Positions 1-64,000 of a stretch of DNA of 64,000 bases are shown piece by piece. Every line of letters starts with the position of its first letter. The first letter of the stretch is position 1. Position numbers and translations under genes: made by a program. The DNA is from Ignavibacteriota bacterium (GTDB lineage Bacteria; Bacteroidota; Ignavibacteria; UBA10030; UBA6906). The stretch lies in assembly GCA_963801355.1 (NCBI GenBank), contig CAWDEM010000008.1:2112001-2176000 (forward strand). The letters run 5' to 3'. The notes under the pieces are model-generated. The model had not been told where the DNA came from. It made no database searches and saw only the letters and a program-made list of their open reading frames with translations.

Positions 1-771
1 GGTGTAACGTTCACGGTGCCCGTCCTTGGTGACGACGTTCAGCAGACCCGATCGGATGCCGCCGTACTTCGCCTGGAAACCGCCGGTCAACACCTGGATC
101 TCTTCAATAGCGGTGGAGTTCAATGCCAGATACGAGTTTTCGGTCCGCGGGTCCTGCAACGAAATGCCATCCATGCGGACTTCCGTCTCGCGTATACCTC
201 CGCCGCGCACGCTGAGCCCGCTCCCCTGTACTCCGCTCACGAGTTCCACTCCCTTCAGCCGGCCGACGAATTCGTCCACATGCAGAACCGGCATCTCGGC
301 AAGGCGGGCGGTTCCGATGACCTCCTGTGTCGCTGAGACATCCTGCTTGATCGCTTCCCTGGTGGCGGTCACCACGACCTGATCCAGCGCAATGGATGTC
401 GAGGAGATCTGGAAGTTGAGGTTCGTTGTGCGGTCCAGATCGGCTTTCACCGCCCGCTGTGCGAGCGGCGTGTAGCCAATCATTCGGGCTTCAACGACAT
501 ACACACCGGGCGGGACATTGAGAATGAAGTAGTACCCGTCAGCATCCGTGATTCCTCCAAGCGGTCTGTCGAGTGGAACATCGGTGCCGTCGGTCAGCAT
601 GGAAAGTGCAACGATAACGTTTGCACCCGGCAGCGGCTCCCGGCTTTCACGGTCGATCACTCTGCCGGTGATCTTCCCGTTCCCGGCCCAGAGCATCACG
701 GGGAGTAACAGACCCGCGCAAACCATCGCGCCGACACGATAGATATTCTTCACTGGTATACGGCGTTTCAT
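1..771 (-). CDS. TonB-dependent receptor, N-terminal part (carboxypeptidase-regulatory-like domain + plug); runs off the window start
   Basis: Not in the ORF track; translated by hand from ATG 771: MKRRIPVKNIYRVGAMVCAGLLLPVMLWAGNGKITGRVIDRESREPLPGANV...DADGYYFILNVPPGVYVVEARMIGY...VVVTA...LSVRGG...IEEIQVLTGGFQAKYGGIRSGLLNVVTKDG. Frame is open to base 1. Confidence 0.9.
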   Translation of the reverse strand, partial: MKRRIPVKNIYRVGAMVCAGLLLPVMLWAGNGKITGRVIDRESREPLPGANVIVALSMLTDGTDVPLDRPLGGITDADGYYFILNVPPGVYVVEARMIGYTPLAQRAVKADLDRTTNLNFQISSTSIALDQVVVTATREAIKQDVSATQEVIGTARLAEMPVLHVDEFVGRLKGVELVSGVQGSGLSVRGGGIRETEVRMDGISLQDPRTENSYLALNSTAIEEIQVLTGGFQAKYGGIRSGLLNVVTKDGHRERYT

Positions 772-973
772 AGCGAACCCTCTCGAGGGTTTGTGATCAA
801 ATTCCGGATGAAACCTGGCGGTTCGGTTGGGAAGAGCAGATGGAACGGAGGATGGGCACCTGCACGGTGCATGCATGATTCCCATCATGCCGTGAGGTGA
901 AACACGGGTTGCCGGCTTTCGACTCACGAGATATGGAATACCCATCACTCGGTTCATGCGTCGCCGCTGGCCC

Positions 974-1002
974 AATGTACGACATGACGCTTCGCTTGTC
1001 AA
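974..1002 (-). promoter_or_regulatory. sigma70-type promoter for the TonB receptor gene
   Basis: Minus strand TTGACA (1002-997), 17 nt spacer, TACATT (979-974); A-tracts in the adjacent region 1007-1058. Confidence 0.6.
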
Positions 1003-1062
1003 GCTCAAAAATCATCAAAAACGCAAAGAAAACGGGTTAAGATCATCAACCAAAAAAAGTTC

Positions 1063-1091
1063 TTGCTTTTTGGCCGGAAACAATGTATGAT
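1063..1091 (+). promoter_or_regulatory. sigma70-type promoter for cspA
   Basis: TTGCTT (1063-1068), 17 nt spacer, TATGAT (1086-1091), preceded by A-tracts. Confidence 0.6.
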
Positions 1092-1256
1092 TCGTCATCG
1101 ATCGTACACCGTTGTTGGCCTTGTTGAACTCTTTGAGAGATCGCGACCCAGGTGCTGCATGACCGAGTTGCGATTTTTCGTTTTTTCAAGCAGACTTCTG
1201 GTTGTACTCCCGTGTCCGCCGGTTGCGGACTTTCTTACATCGTAAGGATCTGTTCC

Positions 1257-1457
1257 ATGGAAAAAGGGACAGTGAAGTGGTTCAACGGGGCCAAAGGCTT
1301 CGGATTCATTCAGCGCGAAACGGGCGAAGATGTTTTCGTCCATTTCAAGGAAATCGTCGGAGAAGGGTACAAAACCCTTAACGAAGGCGATAAGGTGACT
1401 TTCGAAGTTACCCGTGGACCAAAAGGTTTGCAGGCAACGAAGGTGACGAAAGGCTAA
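1257..1457 (+). CDS. cspA: Cold-shock protein (CSD), 66 aa
   Basis: [18 protein letters not shown]...DVFVHF...[16 protein letters not shown]...GPKGLQA, with RNP1 and RNP2 motifs; true start is ATG 1257 after AAGGA. Confidence 0.97.
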
Positions 1458-1490
1458 CGCCTTTCTAACGATTCGCACGGCTTAGAACCG

Positions 1491-1525
1491 CGAAAGCCCC
1501 GCCACTGGCGGGGCTTTCGTTTTTT
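1491..1525 (+). terminator. Rho-independent terminator between convergent cspA and the amidase gene
   Basis: CGAAAGCCCCGCC-ACT-GGCGGGGCTTTCG perfect 13-bp stem followed by TTTTTT. Confidence 0.9.
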
Positions 1526-1535
1526 CTGCCCTCGA

Positions 1536-4133
1536 TCACCGCAAGAGTACCATGGAGCGCGAACTCACAAATCCGCCGGCGACGAGCCGGTATATGTACA
1601 CTCCGCTCGCGAGACCCGAGGCGTCAAAAGAAACCATATAGTCACCTGCAGGCCTCTTCTCGTTGACCAGTACCGCCACCTCCCGCCCGAGCATGTCGTA
1701 TACCTTGAGCGTTATGAATTGTGGATCCACAATTGAAAATTGTATGCTCGTGCCAGGGTTGAACGGATTCGGGAAATTCTGTTTGAGCGAGTATCCTGCG
1801 GGCGCACCTGCCGGCTCGCCGTTCATCGCCGTCACCCCCTCCCCCACACTCAAATCGTCAAAATAGACCGTGCCGCTTGTGCGCCCGCCGGGCAGTTGCT
1901 TGATGACGAACCCTGCAAACTGCCGCGTGGCAGTCGTGGGAACAGACGCAATTGATGCTTCAACGAGTTTCCATCCGGTCCAGTCAAGCGTATCGCAATG
2001 CACAAACGTCAACGGATAGAACCAGTATTCGAGCGCGTTGCGGCTGTTGTCACCGAATACCCAGGCGGCAACTTTCGGGCCCGGGTCAACGACCGGCCTG
2101 GAGCCGTTGAATTCGCGTACCGTTCCGCCACTGGGTCCGGCAAATTCATAGCTTACCTTTCCGCTCCCGGTACCCGACTTCTTAATGGCCGTCTCAATCG
2201 CAAATGAGGTGGTGAGCGTCCCCACCGTGCTCCCGCTGGTGCCCGGTTGCCACCAGCTCCCCATGGCATCCAGTGAATTGATGACCGTCCCGCTGAAGTT
2301 CTGATCGGGTCCCGTCGCAAAGGCGATTGTCGGTGCGCTTGAGATGCCGTTGCCTCCGTAGTCCTTCATTGATGGGAGAACGGACAGCAAATACGCGGAC
2401 AGAGCCTGCAATGCCGCAGCCGGGCGGAACGTGATCCGTATTCCCGTGCCCACACTCTGCACCGTTGGCGCCGTCAACGGTATAACATTACCGCCCCCGT
2501 CGATCAGACGGAACGTCCCCCCGAGTGTTGTCGGATCCATCGGCTCACTCACTTCGACTTCAAAAAGAACGGTCGAGCTGACCCCCTCCTGGCCTGCGGC
2601 AGGGTACGTGGCTCCCAGAACCGGCGGCACTGTGTCATGTGCCGTGGTTCTAAACGTAAACACGTACGGCTCACCACCGATACCATCCCCGTTGACATCC
2701 AGGCCGGCACCGAAATAGTTGTGTGCGCCGGTGTCAAGTGTAACCGTGTATTCCGTATCAAACGCAAGAGGCGATGACGGCGTGAACTGCAATGTGCGAT
2801 AGGTGTCCTTCCAGCTCACGGTCCCTGCAATGGCCGGAGTGACATGAAAACTCTGTTCCGCGCTCATCCGCTCGAGCCGCTGATTGAAGGAGACAGGAAT
2901 TGCCTCAAAAACCTGCACACGGCCGGCAGGGGGTTGCGACGTCACGCGCGGGGGTGTCATATCATCGGTCACAATCTGCATCAGGAAATCCCAGTCCCAG
3001 TTGATGCCGGGATCCGTGTGGGTGTTGCATGTGGCGAAGTTCGAAGGATATCCGTTGCTGAGCACCCAGTCCACCCATGTACTGTTGAGATACTCGTTAT
3101 GACCGATGACATGGTTGCGGTCTTTGGAAATGCCGTACTTATCGCAAAGGTATTTCACCAGCCGTCCGGATGCCAGGTACATCTCGGGGGTCCACCAGGC
3201 AGGGTTCGACACAAATCCTTCGTGTTCAATGCCGAACGAATAGCGGTTGAGGCAGACGGCGTGCCAGGCCCAGTACTGTTCTTCCACCTGTTGCGTGATA
3301 TCTCCCGCCGGAGCATCGGAGGGAGAGTCCTGCATACCGTTCACGTCATAGTGGACACTCGCGTCTGTTCCAGCCTGCTGGAAATAGGAAATGACCCCGA
3401 GGTAGTACCCCTCCATGTCGTGAATGACGACAAAATCCCGTTTGTAGCCCATTGTGTACCAGTGACCGGGATATGCAGGAACCCAGTGAGCAGGGGGATA
3501 GTCAGGCTGGGCGGTGCGCTTCTGCAATCCGTTGTTGCTTTCGGCTTCTGCATAGACGGCCTTGGCATTGGCGCTTACAATCTGCATATCCAGCGTACGG
3601 GGCTCAATCCGGATCCCGTATTCATTGTATCCCTTGGCCAGCCGGGAGAGTATTTCATACGCATGTTGGGCTGCGAGTTCGGGTTGGGGGATACCGCAAT
3701 AACGGGCGATGGCGGTTTGCCAGCTTTCGAGGGATCCCGGAGCAGTGCCGGCCGGAAGCGGATACTGTGTGTAGAGGGTCTTGAGATATGCGGCGGCAGC
3801 GCGGATATTCTGTACCACATCCCTGCGCACGGTGGTCGGAGTCTCGCCTATCAATGCAGCGCTCAGGGGCAAGCTCCGCCCGAAGAACCTGTCATCCCTG
3901 AGTGCCATGATGCCGTAAGACCGCGGCAATCCGACACAACTTGCCGTATCGCCATCGGCCCATTCCAGGTGTTCCCAGCGTGTCTCCGCAAATGCAATGC
4001 CTTTGAGCACATCGGCCGGTACTCCGAATTCCCGTCCCGCCGACTCAAATGCCGAGAGAATTTCTGGCTGTGATAGGTCCTGAGCTAATGCTGTCGCCCC
4101 AGATAGAAGCAACACACAAAGAAATCGCGTCAT
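1536..4133 (-). CDS. Secreted N-acetylmuramoyl-L-alanine amidase (lysozyme-like N-domain, Amidase_2, two Big_5-type Ig domains, beta-sandwich, T9SS CTD)
   Basis: Signal peptide; IAFAETRW...YGIMAL...NIRAAAAYL; VVIHDMEG, SVHY, AWHA, GIEHEG, IGH, HTDPG; NFPNPFNP...SMVLLR. Confidence 0.88.
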   Translation of the reverse strand: MTRFLCVLLLSGATALAQDLSQPEILSAFESAGREFGVPADVLKGIAFAETRWEHLEWADGDTASCVGLPRSYGIMALRDDRFFGRSLPLSAALIGETPTTVRRDVVQNIRAAAAYLKTLYTQYPLPAGTAPGSLESWQTAIARYCGIPQPELAAQHAYEILSRLAKGYNEYGIRIEPRTLDMQIVSANAKAVYAEAESNNGLQKRTAQPDYPPAHWVPAYPGHWYTMGYKRDFVVIHDMEGYYLGVISYFQQAGTDASVHYDVNGMQDSPSDAPAGDITQQVEEQYWAWHAVCLNRYSFGIEHEGFVSNPAWWTPEMYLASGRLVKYLCDKYGISKDRNHVIGHNEYLNSTWVDWVLSNGYPSNFATCNTHTDPGINWDWDFLMQIVTDDMTPPRVTSQPPAGRVQVFEAIPVSFNQRLERMSAEQSFHVTPAIAGTVSWKDTYRTLQFTPSSPLAFDTEYTVTLDTGAHNYFGAGLDVNGDGIGGEPYVFTFRTTAHDTVPPVLGATYPAAGQEGVSSTVLFEVEVSEPMDPTTLGGTFRLIDGGGNVIPLTAPTVQSVGTGIRITFRPAAALQALSAYLLSVLPSMKDYGGNGISSAPTIAFATGPDQNFSGTVINSLDAMGSWWQPGTSGSTVGTLTTSFAIETAIKKSGTGSGKVSYEFAGPSGGTVREFNGSRPVVDPGPKVAAWVFGDNSRNALEYWFYPLTFVHCDTLDWTGWKLVEASIASVPTTATRQFAGFVIKQLPGGRTSGTVYFDDLSVGEGVTAMNGEPAGAPAGYSLKQNFPNPFNPGTSIQFSIVDPQFITLKVYDMLGREVAVLVNEKRPAGDYMVSFDASGLASGVYIYRLVAGGFVSSRSMVLLR

Positions 4134-4287
4134 ATCATCCCGTCTGTATGGAACCCGATGCGTACTGATAACTTAGAGATTCAGCGGGTGAGAATCAACG
4201 CGAGGGGCAACAGGCCTGCAACGGGGCGCGAGTGATGGGCACAGCCAAGGGGGCGACCGGAATGAATCTGAAAACTGCACGAGCATA

Positions 4288-5583
4288 CTACCGGTACGCC
4301 GGCGCAATGTCAGCAGACGGGAAGTAGTGGTGCAAGATTTGTTCGGCCGTACGACCGGCCAACGCCATCCCCACGGCTCCCGATTGACACATCCCCACAC
4401 CATGCCCCCACCCCGCGCCGGTGACGACGAACCGGTCGGGTCGCGTGAGAGGACCCACCGGATCCAGCACGACACAGGAGCTGCGGAGCGGAGGTGTCCA
4501 GACTTGCCGGAATTCCAGTTCTGTTGAAACTCGGAATTGCCCCTCTTCCCCCACAAACAGAGCGCTGAGGATGCGGCCGGAATGACCCCGGCGCACGGAA
4601 TCGATCCGGACAATGCGGCCCACACGCAATCTTCCGCCTGCGAGTCCGAGTGAGTCGGCCGGGGTGTTCACCTTCCACCTCCAGTATCTCCGGCTCCAGT
4701 CGGGGAGGCCGGGGCGGGACTGCGGATTGCAGTACGTCGGGGGATCAGCTTCCAGCCAACGCCGCAGGTGTGTTTCATTCTCAAGAGAATCAACCCTCAG
4801 GGAGTCGGCGTCGGGGCGCGCACCCCAGTACGCACGCGGACCACTTCGCCATGGCCAGACGTTTTCTATGCTCTCGGAGTATCCTCCGCAGTTTGAAGCG
4901 AAGTACGCGTTGATCGGCACGCCTCCCGATTGAAGGATGAGACCGCGAGTCGTCCGGATCGCGCGGTCAATCTCTTTCGTTATTCGCGACGTTCCTCCGA
5001 ACACCTGACAGTCCACGTCACCGCAGATGTCGTACCCATTGCCGGCGTACATCCGGTTCCGCCTGGCTGCCATGACTTCGGACCGGGCTGCGATTGCCTG
5101 TGCGCGTAGAGCCTCAACCGGCGCGGTCCCGATCTCAAATGGCACTACACCCCGCAGGTATCGTTCAACAGGAAGAGAGACAACCACGCTCAACATCCCT
5201 CCCGGTGCAGCCCGCACGCTGATTGTCCCTTCGTACCGCCTGTCTTCCTTTCCCTCCCACCACCATCCGACGCCGTACGGGACATTTCGGACAAGGAACA
5301 GTCCGGTATCACGCACTGCGGTCATGACCAGAAGCGAATCCTCAATATGCACATCGCCGTACACTAGACCTACGCGTGTCCCGTGCCGCTCGATGATAGC
5401 CTGTTTGCCACCGGCAAGCAGCAGTCGTTTCTCCGCCCGGACGCGCCATGGGCCGGCCGGCTCAATTGCCACACGATCGAGTGTGGAGATAATTTGCACT
5501 CTGATGAGCGGCTCTTTGGCATCCGACGTGAGAAAGCCCAAAAACAGCAAAAACACTGTGATGCAGAACGGAAAGGACTTCAT
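4288..5583 (-). CDS. SpoIID/LytB-domain protein (putative lytic transglycosylase)
   Basis: ERYLRGVVPFEI...EALRAQAIAARS, DICGDVDCQVFGG, GAGWGHGVGMCQSGA...ILHHYFP; signal peptide. Confidence 0.92.
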   Translation of the reverse strand: MKSFPFCITVFLLFLGFLTSDAKEPLIRVQIISTLDRVAIEPAGPWRVRAEKRLLLAGGKQAIIERHGTRVGLVYGDVHIEDSLLVMTAVRDTGLFLVRNVPYGVGWWWEGKEDRRYEGTISVRAAPGGMLSVVVSLPVERYLRGVVPFEIGTAPVEALRAQAIAARSEVMAARRNRMYAGNGYDICGDVDCQVFGGTSRITKEIDRAIRTTRGLILQSGGVPINAYFASNCGGYSESIENVWPWRSGPRAYWGARPDADSLRVDSLENETHLRRWLEADPPTYCNPQSRPGLPDWSRRYWRWKVNTPADSLGLAGGRLRVGRIVRIDSVRRGHSGRILSALFVGEEGQFRVSTELEFRQVWTPPLRSSCVVLDPVGPLTRPDRFVVTGAGWGHGVGMCQSGAVGMALAGRTAEQILHHYFPSADIAPAYR

Positions 5584-5590
5584 GTAATTC

Positions 5591-5647
5591 CCTGAGAAAA
5601 ATGCCAGAGAAAAAAGTCAGAGAAAAAACCCTGGGAAAAAAGCCAGG
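5591..5647. repeat. Four imperfect 13-bp tandem repeats with A-tracts
   Basis: cctgagaaaaatg / ccagagaaaaaag / tcagagaaaaaac / cctgggaaaaaag / ccagg. Confidence 0.8.
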
Positions 5648-5659
5648 CTTCACCGCACT

Positions 5660-7132
5660 TCACTGGAGGCACGCCAGCCACCTGCCGTACGCATCGGCGG
5701 TGGCTTCGCGGTCCCCTCGCGCCGGCACGACTTCCTCGATCTTCCGGAGCGACGCAAATGCCTCACGGGGCGAAGGGAATATGCCGGCTCCGACGGCAGC
5801 ACCGCGTGCCGCTCCCTGCGCCCCGTCGGTGTCAAAGAGTTCAATGGTCGCATCGGCGATATTGGCCAGCGTCTGCCGGAAGATGGGACTCAGGAACATG
5901 TTGGAGTGTCCGGCCCTGATGACCCGGAGGGCCAATCCCATTTCTTTCATAATGTCAATACCGTACCTGAACGAAAAGGCGATTCCCTCTTGAGCCGCCC
6001 GGTAAAGGTGAACACGCGAATGTCGATTGAAATCGATGCCATAGATCTGACAGCCGATTTCCCGGTCCTCCAGTATACGTTCGGCGCCGTTGCCGAACGG
6101 CAAGACCGTGACTCCGTCGCAGCCAATATTCACGCCTGCCGCTGCGTCATTGATCTCAGCATAGCTCAAGCCTTCCGCGACATTCCTGCGGAGCCAGGAA
6201 TTCAGAATGCCTGTTCCGTTGATACAGAGCAGAACTCCAAGGCGCGGCTGGCCGGCCGTATGGTTGACGTGCGCAAACGGGTTGACGCGTGATTTCCCGT
6301 CATAGGCCACGCGGCCAATCACCCCGTAGACCACCCCTGACGTTCCGGCGGTAGCGGCAGCCTCCCCCGGGTTCAGGACGTTCAAGGAGAAGGCATTATT
6401 CGGTTGATCCCCCGCACGATACGTCACAACAGTCCCCTCCCGCAATCCAAGCTGTTCTGCAGCCACCTTCGTGAGCTGTCCCTGGTCGCCGAAGGTGGGG
6501 CGGATATCCGGCAACAGCCGCCTGTCACTGCCAAAATACTCAAGCAGTGCACCGGAGATCTCGTTCTTCGCGAAGTCCCAGTAGATCCATTCGGACAGTC
6601 CTGAGAGCGTCGTCGTGATGTCGCCGGTGAGTTTCATTGCAATGAATTCGCCGGGCAGCATGGCCTTGTGAATTCTCCCATACACTTCCGGCTCATTCTC
6701 CAGCACCCAGCGCAGCTTGGAGGCCGTGAAATTTCCCGGGGAATTGAGAAGATGCTGCAGGCAGAATTCGCGGCCGAGGGTATCGAAGGCCTTCCGGCCG
6801 ATTTCCACCGCGCGGCTATCACACCAGATGATCGACGGCCGCAGCACATGGTGCTTCTCATCGACGAGCACAAGTCCGTGCATCTGATACGAGATGCCGA
6901 TCGACCGTATCGCACCCGTGTCGATTCCTTTCTCCCTCACAAGGTTCCGGGTCAAGGCAACAACGTACGTCCACCATAGTTCCGGATCCTGCTCGGCCCA
7001 CCCGGCCCTGGGTGCGTCGATGTGCATTTCCTCCGAAGGTAAGGAGCCGTGGGCAATCACCGTACCGGTTTCACAATCCAGAATTGCACACTTGACCGAG
7101 GAGCTGCCGATGTCATAGCCGAGAGAGTACAT
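5660..7132 (-). CDS. xylB: Xylulokinase (FGGY family)
   Basis: LGYDIGSSSVK, EQDPELWW, ISYQMHGLV, IIWCDSR, LNSPGNFTASKLRW, RAGDQPNNA, PFGNGAER; located in a xylan/xylA locus. Confidence 0.92.
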   Translation of the reverse strand: MYSLGYDIGSSSVKCAILDCETGTVIAHGSLPSEEMHIDAPRAGWAEQDPELWWTYVVALTRNLVREKGIDTGAIRSIGISYQMHGLVLVDEKHHVLRPSIIWCDSRAVEIGRKAFDTLGREFCLQHLLNSPGNFTASKLRWVLENEPEVYGRIHKAMLPGEFIAMKLTGDITTTLSGLSEWIYWDFAKNEISGALLEYFGSDRRLLPDIRPTFGDQGQLTKVAAEQLGLREGTVVTYRAGDQPNNAFSLNVLNPGEAAATAGTSGVVYGVIGRVAYDGKSRVNPFAHVNHTAGQPRLGVLLCINGTGILNSWLRRNVAEGLSYAEINDAAAGVNIGCDGVTVLPFGNGAERILEDREIGCQIYGIDFNRHSRVHLYRAAQEGIAFSFRYGIDIMKEMGLALRVIRAGHSNMFLSPIFRQTLANIADATIELFDTDGAQGAARGAAVGAGIFPSPREAFASLRKIEEVVPARGDREATADAYGRWLACLQ

Positions 7133-7148
7133 GGAATCAGTTCCTTGC

Positions 7149-10100
7149 TTATTGTTGATGGATCATGTAGGTATCGTCATTCCCGCGATACTCAAACCAG
7201 TCGTAGTACGCGGAAGTCGTGGCCTTCTTCCCGAGTGAAGTGGCGTAGAGTCCGTACATGCATCCGACGAAACCACCCGCCACTTTTGTGCTCAGAAATT
7301 TCGCGTCAACGTGCTCCTTCAGCACGCTCCACCCACGATCTCCGAATCCGTACAGAAAAGCGTATGTGTCGCCGCGCGCTTCAATCTTCAGACGAACCGG
7401 CATCGTGTACTCTTTGATGGTGATCTCCCGCGATGCGATTACACGCATATGCGTCGTCGATCCGCCGGGATCAAGGGAGGTGTAGAGCTGCAACTGGGGC
7501 CTCGTTCCTACCCTGGATTTGCAGAGGAAGTAGAAATGCGATTCGTTCTGGAAGACAACAATCCCGGCCTTCTCATTCTCCGCACTAGGGGAAAACAGCA
7601 GAGAAGTGCTCGCGGAACCGCGTAGGTGCTGCTGCCGTCTCCCCAGAAAGCTCGGATTTCCTTTGCCGGAACATGACTCGGGGCGCAACTGCAGTCCGAC
7701 AAACCCCTTCCGGGACCTCAAATCATACCACTCCTCGTGCGGAGTCCTCAGGAAAGTCCAATCGCGGTCCAGCGTCCCGCCGTTGAAGTCGTCTCTTCTG
7801 GTGAAATTGCCGCCGTAGGGAACTCCCGGAGCTGATGAAGGCCTCACAGGATAAGGGTACGAGTATTGCACTTTCTCCTCGCCGGTGGTCACGATCGGCC
7901 ACCCGTTCTTCCATAGCACGGGCGCAAGGAATGTTTCTCTGCCGGTATTGTAGTATCCCCCCTCGACCGGAGGATACGGCCTGCATCCAAGGAACACCGC
8001 CCACCAGTCCCCGCTTTCCGTCTCCACAAAATCGGCATGTCCGGTCGACGTGATCGGCGCTTCTCTCGCGGGATCAAGATGCCTTTGCGTCAGTATCGGA
8101 TTGCCGGCGAACGGGACATACGGACCCTCCACCGCCGCGCTCCTGAAGACTACTTCCGAATGCTGGTCACCGGTTCCCCCCTCTGCGGCAATGAGATAGT
8201 AAGCGCCGTCCTTCTTGAAAATGTGCGGGCCTTCAATCCAGACGGGTTTCCTGGCAATATCCGTCCCCCCGTTCACGAGAAGATGTTCTTCGCCGGTGAC
8301 CTTGAGCTTTCCGGTATCAAACTCATACATACGGATCGTCCTGTGTCCGTCATAGAGCGGTTTATCGTTTGGGGGAATACTATTGTAGATGATGTACGCC
8401 CTGCCATCGTCATCGAAGAACATCGACGGATCAATCCCGTTGATTTCGGGAATCCAGACCGGATTCGACCAGGGTCCCCGCGGAGAGGTCGCCGTAGCAA
8501 TGAAGTTCCCCCCGATGTCGACAAGTGTGCACGTCACATAGAATTTTCCCCCGCGGTAACGGATGGCCGGCGCGAAGAGCCCGCGCGAAACACCCTGCCC
8601 GTCCAGGTTCAACTGTTCCACCCGATCCATGACGTGGCCGATGAGGTTCCAGTTCACGAGATCCCGGCTTTGAAAGACCGGGATGCCGGGAAAATAGGCG
8701 AAGGTCGAGGTGACCAGGTAGTAGTCGGCCCCGACGCGGCATATGCTCGGGTCCGGATAGAATCCGGCCAGGATAGGGTTGAAAAACATGTTCGCCACCT
8801 CCAATGATGTATCCCGTGCTGCTCCGGGCCGACAACTTTCCGGTGGTCCCAGATAGCTCGGCTTCATGCCACCGGCATCGATCACCAACTTCTGGAGCAC
8901 GACACCTGGATCGACCATCCAGAATTTCAGGATATGTTCACCTGGTTTTTCGACGGTGTGCTGTGATGTCACGATGTGGATGTTGTTGGCCACCGCTTGA
9001 TTCCATTCGTGAGGATATTTCCAATCAGGCACGGTATCCTTCGCATGCATGTTGATGATCTGCGGTTGTTGCTCATCGAACGAGACCGCATAGCACAATC
9101 CCTTGTGCTCCCTCCCGGGTTCGGTGCGGAAATCCAGTGTCGGGGAGAGGTCCGCATGGACGGTGAGGCGTCCGGCTGTGAACAGATGCACACGGTACTC
9201 CAAACGGGGGGAATCGCCGCCAGGCGTCACACTTGCTGATGTGACTGGCGTAACAGTCATGGCCGAAAGCGTGCGACCCAGATCGGGTATCCGCTGCCAT
9301 GCAGCGTGCGGTGTGTTCACCGCCGTTGTGTAGTGCTCCGCCTCCATGGAGAGGTACCCGTTGCTCTCCATAAAGGCATGGACGACTTGACGCTCCTGGA
9401 GGACAGGATTGTTGACAACTGCGTGAACGACAACATGGGCACTGTCCGGACCTGTGATCGTAATGGGCACGCGCTGTTTCCCTGCCGGAGCTTTGCGCCA
9501 GTCGACGTTCACGGTAATCCGTTCTTCCGTCCGGACGCTCCCCTCGCATGAGCTGAGCTGGAGGTATTTTTCCGGCGAATGAAGGACATAGTGCACAGGA
9601 AGAGTCCCGCGGTTGAAAACTTCGATGTAGGTCGATTGGTTGCTGTAAGGATCACATTCCGGCAATACCGCCTCGGTCGTGTCCCGCGGCCACCAGCGTG
9701 CGGATCCCTCGATTGCCACTCCCATCTCCGGAGCGGGTTTCAATGCGATTCTCTGCACGGGAGGCGGGACGTCCTTCTCCGGCTGTTGCCATGAGGTGTA
9801 GCTAATGTGCGTCTGATCCATCATGTGGTTCCACTTGCCGCCGGCGAGCGTGCTATTGTAATAGTGGCTGATGGCAGAATCCTTGCTGAAGAGAAACGCC
9901 GCCCGGTCGGCGAGGGCGTTGGTACCGGCCCGCCCCTGTCCGGCATACAGGTGATTCATACCGACGGTGACATACAGATCGTTGAGGTTGGCACAGGCAG
10001 TCACCGGATGGAGCACGAGCTGATAGAATGCATCCTTCTGCGCAGGAGGGAGCGAATCGTATATGCCCTGTGCGCGTTCTGCGAGCCGTGTGTAGTCCTC

Positions 10101-11747
10101 GACAACGGTCGCTGCTTCACGGTAGTTGAAAAGACTGTACGTATCAGGGGCGAGGAGTTCCGGCTTCCGGCGGGAGTTGTAGGTGGTGTACGCCGTTAGA
10201 ATCTCCGCGATATCTTTTGCGTGCTTTTCGCCGAACTGTTGTGCTGCCCATTGCCGTGTGTACGCCGGCAGGCGTTCCGCGGACCACGCGTCGGGATTCC
10301 AGGCATAGTCCAGGAAGAACTGTGTGGGGAACTCCATGGGCTTGATGTCGCCGACATTCACGATCCAGATCCGGCGGGCTCCATACGCATAGGCCATGTG
10401 CATTTGCTCCCATACCCGCGCAATCTGATTTGTGTTCACCCACTTATAGTTCCTCGGCCCGCCTACATAGTCGAAGTGGTAGTAGATGCCATAGCCCCCT
10501 GCGCGCGGCGGAGCGAGAAGAGAAGGAAGTCTGCGGATGTTTCCCCAGTTGTCATCGCAGAGAAGAAGCGTGACATCATCCGGCACCCGCATGCCTTTGT
10601 CGTAGTATTCCTGCACTTCTTTGTAGAGCGCCCACACCTGCGGGATGGCCGCCGGATCCTTGCCCGTCACCTCTCCCAGAATCCGACGCTGGTCTCGCAC
10701 GATGTTTTCGAGGAGTGCGATGTTGGCCCCCTCGGACATCGGCTCATCGCCGTCACCACGCATGCCCACGGTGACCAGGCTTTCGTACGAACCCATGCGC
10801 GCGATGCCCTGGCGCCAGAAGCTCCTCAGCATGCTGTCGTTTTTTTCGTAGTTCCATGGTCCCGACCCATAGCGTCGCCATTCGTCGTGAGCGCGCATCA
10901 TCGGCTCATGGTGTGAGGTCCCGATCACAATGCCGAACTCGTCCGCCAGCTGCGGATTGCGCGGGTCATCATCGTAGAATGCATTCCCCCACATTGCCGG
11001 CCAGAGAAAATTTCCCTTCAGCCGGAGGATGAGCTCGAACACGTGCTCGTAGAATGCCGAGTTGAATCCGCCGAATTTCTCGCGAGTCCAACCCGACAGG
11101 GCCGGAGCTTCGTCGTTGATGAAGATGCCGCGGTATTTCACCGCCGGCTGGCCGTTGGAGTACCGGCCCGGAAGTACGAAGAGCTCCGGCTCTTTCTTCA
11201 CCGGAACATCCGCCCACCAGTACCACGGCGACACGCCGGCCTTCGATGCCAGATCGAACATGCCGTAGATGGTTCCCCGCTTGTCGCTCCCCGCGATGAC
11301 CAGCGCCCGGTCGATACCGGGAAGCGGGTTCTGGATTGTCTGAATCAGAAATGTTTCCCACTTCCCCGCGATGTCTCCGACATCCAGCCTTTTCTCCCGC
11401 ACCAGTCTGTCAACCCACGGGCTCCGGCCGAGTGTACCGATCAGCACCATCTCCTTCTCCGGCCCGATCCCGTCGACAGACAGAGGAGGTTCATTGCCGG
11501 TCACACGGAGAAGATCCTGCTGCAGAAGGCGTGCAACACGGGCGACCCCCGCATAGTCCTGAGAACTCACGTACAGGGCGGCGGATTTGCCCTTTGCCGA
11601 CAGGGTGAACGCGTCTGCCTGCATTTTTCCCGAAACGTACCCTTCGGCTGCAGAAAGTTCCCCTGGAAGGGCAATGACAAGCAGGGCGGCCAGGATTCTC
11701 CAGCACACGGCACGATATTCCTGAGAACGGGTCAGCAGGCGGCTCAT
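7149..11747 (-). CDS. GH115 alpha-glucuronidase fused to a GH43 beta-xylosidase/arabinofuranosidase
   Basis: GH115: VKYRGIFINDE, WPAMW, GTSHHEPM, LLCDDNWGN, YYHFDYVGGPRNYKW. GH43 from 8789: NPILAGFYPDPSICR, GLFAP, GIDPS, WIEGPH. Start at ATG 11747 overlaps the upstream stop (ATGA). Confidence 0.9.
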   Translation of the reverse strand: MSRLLTRSQEYRAVCWRILAALLVIALPGELSAAEGYVSGKMQADAFTLSAKGKSAALYVSSQDYAGVARVARLLQQDLLRVTGNEPPLSVDGIGPEKEMVLIGTLGRSPWVDRLVREKRLDVGDIAGKWETFLIQTIQNPLPGIDRALVIAGSDKRGTIYGMFDLASKAGVSPWYWWADVPVKKEPELFVLPGRYSNGQPAVKYRGIFINDEAPALSGWTREKFGGFNSAFYEHVFELILRLKGNFLWPAMWGNAFYDDDPRNPQLADEFGIVIGTSHHEPMMRAHDEWRRYGSGPWNYEKNDSMLRSFWRQGIARMGSYESLVTVGMRGDGDEPMSEGANIALLENIVRDQRRILGEVTGKDPAAIPQVWALYKEVQEYYDKGMRVPDDVTLLLCDDNWGNIRRLPSLLAPPRAGGYGIYYHFDYVGGPRNYKWVNTNQIARVWEQMHMAYAYGARRIWIVNVGDIKPMEFPTQFFLDYAWNPDAWSAERLPAYTRQWAAQQFGEKHAKDIAEILTAYTTYNSRRKPELLAPDTYSLFNYREAATVVEDYTRLAERAQGIYDSLPPAQKDAFYQLVLHPVTACANLNDLYVTVGMNHLYAGQGRAGTNALADRAAFLFSKDSAISHYYNSTLAGGKWNHMMDQTHISYTSWQQPEKDVPPPVQRIALKPAPEMGVAIEGSARWWPRDTTEAVLPECDPYSNQSTYIEVFNRGTLPVHYVLHSPEKYLQLSSCEGSVRTEERITVNVDWRKAPAGKQRVPITITGPDSAHVVVHAVVNNPVLQERQVVHAFMESNGYLSMEAEHYTTAVNTPHAAWQRIPDLGRTLSAMTVTPVTSASVTPGGDSPRLEYRVHLFTAGRLTVHADLSPTLDFRTEPGREHKGLCYAVSFDEQQPQIINMHAKDTVPDWKYPHEWNQAVANNIHIVTSQHTVEKPGEHILKFWMVDPGVVLQKLVIDAGGMKPSYLGPPESCRPGAARDTSLEVANMFFNPILAGFYPDPSICRVGADYYLVTSTFAYFPGIPVFQSRDLVNWNLIGHVMDRVEQLNLDGQGVSRGLFAPAIRYRGGKFYVTCTLVDIGGNFIATATSPRGPWSNPVWIPEINGIDPSMFFDDDGRAYIIYNSIPPNDKPLYDGHRTIRMYEFDTGKLKVTGEEHLLVNGGTDIARKPVWIEGPHIFKKDGAYYLIAAEGGTGDQHSEVVFRSAAVEGPYVPFAGNPILTQRHLDPAREAPITSTGHADFVETESGDWWAVFLGCRPYPPVEGGYYNTGRETFLAPVLWKNGWPIVTTGEEKVQYSYPYPVRPSSAPGVPYGGNFTRRDDFNGGTLDRDWTFLRTPHEEWYDLRSRKGFVGLQLRPESCSGKGNPSFLGRRQQHLRGSASTSLLFSPSAENEKAGIVVFQNESHFYFLCKSRVGTRPQLQLYTSLDPGGSTTHMRVIASREITIKEYTMPVRLKIEARGDTYAFLYGFGDRGWSVLKEHVDAKFLSTKVAGGFVGCMYGLYATSLGKKATTSAYYDWFEYRGNDDTYMIHQQ

Positions 11748-12898
11748 CTGGGACTCCCGGCGGTGTTGAGAACGGCGAAGAACGCCGGTTTCGGCTGGTA
11801 GTTCCGATCGAAGAGCAACGGATAGCTTGTCCGCCCTCTGACCGGCCAATCATTGAGCCAGGACGTTTTGTCGGTGACACCCCAGAACGTCACCCGATCA
11901 ACTGTCGCCGCATGCTTCACAAGGATGGCGAACAGACCGGCGTACCGGTCAGTCAGTACTTTCTGCATTGAATCGGGAAGCGCGTCGGGATACGGGTTCA
12001 GTTCCTTGCGCAGTTCGACTCTCATGTTGATATCTGCACCCTCGTAATCCCACGCCGCGGGCAGTATATTCATGTCCATCTCGGTGACCAGCACCTTGAC
12101 GCCGAGGCCTGCGACAGCCGAGATGAAATTTTCGAGATCGTCATCTGTCGGGTAATCCATCCCCCAATGTCCCTGAATGCCCACGGCATCGATCCGGAGA
12201 CCCCGCGCCTTGAGATCCTTGACCAGGCGCACCGCTGCATCCCGCTTTGCCGGCTTGTCGAGCGAGAAGTCGTTGTAGTACAATTCGGCGCCGGGATCGA
12301 CCTGGTTCGTGTACTCAAAAGCCTTTGCCACGAAGTCTTCCCCCACCGTCTGCACCCAGAGGCTCTGCCGGAGTCCCCCTTCGTCGGTGAGAGCCTCATT
12401 GACCACATCCCACCCCTTTACCCTGCCCTTATAGCGGCCCACCACGGTCTCAATGTGCTGCCGCATGCGCAGGAGCATCGCATCACGACCCAGCAGCTTC
12501 CCCTGTGCATCGACAAACGTCCAGGCAGGAATCTGGTCATGCCAGACGAGCGCATGCCCCGCGATGAACATGTTATGCTTTTCGCCGAACGTCACAAAAC
12601 GGTCGGCCGCTTCAAAATCATACATGTCAGGCTGCGGATGGATGTGCACCCACTTCATCACGTTCTCGGCTGTCACACTGTTGCACTGTTGCAGGACTAT
12701 TGCAACAGCCTGCGAATCCCTGCCGGTAACCATGTCATCGTTCAACGCAGCACCGATCAGAAAATCCTTGTCGTACGCGCCTTTCAGTGTGGTCCGGTCA
12801 TGGCTGTCACTGCACGTGAATGCTCCGAGGGCCGCGAGTAATACAGAGGCCGCAAGGAAGCCCTGCCAAAAGTTTCTTGTCTGCGCTTTCGTGGGCAT
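11744..12898 (-). CDS. GH10 endo-1,4-beta-xylanase (exported, possibly a lipoprotein)
   Basis: VTAENVMKW, GHALVWHDQ, WDVVNE, LYYNDF, GIQGHW, VTEMD, VTFWGVTD; start at ATG 12898 after GGAGAGGTG. Confidence 0.93.
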   Translation of the reverse strand: MPTKAQTRNFWQGFLAASVLLAALGAFTCSDSHDRTTLKGAYDKDFLIGAALNDDMVTGRDSQAVAIVLQQCNSVTAENVMKWVHIHPQPDMYDFEAADRFVTFGEKHNMFIAGHALVWHDQIPAWTFVDAQGKLLGRDAMLLRMRQHIETVVGRYKGRVKGWDVVNEALTDEGGLRQSLWVQTVGEDFVAKAFEYTNQVDPGAELYYNDFSLDKPAKRDAAVRLVKDLKARGLRIDAVGIQGHWGMDYPTDDDLENFISAVAGLGVKVLVTEMDMNILPAAWDYEGADINMRVELRKELNPYPDALPDSMQKVLTDRYAGLFAILVKHAATVDRVTFWGVTDKTSWLNDWPVRGRTSYPLLFDRNYQPKPAFFAVLNTAGSPR

Positions 12899-12900
12899 AT

Positions 12901-15048
12901 TCACCTCTCCTCGTTTGAGCGGCGGATGGGCATCAGGCTGAATCGTTGAAAATACTGAAGGCACGTATCCCTCCAACTCGCTGCGTCAATCTTCTGCTTC
13001 TCGAGCCGTGCCTTGACGTGCGCGAATACTGCAGAGTCGACTGAGTGCTCAAGCGACAGCCAGGTGCCATACATCGAATCTACGTATTCCGTTCCCGTGT
13101 AGTATTTCGTACACAGCTCTTCCCAGAGCGTCCTTCCCGATTGCATGTGGTGATCCCAACTGACATGGTGGAACCAGAGGAGGTACTTCTCCGGGCATGA
13201 TGCAACTCCATCTAGCTGTTCACGTAGGGGAGAAGCGTACTGACTCACTGCATTGCTCCCGGTGGAGCTACGGTCATAGCCAAGACCGACGGCATCTGCC
13301 CGATGGTAGTACGTCGAACGCCAATCCACCCTCCCCGTGTCGAGTTGGGGTCCGGGGCCGTAGTGAACATCCACCTGCATAATGTGATGCAATCCCAATG
13401 GGGTCATGTAGTTGACACATGCCTCCCATGAACCCATCATCATTGCGTGAACAGTCGACACTACTCCGGCGTCATTGCCGAGTGTCATCTGGATCCACTC
13501 GTTGGCGATGTCTCCCGCGGACTGCGTGTGATCCCACGCGAGGCGGCCGAAGGCATACCAGTTTGCCTGGGCGAAGAGATGCCCGCACCAGTTCTTTTCG
13601 TCGCCGGTGTTCGCCACCCCCGCGATCCCGGTCATCGCGCGCTTCTGCAGGCTTCCGTCAATGATGGCGCCGAGTGTAGAACCCGGGCCACGGGTGAAAA
13701 GGTCGAATTGCAGATACTCTTTCCACATGGGCGCGAGGTATACCAAATGCGTGGAATGCCCCAGATATTCCTGCGTGATCTGGAGCTCAAGCATCAGCGG
13801 CGTCTTTGGCATTGCTCCGAAGAGAGGTTGCACGGGCTCCCGGGGCTGGAAGTCGAGCGGCCCGTTCTTCGCCTGTATGAATACATTTGAACGGAACCCT
13901 CCATCAAGAGGCACGAATTCCTTGTATGAGCGCTTCACACGGTCGGCATCACTCAGTGCATCATACACAAATGACCGCCACATCACTATGCCGCCGTGCG
14001 GTGCCAGTGCCTCGGCGAGCATATTGGCACCATCGGCATGCGTTCTGCCGTATTCCTGAGGCCCCGGCATTCCTTCGGAGCTCGCTTTCACCAGAAATCC
14101 CCCGAAATCAGGAATGCAGCGGTACACCTCTTCGACTTTGCGTTTCCACCATGCCCGCACGTCCGGATTCAGCGGGTCCGCCGTTGTGAGATCCCCGATC
14201 CCTCCTTTTCTATTCCCTTCCTGCTCGAACCGGGCGGAAATGGGAGAGGAAAAATTGACGGAGAGGAATATACGAATGCCGTAGGGACGGAACACGGCCG
14301 CTATTGCGGCTGCTTTGGCAAGATATGCGGATGTCAGAATACGCGGATTCGCATTGACATTGTTGAGCACGGTCCCGTTGATGCCAATCGATGCACATGC
14401 CCGGGCATAGTCGCGGTAGCGGGCATCGGTTGCGGAAGGCAGCGTGTCCCATCGCCAGAGCGATGTGCCGGCATATCCCCGTTCCACAGTGCCGTCAAGA
14501 TTGTCCCAGTGATCCAGAAGACGGAGTTGTACTCGTGGCCTTGAGACGACGTCGATGCGGTCGATCACCCGGTGAGTCTGGAGCAGGCGGAGAAAATGGA
14601 AAGAACCGTACAGGAGTCCGCGTTCGTCATTGGCGATAATGATCAGTGTCCTGACGCCGTTCTTCTTTGTTGCTTTGATCGCATATCCCTCTGATCCTAG
14701 GGAGTCGAGCAGCGCGGCATACCCGGTCATCTTCAAAGCACGGAAGTGCTGCGGTGTTGCAGCGACAAGGGCGCCCACAGCACGTCCGGCCGCCCGCACG
14801 GGGATTTCCTTGCCGAGCAGGCCGCGTATCCCTCCCTGCAATTCGTCGCGGATCACCTGTACAGTAGGGGAGTTCCCCGGAATCACGAGTGCACGGATCA
14901 CGTGACGGTAGTGTTGCAGGCGGGCTCCGTCAGTGACTGGGTCGTACTTCAACCAGAGACGATAGCCGTCATCCCCAAAAGCTGCGTGCACGACAAGGCA
15001 TGCAATAACGAGAATAGCCCTCAGGGGTTTCGTTGGATTCATTCCCAT
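12901..15048 (-). CDS. GH67 alpha-glucuronidase
   Basis: DGYRLWLKY, HWDNLDGTVERGYAG, GTVLNNVNA, IPDFGGFLVKA, KNGPLDFQPREP, ELQITQEYLG; start at 15048 or 15042. Confidence 0.93.
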   Translation of the reverse strand: MGMNPTKPLRAILVIACLVVHAAFGDDGYRLWLKYDPVTDGARLQHYRHVIRALVIPGNSPTVQVIRDELQGGIRGLLGKEIPVRAAGRAVGALVAATPQHFRALKMTGYAALLDSLGSEGYAIKATKKNGVRTLIIIANDERGLLYGSFHFLRLLQTHRVIDRIDVVSRPRVQLRLLDHWDNLDGTVERGYAGTSLWRWDTLPSATDARYRDYARACASIGINGTVLNNVNANPRILTSAYLAKAAAIAAVFRPYGIRIFLSVNFSSPISARFEQEGNRKGGIGDLTTADPLNPDVRAWWKRKVEEVYRCIPDFGGFLVKASSEGMPGPQEYGRTHADGANMLAEALAPHGGIVMWRSFVYDALSDADRVKRSYKEFVPLDGGFRSNVFIQAKNGPLDFQPREPVQPLFGAMPKTPLMLELQITQEYLGHSTHLVYLAPMWKEYLQFDLFTRGPGSTLGAIIDGSLQKRAMTGIAGVANTGDEKNWCGHLFAQANWYAFGRLAWDHTQSAGDIANEWIQMTLGNDAGVVSTVHAMMMGSWEACVNYMTPLGLHHIMQVDVHYGPGPQLDTGRVDWRSTYYHRADAVGLGYDRSSTGSNAVSQYASPLREQLDGVASCPEKYLLWFHHVSWDHHMQSGRTLWEELCTKYYTGTEYVDSMYGTWLSLEHSVDSAVFAHVKARLEKQKIDAASWRDTCLQYFQRFSLMPIRRSNEER

Positions 15049-15061
15049 CCGAGGTCCGCAC

Positions 15062-16652
15062 TCATTTGACCAAGTGCATCTTCCGGGATTCGACAAACTC
15101 CTCTGCAGTCATCCGGCAAAGGTACATTCCCGAAGAGAGATGTGTGCCGTCGAACTTCACAAGGTAGCGGGCGGGGGCTTTCTTCTCATCCACCAGCACG
15201 GCGACTTGGCGCCCCAACATATCGTATACGGCAAGCCGCACCCGCCTATTGCCCAGCGCCTCGTGCCCAGTGCCTGCAACGGTATACCCTATGCTCGTAC
15301 CCGGATTGAACGGATTCGGATAGTTCTGCTCGAGCGCGAACGTCAGGGGCGCCTCGCTGGTTTCCTCTACGCCCTGAATCAGATCTCCGGTCGTGAACAC
15401 CGCCACGGCGTACGAGCTCGATCCGCTGTCGTTCGCAGCGGTCACCCGCCAGTAGTACCTGGCGTTCGCGTTGAGGGGGGAGAGCTGATGGAGCGTGTCG
15501 GTCACCGTGGTATCCACAACCGTTGTTGTGAACCCGCCCGTGGTTGCGACCTGCACGCGGTACGACAACGCGGAGGCTGAGGGGTGCCAGACCAAACGGG
15601 GATTGCGCGGCTCGCCAGCCGTGCTAACAGGTGATATGAGTGCCGGCGGGAGCGGAGAGGCGATGTATTTGCGCAACCACTGCATCGCAGGGCGCTCGGT
15701 ACCGTTGGACCGGATGAGGTACCCATTCACTTTCCACATGTCACCCTGCATGTACCCCCAGAGAGTAATGCCCTTGACTCCCGGATTCTCCCAGAACAGT
15801 GGAAAGTAGATCTTGTAGTTGGCGAGCTGGATACTGTCGGATTCTTCATTGATGTCGAACTCTGTGATATACACGGGCAAACCCGTCGCAACGAGCCTGT
15901 CGAGGTTGTATTTCAGCGTCGCAACCAGATAGCTATAGGAACTTGGCGCGCCGGCGTAACTCTTGAATTCAAAATAGTGCCCCTGGATGCCGATCGCATC
16001 GACCAGTCTCCGCACCCGCAGAGTGTCAATGAGCGCGAGGTACCTCGTTGTGACAGCATTGTCATGGAGAACATTGTACTCGTTGAGCGTGAGTTTCGCC
16101 GCTGGTGAGCAGTATTGCCTGGCCCATGCTGAACGCCGTGATGATCCAATCCCAACTTGTCTTCCCGCTGTCCCCAAGCGCGTGCATGTACGGAGGTGGT
16201 TGATGGAAAGGCTCGTTGACAACATCCACCATCGACATCGAGCCATATCTCGTCCCGACGGCGTTAATCCACTGCTCCACCTTTGCTCTCTGTTGAGCTG
16301 AGTCGAGGCCGGCAATCCATGGGGGTTGCTGGGCCCCCCAGACGAGGCAATGATGCCTGAAAGGAAAGGACTGAGTCCGGGAGTAGTTGTAGAAGGCGTC
16401 AAGCCATGTCCAGTCGTAGGAATTCATCAATCCTTCGACGCTCTCCCACTTTCCGGCGTTTCCCGGCGATACCTGGTCCCAATACGTGCTAAAATTCGAA
16501 TAAATGGGTATGCCGCTGGTCAACGCATTGCCCACGAATCTGCCTTTGTCTTTGGCTAGTTGCGCTGCAGCGTGCGTCGGGCAAAGAGCGATCACGCAAA
16601 AGCACACCGCAAGGGCCGCGAAATGCCGGACCGACCTCGTCAGATCTCGCAT
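15062..16652 (-). pseudogene. GH10 xylanase + Fn3 + T9SS CTD interrupted by a +1 frameshift (pseudogene or sequencing error)
   Basis: The N-terminal half (signal peptide, HCLVWGAQQP, VDVVNEP ... WIITAF) lies in ORF 16062..16712. The C-terminal half (WARQY...NEYN...GIQGH...ITEFD...TLWGY, NYPNPFNP) lies in ORF 15062..16402. One extra base falls within 16127-16130. Confidence 0.85.
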
Positions 16653-16708
16653 CGCAAGATCATCCTTCTTCAAGGCACTCGCAGGGACTGTCAAAACTCT
16701 CTGGTAAT

Positions 16709-18619
16709 TCATGGTGCTGGCGGATATGCCCCGATGTAGACACCGTTGTTCCGTGACTGCCCCAGTAATGTACTGATTTCTGCCGGAAGCCGCCTTCCTG
16801 ATGGTAATCCAGGGAATGTCGTCACGACCCGGTAGTTGCCCGTTTCGATACTCTTGAACAGGGGTTCTGTATAGCCCGGGTAGTAACGGCTGTTTGCTTC
16901 ACACTCAGGGTACGCCTTTCGCAATTCCTCCAATGAATTGAACCCCATCTGGCACTCTTTGTTTGAGGCAGGGCTCCACAGAATCAGAGGATACCGCGCC
17001 TCCGCTGCACCACGTACGTACACATTGTGATCAAGCGTTTTCAGTTGCGCATTCGGGAGCTGCGCACAGAGCGTTGCAGGCTGCCAGACAAAAACAAGGG
17101 GTCGGCCGAAATCCCTGTCCCCCACCAGGAGGTTGTTGACGAACACGTGGTCCTCCCGCTTGTCTACGTCCGGTCCGGTGCTGGGATGCCAGCCGAAGTG
17201 GTCGCCCGCGGCACTCCGGGCATTGCGCCCGATACAGGCCATGCTGTTCACGAAGGTATTCTGGTAGATCTGAACATCGGAGGCGTTCAGAACCAAGAGG
17301 CCATGGTCACAATTCACGAACACATTCCCGGCACAAATGGCGCCTTTCGATATCTCAAAGAAGAAGCCGTTGTCGCTCGGCCAGAGCTGATTGATGGGTA
17401 TGGTCGTGTTCACCCGTCCGACATCTTCAATCCAGTTGTTGACGAAGACTCCATCCACATTGCCGACGTCGTACCAAATGCCGTTGGAATTCGACAGCTC
17501 GGTCACCAGATTATCACGGCACGTCACTCTGTAGCTCTGGTTGAAGATCTTTACAGCCGCGGGATAGTAGCCGGTGATATTCTCGATATTGTTGCGCGTG
17601 AAGACATTGCGCTCCAGCAGAACGTCGTTCGAGGCGATCACATACACGCCTTCAGTGCTCGTGTCGCTCACACGGCAGTGCCGGATGGTCAGGTGATCTC
17701 CACGGAAATACCCGGCAACCCGTGAGCAGTAGGAGATCGTACAATTCTCCAGCGTCGTGCCGACGACTTCTTTGCCGTGTTTGGACTCGTCAGACAAACC
17801 CTCCGGCTCCGTACCTTCGACTTCGAGTGCACGGTATGCATACTGGGTGAACGTAATGCCGCGAATCACATATCCTTTGTGGTCTGATTTCTTCCCGTGG
17901 CATTCTCCGGTCGTTCTCAACAGCGCGAGATCGTACGCGGTGATCTCCACCAGGCGATCCGTCGGGTCTACACCGATGTACACGACTCCGGCATCATAGT
18001 CGATGTAGTACGAATTCTCATCCACATCCCCTTCCCAGCCCACGGCCTCGAGGAATTTTCCATCGACGAAGACCATGTCATTGTTGAATCGCCACATTGG
18101 TGTCTTTTTCCCTTCCCGGTTGCGTCGCCACCAGTCCGCCGGTTTCTGCGGGTAGAGGCGGGACCACTTCGTCGTCCACAGACCGTTGCCCAGGTTCTCC
18201 CAGGTCGCAGCGATGAGCGTGCCTTTCAGCACCGGTTGCTCATCCGCGTAGGGCTGGATGGTAATGCCCTGGTTAAGCCGCAAGTTTCCGGTGCGGTAGG
18301 TTCCGCCGCGCATCACAATGGCATCGCCGGTACGCGCCCGTGCGATGGCGGTTTCCAGCGTCGTGGGCTTTGCGAGCGTCTCGCCTGAGTGTTCGGTTCT
18401 CCCGTCGACTGCAACGTAGTAGATCGTTCCGGCCTTAGTGGGCAACTCGTAGGTCTGCCGGATGGGGCCGTAGGGGCCGCCGGAGGGTTGGCAGGATGCC
18501 GGCACAATGTTCACACACGTGCTGAGAACCACACAGGCTATACACCACCGCGCATGCCATCCTGCTATGTCCAGCGTGTTTCTGTCTGTCACACCAGTAT
18601 TCATACGTGTCTCATTCAT
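16709..18619 (-). CDS. Right-handed parallel beta-helix protein, GH120-like putative glycosidase
   Basis: YYVAVDG...GDAIVMRGGTYR...EQPVLKG; beta-helix rungs; AVKIF, GIWYD, FFFEISKG; N-terminal hydrophobic signal. Confidence 0.65.
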   Translation of the reverse strand: MNETRMNTGVTDRNTLDIAGWHARWCIACVVLSTCVNIVPASCQPSGGPYGPIRQTYELPTKAGTIYYVAVDGRTEHSGETLAKPTTLETAIARARTGDAIVMRGGTYRTGNLRLNQGITIQPYADEQPVLKGTLIAATWENLGNGLWTTKWSRLYPQKPADWWRRNREGKKTPMWRFNNDMVFVDGKFLEAVGWEGDVDENSYYIDYDAGVVYIGVDPTDRLVEITAYDLALLRTTGECHGKKSDHKGYVIRGITFTQYAYRALEVEGTEPEGLSDESKHGKEVVGTTLENCTISYCSRVAGYFRGDHLTIRHCRVSDTSTEGVYVIASNDVLLERNVFTRNNIENITGYYPAAVKIFNQSYRVTCRDNLVTELSNSNGIWYDVGNVDGVFVNNWIEDVGRVNTTIPINQLWPSDNGFFFEISKGAICAGNVFVNCDHGLLVLNASDVQIYQNTFVNSMACIGRNARSAAGDHFGWHPSTGPDVDKREDHVFVNNLLVGDRDFGRPLVFVWQPATLCAQLPNAQLKTLDHNVYVRGAAEARYPLILWSPASNKECQMGFNSLEELRKAYPECEANSRYYPGYTEPLFKSIETGNYRVVTTFPGLPSGRRLPAEISTLLGQSRNNGVYIGAYPPAP

Positions 18620-18634
18620 GGAAACCGACTCCCA

Positions 18635-20428
18635 TTATTTCAAAAGCATCATTGTTCGCGTTTCGACATACTCTCCGGCTGTCATCCGGTACAGATACAC
18701 TCCGGAAGCAAGTCCTGCGCCATCGAACTTCACTGTGTAGGCTCCCGGTTCCTTCGCTTCATCCACCAGCGCGGCAACCTCCCGCCCGAGCATATCGTAC
18801 ACTACGAGTCGCACCCACCTCGTGCCCATTGACTCGTGCCCATTGCCTGTAGCCGGCAGGCTGTAGCCTATGGTCGTGCTCGGATTGAACGGATTCGGAT
18901 AGTTCTGATGCAGCGCAAACGATGTTGGGGTGTGCTCATTTGCGGCGACCGCACTCGTACCCGGGACAAGACCATCAAGCGCAGTCTTGAGCGTGTCGCG
19001 AGCCTGTCCCAGCGCATCGGCAGCAGAGACCGAGGCCGAGTAGTCCCGTGTCATCGCTCCCTTAGCGGAGGCGATCGCCGCGACCAGCCTCGCCCATGAC
19101 CCTGCCGTGAATGTGCCTTCCTGTATGGTGTCTGCATAGGCGATCATTGAGTCCAGAGCATTATAGGCGATCCCGACCCCTACGGCAGCATAGAACGCCG
19201 GCTTGCACCGATCCAGCGAATCCCAGAACGAGGAATTTGGTACGAATGTATACCTGTCGTTCAGACCATCTTTGGTGAAATTCACGATTTTCCCGCGGCC
19301 TGAACGAGAGCTTCTTTCTACAAAACATTTTAACAGCGCCCCGACCTGATTCGCCTGCGCTGCCAATCCTTCGGACGTGTAGCTGTTGGGTTTCACGTCA
19401 AATTCCGTTACAGCCATCTCGCTGCAGACGGTATCGAATTTAGCGTACGAGGCTTTCCATTGCGCAGCAGTCGGTGATGCTATGGCATCATGCTCCTGCA
19501 TGCCGATGCCATCCAGATATCCCGCGCGAAAGATGGGGCCACAGATCCTGACAATCCCGTCGGCTTTGTTTGCATCGTGAGTACTGTAGTCATTGTAGTA
19601 CAGCTTGATCTGCGTTTCGCCATAGTGCATGGTGTAGTTGCGGGCAAACTCGAACGCCTTCATGATATACGTGTTGTCGCCAAAGGTTGTGTACCATTCA
19701 TTATTGGCTGAGCGATCGGTCCCGGTGACGTCGTTCACTGCTTCATTCACAACATCACAAGCGAGCAGCACTCCCGGCCATCCTTCATGAATCAGTCTGA
19801 TCACTTCTTTGATGTAGTTCTCCAGACGGCTTGTCATCTTTTCTTTCGTCAGACGTGTACCAGAGGATGCGTAACCCTCTCGAAAGAAACCGGTGCCCGG
19901 GGTTTGACTGTACCACACCAGCGTATGGCCGCGCATCTTGAATCCTTGCCTCTGCGCCCAGTTGAGCTGCGCAATCAGGTTTCCGTTGAACTTGATGATG
20001 GGGTGGATGTTGATTGAGTCTTTCCCCGCTTGCGTTGTTGCCGCATTGTAGGCCGTAGCACTGCCGGTGAGATCCACGGTAAATTGGGGCTTCATGTTGT
20101 TGCCCGGACCCATGGAATTCATGTGGTACCGTATCAAATAGCCACCGTTCGTATCAACCACACTCGACTGGCCGATCACGTACGGGTCAGAGGAAAACCC
20201 GATGTGTGTATAGGACAACAGGCAGCCCACATAGAAGTCCCTGGCAAAGACATTTTTCAGGGCAGGGACATTTGTTTGTATCGTGTCCTGTACGCCGGCA
20301 CGCACGGAAGCAACAGTCAGGAGGGTCATGCACACAATTGCCACGATCCTCAGCGGCAGGGCCATCGAACGACCGGCCGCGTGCCTGTTCTCTGTTTTCC
20401 TTTCACACATCAGCGCAATTCTTTTCAT
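18635..20428 (-). CDS. Divergent GH10 xylanase with FIVAR-like helical module and T9SS CTD
   Basis: MRGHTLVWYSQTP, CDVVNEA, KLYYNDY, DGIGMQEH, AVTEFDV, NYPNPFNP; SD AGGAG before ATG 20428. Confidence 0.85.
   Translation of the reverse strand: MKRIALMCERKTENRHAAGRSMALPLRIVAIVCMTLLTVASVRAGVQDTIQTNVPALKNVFARDFYVGCLLSYTHIGFSSDPYVIGQSSVVDTNGGYLIRYHMNSMGPGNNMKPQFTVDLTGSATAYNAATTQAGKDSINIHPIIKFNGNLIAQLNWAQRQGFKMRGHTLVWYSQTPGTGFFREGYASSGTRLTKEKMTSRLENYIKEVIRLIHEGWPGVLLACDVVNEAVNDVTGTDRSANNEWYTTFGDNTYIMKAFEFARNYTMHYGETQIKLYYNDYSTHDANKADGIVRICGPIFRAGYLDGIGMQEHDAIASPTAAQWKASYAKFDTVCSEMAVTEFDVKPNSYTSEGLAAQANQVGALLKCFVERSSRSGRGKIVNFTKDGLNDRYTFVPNSSFWDSLDRCKPAFYAAVGVGIAYNALDSMIAYADTIQEGTFTAGSWARLVAAIASAKGAMTRDYSASVSAADALGQARDTLKTALDGLVPGTSAVAANEHTPTSFALHQNYPNPFNPSTTIGYSLPATGNGHESMGTRWVRLVVYDMLGREVAALVDEAKEPGAYTVKFDGAGLASGVYLYRMTAGEYVETRTMMLLK
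18777..18907. repeat. Near-identical copy 1 of T9SS CTD-coding DNA (partner 21641-21771)
   Basis: 101 nt identical (18777-18877 vs 21641-21741); 131 nt with 3 mismatches overall. Confidence 0.9.
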
Positions 20429-20544
20429 TGAGGCTCCTGCTGTCGTATGTGGTTCGGAAAAGTGATATTCATGTACCTACAGTGCGCTGCGTTGTCAGTC
20501 GTCAGTGGCCACATCCTCACCCAACAGCATCCACGGATACCTGA

Positions 20545-21381
20545 CTACCGGCTCCTTATTGCTTGCAGATACTCACACACATCCACCATCGTCGCCACCC
20601 AGATGTCTTTCTCATGCTGTTTCAAGAAAGAGATCAGTTCCCGGTGGTCGGCCAATGACACATTCAGAGAATGCTCTCCACCCACCCCGTGAAAGAGAAA
20701 CACCACCAGCGCGTTCTTCGCCTCTGCTTCGTGCACAAGGCGAATTAGCGCTTCTCCGGACTGCCCGTTGATCATGTACGCACCCACATCGTAAACGTCA
20801 GTGTTGTCAACTGTCTGCATCTTCCCTGTCACTCCACGCGCGCCGGGAAAGAGCCGGGTGACTTCGCCGACATACGATGAGTCGCCGGCTTGTGTATCAC
20901 CGCAGGGATAGGCAAACGTTCTTTGCGTCTTGCCGTCAATTGCCTCGAGCAGCGTATTTGCCATCGCGATTTCATCAACAATGCGCCGGAGAGTGTAGTG
21001 GCTCAGATTGTAGTCCGGCGGCACCCATGCCCTTCCGGGAGCACTTCCCTCGCAGGGATGATACAACGTGTGATTACCGAGTTCATGTCCTCTCTGTGCC
21101 ACGGCAGACCAGTCTTTGATCCGCGCTCTAAAACCGGGAAAGAAACCGGAGATGTAGAAAGTTCCTTTCAGACCGAGAGTATCCAGCGCCGGGACAACCT
21201 TGTCGAGATGGACGTTCAGCCCATCATCATAGGTCAGGACGACTGCACATTTCTTTCCGTGCCATGGTCCGCCCTCCTGTCCCTGCACGGGAAGTTCCAT
21301 GGCAGCCAGCAAGACGATAAGGACGACACAGCGCAGCAGAATCCCTGAAGCACGATGTGAAAAGAGACGATGCGATTCCAT
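20545..21381 (-). CDS. Polysaccharide deacetylase (CE4/NodB-like), exported
   Basis: VVLTYDDG, KGTFY, GHELGNHTLYH, TFAYPCG, VFLFHG; start at ATG 21381 after GAGGG. Confidence 0.85.
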   Translation of the reverse strand: MESHRLFSHRASGILLRCVVLIVLLAAMELPVQGQEGGPWHGKKCAVVLTYDDGLNVHLDKVVPALDTLGLKGTFYISGFFPGFRARIKDWSAVAQRGHELGNHTLYHPCEGSAPGRAWVPPDYNLSHYTLRRIVDEIAMANTLLEAIDGKTQRTFAYPCGDTQAGDSSYVGEVTRLFPGARGVTGKMQTVDNTDVYDVGAYMINGQSGEALIRLVHEAEAKNALVVFLFHGVGGEHSLNVSLADHRELISFLKQHEKDIWVATMVDVCEYLQAIRSR

Positions 21382-21498
21382 TATCCCTCGCGATGTTCCT
21401 GTTACTCTGCCCGCTAATTCGTCACGAACGTTGTGATGCTTGACGGCTCCAGAACTGCGGTGTGGTTCAGCAGGTTTCTTTTCATCAGGGACTTTCAT

Positions 21499-23808
21499 CT
21501 ATTTCACCAACGCCATCGTTTTGGTCTGCACAAAGCCTCCTGCGGTCAGTCTGTACAAGTATACGCCGCTTGCCAAACCTGCCGCATCAAACTTCACGTG
21601 GTATTCCCCCGGCTCTTTCTTCTCGTCCACAAGCACCATCACCTCCCGCCCGAGCATATCGTACACTACGAGTCGCACCCACCTCGTGCCCATTGACTCG
21701 TGCCCATTGCCTGTAGCCGGCAGGCTGTAGCCTATGGTCGTACTCGGATTGAAGGGATTCGGGTAGTTCTGCTGTAGTTCAAAGGTTCCGGGAAGACCTC
21801 CGTACTGCGGTTCATCCACGGGTGTTGCTTGTCCGGATTCATCCAGGAACGTCAGCCACTGGAGCAAGATGAGACTGCTTGTGCCTGTTCCCCGGAATCG
21901 CACATACACATCATGTACGCCTGAGACGGGCGGAACAACATTCGTTCTGAATGCTTGATATGTAGTCCAGCTCCCCGTATTGCCGACCGTGCATTCGGCA
22001 ATCTTTGTGCCCGAATCAAGTGAATCCCGCCACACTTCAACCACACATCCTGAAGAGGCACACGAGGCAATGAGTTCCAGAGAATCCGGACTTCTCAGGT
22101 ATTGGGCGTTCCCAAATTCCACGCCGGCATAGAGTGCCCAGCCGTTATCCTGCATGTTCTGCAGGCAACTCATTCCATTCCTTTGGACTGATACGGTTGT
22201 CCCATACTGGTTGGCAGGACATTCTGCGAGGATCGGTGTGTATGCATCACGGTACACATAGAAATCAAAGTCGGCTGAATTCCCCTGCACAAACAACCCC
22301 TGCCGGTTCCCCGTCCATGCGTTATAGTTCGGTTGCAGATTTTCCATATCGGATACATTGATGCTGCTGCCTACTGGAATCCAGTGGTGTCCATCGGCGC
22401 TACAATACCCCGTAAGCACATGGTGTACACGAACCAGCTTCAGCCAGACGATGGTCTCACCGTTCGCTGACGGACTGCTGACTTCGTACCGGGTGGTCTT
22501 GTAGCTGAATCCGGCAATCTTCTTTCCTGTACTGTCGATCGAACTGTATAACCTGACATCAAGAGTCTGCAGTCCGTTGAAAATCCAGATCCCTGCCTGA
22601 TCAGTGGCTCTTGTCGCCTGAAAATCCAATCGTGTGATTATCGAATAATTGTGTTCACCATCATTCTTGATAATCGTATTCAGTTTGCCTTTGGGCGACA
22701 ACGTGAGCCACCCCCTGCGCTGGGTCAGAGAATACGAAGTCGAAGGCGTATAGCCCAGGAAGGACCATTCCGGATTCAGCGTGCTGGAATCGAAGAAATC
22801 GGAGTGTGGCACCATCCATGGAATGCCGCTGCTCGGCAGCTTTGGAGCGACTTTGGGAAGATTGATAGGATAGTCGGCAGTGGGTTTGCCAATGGCATCG
22901 TAGTGCACCTGGTTGAGCAATCCCTGCCTGCCCTGACCATACCATTCATTACTGTTTGAAGAGCGCCATAAGGGATGGAGTACCCAGCTCGTACTATCGC
23001 CAAGCATCACCGCAGCCGAGCTGTGATTCGGGTTCTGGAACAATGCCTGCGGTTTCAGGGGATCATTTTCGTTGAAGAAATCGCCCAGATTGACCCATGA
23101 AGATTGATCATCGGTGAGTACACTACTTTTGAACACCTTTTGTCCACCGGCGACATTGCGGGCAAAGCTGTAGTAGTACCAACCCTTGTATTTCCACATG
23201 ACAGGACCTTCTGCCCAGCTGTATGGATATGAGGGTGCCGGGTTGATCCAACATAAATTGTAGATCGCGCCATTGGGCTGACCATCGGTCCCCAGTTGCA
23301 CGATCCAGTTATTTACCTGTCCGTTCTTGACAAGGAGATACCAGCTTCCATCGTCGTCAATGAATATTGAGTTGTCATAGCCCAAACCGGGCACAGCCGC
23401 AGGGCAATTCATGGCTGTTGGAAGGCTCCACGATCCTCTGGGATCATCGGCGGTGACAAAGTACATGGCATTGGCGCGTGAGAAGAAATCCCAGTACTTG
23501 TTGTTGTGGTACACCAGCTGCCCTCCCCAACATCCGCCCGAAGGTGAATCACCGTAGTTCACCCACGCGGCACTCACGGGCTGGGCAATTGCTTCCCAAT
23601 GAACCAGGTCCGTTGAGTGATAGATAACCGGCGTCGGATTGAACGACGAACCGGTTGTGTAGTAGTCATTGCCGACTCTTGTCAATGTGCAGTCAGGGTG
23701 ATCGCCGGGAATAACGGGATTCATGTAGCTCGTGAACGACATCGACTGCCCGAATCCCAGGTTGGTCAACAATGCGAAACAACTCATCAGCGTTGATACT
23801 CGGCGCAT
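21499..23808 (-). CDS. GH43 glycosidase + beta-sandwich + CBM6-like domain + T9SS CTD
   Basis: NPVIPGDHPD, STDLVHW, GYDNSIF, WAEGP; NTGSWTTY...SGVHDVYVRF (CBM6-like); NYPNPFNP. Confidence 0.85.
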   Translation of the reverse strand: MRRVSTLMSCFALLTNLGFGQSMSFTSYMNPVIPGDHPDCTLTRVGNDYYTTGSSFNPTPVIYHSTDLVHWEAIAQPVSAAWVNYGDSPSGGCWGGQLVYHNNKYWDFFSRANAMYFVTADDPRGSWSLPTAMNCPAAVPGLGYDNSIFIDDDGSWYLLVKNGQVNNWIVQLGTDGQPNGAIYNLCWINPAPSYPYSWAEGPVMWKYKGWYYYSFARNVAGGQKVFKSSVLTDDQSSWVNLGDFFNENDPLKPQALFQNPNHSSAAVMLGDSTSWVLHPLWRSSNSNEWYGQGRQGLLNQVHYDAIGKPTADYPINLPKVAPKLPSSGIPWMVPHSDFFDSSTLNPEWSFLGYTPSTSYSLTQRRGWLTLSPKGKLNTIIKNDGEHNYSIITRLDFQATRATDQAGIWIFNGLQTLDVRLYSSIDSTGKKIAGFSYKTTRYEVSSPSANGETIVWLKLVRVHHVLTGYCSADGHHWIPVGSSINVSDMENLQPNYNAWTGNRQGLFVQGNSADFDFYVYRDAYTPILAECPANQYGTTVSVQRNGMSCLQNMQDNGWALYAGVEFGNAQYLRSPDSLELIASCASSGCVVEVWRDSLDSGTKIAECTVGNTGSWTTYQAFRTNVVPPVSGVHDVYVRFRGTGTSSLILLQWLTFLDESGQATPVDEPQYGGLPGTFELQQNYPNPFNPSTTIGYSLPATGNGHESMGTRWVRLVVYDMLGREVMVLVDEKKEPGEYHVKFDAAGLASGVYLYRLTAGGFVQTKTMALVK
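21641..21771. repeat. Near-identical copy 2 of T9SS CTD-coding DNA (partner 18777-18907)
   Basis: Direct comparison of the two segments, offset 2864 nt. Confidence 0.9.
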
Positions 23809-23878
23809 ACTTCTTCAGTCACTGACCATTTGTGATAGCAAAATCTACTTGCATGCTTTGGCCCATACAAAGCAAGAA

Positions 23879-25549
23879 CTATCTGTACGTGTACAACTTC
23901 ACCTTCTGAATGCCATACGCTCCGCCGGGCAGGTGCAGATGTCTCCCCTGGTGATCCTCATCTCCATTCATCCGGCGGCCGGCAACCCACTTCCCGTTCA
24001 CAAAGGCACCCTCTTCCATACTGGCAATCCCCGCGATCACCTCCTTGCCGGATGATGATTGGAACGTGACCACGACGCCGCTCCCCGCAATGGCGAACTC
24101 ATCCTTTGCAGTCATGATGATCATTCCTCCGAACCGAGGTGTGGCGCCTTCGGCGCGAGTTGCGTACGGCCATGTATACTCGTGCTTCACGGTGAAGATA
24201 TAGTCGCCCAACGTGATTTCTGCGGTTTGTGCCGCACTGTCCAGCAGGAATCCGGTCATGGTCCCCGTACCCTGATGTTCGAGAATCAGCGGCGTGAGCT
24301 GATGAAGGATTTCGTATCCCTTGTTGAACTGGCTGTTCCCGGGATCATCAACCGATTCGATGGAAAACGGACTGTACCCCATAGCGTTATGCCTGCCTAG
24401 GGCGTAGAACGCATTGGTGATGCTCTGCCGACGGTCCACTTCGGGTACAAATACCGCGTTCCCGCCGCGGTCGTACTTCCCCAGCCACTCTGCGAAATTC
24501 GGAAAATAGATGTCGGGAGCGAGAAAATCGATGTGGGGGGCCCCCGCCCGCCACACATCCATCAGGTGAGGAAGCGGGCCGGCACTCGGATATTGCCCGG
24601 GTTTATAGTTAGGGCGAATCAAAGCCGCGTTCACAAACATGGGCAACGGGTACTCTTTCTTTCCGGCCTGCGTGACATAGTTCGTGTATCTGGCAAAGTG
24701 CCATGCCATGAAAATCTCGTCGGTTTGCAGCCCCTTGCCGAACACCTGTTCCCATGGTCCCGACGGCTTCATCCCCGTGCCATTCCATGCCTGCTGCAAT
24801 TCTTCAGTCAGGGTGTTCTTGTTCTTCTGAAGGTATGCCAGGAGCTCTTCCGGGACCTGTCGCCCAAATGCTTCCTCCGCTTCCGTACAGTAGTCCCTGG
24901 CATCGGGAATCATCCCGATTTCATTCTCCACCTGAATCATCACGACGGTGTTCTGCTCTCCATCGATTGCCCGGAGGTGTTTCATAAGGGCGGCAAATGC
25001 CTTTGCGTCGGCATTTCTGTTTGCATCGCTGAAGGGGGTGAGAATCTCAACGGCTCGGCCATTGTTGGTACGTGAACGCGGAAACCGTTTCTGGTCCGTT
25101 TTGACCCACTCTGGTGCGTAGCATGACATGCTGTTCTTCCACGAGCCAAACCAGAGGACGACGATCTTCACGTCATTCGTTCGCGCCGCAGCTATGAGGC
25201 CGTCGACAAGCGCGAAATCGAATTGCCCTTCTTTCGGTTCAATAAGCTCCCAGTAGACCGGCATTAGAATCGTATTCACGTGCATCGCTTTCAGCTTCGG
25301 CCAGATGGGCGCCATGTACCTGATGTCCGATGCGCTTGAATTCCCCAGCTCGCCCCCCAGCATGAGGAACGGCGTGTTGCGGACAATCAGTTGGGTTGCC
25401 GTCCCCTGTTTCTTCAAGTGGGGAAGTGCAGAAGTGCTTTGCGGATGGACTGATGCGACACAGGCCATACACATCCACGCAGAGATCATGCTGACCCGAC
25501 ACACTCGGAAGATCAGCGCAGAGGATGCTCTTGTAGAACATATTTTCAT
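23879..25549 (-). CDS. GH35-like beta-galactosidase with DUF5597-type C-terminus
   Basis: PFLMLGGELGNSS, PVYWELIEPKEGQFDF, LWFGSWKNSMSCYAP, MIQVENEIG, APDIY, FVPE, RRMNGDE. Confidence 0.8.
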   Translation of the reverse strand: MKICSTRASSALIFRVCRVSMISAWMCMACVASVHPQSTSALPHLKKQGTATQLIVRNTPFLMLGGELGNSSASDIRYMAPIWPKLKAMHVNTILMPVYWELIEPKEGQFDFALVDGLIAAARTNDVKIVVLWFGSWKNSMSCYAPEWVKTDQKRFPRSRTNNGRAVEILTPFSDANRNADAKAFAALMKHLRAIDGEQNTVVMIQVENEIGMIPDARDYCTEAEEAFGRQVPEELLAYLQKNKNTLTEELQQAWNGTGMKPSGPWEQVFGKGLQTDEIFMAWHFARYTNYVTQAGKKEYPLPMFVNAALIRPNYKPGQYPSAGPLPHLMDVWRAGAPHIDFLAPDIYFPNFAEWLGKYDRGGNAVFVPEVDRRQSITNAFYALGRHNAMGYSPFSIESVDDPGNSQFNKGYEILHQLTPLILEHQGTGTMTGFLLDSAAQTAEITLGDYIFTVKHEYTWPYATRAEGATPRFGGMIIMTAKDEFAIAGSGVVVTFQSSSGKEVIAGIASMEEGAFVNGKWVAGRRMNGDEDHQGRHLHLPGGAYGIQKVKLYTYR

Positions 25550-25604
25550 CGCATTCCACTCTTTCGTCAGGATTCCTTCCTTGTTCAAAGGAGGAGGGAG
25601 AGTT

Positions 25605-25646
25605 AAAAAAAATGCAGCCCGCCACACGGGAGAGACGGGCTGCATT
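25605..25646 (-). terminator. Intrinsic terminator or attenuator after the FG-GAP gene
   Basis: Minus strand AATGCAGCCCG-N14-CGGGCTGCATT followed by a T-run. Confidence 0.8.
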
Positions 25647-25661
25647 CTGCACCACCACCAC

Positions 25662-28600
25662 CTACTTCATAAGCATGAGTTTCTTGACGGAAGTAAATGC
25701 ACTCGAGCCGTCCACAGGCTGAGCTTCCATCCGGTAAATATAGACTCCCGTCGCCAGGCGGGTCGCGTCCCACTGAACGACATACTTGCCCGCCACCTGG
25801 ACGTTGTTCACCAGTGTGGTCACCTCACGGCCGAGGATGTCGAAGATGGTGAGCTTCACATTGGCGCTCGTCGGAACATCGTAACGGATGTTCGTCGACG
25901 GGTTGAAGGGGTTCGGATAGTTTTGCATGAGGCCGAACACCTTCGGAATTTCCGCAAGATCTTCAACGGCGAGAACCGTTCCGGTGGTGAAGAGTCTTGC
26001 GGTCGAATAGTCGCTTACGCCACCGAGGTTCTCAGCCCTCACCTTCCAGTAATAATCCGAGTTCGCAATGAGAGGAGATCTCAGCGTCCACGTCGTGTCT
26101 AATGGAACCGTCGTATCGGCGACAATCGTTGCAAATGCGGCGTCCGTGGCAACCTGGAGGCGATATTTGGTCGCATTAAGAACAGCATTCCAAACAAATC
26201 GCGTCAGACGATTGACACCTGCCGCAGCACTTGCGGGCAACACAGCCCCGGGAACGGCGGGAGCAGCAACGATGGTCGTGAACGCAAAGGTGCCGGTGTA
26301 GTTGCTCGTCCCACCGGCGTTGATGGCCTCCACCTTCCAGGTGTAGTTGGTGAGCTTTGCGAGGCTGTTGAGCCTGTACATCGTATCCGTCGTCGCATAG
26401 GTATTGGTCGCGTTGACGGTTGCAACCTGCAGGTTGTAGCTTGCAGCGCCACTCACCGGCCTCCAGACAAAGAATACGCTATCCGAGATGACATTTTGCG
26501 CGTTGTTCGCCGGCGAGACGAGCGTTGTTCTGCCTGGCGGAGTCATGATGGTGAACACACTGACGGCAGAAAATGCAGACGCCCCAAGATCATTCATCCC
26601 GCGTACGCGCAAATAGAACGTCTGGCCACCGACGAACTGCGCTGTGAAGGTCGTGTCAGCCGTTGAATCATTAACGAAGAACGTGGTGAACGTCGGCTGC
26701 GCCGAGACTTGCCAATGATAACGAGAAGCATCTGTCGTTCTATTAACAGCGAGGGTAAGATTCGCCGGCTGAATCGTGACCCCGGTACCAATCGGATCCC
26801 TAGCAACTACAGACTGAATGTCAGAAGGACTCCAGCCAATGGCAGCTATAGGATCTCCGATGCTATTGCTTTCAAAATTCACCGATAGGCCAACATTCGG
26901 CGTTACGGTTGTATCTACAAGTGTTACATTATCAGCATACCAGATAGTCGTGACTCCAGTACCGCCTACGTCTCCCGTACCTGCACAGTTTATTCCAAAG
27001 GCAACATAGATAGCGTCATGCAGGCTGGAACTGTTGGGTATAGAGACTGAGATATCTTCCCATCCTGTGGAACCCATTTGGGCACGACTCCACGAACCAA
27101 TTTTATTAGCTGCGACATTGGCAAACTGGGCTGTTGGCATTGTTTGGTAGGCTTCAACCACAATGTCCTTGTAACCTACGTCTCCCTGCGCGAAGTAGCC
27201 TTTGAAAGTGAAGCGGCCATAATTCGCCAGAGTCTTTCCGGTCGGTAGGACAAGCTTTAGAACTGGCGCTGCATTGTAATTGTGGATTGTGTTCCGCAGG
27301 ACTTTGTTCGCAGGCGAAACCACAATGGGAACTTCCGCCGCTGCAACACCTACCGTGGTGAAACTGCGAACCGAGGTCCATGGGCTCGTGAATCCGCCGT
27401 TGGTTGCAGCGACGCGCCAGTAGTATTTCGTCGCCTTACCGACAGTGACACTTGTGGTTGTCGTCGCCGCCGTGGCGTCAATCGCCAACAGTTTGGCGTT
27501 GGCGAACGTCTGGTCAAGTGACACCTGGACCCTGTATCCTGTAGCGTTCGTCGCTGCACTCCACTCGAGTGTCACAGGTATCGTCTTGCCGGTCGCACCG
27601 TCATCCGGGCTGAGGAGTGTCAGTGCTCCTGGTATCGCCGAACCTTGTTTGATGGTCCAGTATCTGTCGACGGCGAGTCCTGGGTAGGTAGCTGTTGTGC
27701 CATCAGGCCACTTCACGTCGACCCTGTCGATGGAAGTGTTGATGCCGATGCCGAAGACAGCCCTCGGTTCGCCGTGACCTGCAGCATTGCCTTCTGCCTT
27801 GATGTAGCGGACCTGTTTGAAGGTACCGCCCTGCGTGTACAGTGTGAAGAGGGCGCCGATGGCATTCAAATTATGTCCCGTGCCGACAGGCGTGAAGCCA
27901 ATCCAGTGGTTCGAGTTGCCACTGTTTTTCTGCAACACCGAATTAAGTCCGGTATAGTTGTAGATATCCAGGAAGCCGTCGTTATTGTAGTCAACAAAGC
28001 CTCCCGCTCGCCCGCCCCCCGCAGTCGCCACGTTGTCCTGGTTTGTCACCTCAGTGTACGTGCCGTTGCCGTTGCCCCTGAACAAACGCGTGGTGCCGAA
28101 GGTCGTGCTTGCGTATACATCCGGGATTCCGTCATTATTGTAATCGCCGATGTCCCATGCCCGAATATTGCCCGACGTAGGCAATCCGGCGTCAACGATG
28201 TTTGTCCCGTTCCACTTAAACGTAAATGTGCCGTCTCCCTTTCCGTACACGACAACAATGTTTGTTGCCCTCCTGAGGCCATCATAGTTGTTGGCCTCCG
28301 TCCCGGTCATGATCAGATCCATGTTGCCGTCGTTGTTGAGGTCACCGAATTGGCTGCCAATCGCATTGAAGTGATGCACGGTATCATCCACGATGATGCC
28401 GGTGTCGCCGACCGCCCTGGCAAAGAACGCTCCCGCGGACAGGGAATCGAGCGCATAGAGCGTGCGGCCGAGCGTTGCCGCGGTGGGCACATAGAACTTG
28501 CCCGTGCCATCGTTCAGGAACAGGATGCTTCCTTTTTTGGCGCCGACGGTGTCAGATCCGCCGTTGAACGCTCTGAACCCATGCCGGAAACTTGGCATCC

Positions 28601-29297
28601 ACAGATCCTGCCAACCGTCATTATTCGCATCGAGGAAGTGGACATCCCAGGTCTCAAATGCCCGGCTGGTGTCGATGGCGAGATTTCCCGGGGCTGCTCC
28701 GATGCCCGCCCGGGTGAAGCCGGAGGGACCACCCTTCAGCAGCTCGATACCTTCGCCCCGCTTAAAGATGAAGCCATCGGCCCAGGTCGCCTGCTTGAAC
28801 CCCTGCCATGCCGCACTCAGGTAATTGCTGTGGTCGATATCCGCCACAGCCATGCCGGCGAAAACGCTCCCCGTGGGGACAGCCTTCGCAAGGTCGCCGG
28901 TCCCGGTTGCGAGAATATACACCCCGGCGCTGTCAAAAAACAAACCCGTCTGGGGATTGGCGCCATTTGTTGACCACAGATCAACAACGCCGTCGCCATT
29001 GATATCGGCCAGGAGTCCACCGACAGAGTTCACATTTCCTATGATGTTCGCTGTCTTTGTGGACGCCGCCGATGCGAATGACGTGATGTTGTTCAGCACA
29101 ATATTATTGGACGGAATGAAGACATCCAACGTACCGTCCCCGTTCACATCCGCCCAGGCGAAACCGCCGTTTGAAGCTCCTGATCTTGGAGAGACGGCCG
29201 GTCCGGAGGAGAACACGACTTCCTGCGCGACCGCCGCACCAAGCCCCAGCAAGAGGAGAAGCGCCCCCGCTGCGCTGAATCGTAAGAGCTTGTTCAT
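25662..29297 (-). CDS. FG-GAP / ASPIC-UnbV (CRTAC1-like) beta-propeller protein with Fn3 repeats, an inserted CBM-like domain and T9SS CTD
   Basis: Repeated DVNGDGTLD / DINGDGVVD / DANNDGWQD / DLNNDGNMD / DYNNDGIPD; NHWIGF...AIGA...VFGIG...VKWPDG; SPANxA..YYWRV Fn3 repeats; NYPNPFNP. Confidence 0.85.
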   Translation of the reverse strand: MNKLLRFSAAGALLLLLGLGAAVAQEVVFSSGPAVSPRSGASNGGFAWADVNGDGTLDVFIPSNNIVLNNITSFASAASTKTANIIGNVNSVGGLLADINGDGVVDLWSTNGANPQTGLFFDSAGVYILATGTGDLAKAVPTGSVFAGMAVADIDHSNYLSAAWQGFKQATWADGFIFKRGEGIELLKGGPSGFTRAGIGAAPGNLAIDTSRAFETWDVHFLDANNDGWQDLWMPSFRHGFRAFNGGSDTVGAKKGSILFLNDGTGKFYVPTAATLGRTLYALDSLSAGAFFARAVGDTGIIVDDTVHHFNAIGSQFGDLNNDGNMDLIMTGTEANNYDGLRRATNIVVVYGKGDGTFTFKWNGTNIVDAGLPTSGNIRAWDIGDYNNDGIPDVYASTTFGTTRLFRGNGNGTYTEVTNQDNVATAGGGRAGGFVDYNNDGFLDIYNYTGLNSVLQKNSGNSNHWIGFTPVGTGHNLNAIGALFTLYTQGGTFKQVRYIKAEGNAAGHGEPRAVFGIGINTSIDRVDVKWPDGTTATYPGLAVDRYWTIKQGSAIPGALTLLSPDDGATGKTIPVTLEWSAATNATGYRVQVSLDQTFANAKLLAIDATAATTTTSVTVGKATKYYWRVAATNGGFTSPWTSVRSFTTVGVAAAEVPIVVSPANKVLRNTIHNYNAAPVLKLVLPTGKTLANYGRFTFKGYFAQGDVGYKDIVVEAYQTMPTAQFANVAANKIGSWSRAQMGSTGWEDISVSIPNSSSLHDAIYVAFGINCAGTGDVGGTGVTTIWYADNVTLVDTTVTPNVGLSVNFESNSIGDPIAAIGWSPSDIQSVVARDPIGTGVTIQPANLTLAVNRTTDASRYHWQVSAQPTFTTFFVNDSTADTTFTAQFVGGQTFYLRVRGMNDLGASAFSAVSVFTIMTPPGRTTLVSPANNAQNVISDSVFFVWRPVSGAASYNLQVATVNATNTYATTDTMYRLNSLAKLTNYTWKVEAINAGGTSNYTGTFAFTTIVAAPAVPGAVLPASAAAGVNRLTRFVWNAVLNATKYRLQVATDAAFATIVADTTVPLDTTWTLRSPLIANSDYYWKVRAENLGGVSDYSTARLFTTGTVLAVEDLAEIPKVFGLMQNYPNPFNPSTNIRYDVPTSANVKLTIFDILGREVTTLVNNVQVAGKYVVQWDATRLATGVYIYRMEAQPVDGSSAFTSVKKLMLMK

Positions 29298-29422
29298 AAG
29301 GACCTCTGCTGCTGTTTGTTGATGGAGTGTTGTTGGTTAGAGGAGCTGCATCTTGCTTCGCTAGCAGTTGGACTTCCGTCCAAGTCACCTCCCTTCATAC
29401 TCTGCACAATCGTAGTGCATCA

Positions 29423-29468
29423 TCAAGGTCAACCTGTCCGACTCGAGGCCGGACAGGTCAACACTTGA
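29423..29468. terminator. Intergenic stem-loop (mRNA stabiliser or weak terminator)
   Basis: ACCTGTCCG-ACTCGAGGC-CGGACAGGT with imperfect TCAAG...CTTGA extension; no clear U-tract. Confidence 0.5.
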
Positions 29469-29476
29469 GGAAGAGG

Positions 29477-31270
29477 TTATTTCATGAACACCATCTTCTT
29501 GGTTATCGAGACACTTCCTGCTTGCAGCCTGTAGAAGTAGATGCCGCTCGAGAATCTGGTGGCGTCAAACGTCGCAGTGTGTTGCCCGGCATCCTGGACG
29601 CCTGAGAACAGCGTTGCCACTTCCATCCCCAGCACGTTGAAGACTCTCAACGTCACGTTGCTTTGCTGGGGAACCACGTAGCTGATTTGCGTCGTCGGAT
29701 TGAATGGATTTGGATAGTTCTGGCTGAGCTCAAACCCCAGAGGTGTCCCCGCGGCCTCCCCATCCACTCCTGTGGTGCCATTCGTCAGCCAATCGTTGAT
29801 GGTCTGATCCTCCAACGCAGCTTGGGCCTTCCAGTCCGTGTAGATGCTGGGGAAACTCTTCCACCATCGGGACAGATCTCCGAGCGGGAATCCTCCCATT
29901 CCGGCGGTCTTCAGCGTCGCGTTTGAGTACCTCAACTGTTCATTCATCGGCCATCTTTGATTGACGTCTGAATTGGGGTCAAATGCCCACGTCGTGTCGG
30001 AGTTGTCAGTCCACTTGCGCAACAGGAAGCTCTTGATCCCCACGATGTTTGTAGGGGGAATCAGGAATCCTGGATTCGTTGAATCATAGACGTTTTTCAG
30101 CGAGATGTAGGGCCAGACGGCCTTGTCATTGAAAAACCTCAACGTTTTTGCGCTCATGATAGGCTGCGGCTGCGGTATGTTTGCGTAGCTGGCTGTGTCG
30201 CTGTAGGAGTTGCCTCCCGTGGGATTGCTGGGACTCCTTGGCGCCATGTAATCTCTCAGCCATTGGTCCATGTAATAGCTATTATTGGCAAAGAGGATGT
30301 GTCTTTGGGATTCATTAAAGGGCACCGTGAAATTGAAATTCGGTGTCCCGATGCTGTCGATGTTCACTGTACCACCATTAGGGGTACTGCTGTCGGCTTC
30401 GGCGGTGTTACTGCCACCGGGGAGATGACCGAACATCCACGCGTTCACAAAAACACAGTTCGTCACTGACAGCCACCACCACCACCCTGATTCCAGAGTG
30501 AATTGTACAGTATTCAGGAACGTGCAATGGTTGAATTTAACATAATCTGCATATTCGGCGCCCTCCTGCATGTACACGTACCCCATATTCGCAAAGGTGG
30601 TGTTGATGAATGAGAGGCTGTCAATGTGCCAACCGGACGTGTTATAGATGAAGGACACAGCTCTCCCATAATACCGGAAGTGCGTGTCCGTGCAGTTCCG
30701 CCAGTAACAGTTTTCAAACGTGAGTCGGGCATGTGTCGCCTGCACCGTCACAGACCCGCCGCCTGGCCCTATCGGTGCGTAATCGAAGATCACATTGTCA
30801 AATTTCCCGACATTCACGTGGTCAGTTGTGTCCTCGTCTATCACAAACGCCGAGCCCACCTGCGTGCCAAGACCGTCAGTATTGGTCGTGGCATACAGGA
30901 GCCAGATGTTTTTCATGTAGACGTCGCCATAGCAATCGAAGTTGTACGTCGTGGTGACGCCGCTGCTCGCAGTCCAGCAGATCATCGGCGGGGCAGTATC
31001 CTGCGTGCCTCCCGGCTCCGGCGCGATGATCGTCAGCTTCGTGCCTGCAGGGACAGTGATTGTCGCTGTGAGAACGTACAGGCCGTACGGTTTCAGCCGG
31101 AACACCGTATTGGAAAGCGTGCCGGCATTGATTTTCGCCGTCACGGCATCGTTCAGGGTCCCTTCACCGTTCGTGAAGAAGTCCGGAACATCCACTGTAT
31201 CTGATTGAGCGAAAAGTACAACGGGGGCAAAGACCATCCACAAAACAAGCGCCCAGGCACAATTCTTCAT
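29477..31270 (-). CDS. Secreted beta-helix (pectin-lyase-like) protein with T9SS CTD, directly downstream of the TonB receptor
   Basis: Signal peptide; FDNVIFD, FENCYWRN, FINTTFAN, FNHCTFLN, VTNCVFVN rungs; GGFPLGDL; NYPNPFNP...KKMVFMK. Confidence 0.7.
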   Translation of the reverse strand: MKNCAWALVLWMVFAPVVLFAQSDTVDVPDFFTNGEGTLNDAVTAKINAGTLSNTVFRLKPYGLYVLTATITVPAGTKLTIIAPEPGGTQDTAPPMICWTASSGVTTTYNFDCYGDVYMKNIWLLYATTNTDGLGTQVGSAFVIDEDTTDHVNVGKFDNVIFDYAPIGPGGGSVTVQATHARLTFENCYWRNCTDTHFRYYGRAVSFIYNTSGWHIDSLSFINTTFANMGYVYMQEGAEYADYVKFNHCTFLNTVQFTLESGWWWWLSVTNCVFVNAWMFGHLPGGSNTAEADSSTPNGGTVNIDSIGTPNFNFTVPFNESQRHILFANNSYYMDQWLRDYMAPRSPSNPTGGNSYSDTASYANIPQPQPIMSAKTLRFFNDKAVWPYISLKNVYDSTNPGFLIPPTNIVGIKSFLLRKWTDNSDTTWAFDPNSDVNQRWPMNEQLRYSNATLKTAGMGGFPLGDLSRWWKSFPSIYTDWKAQAALEDQTINDWLTNGTTGVDGEAAGTPLGFELSQNYPNPFNPTTQISYVVPQQSNVTLRVFNVLGMEVATLFSGVQDAGQHTATFDATRFSSGIYFYRLQAGSVSITKKMVFMK

Positions 31271-31320
31271 GGCATACCTCCTGCTATGATGATTACTGAA
31301 TGCACGACTTCGAAAGTCTT

Positions 31321-34300
31321 CTACATACTGTACCTCAGCCCCAGGTTGGCCGTCAATCCGTAATGCTGCTGAATAGTGAACCCGTTGATCGAGGCCTGGG
31401 CCGATTCGTTCTTTCTGTTGTTCACATTGGTGATGTCGAGGAATATCTGCAGGCCGGTCACGGGGAGCTTTTGCCGCACCGAGGCATCGATCCGGAAGTA
31501 ATCCTTGGTGAAGCCGTCTTGCTCGGCAAATGCGCCGATGTTGCTGACAGAGTTCCCCTGGAACAGGAAGGACAAACGACCCGAGAATCCCTCGTAGTCA
31601 TACCCCACGTAGGCGTTCAACACATCATCAGGCTGGTTGATCAGTCGTCCGGGACGGTCTCGGTTGAGCAGTACGACTTTGGCGGTGCGGGGCGGAATGA
31701 TGATGGTGGTATCATTCCTCCAGGGATATGTTGCGCTTGACGAGATGTGTGTATAGTTGACCCCCAGCACTATTCCATTCAGGGGTTCCGGTAGGTACCA
31801 GAATCTCGTCTGCAGGTCTACTTCAAAGCCTCTTACAAACGCGGGGGATGGACTATTGGTGTACGTGTAGAGCTGCGCCCCGTCCTTGGGATGGACCGTG
31901 CCGCTGCCCGTACGCACGCTGTACGACATGATTGAGTCAAGCCCGTCCGGTTGCGTGGGGTGCAACGTGTATTGTGTAGCGTAGGTGAAATTTCTTACCT
32001 CCTTATAGAAGAACCCGACAGAGAAAAGCCCAAGCTCATTACTGTGAAACGTCAGGGCTACGTCGTGATTGATTGCCTCTGCCGGGACCAGCCTCGGGTT
32101 GCCGGCCCAGACATTGAACTGCGTATAGTCCATATTGAAGTGCGGTGAAAGCTGGTGGTAGTCGGGTCGGGCCAGGGTCTTTGTGTAGGAGTAGCGTATG
32201 TCGGCCCAGGGGAACACGTTGTATTTTGCCTGTACCATGGGGAGCAAGTAGCGATTTCCCGGATGGGCGAAGACTGTATCCACGGCCTGACGGGTCGCAT
32301 CGCGGCCATCGGCCAGATTGAAGGCGTCAAAATATGACCGGACTTCTTCCCATCGGACACCTCCCACGACCGACAGATCCTCGCCAAAATTCAGCGTCGA
32401 CATCAAAAAGCCGGCATAGTATTTCTCGATATACTTGTACTTGTTCGGCAGGCGCTGGTAGGGTCCGTCAAACCAACCGCCGGCGTTCGTGCCGGTACTG
32501 TTGATCGCGCTTAACGACGGATCACCCCGCAGCACGTCGACGATCCCGTTCAGGATGCCCGGATCACTCGCCCAGAGCACTCCCCCGAAACGGTTATCGA
32601 GGAAGGGGTCAAGAAGCGATGCATCCCCTGATGTGAAGTTTGTGCCCGGGAAACGTCCGGCCGCAGAATCCAGGACCAGACCGTATCGCTGCCGGATCGC
32701 ATTGATCATCTGAGTAGCGATCGCAGAACCCGCCGAGAGGCCTCCGTATGGAGTCCCCTGATCATTGGTGCGATGGTTGTAGCGAAACTCGCCGCCGAGC
32801 TTGACGGATCCCGATGCGATGTCTTCGTACGCGAATGGGATCTTGAAATCAGCCTTGTAGATCTGATCGTTTTCCTTGTAGTCGGCACTGAACAGGCTCA
32901 CGTTGTTGAGGTAGACTTTCGTCGGCGTCTGGTATCGCACAGCAGCCGACAGATCCTCTGGAATGGTATTCACCGGCGTGGCGCCCGGAATTGCCCCTGT
33001 GTAGCTCATGTCTGATTGAGGAGATCCCGGGGAAAAATTCCGGGAATACGTATTGGCAGCCTTGAGGTTCGCCGAAAAGAATCCAAAATCGTTCTCAAAC
33101 TCAAGAGAATTAACCGCCATGTCGGTCTTGGTCACTCCCTCCCGGTATCGGAAATTGACATTGTGAAACTGATAGTCCAGAATTGTCCGCCAGTCTTTCG
33201 CTTCGGAATTCAGCCGGCTGAGAACATTGGTCATCTTGATCGATCCGGAAGGAAGCCGGTAGTCAAGTATCAGGTTCCCACCGAAGCGTTCTCTGGTTTC
33301 CCGATGGCGGTTGAGCGTCACATTGGTCACAATGACGGGTCTGAAACCGTCCGGTTGGACGACACTGCTCTGGGGCGAATAACTGGCATTCATGTTGTCT
33401 GCGTCCCGGTCATAGTTCTCAGCGTTGCCCAGCACGTAGACCCCTAGGTCGCCATCAAGAAAACGGTCGCTGGCGGATGCAACAAATCTGTAGTTGCCAT
33501 ACTTGCCGCTTTTCGCCGTATAGCCTGTTTGGGCCAGAATGTCCCCCTTAAGTTCGTCCGGGGCCTCCCTGAGCTCCATATTGACATACCCGCCGATCGC
33601 GTTGGCATCCATGTCGGGAGTCAGGGACTTGTAGACCTCTACAGTTTTGATCATGTACGGCGTGATCATCGTGAGGTCGACACTTCTGTCTGTATTGATG
33701 GAACCAGATGTACCTCCCTGGGAAGCTGCCCCTATCTGCGTGCTTCCCGTCGACGCAAGCGTAATACCGCCCACAGCCACAACATTGTACTGGGGAGCCA
33801 GTCCCCGGATCACCACCTTATTGGCTTCTCCGGAACTCTGCAGCGTCGATACCCCCGGCAATCGGCTGATCGCCTGCGCCGCGTTGAAATCCGGCAGCTC
33901 CTGGATCTTCGCCTCTGAGACCACGCTCACGATCTTATCCGACGAGAGTTGCTGGTTGATCGCCTGCAGTTGCCCCTGCGCCTGCGCGGTCACGAGAAAC
34001 TCCTCACCTTCTATGGTCGTTCCCGTGAGGAAGAAGTCCTGCGTGAGTGTCCCATCCTCTGGGACGTTCACCACGAGCGTAGTCGAAGTGTACCCGACGT
34101 AAGCAACCACCAGAGTCTGCCGGCCGGCCGGCACATTGCGGATCATGTACGCGCCGTCGAGGTTGGTTGCTGCCCCGACACTGGTGCCTTTGACGACGAC
34201 GTTTGCGCCGGGCAAGCCATCCTTGGTGGCCTTGTCGTATACCGTGCCTTTGACTGTTCCCGACGCGGCGAGAACTTGAGTCGTGAAGATGGAGAGCAAT

Positions 34301-34371
34301 CCAGCAACGAACAACCCCCTCCAGGCATGGAGACGACCGGTGCGGATGGTCAGACCAGATAAGTGTTTCAT
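31321..34371 (-). CDS. TonB-dependent transporter of the xylan locus
   Basis: LPGANVVVKGT...G(A)ATNLDG, IQELPDFNAAQAISRLPGVS...VVIRGL, EVYKSLTPDMDANAIGG, TLARPDY, GNPRLVP, C-terminal LGLRY; start at ATG 34371 after GGAG. Confidence 0.93.
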   Translation of the reverse strand: MKHLSGLTIRTGRLHAWRGLFVAGLLSIFTTQVLAASGTVKGTVYDKATKDGLPGANVVVKGTSVGAATNLDGAYMIRNVPAGRQTLVVAYVGYTSTTLVVNVPEDGTLTQDFFLTGTTIEGEEFLVTAQAQGQLQAINQQLSSDKIVSVVSEAKIQELPDFNAAQAISRLPGVSTLQSSGEANKVVIRGLAPQYNVVAVGGITLASTGSTQIGAASQGGTSGSINTDRSVDLTMITPYMIKTVEVYKSLTPDMDANAIGGYVNMELREAPDELKGDILAQTGYTAKSGKYGNYRFVASASDRFLDGDLGVYVLGNAENYDRDADNMNASYSPQSSVVQPDGFRPVIVTNVTLNRHRETRERFGGNLILDYRLPSGSIKMTNVLSRLNSEAKDWRTILDYQFHNVNFRYREGVTKTDMAVNSLEFENDFGFFSANLKAANTYSRNFSPGSPQSDMSYTGAIPGATPVNTIPEDLSAAVRYQTPTKVYLNNVSLFSADYKENDQIYKADFKIPFAYEDIASGSVKLGGEFRYNHRTNDQGTPYGGLSAGSAIATQMINAIRQRYGLVLDSAAGRFPGTNFTSGDASLLDPFLDNRFGGVLWASDPGILNGIVDVLRGDPSLSAINSTGTNAGGWFDGPYQRLPNKYKYIEKYYAGFLMSTLNFGEDLSVVGGVRWEEVRSYFDAFNLADGRDATRQAVDTVFAHPGNRYLLPMVQAKYNVFPWADIRYSYTKTLARPDYHQLSPHFNMDYTQFNVWAGNPRLVPAEAINHDVALTFHSNELGLFSVGFFYKEVRNFTYATQYTLHPTQPDGLDSIMSYSVRTGSGTVHPKDGAQLYTYTNSPSPAFVRGFEVDLQTRFWYLPEPLNGIVLGVNYTHISSSATYPWRNDTTIIIPPRTAKVVLLNRDRPGRLINQPDDVLNAYVGYDYEGFSGRLSFLFQGNSVSNIGAFAEQDGFTKDYFRIDASVRQKLPVTGLQIFLDITNVNNRKNESAQASINGFTIQQHYGLTANLGLRYSM

Positions 34372-34499
34372 ATACGTTTCTCCGTCCGATGTCCTACATT
34401 GTGCAATGCCTGCTCGCGGAGCAATTGTTCTCTTCGGGAAACCCGGCGCGTGCAGACACGCAGGCAGCGCCGTGACCGCAATCGCCCGGGTCGACACTG

Positions 34500-35819
34500 T
34501 CATTGTATGTACGCATTGATGATGTTTTCCAGCATTTCCTGACGGCCGCTCTGGAGTACCGGCTGCGGCTGCGAGAGGACCCATTGCTCTACGTCGCCGA
34601 GCCCCGCTGTTCCAGCCATGATGCGAGCACCAATGCCGGACTGAAAGCTGCTGTACCTTTCGGCGATGAAAGTGCTGAGCACCTTGTCGTCAATGATCCG
34701 CTGTGCAATGAGCAGTCCCCTGGCGAATGCATCCATGCCGCCGATGTGCGCATGGAACAGGTCCACCGGGTCGGTGGAGCTGCGGCGCACCTTGGCATCG
34801 AAATTCAGTCCGCCTGAGCCCAGCCCGTTCTGATTCAGTATGATGATCATCGCCATAGTGGTGCTGTAGAGATCCGTGGGGAATTGATCCGTGTCCCAGC
34901 CGAGTAACAGGTCGCCGCGGTTGGCATCGACACTCCCCAGCTTCCCGGCCGCCGACGCAACCGCAAGCTCGTGTTCGAAGGAATGCCCGGCGAGTGTTGC
35001 GTGGTTGGCCTCGATGTTGAGCTTGAAGTCATCAAGCAAATCATATTGCCGGAGAAAATTCAACGTGGCCGCCGCATCGGAATCGTACTGGTGTTTTGTG
35101 GGCTCCTGAGGCTTGGGCTCGATGAGGAACTGGCCGCCAAAACCGATCTGCCGTTTGTAATCGACCGCCATGTGGAGAAAACGGGCCATCTGCTCCTGCT
35201 CTCTCTTCATGTCCGTATTGAGCAGCGTTTCATACCCTTCCCGTCCCCCCCAGAACACGTAGTTTTCACCCCCGAGTTCCCGCGTGGCATCAAGGGCATT
35301 CTTCACCTGCGCCGCCGCGAGCGCCATGACATGCGCATTCGGACTGGTTGCAGCACCCTGCGAGTACAGGGCATTGCTGAAAAGGTTCGCCGTCCCCCAG
35401 AGCACCTTGATACCGGTCTCCTTCTGAAGCTGCTTCGCCATCTGCACAATTGCTTCGAGATTGCGGCACGTCTCGGCAAAGGTCGCCCCTGCCGGGGCGA
35501 TATCCCTGTCGTGGAAGCAATAATAGTCGACACCCAGCTTCTGCAGAAACTCGAACGCTGCCTCCAGCGTCGCTTTCGCGCGGTCGAGCGGACCAGCCGC
35601 AGCACGCCATTCCCGGGCAAAACTCGGACCTCCGAACATGTCGGTGCCGTCCCCCATCATCGTATGCCAGTAGGCAACAGAGAACCGCAGGTGCTCCGCC
35701 ATGGTCTTGTTCCCCACCCGACGGGTCCTGTCGTAGTACTTGAACGCAAGCGGATTTCTGGAATCCTTGCCTTCAAAGGGGATCGGCTTCTCAACGCCTC
35801 GAAAATACGTGCTCTGCAT
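34500..35819 (-). CDS. xylA: Xylose isomerase (class II)
   Basis: [81 protein letters not shown]; GGAGGT spacing favours ATG 35819. Confidence 0.97.
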
Positions 35820-35899
35820 ATTCATACCTCCCTGTAGTTCGTATCAATGGAGACCACTCGTTCCCGGCAACGTCTCCGATCACGCGCAGTCCTGTCTTT

Positions 35900-38434
35900 T
35901 TACTTCATGAGGTCAGTGACAAACGAGTGCAATCGCTGTGGGTCTATTTTCTTGGATCCTGTTTGTCCTTGAAGTTCCTTAACGTGTTGTATCACGATAT
36001 GCGTCAAAATCGCGCCCGGTCTTGGATACGCAGCAACGATATAGTGGGGCTCTTTGGTCAATTCTCCTTCTTCTTTTTCGAACTCAGCCCTGAGGTTATC
36101 CGGGGTTATCAAGGAATTGGCGTGCTTGAAGACAACCTTATCCATGACTGCATACACTTCTTTGCTCTCCTTGACCAGCCCGTAGTAATCAAGTAGTTGC
36201 GCAAAAACATAGTTCGACGTCGTGTAGACGTCCTTTCCCTGATCCGATTCCACCGGTCCACCATCCTCTGTTCGGGCCATAGACCACCCCATGGGGGTCC
36301 GGTTATTCCTGTAGATTGTCTTGAGGATTCTCTTAGCCCTCTCCTCGGAGATAAAAGGCTCTTCTCCCATTGCGATCAATGACCACAAGGCATCCAGTTG
36401 ATTGGTCCAGACATCCGTGTTCGTCTTCCCCGTGACAGGATCGTGGCAGGTGACATAGTACTGCAGCCTCCGGCCGCTCTTGTTCTTGTGGTCTCGCCAT
36501 AATTTCTCGAATATCACGGAGGCCTTCCTGAAGCTCTCTTCACACTGCTTTCTGGCAGGTTCATCATTCATCAATTCGGCCATTCTGATCATGGCTTGAC
36601 AACCGGCGATGAAGATGGTCGCATCATAGGCATCGACGCCGAACAGGGTGATATTGTCAAAGGTATTCTTCACTTCGTGGGGATTTCCCTCCGGCACGCC
36701 GTCTCCATCGATATCAAGCTCTTGCACATGTTCAAATCCAAATTTCAATGTGTCCCAGTTCTTCTTCAGAAAATCAATGTCACCAAGGAATTTGACGTTG
36801 CGCAGTACGCGTAGTGCCAGCTTGGGGAAGAGATCCACCCAATAGTTATTGTTGTACCAGGCGTAGTCACTGACGTTACGCAAGGCATGCCCTTTCGGCA
36901 ACGCGCCCAGGTCATGCGCGACACTCCCCTTGATCTTGAAAGCATCTCGTATCTGGGTCAGCGACATGCCTTCGTATTCCCCCGGATGCTCTTCGAAATG
37001 CTTTCTGGCCTCAACAAAAGATGCGTGGTGATGATAATAACGCTGTGTGAGATCTTCCGCCAGAATCGAATCAACAAACCGCTGGCAGAGTTCCTGTTCT
37101 ACATGGGGAAAGAGGATAAGCAACACCATCGAATACCAATCGACATCCGATGGATTGATATAGGCATAGTCAAAACATTCCAGGAACCTGGCAACATCAT
37201 TGCCATTGCCGTCTTCAATCCATACTGCGGCATTGGACAATGGAAAACTGAACTCGTTGAAAACTAACCTTGCGAGTCTTCGTGCACCTGCCGTATCGTT
37301 TTTGTAGGAGGGACTTTTCAGTATGGATTCAAGGATCCTGCCCTGGATTGTTGATGTCCGGCTCAGCCATGCAGGATAATTGTCAAGGGCGACTTTTGCC
37401 ATGTCCATCGCCCTGGTTTCGCCGTGCGCAAAGCTTCTGACGTACTTGCGTTCAAACGTCTTCCCGTCAATGTACCGCTGCTGCGGAAAGTCCAAGCCGA
37501 TGGCGACCGGTATTGTTAGTGTGGCTTTGGGTTTCAGTGTAAAGGTAAGACTTACCGCTGCTCCATAATCTTGACTGGCTAACGGTTTCCTCTTCTCGTA
37601 GAAACTTCCATCATCGTTCAACAACAAATCCTGTTTCAGCCTGTTCAGGCAGAAGTACGGTTGCACATCTACTTTCACCCCCTGCATTTCCGGCACAGCA
37701 ATAACCATCTTGTCTGCGCACTCGCTGCTTCCCATGACCACTCCCTTGGTGGCCGCATGACTGAACGCTTCGTGCACATGGCCCTTCACAGGTGCCGAGC
37801 ATACGTACACAGTGTCCTGATCTGTCGGCTTTAGTTCCTTTTCCTGAAGATTTACCAGAGACGGCCTGGGGATCACCAGTGTAATTTGTTGATCTTTGTG
37901 TGAACTGTTCTTTACCTCATATTCCTCCACCCCGATGGGTATGAGCGCCTGCACATTTCCGCATAAGAAGGGAGAAACCACTCTTCTTATCACTTTGAGC
38001 TTTCCCAGGGTATATGCCAGCTCCGCTAAAGGCGTCGCAAGAGAAATTGAGGTCTGCTTTTCAGAGAGTGCTGGATGATAATAATTCTTCAAGGCAGGTA
38101 CGTCATCAGGACTTTCTGCCGCCTCGGGATCTTTTGTGGTGAGCATAACACATCTGCCGCCAACGCAGATAAATGGTGCAGAGCCCAATTGAACGGCATT
38201 TTGATTTAGCAAGACCAGCCTGCCGGCATCATTCAATCTATTGTAGAGACCATAGGGAGATATGCCTATCGAGCACGTAGGAGCACCTTGAAGAGCGATG
38301 GTGTGCGGGAACTGAAGGGTCTTCGACATTCCCTGAAAATGCACCAACATCTTGTTCTTGACATAGATCTCGGATATTTGCGATCCTGAGATCGTGAAGA
38401 TGTCACTTATCTTCAAACCATGCGACCCGGGCAT
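35900..38434 (-). CDS. GH116-like glycosidase, cytoplasmic
   Basis: FLECFDYAYINPSDV (nucleophile region), VAHDLG, WVDLFPK, DIDGDGVPE, NTFDN...G.DAY (acid/base region), TNQL; no signal peptide. Confidence 0.75.
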   Translation of the reverse strand: MPGSHGLKISDIFTISGSQISEIYVKNKMLVHFQGMSKTLQFPHTIALQGAPTCSIGISPYGLYNRLNDAGRLVLLNQNAVQLGSAPFICVGGRCVMLTTKDPEAAESPDDVPALKNYYHPALSEKQTSISLATPLAELAYTLGKLKVIRRVVSPFLCGNVQALIPIGVEEYEVKNSSHKDQQITLVIPRPSLVNLQEKELKPTDQDTVYVCSAPVKGHVHEAFSHAATKGVVMGSSECADKMVIAVPEMQGVKVDVQPYFCLNRLKQDLLLNDDGSFYEKRKPLASQDYGAAVSLTFTLKPKATLTIPVAIGLDFPQQRYIDGKTFERKYVRSFAHGETRAMDMAKVALDNYPAWLSRTSTIQGRILESILKSPSYKNDTAGARRLARLVFNEFSFPLSNAAVWIEDGNGNDVARFLECFDYAYINPSDVDWYSMVLLILFPHVEQELCQRFVDSILAEDLTQRYYHHHASFVEARKHFEEHPGEYEGMSLTQIRDAFKIKGSVAHDLGALPKGHALRNVSDYAWYNNNYWVDLFPKLALRVLRNVKFLGDIDFLKKNWDTLKFGFEHVQELDIDGDGVPEGNPHEVKNTFDNITLFGVDAYDATIFIAGCQAMIRMAELMNDEPARKQCEESFRKASVIFEKLWRDHKNKSGRRLQYYVTCHDPVTGKTNTDVWTNQLDALWSLIAMGEEPFISEERAKRILKTIYRNNRTPMGWSMARTEDGGPVESDQGKDVYTTSNYVFAQLLDYYGLVKESKEVYAVMDKVVFKHANSLITPDNLRAEFEKEEGELTKEPHYIVAAYPRPGAILTHIVIQHVKELQGQTGSKKIDPQRLHSFVTDLMK

Positions 38435-38482
38435 AACGTATTTCCTCCATTCACTGTCACGGCAAAGAAGGTCCCTGCACGA

Positions 38483-40330
38483 CTAACAATATGATAAGCC
38501 CCACGGATTTTGCTTCGGCGGCGGCTTTTTCAGGGGAGATTCTTTCTGTACACCGAGTGTTATGGGCAACTGTGTTTTGGGGGAGGTCTTGATTTTCCCA
38601 AAAAGTAAATCGGTTGCAACTCGTATAGAATCGGGTGTGCCGCTGAAATTACAGATCACGGCATCGGCCACACTCGTCGTGCCTTCGATATACGGATAGT
38701 TTGTCACCACAACGATCCTGTGTCCTGCTTCTTTGAGCTTCTTGGCGAGCAGTTGATTGTTCCCCGCTTTGACGATCCGGGCGTAGTAGTTCGTCATAAC
38801 GACAAGGTCCGCCTGTTTGGCAAGCTCAAGACAATCCGCGATCTCATCCTCACTTGCGGAGAAGTCGGTATCAGTCAAAATCACATTCGTTGAATGCTGT
38901 ACCATAGCCTCGCAGAACATGTGTGTGTGCATATAAGGATCTTTGCCGACAAACTCATAAGGAATACGCTGCTCGATGACCAGGATCCTCTGCTTTGCAC
39001 GTAGCGGCAGCGTCTTCGCATCGTCCCGCATTATCAACAGGGCCTTTTTCGCAACGTCCCAGGAGAAATCTATGACCTGTGTGCTGCGAGCAAACGCTTG
39101 AGCTTTTTTCGGATCCATCTTCCCGGCCTTCGTGAACAAACCCTGGTCATACTTCATCACGAGAAGACGTCTGACAGCATCATTGACCCTGTCCTCAGAA
39201 AGTTCGCCCTTTTCGACGGCCTGTTTGATTCCAAAGAAGCATTGTGATCTTGATTCATCATCGGCTTTCAACAGTATCGTATCGCACCCCGCCCTGATCG
39301 CCAGCGCGCAAGCCCTCGGAAGGGGCCATTTCTTGAGAATGGCTGCCATACCGATGGCATCGGAAACAATCACGCCCTGGAATCCCAGCTCGTTTCTCAG
39401 GAGACCAGTCAGGATTTTCTCCGACAACGTTGTCGGAAACGCATCATCGTACGCGGGGTAAACGGAATGCCCCGTCATGATGGCTTTTACGCCCGCCGCT
39501 ATCGCTGCTTTGAACGGATATAATTCGACTTCCTCCATTCTCTTCTTGTCGGCTCGTATAACATCCAGAACATCATGGGCGTCGGTTGCCGAATCGCCTC
39601 TTCCGGGGAAGTGTTTTGCGGTTGCCGCGATGCCACCGTCCTGAAACCCTTTGAGCAATGCAACAGCATGTCTTGCACAAATCTCAGGGTCATCGCTGAA
39701 AGACCTGACGCCGATTTCGGGATTCTTGGGGTTGATGTTCACGTCGCAGACCGGCGAATACATCTGCGTCACGCCGATAGCGCTGAGTTGTCTGGCAATC
39801 GTGAGACCCACCCGGTACGTCACCTTGGGATCGCCGATGGCGGCCAAACCCATGGGAGGTGGAAACTGTCGTATGCCGCCGGCCATATAGTCGTTCTTGA
39901 AATCGCCCTCAAAGTCAATGGTCATGTGGAGAGGAATCCCGGACGGCCTGCCAAGTGCGATTTTCTGTAGTGTGTTCAGATCCTTGGTGTACTCTTCCGG
40001 TGTTATGCTGATGCCAAAGGTTTTCCCGGCAAAATACGTATTTGCGATGGTGAAATAATCCGCCGGCTTCTCAAAATCCGGGTCAATCTGGGAATTCCCC
40101 CAGTAGAGGTTCCTGCAGGTTTCAAGCGCATACGGTTCGAGGCAAAGACCGCCGCAATGCAGTCGTGTGATCTGTTCGATTACGCTTGGTGTGATCATTG
40201 CGCCGCGGCGGGTAAATGTCAAGAGCTGACCGACTTTTTCTGCCAAGCTCATTTTGGCAATTTTCTTGCTGATGAACGCGTCTCTTTCTTTTGTTGACAT
40301 CTTCATCTCCGCATTGTCTAGGATTCCCAT
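38483..40330 (-). CDS. GH3 glycosidase of NagZ-like type (Asp-His dyad), cytoplasmic
   Basis: MSLAEKVGQLL, SPVCDVNINPKNPEIGVRSF, KHFPGRGDSATDAH, ELYPF, IMTGH, IVSDAIGM. Confidence 0.88.
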   Translation of the reverse strand: MGILDNAEMKMSTKERDAFISKKIAKMSLAEKVGQLLTFTRRGAMITPSVIEQITRLHCGGLCLEPYALETCRNLYWGNSQIDPDFEKPADYFTIANTYFAGKTFGISITPEEYTKDLNTLQKIALGRPSGIPLHMTIDFEGDFKNDYMAGGIRQFPPPMGLAAIGDPKVTYRVGLTIARQLSAIGVTQMYSPVCDVNINPKNPEIGVRSFSDDPEICARHAVALLKGFQDGGIAATAKHFPGRGDSATDAHDVLDVIRADKKRMEEVELYPFKAAIAAGVKAIMTGHSVYPAYDDAFPTTLSEKILTGLLRNELGFQGVIVSDAIGMAAILKKWPLPRACALAIRAGCDTILLKADDESRSQCFFGIKQAVEKGELSEDRVNDAVRRLLVMKYDQGLFTKAGKMDPKKAQAFARSTQVIDFSWDVAKKALLIMRDDAKTLPLRAKQRILVIEQRIPYEFVGKDPYMHTHMFCEAMVQHSTNVILTDTDFSASEDEIADCLELAKQADLVVMTNYYARIVKAGNNQLLAKKLKEAGHRIVVVTNYPYIEGTTSVADAVICNFSGTPDSIRVATDLLFGKIKTSPKTQLPITLGVQKESPLKKPPPKQNPWGLSYC

Positions 40331-41595
40331 TGACCACGGTTCTCAGGCCCTACCCAGAATCCACGCTCGTTCTTCCAGCCCTGCTCGTCGATGTGCAATT
40401 CTTTTGTTTTCCATCCTGCTTTGATTCTTCTTGTCAGATCATCAAACCCCTTGTTCCATGTGAGTCCGTCGGGAACAGTGACGTTCATGCTTCCCGCAGC
40501 GTTTGCATATCTCAAACAGGATTCGAGAGAATGGTTCCAGACAAATGCAGAAAGGAATCCTGCAATCGCCGAGTCGCCTGAACCGAGGGCCCCCACGAAT
40601 CTCTCCTCCTGATACACAGGGAACCACAGCTCCCGATGTGCCCAGTTTTCAAGATCGGAACATCCTGCTGCGCCCATCCTCGTAAGCCGGTCCTTGTCGG
40701 CGGTCCTCACATACAAGCCCCTGTGACCGCACTTGACCATCGCTATTCCCGCGCCCATTTCTATCAAATCACTTCCCAAGCCAGAGATCTCTTTCACGGT
40801 CAAGTGATCAAGCACGCTTTCTTTGGGCCCGAGTTTCGCCTTCTTCTCAAGGAATTCTTCCTTGCAGAGGAAATAGAATATCTCTTCTGCGCTTGGTGCC
40901 ATAATGTCCGACAGTGGGACCCAGTCTTTGAGAATTGCCAACCAGTCAACCCGGCCGGCGTCACTGTCGACATCGGGAAGCGAAAGGTCAAGTGCAGTTG
41001 TAGTTCCTAATTCTTTGGTTTTCTGGAGGATTCGTGTTAACTCACGGCCTCTGTTCTCATAAAGCTTTCTCATCCAGGGCGGATAACCAAAAAGCATGAG
41101 TTTTGAACGCCGCACAAGGTCGAAATTCATATCATCATAACCGAACGTGTCGTTTGCACCACAATGATGGAGATAGAACCGGTCTATCCCGGGTATGCAA
41201 ATGGCAATGGTATATGATGTCGATTCTCCATCCACCGCTTTGATGCCTTGAAAATGTCCTTCGTGCTCCTCATACCAGCTCAGTATCTCTTTGCCAAAAT
41301 CGTCACTGCCGACCTTACCGATCAATTCGGTTTTTACACCGAGCCGGCGGATAGAGACGCCGGCATTCGTTACGGGGCCTCCTCCCACGACAACACACTC
41401 ACCCATATTGATCATTTTGCCGGGGACAAGGACGTCCGTGAGCTTGTCCACAGTACCGGCAATGGTAAAAGCTGGTATCAGGTCAAGGCAGGTATGCCCT
41501 GCAGCCACGACCTCAATATCCTTCTCGTTCACTCCTGTGCGATCCGTATGATATGCTCCCGACAGGCGATCTGATTCACCTGTCAATAATCCCAC
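40318..41595 (-). CDS. PfkB/ribokinase-family carbohydrate kinase (start uncertain)
   Basis: VAAGHTCLD, GGGPVTNAGVSIRRLG...GKVGSDDFG, PSAEE, VKCGHRG, GALGSGDSAIAGFL. Confidence 0.88.
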   Translation of the reverse strand: MGLLTGESDRLSGAYHTDRTGVNEKDIEVVAAGHTCLDLIPAFTIAGTVDKLTDVLVPGKMINMGECVVVGGGPVTNAGVSIRRLGVKTELIGKVGSDDFGKEILSWYEEHEGHFQGIKAVDGESTSYTIAICIPGIDRFYLHHCGANDTFGYDDMNFDLVRRSKLMLFGYPPWMRKLYENRGRELTRILQKTKELGTTTALDLSLPDVDSDAGRVDWLAILKDWVPLSDIMAPSAEEIFYFLCKEEFLEKKAKLGPKESVLDHLTVKEISGLGSDLIEMGAGIAMVKCGHRGLYVRTADKDRLTRMGAAGCSDLENWAHRELWFPVYQEERFVGALGSGDSAIAGFLSAFVWNHSLESCLRYANAAGSMNVTVPDGLTWNKGFDDLTRRIKAGWKTKELHIDEQGWKNERGFWVGPENRGQWES

Positions 41596-42686
41596 TTCGT
41601 GTTCCGCACTATTGCACTGACAGCGTCAAAAGCCGGTTTTGGTTTGCAGTGACGGTCAAACAACATAGGATAGTCGGTTCTCCCCTTCATCGGAAAGTAG
41701 CTGCGCCACGATTGGCCGTCGTGGACCGCCCACAATGTTATCCGGCTGAACTTCTCACGGTGCTTGTGAAACAGCGAGAACAATTCAGCATATCGATGTG
41801 TCAGGTGTTTCTCCACAGAGTCCGGCAAGCCATCGGGGTAGGGACTCAGCTTCTTCTGCGTTTCAGGATCAAAGGAGGAGAGATCCACGAGCGGAGAATC
41901 GACAGGATAGAAAGGAAGTGCACTCACGTCCATTTCCGTAATCATCAGCATGACGCCCAATGTGGCAAGAGCCACTATGTACGACTCAATCTCCTCGATG
42001 CCCGGAGTGTCCAAGAACCAGTGTCCCTGTATGCCAATGCCATCCAGGCGGACCCCTTGTGACTGCAGATTCTTGATGAGCCGGATGACACCAGCGCATT
42101 TGGGTCTGATCTCGTAATCGTACTCATTGTAGTAGAGCTGAGCACCCGGATCGGCCTGGCGTGCATATTCAAAGGCCTTCAGCACGTAGTCTTCGCCGAT
42201 GATTTCCAGCCATTTGCTTCTTCTGAGCTGACCGTCGGCGTCAATCGCCTCGTTCACGACGTCCCAGCCGTGGATTCGGCCCCTGTAACGACCCACGACC
42301 GTGGAGATGTGATCTTTCATTCGGCCAAGCAATGCATCACGGTCCAGCGGTTTGCCTGACTCGTCCTGGAACACCCAGTCCGGTGTTTGAGAGTGCCAGA
42401 CGAGAGTGTGTCCCACGATGTGCATGTTGTGTTTCTCGCCAAAGGCCACATAACGGTCCACCGGTCCGAAATTGTACTTCCCCGGTTCCGGATGCACCTC
42501 TTCCCATTTCAGAATGTTCTCCGGCGAGATGCTGTTGAAGTGCTTTTCCACCACGGCGATGGCGTTTGGCTCATTGCCTGAAATCTGATCCAGACTGAGG
42601 GCAACACCAACATGAACATGGCCGTCAAACCCGTCCTTCAAAGCAGGGAGCTCGGCGTGTTGTGCATTTTGTGCTGTAAGGGTCAT
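41583..42686 (-). CDS. GH10 xylanase without signal peptide (intracellular)
   Basis: ISPENILKW, GHTLVWHSQTP, WDVVNE, LYYNEY, GIQGHW, ITEMD, ITLW. Confidence 0.92.
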   Translation of the reverse strand: MTLTAQNAQHAELPALKDGFDGHVHVGVALSLDQISGNEPNAIAVVEKHFNSISPENILKWEEVHPEPGKYNFGPVDRYVAFGEKHNMHIVGHTLVWHSQTPDWVFQDESGKPLDRDALLGRMKDHISTVVGRYRGRIHGWDVVNEAIDADGQLRRSKWLEIIGEDYVLKAFEYARQADPGAQLYYNEYDYEIRPKCAGVIRLIKNLQSQGVRLDGIGIQGHWFLDTPGIEEIESYIVALATLGVMLMITEMDVSALPFYPVDSPLVDLSSFDPETQKKLSPYPDGLPDSVEKHLTHRYAELFSLFHKHREKFSRITLWAVHDGQSWRSYFPMKGRTDYPMLFDRHCKPKPAFDAVSAIVRNTKWDY

Positions 42687-42826
42687 AACGGGGTTTGATC
42701 CGATCTCTTACTGAATAGAGGTATTCAAGATATTTTCAAGTAGTTCCTGCCGACCGCTCTGCAAGACTCGGAGGTTGAACTCGTCCAGCCTCACTGCATC
42801 CGCCGTACACGCTGCGGGGGGGACGC

Positions 42827-43858
42827 TCACCCGTTCAATACCCGAGACGACTCTCTGACAATAAACTCCGTGTCCAACACCACGCGCTCGACAGGCAATA
42901 GGGTTGAGGACTCGATGTTGCGGATAAGGATCTCCGCTGCACGCCGTCCGATCTCCTCTTGCGGTGCGCGGATCGTTGTCAGCGGCACGGGATAGACCTT
43001 GGCATAGTAAATGTCGTCGTTCCCGATAATGGAGATGTCTTCCGGAACACGAATCCCCAGGTCTTTCAGGGCCATCATGACCGCAAGCGCCTGGTGGTCA
43101 TTGAAACTGACAAGCGCCGTGGGGTAGTCCTTCCGTTCCCTGTTCTTGAAATACTCCAGCGTCTTGGCATAGCACTCATCGTAGTGCGAACCGACGGACA
43201 CGATCGTGTCTTTGTTGAAGACGAGCGGACTCTCGCTGAATGCATGCCGGAATCCTTCGATGCGTTCCTGCGTGTGCGATGACTGTGGCGGCCCGGCAAA
43301 GTGCACAATCTTCGTGTGTCCGGAACGGATCAGATATTCCACCGCTCGTTTGATCGCCTTGATGTTGTCCACCGCTACGACATTGGCCTGTATGCCTCTC
43401 ACATCTTCCAGGAGTACAAAGGGGTAGTTGACCATCTTGAGTCTGAACAGATGTTCGATTTCCGCCGTACCCCGGATGATTGGCGCAATGATCGTCCCTT
43501 TGATATCCTTGGCCGAAAAGAGATGTGACAGCATCTTTTCGCACTGGTGGTCGTCGTCCGAGCTGGCAACGATAACGGAATACCCCTTGCTGTTGGCGTG
43601 TTCTTTCACGCCCGCCGCAATAGACGTGTAGAAGGGATAGCCCATGTCTTTGATGATGAACCCGATGGTTTTGTCCCCCACTCCGTTTTTCAGGTTTCGC
43701 GCCACGCCTTTGGGCCGGAAGTTCAGTTCCTTCATGATCTCCAGAATATGATCCCGCGTTCCGGGTTTCACGGAGTTCTTTGCATTGATCACTGCGGACA
43801 CCGTGCCTTTGGAGACTCTGGCACGCCGCGCAACATCCTCGATCGTCATTCTCTTCAT
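42827..43858 (-). CDS. LacI-family transcriptional regulator
   Basis: MTIEDVARRARVSKGTVSAVIN HTH; ERIEGF; FND; RVPEDISIIGNDD; PLTTI; IVRES. Confidence 0.95.
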   Translation of the reverse strand: MKRMTIEDVARRARVSKGTVSAVINAKNSVKPGTRDHILEIMKELNFRPKGVARNLKNGVGDKTIGFIIKDMGYPFYTSIAAGVKEHANSKGYSVIVASSDDDHQCEKMLSHLFSAKDIKGTIIAPIIRGTAEIEHLFRLKMVNYPFVLLEDVRGIQANVVAVDNIKAIKRAVEYLIRSGHTKIVHFAGPPQSSHTQERIEGFRHAFSESPLVFNKDTIVSVGSHYDECYAKTLEYFKNRERKDYPTALVSFNDHQALAVMMALKDLGIRVPEDISIIGNDDIYYAKVYPVPLTTIRAPQEEIGRRAAEILIRNIESSTLLPVERVVLDTEFIVRESSRVLNG

Positions 43859-43885
43859 GGATAGCCTCTGGTATCCCCCGCACCA

Positions 43886-45382
43886 TCAGGGGACAAATGT
43901 CTTCCTTCGTGCAGCCAGCTCATCCTGAATCTGCAAGTTGAGTCTCTTGCTGATGCTATAGAACGCAAGGGCAACGACGCCGATGAAGAATGTAATCGCC
44001 GGGTATACGCTTCCCGCCATGCGGATGCCCAAAAGAGCGTGCTCTGTCTGAACGGCGTTGGCGACATACCCGTATCCGGCCAGCAGCCATCCGCATATGG
44101 CGCCGCCCAGTCCCAACCCCGCTTTGAGCGCAAACACAATACCGGCAAACACGACGCCTGTCGCCCGGCGATGTGTTCTCCACTCGGCGAAGTCGGCCAC
44201 ATCGGCCATCATTGCCCACAGGAGCGGGATTGTCGGGCCGTAGGCCAGCGACTTCAGAATGTTCAGGCTGAAGATCAGCCCGATGTCGCCCGCAGGCGGC
44301 ATGATGAACAGCACGGTGAACACCGTCGTGAAGAACAAACCCACCAGAAAGACGATTTTCTTGCCAAATCGCACCGCAAGCATCTTGGAGCAGAGCACAC
44401 CGATGATTGACACAAGCTGACCGGCCATATTAAAGAGGCTGAATCCGACGGAGCTCACGTTGGACCGGTCATCCAGGGCGATGAGGCCGAACGCATTGAG
44501 CCACGAATGCCACGTCCCTCCCTCGCCGGGCGACGATGCCACGAGTCCCAGCGACTGCAGGAATGTGAAGAGCGACTCTTTGTCAACGTAGTACGTGAAG
44601 TAGTAAAACATGCCGCTCCCCCACAATGCGAGAGTAATGAACAGGAAGAGCGTCAGCACGAACATGGAAATCCAGGGCTTGTTCTTCAGAAGATCGGCAA
44701 AGTCCTGTTTGGGTGAGGATTTCTGTTTGGGGTCGGGACGAATGCGCTCGCGTGTGCTGAGAAACGTGATAACAAAGCAAACAATGCTGATCAGGGCAAA
44801 CACACCGATCGTGAGCTGCCACCCCTTGGACGCGTTGCCCTCCCCGAGTTTTGCCACCATTGGAAGGGTGAGACCCTGCACCAGAAACGAAGCCGACATG
44901 GCAAAGAAGAAACGGTAGGAGGAGAGGCTTGTGCGTTCGTTCACATCACCGGTTATGACGCCGTTCAGGGCGGAATACGGCAAATTGTTGACTGAATAAA
45001 TCGTCATCAGGAGAATGTAGGTGATATAGGCATATACCACTTTTCCTGAGGCGCTGAAGTCCGGTGTGGTGAAGGCACACACAAATATTACCGCGAATGG
45101 GATTGCCGACCAGAGCACCCAGGGCCGGAATTTCCCCCACCTCGTGTTCGTCCGGTCCGCCACCACTCCCATGAAGGGATCGAACACAGCGTCCCAGAAG
45201 CGTCCTACCAGCAGCAGCGTACCGGCCGCCGCCGCCGTGATACCGAAAACATCAGTGTAGAATCCGAGCTGGAAAATCAGCATCGTCTGAAAGACGAAGT
45301 TGGCTGCCGCATCGCCGAAACCGTAACCGATTTTTTCCCGTACGGAAAGCTTGCCACTGTTCGGTGCCACCGTTTCCTTCAT
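43886..45382 (-). CDS. GPH-family MFS glycoside:cation symporter (xyloside transporter-like)
   Basis: EKIGYGFGD, WDAVFDPFMG..ADRT.TRWGKFRPW, NLPYSAL, ERTSLSSYR, WAMMADVAD, FALKAGLGLGG. Confidence 0.92.
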   Translation of the reverse strand: MKETVAPNSGKLSVREKIGYGFGDAAANFVFQTMLIFQLGFYTDVFGITAAAAGTLLLVGRFWDAVFDPFMGVVADRTNTRWGKFRPWVLWSAIPFAVIFVCAFTTPDFSASGKVVYAYITYILLMTIYSVNNLPYSALNGVITGDVNERTSLSSYRFFFAMSASFLVQGLTLPMVAKLGEGNASKGWQLTIGVFALISIVCFVITFLSTRERIRPDPKQKSSPKQDFADLLKNKPWISMFVLTLFLFITLALWGSGMFYYFTYYVDKESLFTFLQSLGLVASSPGEGGTWHSWLNAFGLIALDDRSNVSSVGFSLFNMAGQLVSIIGVLCSKMLAVRFGKKIVFLVGLFFTTVFTVLFIMPPAGDIGLIFSLNILKSLAYGPTIPLLWAMMADVADFAEWRTHRRATGVVFAGIVFALKAGLGLGGAICGWLLAGYGYVANAVQTEHALLGIRMAGSVYPAITFFIGVVALAFYSISKRLNLQIQDELAARRKTFVP

Positions 45383-45398
45383 TCGTAGTGCCTGTCAG

Positions 45399-45575
45399 TC
45401 AAGAACGTGGAGAACTGCTGTCGTGGATGCACACGTGCACAACTTCCTCACTGGCTCCGGTGCCGGTGTTCTTTGCGTGAACAAGGACGTGGGTGGCTTC
45501 GCCGGGCTGTACCGTCGGTCTTTCCAGCCGCAATGTGCTGAACGCAAACGAGGTATGACTGAGGCAATTCCTTCG
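45399..45575 (-). pseudogene. Remnant of a GH3 glycosidase C-terminal Fn3-like domain
   Basis: LSHTSFAFSTLRLERPTVQPGEATHVLVHAKNTGTGASEEVVHVCIHD resembles the GH3 tail GLSYTxF.YS.L...V.V.NTG.R.G.EVVQLY..D. Confidence 0.65.
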
Positions 45576-45688
45576 ACCATTGTGGCGTCCGTGGGTGAGA
45601 TGCATTGCCTCTCACGAACCGTCAACCCGGGGTGCGGGGAGGTTGAACTCGTTGCTACTTAGGAATGAATTGAATTGTTCAAATCAAG

Positions 45689-45702
45689 TTGAACCGTTTC
45701 AA
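45689..45702. promoter_or_regulatory. LacI-type operator
   Basis: TTGAACCGTTTCAA, one mismatch from a perfect palindrome with central CG; weaker TTGAA-TTG-TTCAA at 45670-45682; a LacI gene lies in the downstream operon. Confidence 0.7.
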
Positions 45703-45730
45703 TGTTAACCTGTGCCAGTCAAAAAAGCAA
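45702..45730 (-). promoter_or_regulatory. sigma70-type promoter of the xylan locus
   Basis: Minus strand TTGCTT (45730-45725), 17 nt spacer, TAACAT (45707-45702); abuts the operator. Confidence 0.55.
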
Positions 45731-45902
45731 GGAAAAAGTTCAGAAAGTGTCGAAAATAGAATCGGCAAGCCACAATCACCGATTGAACGCGGTGAAAGGG
45801 ACTTGCCGACTATTGAATACGTACTGAAAGGGGGGTAATCCGAAGCCTACTGCAGCAACAAAATGCGTTTTGTCCGGACATGAAACAGCGATGAGGTGGC
45901 GA

Positions 45903-46997
45903 CTACGTCATGAATCTACGAAAAGCGTCCCCGATTGTAAAGGAACCGCTCCGGAGCAGACGGTGTAGGGCGATGAGCCCGAGAAGCCCGCATATCAACA
46001 ACACGACAGGACCACGGTCAACAGTCGCATCATAGAGCACGTTGTCATTTGCCAATGAGCCGTCAATGTCGGGCAGGAGCGGCAGATCATATCGGGATGC
46101 GATATCCCTGATATTGAGCAGGTGCACAACGGGGATATTGCGTGAGGAGAACCGCTCGATAAGCCCCCGGCCCGGATTGCTGCAGTGCAGAGGATGCGGG
46201 ATGAGGCCGGTCGGAATTGTGCTCGCGTGTTCACATATGCCCAGACTGGTTTGATTACCGCCGATGTTCACCAGAACGTCCGGGTGCGCCGATAACAACA
46301 TCTCCTCCTTGGATTGAACCGCGTTTGCGAACGTGGGAAAGACACTCAACGCGACACCGTGTCGTTCCGCGGTCCGGCTTAGTATTTGGAGGCCTTCCTC
46401 GGACAGCCCGCCCCCGCTATCCCCCTCAGCCCCCATGGTCACGAGAGCAGACCGGTAATGGAGTCCGCCGTCCTCTCTGAGCCAGTCCTCCATGTCCAGC
46501 CACGTCGCGCCGGATTGATTCGCCCCGAAGGAAGAAGAACCCAGAGAACTCAGGATGACTGCCCGGGCACCGATCGTTTGCACGGCAGCGAGCGAGGCGA
46601 CAGCCAGTGTCGGGAACGAACCCGAAAGAACAACTCCTACCGTGGAAGATGAGTCCACGCCGGCATCGTGCAGCAATCGAATCATCAACGCCGCGAAGCG
46701 GGGATTTGCTGCCGTGCGCTTTGCCTCGAGCGACCCGAGCGTCGTCGTGAACTCCGACCACTCCTGTCCGAGCATCCCGGAATATTTGAAAGACTGAGGG
46801 ACCTCGCGGACGATTCCCGCCTGCCGCTTCCGTGCTTCGATGATGTCGAACCATTGCGATGCCAGAGCCTCCGCCCGACACATCGCAGGGGCATCAGCGC
46901 GATCGCTCCGCTTCACTAGTACGTTCCGTGCAAACACCAGCGCCAGCACCGCAACCCCGAGGATTGCGTAGAGTCGCATATGGCCCGTAGTCGCCAT
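45903..46997 (-). CDS. pgsW: Poly-gamma-glutamate system protein PgsW
   Basis: SGMLGQEWSEFTTTLGSLEAKRTAANPRFAAL, SGSFP, SSLGSSSFGAN, VNIGG, PVVHLLNI; N- and C-terminal TM segments; follows pgsBC. Start at ATG 46997. Confidence 0.85.
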   Translation of the reverse strand: MATTGHMRLYAILGVAVLALVFARNVLVKRSDRADAPAMCRAEALASQWFDIIEARKRQAGIVREVPQSFKYSGMLGQEWSEFTTTLGSLEAKRTAANPRFAALMIRLLHDAGVDSSSTVGVVLSGSFPTLAVASLAAVQTIGARAVILSSLGSSSFGANQSGATWLDMEDWLREDGGLHYRSALVTMGAEGDSGGGLSEEGLQILSRTAERHGVALSVFPTFANAVQSKEEMLLSAHPDVLVNIGGNQTSLGICEHASTIPTGLIPHPLHCSNPGRGLIERFSSRNIPVVHLLNIRDIASRYDLPLLPDIDGSLANDNVLYDATVDRGPVVLLICGLLGLIALHRLLRSGSFTIGDAFRRFMT

Positions 46998-47008
46998 GAT
47001 CAGCTGCC

Positions 47009-47434
47009 TCAACGGAGCATCAGGATCATCGCGACGAGCACTGTGACGATGCCCAGACTCGCGAGTGTCGGCAACACCTTCTGCCTCACCATCTCGTGAG
47101 CAATGAGCCCCGGGATGATGTACCCGATGGACTGCAGATCCATCGCAATTCCCCCAAGAGGCTGGATCCACCGCTCGACGGCCAGCGTGCCGCAAAACCC
47201 CAGAAGCAGGGCGAGAAGAAGCCGGCGACGTCCATAGAGAATCAGATACCCGGACAGTGCATGCAGGAGGCCCCACACCACGCAGGAGAGTATGACAGTC
47301 ACGACAATGCGATCGGGCTCTGCGATGAACAATGCGAGGTATCCCGGCGCCACCACACCGCCGGGCGAATACCCTGCGAGTTCATAAAAGAGAAAGCCCA
47401 CCACCAGTCCGATGAACAAAGCTTCTACGACCAT
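47009..47434 (-). CDS. pgsC: Poly-gamma-glutamate biosynthesis protein PgsC/CapC
   Basis: IGLVVGFLFYELAGYSPGGVVAPGYLAL, ILYGRRR, IGYIIPGLIA...RQ. Confidence 0.93.
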   Translation of the reverse strand: MVVEALFIGLVVGFLFYELAGYSPGGVVAPGYLALFIAEPDRIVVTVILSCVVWGLLHALSGYLILYGRRRLLLALLLGFCGTLAVERWIQPLGGIAMDLQSIGYIIPGLIAHEMVRQKVLPTLASLGIVTVLVAMILMLR

Positions 47435-48576
47435 TGCTGGATCCCTTTAAGTATGGCAAATCCATCTCCACCGATGTTGCCAACTCCCACGACAAGACAT
47501 CCGGCGGACAACTGCATACGCTCCAACGCCCGCACCGGATGACGCACATCGTCCGGCGACCACACATGGATTCTCTGGTTATCGACCCCCTGCTCCCGCA
47601 ATGCCCGTCGGGTCAGCTCGCGGTGGGTCCCCGTAACGGCGACCCGTTCAAGATCCGGGAGCGATCCGCACCACCCGGCAAACTGAAGTGATCGAAGCGG
47701 CCGGTCAGACCGCGTGTTCAGAATCACCGCGATGGGTCCACGATGAACGAGGTGATTCCTCCAGTACGCGACGAATTGCCGGGTGGACGGCACATCGTTC
47801 ACCGCAAAACCGTTGAGGAAGTGCACCCGGGCACCCGCAAGGTCGAACGCGTACACCGGTTTCTCCGTACTCTGGATCTCTTGAAGAATTGCCTCCATCG
47901 CCCTGTCCGGGTCAATCCCCAGTTCGCCGCATACGGTGAGGGCGAGCGCAACGTTGTCGGCGTGAATACCCGGAGGAAGCGCGGCAACAAACCGGCCCGG
48001 GAGTTTATCCGCTTGCAGTACCCGGGTCTGCTTGCGGCGGGCGTGTGAGGCAACCACATCTGCCCAGCATCGTTCGTTCGAGACAAGGACGGCACGGCGG
48101 GGAAGGAAAGCACAGACGGCATCGGCCTGATCACGAGTCGAAGTACCGAATTCCTCCCTGTGATCATCGAGTATATTGGTCAGAACGGAGATTGTCGGCC
48201 GGAAAAGGCGTGACTCGAGTGCCTGCAGCTGTGGATTGAGGGACATGCACTCCACGACGACGGTATCGCAGGAGGTGCGCCCTGTCAGGTGGAGGAAATT
48301 CACCTGCTCCTGCACGCGGGCGGGCCCACGCCGGTGAACGCGGGTTGTTGTGCCGTCGGGCAGCAGGAGGGTCGGCACTTCGCCTGTCACTTTGCCGAGG
48401 ACACGGTAGCCGCTCTCCCGAAGGACCGCCGTGATATACCGGACAACGCTTGATTTCCCCCGTGTCCCCCCTACATGCACACGCACCCGGAGTGCGGAGA
48501 CGCGTGCGCGGACTGCGAGCGCCTCTACTGCTAAAGCCGTGCAAACGAGACCAAGGAGGACCGCTACGGTCACCAT
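47425..48576 (-). CDS. pgsB: Poly-gamma-glutamate synthase PgsB/CapB (Mur-ligase-like)
   Basis: N-terminal TM; RVHVGGTRGKSS P-loop, GKVTG, EQ, VVECMSLNPQLQ, TNILDDH, NGFAVND, NTRSDR. Confidence 0.92.
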   Translation of the reverse strand: MVTVAVLLGLVCTALAVEALAVRARVSALRVRVHVGGTRGKSSVVRYITAVLRESGYRVLGKVTGEVPTLLLPDGTTTRVHRRGPARVQEQVNFLHLTGRTSCDTVVVECMSLNPQLQALESRLFRPTISVLTNILDDHREEFGTSTRDQADAVCAFLPRRAVLVSNERCWADVVASHARRKQTRVLQADKLPGRFVAALPPGIHADNVALALTVCGELGIDPDRAMEAILQEIQSTEKPVYAFDLAGARVHFLNGFAVNDVPSTRQFVAYWRNHLVHRGPIAVILNTRSDRPLRSLQFAGWCGSLPDLERVAVTGTHRELTRRALREQGVDNQRIHVWSPDDVRHPVRALERMQLSAGCLVVGVGNIGGDGFAILKGIQQWS

Positions 48577-48579
48577 TGA

Positions 48580-49134
48580 CTATTTGAATGCAGCAGCAAG
48601 AGGTTCGATGACCCCTGCTATCTTGTCGACTACCTCAATCTTCACCTTGCGGTTTGCGGCGATCTTTGTAAAGAACCCATCCTCGTTTCCCTGTTTCACG
48701 ACGATGAGTTGTCGGGCGGCCTCCGCGGCGAATTTATTGAAGTCATCCGACTGGGTCCCCCTGCGCGCCTTGCCCCCGATGTGCAATGTGATGATGGGCA
48801 GCTTTGCCGCCTGTGATGCAGCCACAATGGCTTTCACCCTCTCCATTTCCTGATCCCGGCTCGTGCCCGCCGCACCCAGTCCCTTCGAGCTGAAGCCGGC
48901 GACGATCATGAGCGTCTTGAAGCCCTTCAAGTCGGCTACAGAGGCCGCCGGAATCACCTTGGCTTCCAGTCCGGCTTTCTTGCAGAGACTTCCTGCAAGA
49001 GTCACATCGGCACTCTGGCCGGCAGAGGTAATCAGGATCGGCGACTGGAAGGCAGATGTACCCTGGGGCATCACCGGGGCAGTCGCCGCGAAGAAAAGAA
49101 CAATGACAGCCAACAGCAGATATTGACGTCGCAT
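48580..49134 (-). CDS. Exported DUF6305-like protein
   Basis: Signal peptide; PILITSAGQSAD, KTLMIVAGFSSKGLGAAG, LHIGGKARRG..SD, GNEDGFFT; start at ATG 49134 after GGAG. Confidence 0.7.
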   Translation of the reverse strand: MRRQYLLLAVIVLFFAATAPVMPQGTSAFQSPILITSAGQSADVTLAGSLCKKAGLEAKVIPAASVADLKGFKTLMIVAGFSSKGLGAAGTSRDQEMERVKAIVAASQAAKLPIITLHIGGKARRGTQSDDFNKFAAEAARQLIVVKQGNEDGFFTKIAANRKVKIEVVDKIAGVIEPLAAAFK

Positions 49135-49189
49135 GGTGCTCTCCATAGATGAACCGGATGTACACAATATACTACTATTTCCGCTTTGC

Positions 49190-50323
49190 TTACCGGAGGT
49201 ACCGTTCAACGCCCTCTTGCAGGAGTGCCGTGTAGGTCGGCAGCCTCTCCAATGTGAACGGGGAATCCGGATGCTGCACATTGTACGCATCGGTGAGCGC
49301 CCGGAGCCCTTGCACGTGACGGGCAACGCGTCGCGACAGCGACTCTCCGCCCGGGTCGTAGGTGATACGCATCGTTCCCAGCTGTTCGGCAATCCGGTAC
49401 CAGGGATCGACACCGGAGACGAGGAGCTCCTCTGAAGTTCGGCCGCGCAGCCGCCCCTGGATGGGATTGCTGGTCTCCATGAGAAACGGAATCACCGCCG
49501 TACAATCACCCCACTCGCGGTGACTCAAACCATGGAAATTCGTCGGTGACAGTTCCAGGGAGTACCGGAGGTCTTCAAACTCAAGATTCAGTACGGCATC
49601 TGCGGCCAGCTCCCGTCCCTTCTCGTGCGTGACGATTGCGTTGATAATGGGAATCTCCGGCGCCGCTTCGTGCAGGTCCACGGCGACATCCACATGTTCC
49701 CGTTTGATCAATGTGACGATGGCGAAGGCGGTCTGTTCCGTCAGCGAGCCGTCCGGTCGTCCAGGATAGGCTCTGTTCAGATTGCGAGTCTCATTGCCTG
49801 AGAGCTGCTGTGCCGAAGGATAGTGCAGATACACCATCGGATCGGGCCATTGATCGATGCCATTTGCGGCCCGTCCACCGAACCGGAATTTCCGTGTGCC
49901 GCTTCCCGTAACGAGAGAAAACGTTTGGGGAGACCCCTCCAGGGGATCCGTGCCGGTGAACCCGCTGGCACACGCCTGCGGGATGATCAGACAACGTCCG
50001 GTCCGGATGGAAAGCCGCTCGAGCAACAGTGTTGCCGCGATAAATCCCGCCGGCTCGTTCGGGTGGGTTCCACCCAGCACGAGCAGCGTCGGACCGGGGT
50101 CCCGGCCTTCAAACACGAACACACGCGTGTCTGCCCGCGTGCCGCGGAGCGACGGGCAGTAGGTACTCAGGGAGTCCACCTTCGTAAGAGCGTCCGATGG
50201 ATACAGGACGTCGGGCGACCACATGGAGACGAATTCCCTGCCCGCCACAACACAGAGAACGGCCACGATCATCAACAGGCCCAACGCTCGTGCATGATGT
50301 ACAACCATTGTCCGCGGCATCAT
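49190..50323 (-). CDS. Succinylglutamate desuccinylase/aspartoacylase-family Zn hydrolase, membrane-anchored
   Basis: GGTHPNEPAG, RNLNRAYPG, VDLHEA, HREWG, LMET; N-terminal TM; ATGA overlap with the upstream small gene. Confidence 0.85.
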   Translation of the reverse strand: MMPRTMVVHHARALGLLMIVAVLCVVAGREFVSMWSPDVLYPSDALTKVDSLSTYCPSLRGTRADTRVFVFEGRDPGPTLLVLGGTHPNEPAGFIAATLLLERLSIRTGRCLIIPQACASGFTGTDPLEGSPQTFSLVTGSGTRKFRFGGRAANGIDQWPDPMVYLHYPSAQQLSGNETRNLNRAYPGRPDGSLTEQTAFAIVTLIKREHVDVAVDLHEAAPEIPIINAIVTHEKGRELAADAVLNLEFEDLRYSLELSPTNFHGLSHREWGDCTAVIPFLMETSNPIQGRLRGRTSEELLVSGVDPWYRIAEQLGTMRITYDPGGESLSRRVARHVQGLRALTDAYNVQHPDSPFTLERLPTYTALLQEGVERYLR

Positions 50324-50466
50324 TTGACCTGCAAGATGCGCAAGAACAGAGGGATAAGCACCAATGCGAGTGCGATTTGCTCGCGCCACCGCTTCTCAGT
50401 AAACAGCTCGGCAATGAGCAATCCTGCACAATACACTGCAAGAGCGATGTACATCCAGTGCAGCAT
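50320..50466 (-). CDS. Small two-TM membrane protein, 48 aa (missed by the ORF track)
   Basis: MLHWMYIALAVYCAGLLIAELFTEKRWREQIALALVLIPLFLRILQVK*; SD AAGGA; stop overlaps the next ATG. Confidence 0.8.
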   Translation of the reverse strand: MLHWMYIALAVYCAGLLIAELFTEKRWREQIALALVLIPLFLRILQVK

Positions 50467-50481
50467 ACACGTTCCTTCTTC

Positions 50482-51777
50482 CTAGTACCGGATCATGGAC
50501 CCGAGTTGAGCCGCGTAGATGATCATGAGGATTCCCACGACAAGGGAAAGCACTATCAGGGGGAGGCTCTCCCGCAGGATGCGGAAGTGATTCTTTTCGC
50601 CCACCAGTTGAGCCGCGAAGACACAGAGCAACGACGGAGGGGGCATGAGGTCCCCCAGCCCTGCGATCAGTGACAACGCCGACGACACGACAATCTCATT
50701 GCGGCCCAGGAACACATAGACCAGCGGGACGCCCAACACTGACGATGCCGCATACGCGGAACCGAAGGCCGGCATGATTCCCGCAATGCCGAGATAGAGC
50801 AGGGCGGGCGGAAGCTGGAGCGCACTCACCGCAATGAATCCCCGCACACCGGTGAGAGTCATGATCTGGACAAACATCCCGACTCCCACGAGGATGACCA
50901 TGATGGGAAGCGCATCACGGATCGCAACACGCGATACACGCAAGAAGTTAACCCGCTCCCCTGTCCCCCACGCCGCCGCAGCACCCAGCATGAACACGAG
51001 AGGTACACCGATGTCCGGCACCCGGGCCGGCACCACACGTACTGCTACCATGAAGCCGATCACCACAAGCAACGGGAGAAAGAGCTTAGCCCCGTGACGA
51101 CTGTAGACGGACGGTGGGAGCTTGGCCAGGACGGCATCGGGGGCGATGGTGCGGATGTAGCGGACACGGAAATAGACGGCGGTAATGATCGCCAACGGCA
51201 GAGTGGCGATGAGGAGCGGAAGCTCGAAGCCGATGTACGGCATATCCACACCCCCGCCGATGATCATCACAGGAATATTGATCGGCGGTGCAATCATGCC
51301 ATAGACGGCAGCCATCGCCACGAATGAGCCAACCGCCACCGGAGGCACTCCCATCGCCAGCAGCGCGGGTGTCACAAGCGCGCCGGTCGTGAGAATGCAC
51401 GCCGACGAGAGGCCGGTGAGCATTCCGGGAAACATCACGAACAACATTACCAGGATGATCAAGAGCGTCGGCCACCGGTAGAGAGAACGGATCATCGCGA
51501 CGCTGATGGCCCCTAAGGCCCCGCTGGCTTCAATGGCTTTCATGAAGATCATCGCCGATGCGATGATCAACACGGCATCGAGATACCCGAATGTCCCTTC
51601 GACAAGATGACGCACCGGGAAGCCGTATCCTCCCGCGAGCGCGCCAGCGACCGATGCGAGCGCGAGCGCCAGCCCTGCCGGGAGTTTCCACCAGAACACT
51701 CCAACAGCAAACACCGCCAGCATGATCAGCAGGACAATGAGTTCCAGGGGCATCAGAGTGTCCGCGGGTTCATTCAA
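50482..51777 (-). CDS. DctM-like / ion-transporter-superfamily permease
   Basis: About 12 hydrophobic segments; HLVEG, IEASGAL, MFPGMLTG, GMIAPPINIP, GDLMPP. Confidence 0.8.
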   Translation of the reverse strand: MNEPADTLMPLELIVLLIMLAVFAVGVFWWKLPAGLALALASVAGALAGGYGFPVRHLVEGTFGYLDAVLIIASAMIFMKAIEASGALGAISVAMIRSLYRWPTLLIILVMLFVMFPGMLTGLSSACILTTGALVTPALLAMGVPPVAVGSFVAMAAVYGMIAPPINIPVMIIGGGVDMPYIGFELPLLIATLPLAIITAVYFRVRYIRTIAPDAVLAKLPPSVYSRHGAKLFLPLLVVIGFMVAVRVVPARVPDIGVPLVFMLGAAAAWGTGERVNFLRVSRVAIRDALPIMVILVGVGMFVQIMTLTGVRGFIAVSALQLPPALLYLGIAGIMPAFGSAYAASSVLGVPLVYVFLGRNEIVVSSALSLIAGLGDLMPPPSLLCVFAAQLVGEKNHFRILRESLPLIVLSLVVGILMIIYAAQLGSMIRY

Positions 51778-51804
51778 CCCGACACGAAGTTCTTTTGAAC
51801 CCGA

Positions 51805-52818
51805 TTATCTGTCCGCCGGACTACAGGAGAACAGATCTCGTTTCAGGGTATATGCCTCCAACGCCGTTGCAGTGGCGGGTGAGACCTGTGTGATAAGGGC
51901 ACCGATGGATGATATTTCCCCGGGGGTAATGACTGCCCGGGAAACCACTTCAACAAGGATCTCCGGCTTCTCAGCACGGCGCGGCCTCTTCTCCGGGAAA
52001 AGGATATCGCTCATCCGCGTGTTGGGATCGACCACGGCGGCTTGACGAACCCCCTGTTCTTCTAACGCACGGAGGAACTCCGGGGCGGTATATCCGTAAT
52101 GTGTGCAGCAAAGCCCCGCCAGCACCGTGCCGGGCTTCCGGGGCAGTTTCTCCAGGGCATCGGCGACAAACATATCTATCGACGATTGCACGATGTCGCC
52201 CCGCGCATCCGCTTCAATCTCGCCGGCAAGATTCGGGCATGCCTGGTTCACCAGGCGTGATGAATCGATGCCCTTCTCGATGAGTAGCCTGCGGTGTGTT
52301 CCCGCTCCGATCGTTGTCTCGGTACCGAAAATGATGGCTGTTGCATCTGCATCCGCCGTCAACCGTTCAAACAGCATCTCCACACCGGTTTCCACTATGC
52401 CGAGTACGGGTATTGAGCCCGCGGCAGCGAAGCGTGTCTCCGGTATCAGGACAGAAAGCGTGTTACAGGCCACCAGAATCACATCGGGCCTATACCAGTG
52501 AGCCATTCCCTGCAGCGCAGCATCAAACACCTGCACTTTCTCCGCCGTGCTATTCATCCGGTTGTATCCCCTGTTCGCTTCGGGTAGGGCGTTGGCGAAC
52601 ACAATCCGCAGCTTCCGGTAAATTCCCGTCTGCCGTGCACGTGATTCCACGTCTGCGCAGACCGAAAGTCCGCCGAGTCCGGAATCGGTCACGAGCACTG
52701 TTATTGAATCTCTCTCCGCCAAACGTCCGATGCGCATACGAACGGAGTCCCTGCCAAGGGACTCTGAGATCGGCACAAGCATCATGAGACCCGCCAGGGT
52801 TGTTGTGAAAGGATGCAC
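51805..52818 (-). CDS. Glutamate/aspartate racemase-family protein with a probable signal peptide
   Basis: VTDSGLGGLSV, VACNT, GTETTI, ACPNLA, LCCTHY (both catalytic Cys present); N-terminus MHPFTTTLAGLMMLVPISESLG; start GTG 52818 or TTG 52830. Confidence 0.85.
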   Translation of the reverse strand: MHPFTTTLAGLMMLVPISESLGRDSVRMRIGRLAERDSITVLVTDSGLGGLSVCADVESRARQTGIYRKLRIVFANALPEANRGYNRMNSTAEKVQVFDAALQGMAHWYRPDVILVACNTLSVLIPETRFAAAGSIPVLGIVETGVEMLFERLTADADATAIIFGTETTIGAGTHRRLLIEKGIDSSRLVNQACPNLAGEIEADARGDIVQSSIDMFVADALEKLPRKPGTVLAGLCCTHYGYTAPEFLRALEEQGVRQAAVVDPNTRMSDILFPEKRPRRAEKPEILVEVVSRAVITPGEISSIGALITQVSPATATALEAYTLKRDLFSCSPADR

Positions 52819-52973
52819 TGTATTCCCCAATTACCGGTTATTTGCAGCAGGTTTCGAGTTGGCCCATGCGAAAATGTCTGGATTTGGAGGCCGAATATCA
52901 AGTCCCCGATTGTACCTCTCATCTTTAGTGGATATCTTTGCAGTGAGACAGCTCCTCCTTACGCAAGGTGCCT

Positions 52974-54458
52974 ATGCGTCCCAGATGCTTCGTTGCACTC
53001 CTTGTCCCGGTTCTCCTCGCGTCGTTTCTCTTTGCGGAGACACTTCCCCGCCGGACGCTCCTGATCCGCATCGACAACGTGACATCCGATGCGCTCGTGA
53101 AATCGGGCATTCTGGATCTTGATGAGTACGAGTATCGCAGCATAGTTTCCGTGGTGCGTGATACGGCATTCGCGCTCGTGACTCCCGCCGAACTGAACCT
53201 CCTCCGTGAACGCGGTTTCGCGTGCGTGACCGTGGCGGAGGATTCGAGCGAGCTTGCGCTTGTCCGGCGCGCGGTGTACGGCCCCACCCTCCGCCTGGAA
53301 AAACCGTACCACACCTACGCGGAGATCGTCCGGGAGATGGAATCACTGCAGAAAGCGTTCCCCGCCCTCGTCCAGGTTTTTCCGGTCGGGGTCACGACCC
53401 GGACGGAACAACCAATTTATGCAGTCAGGATCACGCGTGACGTCAAGAAGAACAACGCCCGCCCTGCCATTCTGATCAACGGTTGCCACCATAGTGACGA
53501 AGTCCTCGGAGCGGAGATCTGTGTCGCAACGGTGCACGAACTCCTGGAACGGTACGGGACGGATCAGGATGTCTCGCGCTGGGTGGACATGTTCCAGATA
53601 TATATCATCCCGGTGTTGAACGTGGAGGGTCACGACATCGTGACGTCCGGAAAGGATCCGCGATGGCGGAAAAATACGCGCGATACCGACAGCAACGGGG
53701 CGCTGAACTTTCCGGATGGCGTCGACCTCAACAGGAACTATGACTTCAACTGGGCTCATGGAGGCAGCGGGGAACCGTCAAGCGGTCGATATCGTGGTGC
53801 ATTCCCGTTTTCCGAGTCGGAATCACGCGCCTTCGCCGGCCTCGCACAGCAGAAACGCTTCGTTCTCTCCCTGACCTACCACAGCCAGGGGGAAGTCATT
53901 TACTATCCCTGGATCTGGAGCGGGCGCAAAGCTCCGGACGATCTTCTCCTCACGGAGATCGCACACGGTCTCGCCGGCAGCATTCCGACAATGCGTGGTG
54001 ATACGTCGTACAAGGCAGAGTATGGCGCCGGGCTTGTCGGACAATCCTACCCCTGGCTGTACGGAAGACTCGGCACATGTGATTTTGTTGTGGAGACGGG
54101 GAAAGGAGCCAGCATTTTTCCTCCCCATGAAGTTGCGGGAATCGTACGCGCAAATCTCAAGGGAATCCGCTACATGCTTCACCGGGCTGAAGGTCCCGGA
54201 CTTGCGGTGCATGTGATAGATGCCAAAACCGGTATCCCGCTCGAAGCCGCAGTCTGGTTCCCTGCCATAGAAACCGAGGACGTCGACCGACGTACCAGCC
54301 ATCCGGAGACCGGAATGCTCTATCGTCTCCTGAAACCCGGATCGTACACCTTGATTGTATCCAGGCCCGGCTATGGTCCCGTGGTCCTGAACAACATCGC
54401 CGCCGGTGATACGGGTTGGACACCAGTGGAAGTGCGGCTTGAAAAGTCGGGAAGGTGA
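52974..54458 (+). CDS. M14 zinc carboxypeptidase (carboxypeptidase T-like), exported
   Basis: YHTYAE, GCHHSDE, IPVLNVEG, WRKN, GVDLNRNY, FSESES, TYHSQG, FVVE; C-terminal transthyretin-like domain; signal peptide. Confidence 0.9.
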   Translation: MRPRCFVALLVPVLLASFLFAETLPRRTLLIRIDNVTSDALVKSGILDLDEYEYRSIVSVVRDTAFALVTPAELNLLRERGFACVTVAEDSSELALVRRAVYGPTLRLEKPYHTYAEIVREMESLQKAFPALVQVFPVGVTTRTEQPIYAVRITRDVKKNNARPAILINGCHHSDEVLGAEICVATVHELLERYGTDQDVSRWVDMFQIYIIPVLNVEGHDIVTSGKDPRWRKNTRDTDSNGALNFPDGVDLNRNYDFNWAHGGSGEPSSGRYRGAFPFSESESRAFAGLAQQKRFVLSLTYHSQGEVIYYPWIWSGRKAPDDLLLTEIAHGLAGSIPTMRGDTSYKAEYGAGLVGQSYPWLYGRLGTCDFVVETGKGASIFPPHEVAGIVRANLKGIRYMLHRAEGPGLAVHVIDAKTGIPLEAAVWFPAIETEDVDRRTSHPETGMLYRLLKPGSYTLIVSRPGYGPVVLNNIAAGDTGWTPVEVRLEKSGR

Positions 54459-54488
54459 GATCGACGGGGGCAATTCCAGGGCAGCAGC

Positions 54489-56051
54489 TCACAACAACAC
54501 GAGCTTGCGGGTCTCTTCGATAAAGCCCGCCGGGCCGGCCTCGACACCACCCGATGAACTGCTCGCCGACATCCGGTAGAAATACACGCCGCTCGCGAGC
54601 CCCCTGGCATCAAATGTGGCCGTGTGGTTGCCCGGCATTCTCTCCCCATCCACCAGCACTGCAACCTCACGCCCGAGCAGATCATACACGGCCAGCCTGA
54701 CCCGGCTGGACCCCGGCCCAGGGACACTGAACCCTATCGTCGTGCTTGGATTGAACGGGTTCGGATAATTTTGGAAAAGCTGCACACTCTGCGGCCTCCC
54801 GCCGGCTGCCGCTTCAACTCCGGTTGCTCTGAACGCCGCCTTTATACCGTTCCATATTTCCGAACGCCCGCCTTCGTGGCTAAGCGCCCATATGCCGACT
54901 CCAGCCAGCGCCCGGGCATTGGCGAGGTTGTACTTCAGCGCAAGACTGAGGCTGTCATCGTACCAGACCTGGCGCCATGTCGTCCCTGACATGTAGGTAA
55001 ACCAGGGAACCTGTGTGGTTGCATCGAAGATCTTCCCGTAGGAGCCCGCCATCGGTTCAGCCACAGAATAGACCCGTGAGGAAGCCGTCCCCGTGGCAGC
55101 GGACTTGCGGTCGCCACTTACGACAGGCCAATCAAGTCCGTACCATGGCACACCGAGCAGCAATTTCTGCGGAGGTACTCCGGCGGCAAGATAGGTGTCA
55201 ATGGTCCGTGTGATGTTGTAGTTCTCCCCTGCAAGCGGCGCGACAGGGCCGGCGGTGGTGGATCCGCTCCAGTAGTAATCATACCCCATCACAATCAGAT
55301 AGTCGCATATCTGTCCGAGCTGGACGAAGTCCCATGTACCGGACCAGTCAACTGACGGCGTAGCCATAGAAATTTCGGCGCCGGGGATTGCAGCTTTGAT
55401 CCGTGTTACGGCCCGGCGCATGAACGCAACAAGGTTCGCCCGCTGGGTGTTGCGCACCATTTCGAGGTCAAAATTCACCCCATCCCCGCTCCGTGAGGCA
55501 AGCAGGGAAATCAGTGTCGTCAGCATCTGCTCCTGCTTCAGCGTGTCCCCCAGTATCATGTCGTTCTGGTCGTAGCCGAAATTCGTGACCGTCAGCGTGA
55601 CCTTGACGCCCCGTTCATGTGCATAGCTGATGATCGGCGTTGTATTCCACGCCCGTATTGTTGTGTATCCGCCCGTGGCCGGGTCGGTCTCATAGCTGAA
55701 ATACGCAATATGAGTCAGAGCCGAGTAGTCGAAAGAGAGATATGCGTTGGCTGCAGCCCAGTAGGGATGCCATCCGTATACATACCTGCCAGTTGCGCTA
55801 TTTCCGCCGGACCTGCCGATCAAAGGAACCGGGGCAGCCGGATCACCAGCCGTGGTGATGGTATCATTGCGATGCATCTCTGCTTCTATCTGATGGATAC
55901 CGGAGTGCCAGACTTCTTGTTGTGCGAGGGCAAGCGCGGGCAGGAGGGACAGCAGGAGGAAACCTTGGGATGCAATCGTGTGTGCCACAATCCGTCGGCG
56001 CAGAACGTGCATGCTCCTTGTAAAGATACAACCTGTGCGGTAATTGCGCAT
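54489..56051 (-). CDS. GH18 family hydrolase with T9SS CTD (start 56051 or 56012)
   Basis: LTHIAYFS, DGVNFDLE, VMGYDY, KLLLGVPWYG, VWYDD, GVGIWAL, NYPNPFNP. Confidence 0.88.
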   Translation of the reverse strand: MRNYRTGCIFTRSMHVLRRRIVAHTIASQGFLLLSLLPALALAQQEVWHSGIHQIEAEMHRNDTITTAGDPAAPVPLIGRSGGNSATGRYVYGWHPYWAAANAYLSFDYSALTHIAYFSYETDPATGGYTTIRAWNTTPIISYAHERGVKVTLTVTNFGYDQNDMILGDTLKQEQMLTTLISLLASRSGDGVNFDLEMVRNTQRANLVAFMRRAVTRIKAAIPGAEISMATPSVDWSGTWDFVQLGQICDYLIVMGYDYYWSGSTTAGPVAPLAGENYNITRTIDTYLAAGVPPQKLLLGVPWYGLDWPVVSGDRKSAATGTASSRVYSVAEPMAGSYGKIFDATTQVPWFTYMSGTTWRQVWYDDSLSLALKYNLANARALAGVGIWALSHEGGRSEIWNGIKAAFRATGVEAAAGGRPQSVQLFQNYPNPFNPSTTIGFSVPGPGSSRVRLAVYDLLGREVAVLVDGERMPGNHTATFDARGLASGVYFYRMSASSSSGGVEAGPAGFIEETRKLVLL

Positions 56052-56111
56052 TCTCTCTCTTGGGGTGTCTGTCGAATATACGCCGCGACGATACTGATGT
56101 CAACCCACCAC

Positions 56112-56145
56112 AGTTTCACCCTGTCCGGAGTTTCACCCTGTCCGG
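56112..56145. repeat. Perfect 17-bp tandem duplication in a divergent promoter region
   Basis: AGTTTCACCCTGTCCGG twice. Confidence 0.85.
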
Positions 56146-56218
56146 GTTTTCCCTATATTCAAATGAATTCCTATGCGATCTGCATCGATTTCAGTGCACA
56201 CTTCACCGGACAGGCCCG

Positions 56219-57094
56219 ATGAACATGATCCGACACCTTCTTCCTTTTCTCCTGTTGATGGTTTTCGGTAACGCGGCAATAGTGCAGGACACACGCCTCG
56301 CTCCCGGCAAGACATTCATGGTATCCGATATACTTGAGCGTGCAGGCATCGTCGGCACGCACAGCGATTTCCATGGCTACGATTGTTGCGAATTCCTTTT
56401 TGAGGGACGTACAGCAAGGATCGTCCGGCCTTACGTCATGCATGAGGGGCGACCCTGGATCTGGCGCGCGCGCTTTTGGGAACATGAGCCGCAGACGGAA
56501 GTCGCTCTGCTCGCGAAGGGCTTTCACGTCGTCTTCTGTGATGTCTCCGAACTTTATGGCAATCCGGAAGCGATCGGGGTCTGGGACAGATTCTACAGAA
56601 TGCTTGTCGACGCCGGACTATGTAAAAAGGCAGTCCTGGAGGGTCTTAGCCGCGGCGGTATCTATATCTACAGGTGGGCAGCAATGTATCCGGAACGCGT
56701 GGCGTGCGTGTATGCTGACGCGCCCGTCCTCGACGTCCGCAGCTGGCCCGGGGGAAAAGGAAAGAGCGGCGGCAACCCCGAGGAATGGGAGCGGCTGAAG
56801 CGTAACTTCGGACTGCGCACGGAGGAAGAAGCCCTTACGTTCAGGGGAAGTCCGATCGACCTCGCAGACACCCTGGCGCGTGCTGGCTTCCCGATACTCC
56901 ACGTGTGCGGGGATGCTGATCTGACTGTCCCCATGGAAGAAAACACCGATATTTTTGAGCAGCGGATCCTGGCTGCGGGAGGCCGGATCAAAGTCATCCG
57001 GAAACCCGGCGTCGGGCATCATCCTCATAGTCTTGTGGATCCTCAGCCCATCGTCGACTTCATCCTGGAAGCGACGCAACCGGTGTCCAGGTAG
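56219..57094 (+). CDS. Exported alpha/beta-hydrolase (putative esterase)
   Basis: Signal peptide; WIWRARFW, EGLSRGG nucleophile elbow, GDAD..VP, GHHPHS. Confidence 0.8.
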   Translation: MNMIRHLLPFLLLMVFGNAAIVQDTRLAPGKTFMVSDILERAGIVGTHSDFHGYDCCEFLFEGRTARIVRPYVMHEGRPWIWRARFWEHEPQTEVALLAKGFHVVFCDVSELYGNPEAIGVWDRFYRMLVDAGLCKKAVLEGLSRGGIYIYRWAAMYPERVACVYADAPVLDVRSWPGGKGKSGGNPEEWERLKRNFGLRTEEEALTFRGSPIDLADTLARAGFPILHVCGDADLTVPMEENTDIFEQRILAAGGRIKVIRKPGVGHHPHSLVDPQPIVDFILEATQPVSR

Positions 57095-57150
57095 CGGCAG
57101 GGCGGGTCCAGCATGAACCCGCTCCACTCGTCGTGTCCTTGCCGGAGATC

Positions 57151-57936
57151 TCAGGTTCGAACCCAGCGCGCCGAGCTCGTTTTTCGCAGGCCCAGCAATT
57201 GAAGAAAGAAATTGAACAGAAAAATCAGATTCTGGACGGTATAGCGTTTGAAGAGACGGAAGAAGTCCTTGCTGAGCAACCGGAACAGCCACTCAAAACC
57301 GGATTTGCGAATGTAGACCGGAGCCATCTTTATCCTTCCGCCAAAGAAGTCAAAGGTTGCACCGGCCGCCAGCATGACGGTCCCTTTGATGCGATAGATG
57401 TGATCCTCTATCCAGTAATCCTGCTTGGGCGTTCCCAGTCCGATGAAAATAATGTCCGGATGCAACGCGTTTATTTCCTGCACAATGTTCTCGTCTTCTT
57501 CCGGGGTCAGGGCTCTGAACGGCGGTGACATCGTGCCGACAATCTGCATATGCGGAAATCTCGCCTCGAGGTTTTCCTTCATCTTGGACAGCACTTCCGG
57601 ACTCCCACCATATAAGTAGAATCTGTAGTTGGTTTCCTTTGCGTGTTCGGCCAATTGGAGTATGATCTCTGCGGCACAGAGATGATCACATGGCATGCGC
57701 AGGATGTACCGGATCCAGTAGACGAACGGAATGCCGTCCACGCCCGCGATATCCGCACCATTGTAGATATTCCGGAGACGCTCGTTCTTTATCGCCAGCG
57801 TGGTGCAGTTCGCATTGATGGTCGCAATGTGAAAAGACCGCTCGGGTTTGCCGGCAAGCCAGCCGTCAATCTTCTTGAGCATCTGTTCATAAGTCATCGC
57901 GTCCAGCCACAGATCCAGAAACTGTGCTGTGTTCAT
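57151..57936 (-). CDS. WecB/TagA/CpsF glycosyltransferase (GT26)
   Basis: ATIN, DGIP, YLYGG, SPPFR, IFIGLGTPKQD, GATFDF, GFEWLFRL. Confidence 0.92.
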   Translation of the reverse strand: MNTAQFLDLWLDAMTYEQMLKKIDGWLAGKPERSFHIATINANCTTLAIKNERLRNIYNGADIAGVDGIPFVYWIRYILRMPCDHLCAAEIILQLAEHAKETNYRFYLYGGSPEVLSKMKENLEARFPHMQIVGTMSPPFRALTPEEDENIVQEINALHPDIIFIGLGTPKQDYWIEDHIYRIKGTVMLAAGATFDFFGGRIKMAPVYIRKSGFEWLFRLLSKDFFRLFKRYTVQNLIFLFNFFLQLLGLRKTSSARWVRT

Positions 57937-59030
57937 AGGAGGATGTTCCTGTAGATAGTCTCGATCCGTGCCCTGACAATTGATCCGGAAAAATGAGCTT
58001 GTGCATAGGTGTAGTTATAGCGGGAGATATCCTCATACAGGTCACGGCGTTCGTACAACTCGCCGATGAATGCGGCGAACTCCTCGGGATCTTTGCTTTC
58101 CGTCGCGAACCCGTGCTTTCGCTGGACGAAGAAATCCCTGATCCCCCCGACCGATCGCGTCACCACGGGCAACCCGACAGCCATGGCTTCCACGAGGGAA
58201 ATCGGAAAGCCCTCTGAATATGACGGGAGGAATAGCACGGAGCTCCCGGCCAGGAGGTTTTGTTTCTGTCCGGCCTGTATGTAGCCCAGCATCACGGCAG
58301 CATGCAGACCCGATTTCTCCACCCGGGCCCGGACCCTCGCATACTCTTCGCCGTCCCCTGCAACAAGCAGCCGCATGCGCGGATACTTCCGGGTCAATAA
58401 CTCAAACGTCTCCAGCGTTTCGTAAATACCCTTCTCCTTGATGAGCCTTGCAAAGAAGAGAATGTCGAAGGTGCTATTGAGTCGACGGGCGATCGCCTTC
58501 TCGATGGCAAAACCCTCCATGAGTGTTTCTTCAAAAGCAGTCGTCTCAACGACCACTCTGTCTTCCTGAAACCCCCACGCCACCAGCGTTTTCTTGAAGT
58601 CTTGTGCCAGGACAACCGTCGCGTCCGCCTTCCTGAAAATATAACAGAAGAGTCGAAGCCTCCACCCTGTAAGGCTTTCGGCGAAGGGCAGCTCCCAGCC
58701 GTGAAAGAACACCACGGTGTGATTCCCCAACAGATGCCCCCCGATGAACATGAACACCGCATCCCTCCACACTCCCCGGAAGTTCAGTGATGGGTTCACA
58801 TGAATCACATCGAACTTTCCTTGAATGAGAGCCCGTGTAAACCGCAGGTAGTCACCGAGCAGGCGGACGAAGGCAAGATGGAACCCCTTTTCGTCCGGAC
58901 GCCGCCCGTTGATGAAATGTGTGACATCCACCGACTCAAACGGCTCCAGGATCTTGAAGAAACTGGCCACGCCGCCCGGATCCCGCGCATCCGGATGGAC
59001 AATGAGCACTTTCGGTTTTGCTGTCATCAT
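57933..59030 (-). CDS. Glycosyltransferase family 4
   Basis: GGVAS, ARLIKEKG, LPSYSEGFPISLVEAMAVGLPVV..VGGI. Confidence 0.92.
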   Translation of the reverse strand: MMTAKPKVLIVHPDARDPGGVASFFKILEPFESVDVTHFINGRRPDEKGFHLAFVRLLGDYLRFTRALIQGKFDVIHVNPSLNFRGVWRDAVFMFIGGHLLGNHTVVFFHGWELPFAESLTGWRLRLFCYIFRKADATVVLAQDFKKTLVAWGFQEDRVVVETTAFEETLMEGFAIEKAIARRLNSTFDILFFARLIKEKGIYETLETFELLTRKYPRMRLLVAGDGEEYARVRARVEKSGLHAAVMLGYIQAGQKQNLLAGSSVLFLPSYSEGFPISLVEAMAVGLPVVTRSVGGIRDFFVQRKHGFATESKDPEEFAAFIGELYERRDLYEDISRYNYTYAQAHFSGSIVRARIETIYRNILL

Positions 59031-59100
59031 GCAAACATCCTGTGCCTGTGCGGCATCAAGATACTCATAACGTTTTGTCTGTGCAAGATAAGGCGGATAT

Positions 59101-60144
59101 TTAGAAAGAGGAGACAGTGATCATGGCCTTCATGACACCCTCCCTGTAATTCGCCACGAGTTCGAAGGCTTGTGCTGTCTTTTCCAGCGGAAAACGGTGG
59201 GTCACCATTGCATCCATCTCAATCCTGCGAAGAGCGAGCAAGTCAATTGCTTTCTGTGTGCAATGAACCTGTCTGCGAATGTTGATGACGGTGATTTCCT
59301 TCCGCCGCAATTCATGAATAGGGAATGAAATGTCATCCGTCTCCGGAATCCCGATGAGTACCAGACTCCCGCCCGGCTTCAACACTGCGATGGACTGACC
59401 GATTGCCGCCGGGTCACCGCTGCATTCATAGACGATGTCCAGGTGCAGGGGCTCACGGCGTTCAATTTCCCGCACAACGTCAATGCGCTCCGGGTTTCCG
59501 TACCATGCCGGGTGGAGTGGACCTGCCATCGCCAGACGTTCATCACGCTTGTCCGTTATGTACACCGACCCCACGGACGTCGTGCGCAGCATGTGGAACA
59601 CGCACATGCCAATGGGACCGACGCCAATGACGGCAACATTTGCCTTCGCTGTAAGGGGAGACCGTTCGACAGCATACAGAGCAATCGCCAATGGTTCAGA
59701 CAGTGTTGCCTGTTCGAATGTCATTTGCTCAGGCATCGGATAGCAGCATTGTTCAGGGATCACGGCATATTCACGCAGACACCCCTCAAGTTGGAGCGGG
59801 GATCCCATGAAGCGGATTGACCGGCAGGTGTGTTCCCTGCCGGCTGTGCATTGGTCGCACTCTCCACAGGAAACAGCAGGATCAATGGCGATCCGTTGCC
59901 CGGGTTTCACTCTCGCCACGTGAGTTGCGACGCGTTCCACGATGCCCGCCGCCTCATGACCGAGGATGAATGGGAACTGAACAACTTGAGAACCGATCCG
60001 GCCGTGAGTGAAATAATGGATGTCCGATCCGCAGACACCCACGGTTTGAATCTTCACAAGCACGTCGGTGTCATTCACAATCTCGGGATCCGACACTGTT
60101 CGTGTTTCGAATCGTCCTCTTCCCACGAGGAAGGCTGCTTTCAT
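59101..60144 (-). CDS. Zinc-dependent polyol/alcohol dehydrogenase (sorbitol dehydrogenase-like MDR)
   Basis: GVCGSDIHY, LGHEAAG, CGECDQC...C, EPLA, GVGPIG; start at ATG 60144 after AGGAG. Confidence 0.9.
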   Translation of the reverse strand: MKAAFLVGRGRFETRTVSDPEIVNDTDVLVKIQTVGVCGSDIHYFTHGRIGSQVVQFPFILGHEAAGIVERVATHVARVKPGQRIAIDPAVSCGECDQCTAGREHTCRSIRFMGSPLQLEGCLREYAVIPEQCCYPMPEQMTFEQATLSEPLAIALYAVERSPLTAKANVAVIGVGPIGMCVFHMLRTTSVGSVYITDKRDERLAMAGPLHPAWYGNPERIDVVREIERREPLHLDIVYECSGDPAAIGQSIAVLKPGGSLVLIGIPETDDISFPIHELRRKEITVINIRRQVHCTQKAIDLLALRRIEMDAMVTHRFPLEKTAQAFELVANYREGVMKAMITVSSF

Positions 60145-60224
60145 GCCGCTCCTGAAGTTAGTGATAACGATCGGCTTTACCGTCTGCAGGCAAGAAACAA
60201 CAAAGAACGTCAACCTTCCGCTGC

Positions 60225-61595
60225 CTACCGCGTACGCACGTTCATGTCCGTTTCACCGTTGTCAAACTGCCCGATCAATTCTATGACCTTTCCCGTGCTG
60301 TCTCGCCGGAACTGAATGCGAAAGTAGTCAAGCGTCTGGACCATGTACCTGTCCCCTCCCATCGGAATCAGTCGGTACTCCGGCCGACCCTCCCGCCGGT
60401 ACTGCAGCGAACCGTTTTCGAAGCGCACTGAGCGAGGACCGTACGTGCCGGCGCACGCGCGCGCCACGGAATCAGACTGCGCAACAGGATTCATCTCCGC
60501 GGCGAGTCCGTCAAGCAGCCAGACGAGCTTCCCTTTTTTCGACTCGTCCTTCGTCTTCCGGATCAACTCCTTCAACGCTTCGGTGCGGGCAACGAGCAGT
60601 GCCCTCTCTGTAGGAATCTTCAAATCGGGTTCCACTCCCACCCCTTCCCAGTTCGTTCCCGTCACCGGGTTCACCGCGCGACCGTAGGGAACGGAGAGTC
60701 CGACATTCAGGCTCTGAAACACGCACAGATTCACCGGGTGCGCTCCTCCACCCGTGGTTTCTCCAATGATTGTTCCCCGCTTCAGGTTCTTCAGATTATA
60801 GGCGAACTCCTCCGCCCCCGAAAATGTAGACGTACTGGTGAGCACGTACACAGGGATCGCCGTCATCTTCTGCCCCTCCACAAAATCCTGCGTCCAGAAT
60901 TGCTGCGTTGAATCCCCTTTGCGGATGTAGAAACTGTTAAGGTGCACGGGATCTTCAAATAGGTAGCTGGAGATCAGCTGGATCATGGAGGGATTTCCGC
61001 CACCATTCTGGCGAAGGTCAAAAATCAGCGCATCAGAGTGGGCGAGGAAATTCATTGCAGCAATCGCGGTGGCACCGCCGTACTTCGCCTCGGCAAAGAA
61101 GCGAAAGTCAAGGTACCCGATGTTACCGGCAAGGATTTCAACCTTCTGGAAGCCAAAATTCTGCGCGCGGAGCCGTTCGAGCCTTCGCTGTTGCTGCACT
61201 TCCGGCGCGAGTGCTACCTCCTCCCTCTGGCTTCCCGGTGGTATATATCGGACTCCCAGGTGCCTGTCGTGGCTGACGGAGCGAAGGTCTTCGGTCATCC
61301 TCTCTGCAAAGTCGGCAGGATCGGTGATCTCCCGATAGACACCCGCCTTGAGGTTCTTGCGCAGCAAGGCATCCATCTTCTCCGCGACTGCCGGGAAGAC
61401 ATATTCTTCCCGGAGCGCAGCGCTCACGGAGTCAATTATTGAGGCCTGGGTTTTCCGGTCCATGGGCGGCACGGGTGCGGGCTGCTGCTGCCCATGCGTT
61501 TGGAATGCCATGACCGTGAGTAGAAGCAGGGCGATTGGAGCGGGATGGAGAGCAGGTAACCATCTCGGGGCGGAAAACGCGGCTCCATGGATCAT
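60225..61595 (-). CDS. S41 family peptidase (IRBP-like)
   Basis: SHDRHL, GNIGYL, LIFDLRQNGGG, TFSGAEEFAY, IGETTGGGAHP, NWEGVGVEPD. Confidence 0.9.
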   Translation of the reverse strand: MIHGAAFSAPRWLPALHPAPIALLLLTVMAFQTHGQQQPAPVPPMDRKTQASIIDSVSAALREEYVFPAVAEKMDALLRKNLKAGVYREITDPADFAERMTEDLRSVSHDRHLGVRYIPPGSQREEVALAPEVQQQRRLERLRAQNFGFQKVEILAGNIGYLDFRFFAEAKYGGATAIAAMNFLAHSDALIFDLRQNGGGNPSMIQLISSYLFEDPVHLNSFYIRKGDSTQQFWTQDFVEGQKMTAIPVYVLTSTSTFSGAEEFAYNLKNLKRGTIIGETTGGGAHPVNLCVFQSLNVGLSVPYGRAVNPVTGTNWEGVGVEPDLKIPTERALLVARTEALKELIRKTKDESKKGKLVWLLDGLAAEMNPVAQSDSVARACAGTYGPRSVRFENGSLQYRREGRPEYRLIPMGGDRYMVQTLDYFRIQFRRDSTGKVIELIGQFDNGETDMNVRTR

Positions 61596-61682
61596 ACCGT
61601 ATGCCTTCCTGGTGAGTGGCCGTGTCGGGAATGTCTATGGCTGCTGTTGCCGGCAAATGTAGATGAGGACCGGTCTTGACTT

Positions 61683-63158
61683 TCACACGTGTTCGTGGTA
61701 CTTCTTGAAGTGCTCCTCCTTCGCACTCGCCACCCACCCTTCACGCCGGATCCGGCCGTGAAACTGTTCCAGCTCAGCGTCTACGCGATCGATGTCTTCG
61801 TCCGTCCAGCGTGCTACGTCTCTGAAGTAATAGACCCCCAGGTTGTTCAGCAGCCTCTCCAGCACCGCACCGACACCGTAGATCTTTTTCAAGTCGTCTT
61901 TGTCTTTGGGAGGCCATGCAGGTCTCTTTGGCGCCGCCTCCAATTCCTTGATCCGGGCAAGCAACCGGGAGATTTCATCATCTTTCTCCCGCGCCATGGA
62001 GACATAACGAGAATTCCATTCGGCGAGCAGTGGTTCCAATTCACGGATGCGCACGTCGAGACGGCCGATCTGATCGTCCTTTTCGCTTGTCAGGGTCGCC
62101 AGTCGACTTTCCAGTTCCCGAATGTGCGCCTTTCCGCTCTCCAGCTCACCGGCGAGCGCCTCAAGTTCCCCGATGCGCCCCCGCTGTCGCGTGACTTCCT
62201 TCTCTAAGGGATCCAGCAAAGAAATGCGTTGTCGCAATCGTCCAAGCTCTTCATCGTTGAGCCGCGCGAGTTCGTAATACCGGTTTTCCCAATCACGTAA
62301 GGCATTGTCGCTTTCATCCACGCGAGAGATGAGTGGTTCCAGTTCACCGATGCGCCACTGGAGCTTTGAAAGGGCCTCGTCTTTTTCGCTCGCCAGAGCT
62401 TGATACCGCCCTTCCCAATCGCGCAGCTGAATATCGCGTTCACTCAGTCGTGCGCTCACCCCCTCAAGTTCGGTCAACCGGCTTTTCAGTCGCGCAATCT
62501 CCGCATCTTTCTCGGAGGTGACAGAAGCCAGACGAGCCTGGGCTTCCTTCACCTGTGCCTCCCGGCTCTGAAGTCGGTCGGTAAGAGGCTCAAGATCATG
62601 GATGCGCTGGTGTAGGCGCAACGCGTCGTTGTCCTTGCTGCGCAACGCCGCAGCGTAGTTGCCTTCAATGTCCCTGATGTGCGCATCGCGGGACTTGATC
62701 TGTTCATTGAGCGTATCCAGCTCGGCCAGCCGATCCTCCAGTTGCCTGATCTCACCGTCCTTCGCTGCAATTGCTGCATCCCGCTCTCTGAGTTGCAGAG
62801 GCAGTGGTTCAAGCTCGGCCAGCCTGGCAAGAGACGTTGTGCACTCCGTTTCTTTCCCCGCCAGCCGTATTCGCACGGTAGCAAGTTCGGCGGATACAGC
62901 GGCATGGTCCTTTGCCTTCGCATCCAGCGATGTTTGAAGAGCACCGAGGCGTGTTTTGTATGACGAGGACTCCTCTTTGGCTGCCAACCGCCCGGCTGTC
63001 AGGTCTTGCTCCTGCTCTCGAAGTTTCGCTTCCCATTGCGCGTTGAGGGCCTCGCGTTTCCCGCGGCCGAGCAATTGTGAAAGCAGCCAGCCGACGATGA
63101 ATCCGATGAGGGCAGCAAGAACCAAACACACGACAATTTCTGCTATGATCGTCACCAT
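61683..63158 (-). CDS. Membrane-anchored coiled-coil protein with a C-terminal helix-hairpin-helix domain (COG3743-like)
   Basis: N-terminal TM; ~380 aa of heptad pattern; DDLKKIYGVGAVLERLLNNLGVYYFRDVARWT...GRIRREGWVASA. Confidence 0.8.
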   Translation of the reverse strand: MVTIIAEIVVCLVLAALIGFIVGWLLSQLLGRGKREALNAQWEAKLREQEQDLTAGRLAAKEESSSYKTRLGALQTSLDAKAKDHAAVSAELATVRIRLAGKETECTTSLARLAELEPLPLQLRERDAAIAAKDGEIRQLEDRLAELDTLNEQIKSRDAHIRDIEGNYAAALRSKDNDALRLHQRIHDLEPLTDRLQSREAQVKEAQARLASVTSEKDAEIARLKSRLTELEGVSARLSERDIQLRDWEGRYQALASEKDEALSKLQWRIGELEPLISRVDESDNALRDWENRYYELARLNDEELGRLRQRISLLDPLEKEVTRQRGRIGELEALAGELESGKAHIRELESRLATLTSEKDDQIGRLDVRIRELEPLLAEWNSRYVSMAREKDDEISRLLARIKELEAAPKRPAWPPKDKDDLKKIYGVGAVLERLLNNLGVYYFRDVARWTDEDIDRVDAELEQFHGRIRREGWVASAKEEHFKKYHEHV

Positions 63159-63161
63159 GGC

Positions 63162-64000
63162 CTACTCTCCTTGTAAGAGATGGAATTCAATGCGACGATT
63201 TGCCAGCCTCCCCGGCTGCGTGGCGTTGCTGGCAACGGGCTTTGTCGAACCATAGCCAACGGGTTTGAGTCGCTCCGGCCGGACGCCTTTTGCCACACAG
63301 TATTCCCTGACGGATGCAGCGCGCGCCTGGCTGAGCGCACGGTTCTCCGATTCCTTCCCTCTGGAGTCTGTGTGACCGGCAATCTCAATTGTAGCATCTT
63401 CGATACTCTGGATGATCGGAATGAGACTGTCGAGAATGGCAGCGCCATCCTGAGTGATGCGAGCCGAGTTGATCTCGAACTCAATCGTTCTCCCCCTCAG
63501 TTTGTCGTCGAGCTTTCCCTGAACGAGGGCAAGTTGAGCTTCGCGCGCGACCACCACGAGCTGATCCTTCACCGTAAGAGCGTTGTCCACCGCTGCAACC
63601 GCCTTCTGAAGGATATCTGCCTTTGCCTCTGTAGATGCTACTTCTCCTCTCAGTGTCAGTGTGTCCCCGGATATCCGCATACCCGGATTGTCGACGCTGC
63701 GAGCGAGCAGAGGCATGACAGCGAGTGCCTCGTCCATCCAACCCGGCTCCCCAACTCTATCGGCGACGCGTAGCTGGTCGGTCACAAGCCCAGCACCGAA
63801 CACGATCCGGGCATTGGTGACAAATTGCTTTCTTGTCGCATCGTCGGGCATCACGCCATTCACGATGATTCTTCCCGCACCAGCAGAAAGATCTACGAAA
63901 GGGGGCGCGTCAATTCGCGCGTTCAGGATGCTCCCGGCGTGAGTCCATACACAGAGGACTGCCAGGATGATGAGCGCAAGGAGGCCCAACCCGAGGATGG
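63162..64000 (-). CDS. BON-like + OmpA-C domain protein (Rv0899/ArfA-like architecture); 5' end outside the window
   Basis: TM; IIVNGVMPD and LTLRGEVAS BON-like units; IEFEINSA, IAGHTDSRG...NRALSQARA..V, GYG..KPVASN...GRLANRRIEF. Frame is open to the window end. Confidence 0.88.
   Translation of the reverse strand, partial: ILGLGLLALIILAVLCVWTHAGSILNARIDAPPFVDLSAGAGRIIVNGVMPDDATRKQFVTNARIVFGAGLVTDQLRVADRVGEPGWMDEALAVMPLLARSVDNPGMRISGDTLTLRGEVASTEAKADILQKAVAAVDNALTVKDQLVVVAREAQLALVQGKLDDKLRGRTIEFEINSARITQDGAAILDSLIPIIQSIEDATIEIAGHTDSRGKESENRALSQARAASVREYCVAKGVRPERLKPVGYGSTKPVASNATQPGRLANRRIEFHLLQGE

Follow-up and report, generated by a model that had tools for sequence, protein, structure and literature searches.

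The arrangement of genes at this locus raises the question of why five further genes should stand directly upstream of the genes for a poly-gamma-glutamate (PGA) synthase, and what they contribute to it. To our knowledge, research on PGA has dealt almost exclusively with Bacillus. For Gram-negative bacteria, the first producer cited is Fusobacterium nucleatum (Candela 2009, reference 49 of PMC4497714), and the product name of the PgsW family TIGR04332 occurs in one Francisella paper. No paper was found on the extended cassette described here, in which the five upstream genes (the module) are joined to pgsBCW. The window analyzed is the whole stretch of 64,000 nt from an Ignavibacteriota bacterium (assembly GCA_963801355.1, contig CAWDEM010000008.1, positions 2,112,001-2,176,000 of the forward strand), and all coordinates below are positions within it unless otherwise stated.

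Gene content and boundaries of the operon

Eight genes, all on the minus strand, occupy positions 45903-52830. In order of transcription they encode a racemase-like protein, a permease, a 48-aa protein, a deacylase, a DUF6305 protein, PgsB, PgsC and PgsW, with junctions of 51, 15, -4, 55, 3, -10 and 11 nt, which confirms the preliminary description of eight co-oriented and tightly spaced genes. The -4 junction is an ATGA overlap between the stop codon of the 48-aa ORF and the start codon of the deacylase gene. Judged from sequence, the eight-gene set is a real operon that joins a diderm-type PGA synthase to a conserved, predicted exported glutamate-handling module and a membrane carrier. Because the arrangement recurs in dozens of genomes from several phyla, it lies far beyond what chance would produce. 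Downstream, a weak terminator-like hairpin (45760..45784, minus strand) follows the pgsW stop codon by about 120 nt and is separated by 520 nt from the next gene; it derives only from a consensus scan, which found 9 such sites against 6.3 expected in shuffled sequence. The intergenic region at 52831..52967, between the operon and a divergent M14 gene, is presumed from its position to hold the promoter.

A genome-wide profile search gave no match to PGA_cap (PF09587, CapA) or GGT (CapD) inside the window, in agreement with the earlier remark that pgsA/capA and capD are missing from it. Three PGA_cap matches lie elsewhere in the genome (C8:235463, C8:654418 and C4:1464992, the window being C8:2112001-2176000), and the GGT family is likewise present in the genome away from the window.

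The synthase core

The ligase subunit PgsB (47425..48576, minus strand, 383 aa) scores 249.6 bits against the TIGR04012 equivalog, above the cut-off of 222.7, and is also matched by Mur_ligase_M. The membrane subunit PgsC (47009..47434, minus strand, 141 aa) scores 109.4 bits against the TIGR04011 equivalog (cut-off 96.45), and a PF14102 match accompanies four hydrophobic segments that are predicted to span the membrane. PgsW, annotated as a 'poly-gamma-glutamate system protein' (45903..46997, minus strand, 364 aa), begins 11 nt after pgsC and scores 269.6 bits against TIGR04332 (cut-off 100). It has a transmembrane helix at either end and an alpha/beta domain in the center, and its AF2 model is confident (pLDDT 92.9); fold and structure searches returned no clear solved relative. 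Homology between PgsW and DUF6305 was considered and ruled out (hhalign probability 0.8%).

With three proteins above their cut-offs, adjacent and in the same order, the core matches the pgsB-pgsC-pgsW cassette of other diderms. It differs from the bare form of that cassette in that here, as in many genomes of the FCB group, an exported module of five to seven genes has been added. The PgsB/PgsC core is also shared with the pgsBCA(E) and capBCADE operons of Bacillus, and in relatives of the present locus a GGT occupies the place of CapD. In contrast to the Bacillus operons, there is no PgsA/CapA in the operon (the PGA_cap paralogs being distant) and no CapD-type GGT in the window, PgsW is present and lacks a clear solved relative, and cells with two membranes offer the polymer a periplasm.

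The five upstream genes

The deacylase (49190..50323, minus strand, 377 aa) is predicted to be an exported, membrane-anchored zinc amidohydrolase of the AstE/AspA type, with an N-terminal transmembrane segment at residues 14-32. It scores 37.7 bits against PF24827 (AstE_AspA_cat, cut-off 25) and is weakly matched by PF17033 (M99), and its closest solved relatives are N-acyl-amino-acid deacylases (2qj8, DoeB 6twm and 3na6) together with Csd4 (4wck). Its catalytic motif is intact: H87, E90, N181, R184, H218 and E283 are kept in at least 95% of 74 homologues, and H87, E90, H218 and E283 presumably have the zinc-binding and catalytic roles known from the AstE/AspA family. The protein shares PF24827 and the HxxE, NxxR, H and E residues with AstE, AspA, DoeB and the M14-like zinc amidohydrolases Csd4 and Pgp1. 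It differs from these enzymes in being membrane-anchored and exported, and it reaches only 33 bits against the DoeB equivalog, far below the cut-off of 402.7.

The DUF6305 protein (48580..49134, minus strand, 184 aa) consists of a signal peptide and a 155-aa alpha/beta domain that matches PF19823 with 162.4 bits (gathering threshold 25, E 7.7e-48). An alignment of 25 sequences contains 45 invariant columns, and the AF2 model (pLDDT 88.4) is a Rossmann/flavodoxin-like sandwich. Structure and fold searches produced no stand-out solved relative from which an activity could be assigned. One natural fusion of GGT to DUF6305 was found.

The permease (50482..51753, minus strand, 423 aa) has 10 hydrophobic segments, for an estimated 10-12 transmembrane helices, and appears to be a carboxylate permease of the ion-transporter superfamily. 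Its match to PF06808 (DctM) is partial, with 29.8 bits (gathering threshold 23.8) over residues 55-172 only, or about 115 of 413 positions, and the closest Atlas clusters are a mixture of DctM, DcuC and GntP. Homologues are 421-423 aa long with a mean column identity of 63%; a sequence search found no solved relative. The adjoining 48-aa ORF (50320..50466, minus strand) has no match in Pfam or NCBIfam. Its conservation argues that it is a real two-helix membrane protein: homologues of 47-51 aa occur in 70 loci, always adjoining the permease, and carry the motif E..E..W..Q...LR along with two hydrophobic segments. It is likely to be a small subunit of the permease. It was not taken for a CapE analogue, because it travels with the permease and not with the pgs genes where these separate. 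In falling among the clusters of TRAP (DctQM) and DcuC/GntP carriers and having a small membrane partner beside it, the permease resembles those systems; unlike TRAP (DctPQM) transporters, it is accompanied by neither DctQ nor a DctP-type binding protein (no match to either family among the eight proteins at E <= 0.01), and its partner is 48 aa long with two helices.

The first gene of the operon (51805..52830, minus strand) encodes a divergent MurI paralog of 341 aa if translated from the TTG at 52830; a GTG at 52818 is another possible start. Both family matches are weak: 25 bits to PF01177 and about 52 bits (52.3) to TIGR00067, which is below the cut-off of 146.65 and does not reach the MurI equivalog score, compared with 255 bits for the canonical murI elsewhere in the genome. 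Operon-linked homologues score 300-476 bits against a family HMM that gives 55 bits to the canonical MurI of this genome; they constitute a subfamily distinct from it. The catalytic cysteines are intact, Cys1 being kept in 28/28 homologues and Cys2 in 26/27; we take these motif positions to be those of the Asp/Glu racemase fold from the known chemistry of the family. A signal-like hydrophobic N-terminus (KD >= 1.9) is found in 24 of 26 homologues (1.84 and 1.89 in the other two; 2.09 in the window copy), and for this reason the protein is probably exported rather than cytoplasmic. The signal peptide of the window copy is itself weak, since its n-region lacks positive charge and its h-region is short, and a start at the internal ATG 52737 would yield a cytoplasmic racemase.

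Linkage of the module to pgsBCW

A search for DUF6305 returned at least 500 species representatives, which indicates that the extended PGA system is widespread. Locus counts were made on the best 80 of these at least 500 loci, the ones most like the window's DUF6305, and include related genomes that are not independent. In this set of the best 80, the deacylase gene lies immediately upstream of DUF6305 in 63/69 judgeable loci, and the permease, 48-aa and deacylase genes together do so in 59/69, spanning several phyla; pgsBCW follows downstream on the same strand in 48/60 loci, and both pgsB and pgsW are found in the same locus in 53/60. The linkage is retained where the order is rearranged to pgsBCW-DUF6305-permease-48-aa ORF-deacylase. 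In 7 of the 60 loci drawn from the best 80, the module has no pgsBCW within 10 kb; for six of these seven, PgsB is encoded elsewhere in the genome, and the remaining genome, G404, gave no PgsB match.

Two phylum samples reveal the same dependence from the side of whole genomes. Among 401 genomes of the window's phylum, all seven with a strong DUF6305 match have PgsW within 0.2-7 kb, and among 151 genomes of a second phylum, all six with DUF6305 have it within 3.6-4.6 kb; PgsW is therefore at most 7 kb away in 13/13. In reciprocal fashion, DUF6305 is absent from 24/37 PgsW genomes of the two samples together, and five bare pgsBCW cassettes occur in the window's own class. Thus, the module is optional for pgsBCW but dependent on it. 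The neighborhood analysis agrees with the preliminary proposal that the upstream five are linked to pgsBCW, and a functional tie between them is supported, at the genomic level, by the conserved linkage, by its survival of rearrangement and by the genome-wide dependence of the module on pgsB. An indispensable missing step of synthesis, on the other hand, is not what the module supplies, because pgsBCW also occurs alone in those 24 genomes. Against TIGR04332, module-linked PgsW proteins score lower than bare ones (225-308 versus 311-345 bits in the sample of the window's phylum; 262-291 versus 280-321 in the second), which suggests a co-adapted subtype.

Most relatives possess a larger gene set. 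Among the best 80 of at least 500 DUF6305 loci, GGT is present in 76/80 and an FGase-like amidohydrolase in 37/80, and a CapD-like GGT sits directly after DUF6305, ahead of pgsB, in 71/75 loci of relatives. The window operon has no FGase-like hydrolase, and the operon-type GGTs of relatives share no more than 33-41% identity with the GGTs encoded elsewhere in this genome; GGT has been lost from the window's clade. The window therefore holds a reduced variant and not, as had been supposed earlier, a complete system. In places the module adjoins secreted proteins with T9SS tags, some of them FGase-like and bearing sorting tails.

Proposed role of the module

The explanation favored here, to which we give about an even chance, is that the module works outside the cytoplasm on the polymer that the cell itself makes, trimming off glutamate, racemizing it and taking it up again, so that the operon would both make a gamma-glutamyl polymer and recycle it. 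PgsB, a cytoplasmic ATP-dependent ligase, would form a diderm-type synthase with PgsC and PgsW that drives the polymer through the inner membrane to the outer side, where the five upstream genes would act as a recycling add-on. The membrane-anchored amidohydrolase would remove the C-terminal glutamate of the polymer, for which it is suited because the gamma-Glu-Glu end is an N-acyl-glutamate, the type of bond cut by the AstE/AspA family. The exported two-thiol racemase would then interconvert the freed D- and L-glutamate, and the DctM/DcuC-like carrier, together with the 48-aa protein, would return glutamate to the cell. DUF6305, which pairs with a CapD-like GGT in relatives, may be an exported helper in gamma-glutamyl processing, either a polymer binder or a hydrolase. 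The gene content, the conserved linkage, the dependence of the module on pgsBCW, the predicted export and the intact catalytic motifs come from the analysis itself; what the enzymes act on, which way the carrier works and the identity of the product as poly-gamma-glutamate are inferences.

Glutamyl-amide hydrolysis is indicated by the motif and solved relatives of the deacylase, by the GGT and FGase-like enzymes of related loci and by the GGT-DUF6305 fusion. Action outside the cytoplasm is indicated by the DUF6305 signal peptide, the N-terminal anchor of the deacylase and the signal-like N-termini of the racemase family. These predictions bear out the earlier placement of the accessory chemistry, and the C-terminal trimming and re-uptake proposed with it are consistent with the enzyme families. 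In Bacillus subtilis, PGA is broken down by an exported GGT and PgdS, with salvage of glutamate as the presumed role. Exported gamma-glutamyl hydrolases encoded beside or with the synthase are common to both systems, but here these are an AstE/AspA-type zinc amidohydrolase, DUF6305 and, in relatives, an FGase-like enzyme, joined by a dedicated carrier and an exported racemase. Counting against recycling, the window racemase has a weak signal peptide, DUF6305 has no assignable activity, a thiol-dependent racemase would be unusual in an oxidizing periplasm, and synthesis and breakdown in one operon would need regulation, of which none is seen here. The window copy, having no GGT, may also work differently or less completely than most of its relatives.

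A bolder and decidedly tentative extension is that, in the FCB group and allied diderms, glutamate cycles outside the cytoplasm by way of the gamma-glutamyl polymer that the cell itself makes, and that this polymer serves as a reversible store or buffer in the envelope. Such a cycle would involve three components without known precedent: a glutamate racemase that is exported and needs no cofactor; DUF6305, as a novel type of protein that binds or cleaves the gamma-glutamyl polymer in partnership with GGT; and a carboxylate carrier that has the 48-aa protein as a subunit. GGT would be dispensable, to judge from the window's clade. The module is in any case a widely conserved yet unstudied set, which links the synthase to four uncharacterized players (DUF6305, PgsW, the 48-aa membrane protein and the exported racemase), offers concrete candidate proteins for turning over the polymer and for dealing with D-glutamate beyond the cytoplasm, and gives a biological context to DUF6305, a domain of unknown function. 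With GGT lost in its clade and the FGase-like hydrolase absent, the window represents a natural minimal form of the module that helps to sort the essential parts.

Alternative explanations

The tight joining of the module to the synthase genes could instead reflect maturation, anchoring or export, in which the accessory proteins set the length of the polymer, its release, its attachment to the envelope or its exit, and salvage is not the purpose. The CapD position of the GGT in relatives and the suggested co-adapted subtype of PgsW fit such a role, and Bacillus operons co-encode a processing enzyme (CapD, PgdS). This alternative is nonetheless unlikely. Although export or anchoring had been put forward in the preliminary description, none of the operon's products resembles an enzyme for anchoring or an exporter of the outer membrane, and its Pfam and NCBIfam matches include no outer-membrane protein or secretin-like gene. 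Moreover, the window's clade has dispensed with GGT, the 24 bare genomes hold pgsBCW without the module, and a small-molecule carrier and a free-amino-acid racemase suit the handling of monomers better than the export of a polymer.

Recycling of the cell's own polymer must also be weighed against foraging, whereby the module would degrade and import the gamma-glutamyl polymers or peptides of others and would adjoin pgsBCW only through shared regulation of the glutamate economy. A pure foraging set would be expected often in the genomes of non-producers; however, PgsW is nearby in every DUF6305 genome of the two phylum samples, and six of the seven unlinked cases keep PgsB in the genome. The existence of those unlinked loci, the G404 genome and the occasional proximity to T9SS-tagged proteins speak for foraging, which is on balance rather improbable.

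Precursor supply is a poor prospect. On this view, glutamate from outside would enter through the carrier, and PgsB would receive D-glutamate or free glutamate through the action of the racemase and the hydrolases; Bacillus producers obtain D-Glu from a specialized racemase, RacE, and both the carboxylate-carrier character of the permease and the intact racemase cysteines accord with this. However, the racemase family bears export signals while the substrate of PgsB is cytoplasmic, the genome already has its own MurI, and mere import of glutamate needs no two or three glutamyl-amide hydrolases. Finally, a chance gathering of functionally unrelated genes has a negligible probability given the gene order conserved across several phyla, the overlapping start and stop codons and the genome-level co-occurrence with pgsBCW.

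Organisation of the operon

The eight genes of the operon all lie co-oriented on the minus strand, with starts picked by homologue comparison. In gene order they encode a racemase-like protein (52830-51805) with sub-threshold family matches only, a permease (51753-50482) with a partial match to DctM, a 48-aa ORF (orf48; 50466-50320), a deacylase (50323-49190) matching PF24827, a DUF6305 protein (49134-48580; PF19823, 7.7e-48), PgsB (48576-47425; NCBIfam 249.6 bits against a curated cut-off of 222.7), PgsC (47434-47009; NCBIfam 109.4 bits against a curated cut-off of 96.45) and PgsW (46997-45903; TIGR04332, 269.6 bits against a curated cut-off of 100). The successive junctions measure 51, 15, -4 (an ATGA overlap), 55, 3, -10 and 11 nt. 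The genome's matches to PGA_cap (the CapA family) and to gamma-glutamyltranspeptidase (GGT, the CapD family) all lie elsewhere, none of them inside the window. Given this layout, the family matches and the lack of PGA_cap and GGT in the window, the preliminary description was correct in reporting eight co-oriented genes separated by overlaps or short gaps (-10 to 55 nt) and a window without pgsA/capA or capD.

The pgsBCW core is of a known kind. Homologues of PgsB and PgsC are recorded for 58 genera with 250 species between them; Fusobacterium nucleatum is cited as the first Gram-negative producer (available part of PMC4497714); the available part of a second source mentions CapBC in MAGs, and no more (PMC9324843). 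Literature searches for 'DUF6305' and for 'pgsB' together with 'Ignavibacteria' found no paper, and among the matches listed there was neither a use of 'pgsW' as the name of the TIGR04332 gene nor a glutamate racemase described as exported in such a setting. The extended exported module formed by the five upstream genes is an undescribed variant, of which the window holds a GGT-less minimal form.

Conservation of the module with pgsBCW

An alignment of DUF6305 proteins led to at least 500 places confirmed by tblastn on contigs from one genome per species. The best 80 of these were taken with up to 10 kb of each flank, and all of their ORFs were compared with the window's proteins by phmmer and the matches tallied. 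These loci come from Ignavibacteria, Bacteroidota, Zixibacteria, Calditrichota, Neomarinimicrobiota, Acidobacteriota (Vicinamibacterales, Thermoanaerobaculia) and Fibrobacteraceae. The deacylase lies directly 5' of DUF6305 in 63 of the 69 loci for which 3.6 kb or more of upstream sequence is available, and permease, orf48 and deacylase are all found 5' of it in 59 of the same 69. Where at least 5.5 kb is available downstream (60 loci), same-strand pgsB-pgsC-pgsW follows 3' of DUF6305 in 48. Seven loci are without nearby pgs genes; six of their genomes encode an above-cut-off PgsB elsewhere, and a PgsB search in one MAG (G404) whose module locus is without pgs genes gave no match.

Because the 80 loci are those nearest to the window's DUF6305, and because related genomes are not independent, whole-phylum sampling was added. 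Of the 401 genomes sampled from the window's phylum, PgsW is encoded by 12 and a strong DUF6305 by seven, in all of which the two lie 0.2-7 kb apart. Zixibacteria, the phylum of one related locus (L040), gave 25 genomes with PgsW and six with DUF6305 out of 151, the two being 3.6-4.6 kb apart in each of the six. Over both samples 24 of 37 PgsW genomes have no DUF6305. Five loci of this sort, from the class to which the window belongs, hold pgsBCW alone and are free of module genes for about 8-10 kb. Since the DUF6305 genomes all have PgsW close by, and many PgsW genomes are without DUF6305, the module is an optional accessory dependent on pgsBCW. One genome has the order pgsBCW-DUF6305-permease-orf48-deacylase, and the linkage thus withstands rearrangement. 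The preliminary description had placed the upstream genes in one system with pgsBCW, and the neighbourhoods bear out their co-occurrence, with pgsB and pgsW both present within 53 of the 60 loci and PgsW close to DUF6305 in 13 of 13 genomes. Functional coupling of the five upstream genes to pgsBCW is very probable.

Module-linked PgsW proteins score 225-308 bits on TIGR04332 in the window's phylum, against 311-345 for bare ones; in Zixibacteria the ranges are 262-291 and 280-321 bits. These mostly lower scores hint that the module-linked PgsW may be a co-adapted subtype.

A related locus, L012, carries at 7224-19411 two permease-orf48-deacylase-DUF6305 copies in opposite orientation with a C69 peptidase between them; it has no GGT, and one of the copies abuts pgsBCW.

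Gamma-glutamyltranspeptidase and FGase-like hydrolases

Between DUF6305 and pgsB, most relatives carry an additional gene, 570-680 aa long, for a gamma-glutamyltranspeptidase (PF01019, about 1e-140). This operon-type GGT is present in 76 of the 80 loci (for example L007:10513-12414 and L052:10567-12288), and it starts no more than 1.3 kb 3' of DUF6305 in 71 of the 75 loci long enough to judge. No GGT stands between DUF6305 and pgsB in the window or in L005 and L006, its closest relatives (DUF6305 identity 86% and 72%), nor in L012; L017 is too short for a call. The GGTs found elsewhere in these genomes share no more than 33-41% identity with those of the operon type, against 44-67% between the operon GGT of L007 and the others (that of L064, at 34%, excepted), and they were therefore rejected as relocated operon copies. 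With a GGT in the operons of relatives and only distant paralogs in its own genomes, the window's clade has lost a CapD-like gene that is a normal part of the system. The absence of capD noted in the preliminary description thus holds for the window but not for the system. Two of the three GGT paralogs in the window's genome are each broken into two frames that adjoin or overlap (contig C4, 42932-44699; contig C6, 2967-5700), and these may be frameshifts or pseudogenes.

A second hydrolase, an FGase-like amidohydrolase (PF05013, about 310 aa), occurs in 37 of the 80 loci (for example L044:10481-11440, L023:6361-7281, L009:4391-6262 and L016:10849-12735), and all 20 aligned members match PF05013. 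In some copies the enzyme is fused to a lamin-tail domain plus a T9SS sorting tail. No FGase-like PF05013 amidohydrolase occurs in the window's genome.

Proteins of the module

A cytoplasmic racemase starting at ATG 52737 was rejected on the N-termini of homologues. In 26 of 26 loci these reach N-terminally into a hydrophobic signal-like segment, whose hydropathy averaged over 11 residues is 1.9 or more in 24 and 1.84 and 1.89 in the other two; the window ORF, read from TTG 52830, aligns with this segment and scores 2.09. The catalytic cysteines are conserved in 28 of 28 and 26 of 27 sequences. Signal-like N-termini and both cysteines uphold, as a prediction, the periplasmic racemisation proposed in the preliminary description, with the qualification that the window copy is without a positive n-region. 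On the family HMM the operon-linked copies reach 300-476 bits against 55 for the MurI of the same genome, for which TIGR00067 gives 255 bits; the operon family is distinct from MurI. It would be unusual for a cofactor-independent glutamate racemase to be exported.

The deacylase has a hydrophobic anchor at its N-terminus, ahead of a soluble domain (residues about 35-377). At least 95% of 74 homologues conserve H87, E90, N181, R184, H218 and E283, the counterparts of the zinc ligands, carboxylate-binding pair and catalytic Glu of M14-like enzymes. Among solved structures it comes nearest to AstE/AspA-family proteins, DoeB and Csd4. Such enzymes deacylate the amino group of amino acids whose alpha-carboxylate is free, and the C-terminal residue of a gamma-glutamyl chain is an N-acyl-glutamate of just this kind.

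The permease, with 63% mean column identity among homologues, is nearest to the DctM, DcuC and GntP clusters of carboxylate carriers, and no DctQ or DctP partner was found among the operon's proteins. Always 3' of it is the 48-aa ORF, a real gene that in 70 loci has 47-51 aa (41 in one locus) and a conserved motif; its product has two hydrophobic helices. A predicted complex of the two proteins scores 0.45, against 0.00 for the best of three controls, on a scale where the pass mark admits 116 solved complexes out of 157 and two mismatched pairs out of 215, and where scores up to 0.60 comprise only 18 of the 157 solved complexes but both passing mismatched pairs. Contacts agree by at least 98% between runs, with a partner pLDDT of at least 73, and the model faintly suggests that the permease binds the 48-aa protein.

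DUF6305 starts with a signal peptide, and an alignment of 25 sequences shows 45 invariant columns, S41, S82, H118, R124, R125 and D130 being among the invariant residues. It is confidently modelled as a three-layer alpha/beta sandwich (pLDDT 88.4). Its matches to solved structures are generic only (Foldseek best TM 0.48; VIA-align best Z 9.4, Rossmann-like rows), and profile searches of Pfam (E <= 10) and the PDB gave no relatives. The spacing of its residues would allow a hydrolase of the Ser-His-acid kind (class I amidotransferase / S51 type), a family absent from the Foldseek, VIA-align, Pfam (E <= 10) and PDB profile matches. In P0121, a metagenome protein of 717 aa and the single such member, from one contig, an N-terminal GGT is fused to a DUF6305 domain (residues 558-698). 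This fusion and the near-constant adjacency of DUF6305 to GGT tie DUF6305 to gamma-glutamyl processing. Kinship of DUF6305 to a PgsW domain was rejected (hhalign probability 0.8%). PgsW itself is modelled (pLDDT 92.9) with a membrane helix at both ends and a central alpha/beta domain; Foldseek gave no solved relative at E <= 0.001, and no fold was assigned from the best VIA match (7cn3_A, Z 8.1 over 116 residues).

Possible recycling of a glutamyl polymer

Across the family, the accessory enzymes (AstE/AspA-type amidohydrolase, GGT, FGase-like hydrolase and racemase) are all predicted to be exported, and their families point to glutamyl amide bonds or free glutamate as targets; the module's one transporter is of the carboxylate-carrier kind. 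Recycling is the simplest reading of these features; the chemistry of the module, which way transport runs and what the product is are all inferred. Polymer made by PgsBCW would be trimmed or degraded outside the cytoplasm, the freed glutamate would be racemised and then re-imported, and DUF6305 would help by binding or catalysis. Taken whole, this scheme is evenly balanced between right and wrong.

Read otherwise, the same exported set might form an accessory module for polymer maturation, anchoring or export, which is unlikely. Foraging on foreign polymer, set beside a module that depends on pgsBCW, is somewhat less likely again, and precursor supply, set beside enzymes predicted to act outside the cytoplasm, is improbable. 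A chance neighbourhood is scarcely credible.

Surroundings of the operon

None of the operon's flanking genes recurs beside the module in the 80 loci, and the operon is thus a self-contained unit. At its 3' end is a 520-nt gap containing a weak terminator-like hairpin; the promoter and terminator scan was close to shuffle level. Metagenome runs contained only small shares of the stretch.

On the 5' side, divergent from the operon, lies an M14 zinc carboxypeptidase (52968-54458, plus strand), which has a signal-like N-terminus and contains a CarboxypepD_reg domain. It was rejected as a member of the system, having phmmer matches in 0 of 80 loci; in the window's clade it could take the place of the GGT that was lost or of the FGase-like hydrolases. 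Next to it is a chitinase-like protein of GH18 (54489-56051, minus strand) that ends in a T9SS sorting tail, and its matches ('up520') to many secreted proteins of related loci proved spurious, reflecting the shared tail alone.

Beyond the downstream gap follow genes for an MFS_2 carrier and a LacI regulator, both counted in a long cluster for xylan utilisation (1536-45382, minus strand). The cluster further comprises four GH10 genes, GH43, GH67, a GH115-GH43 fusion (1566 aa), GH3 and GH116, together with a TonB-dependent receptor, and several of its enzymes bear T9SS sorting tails.
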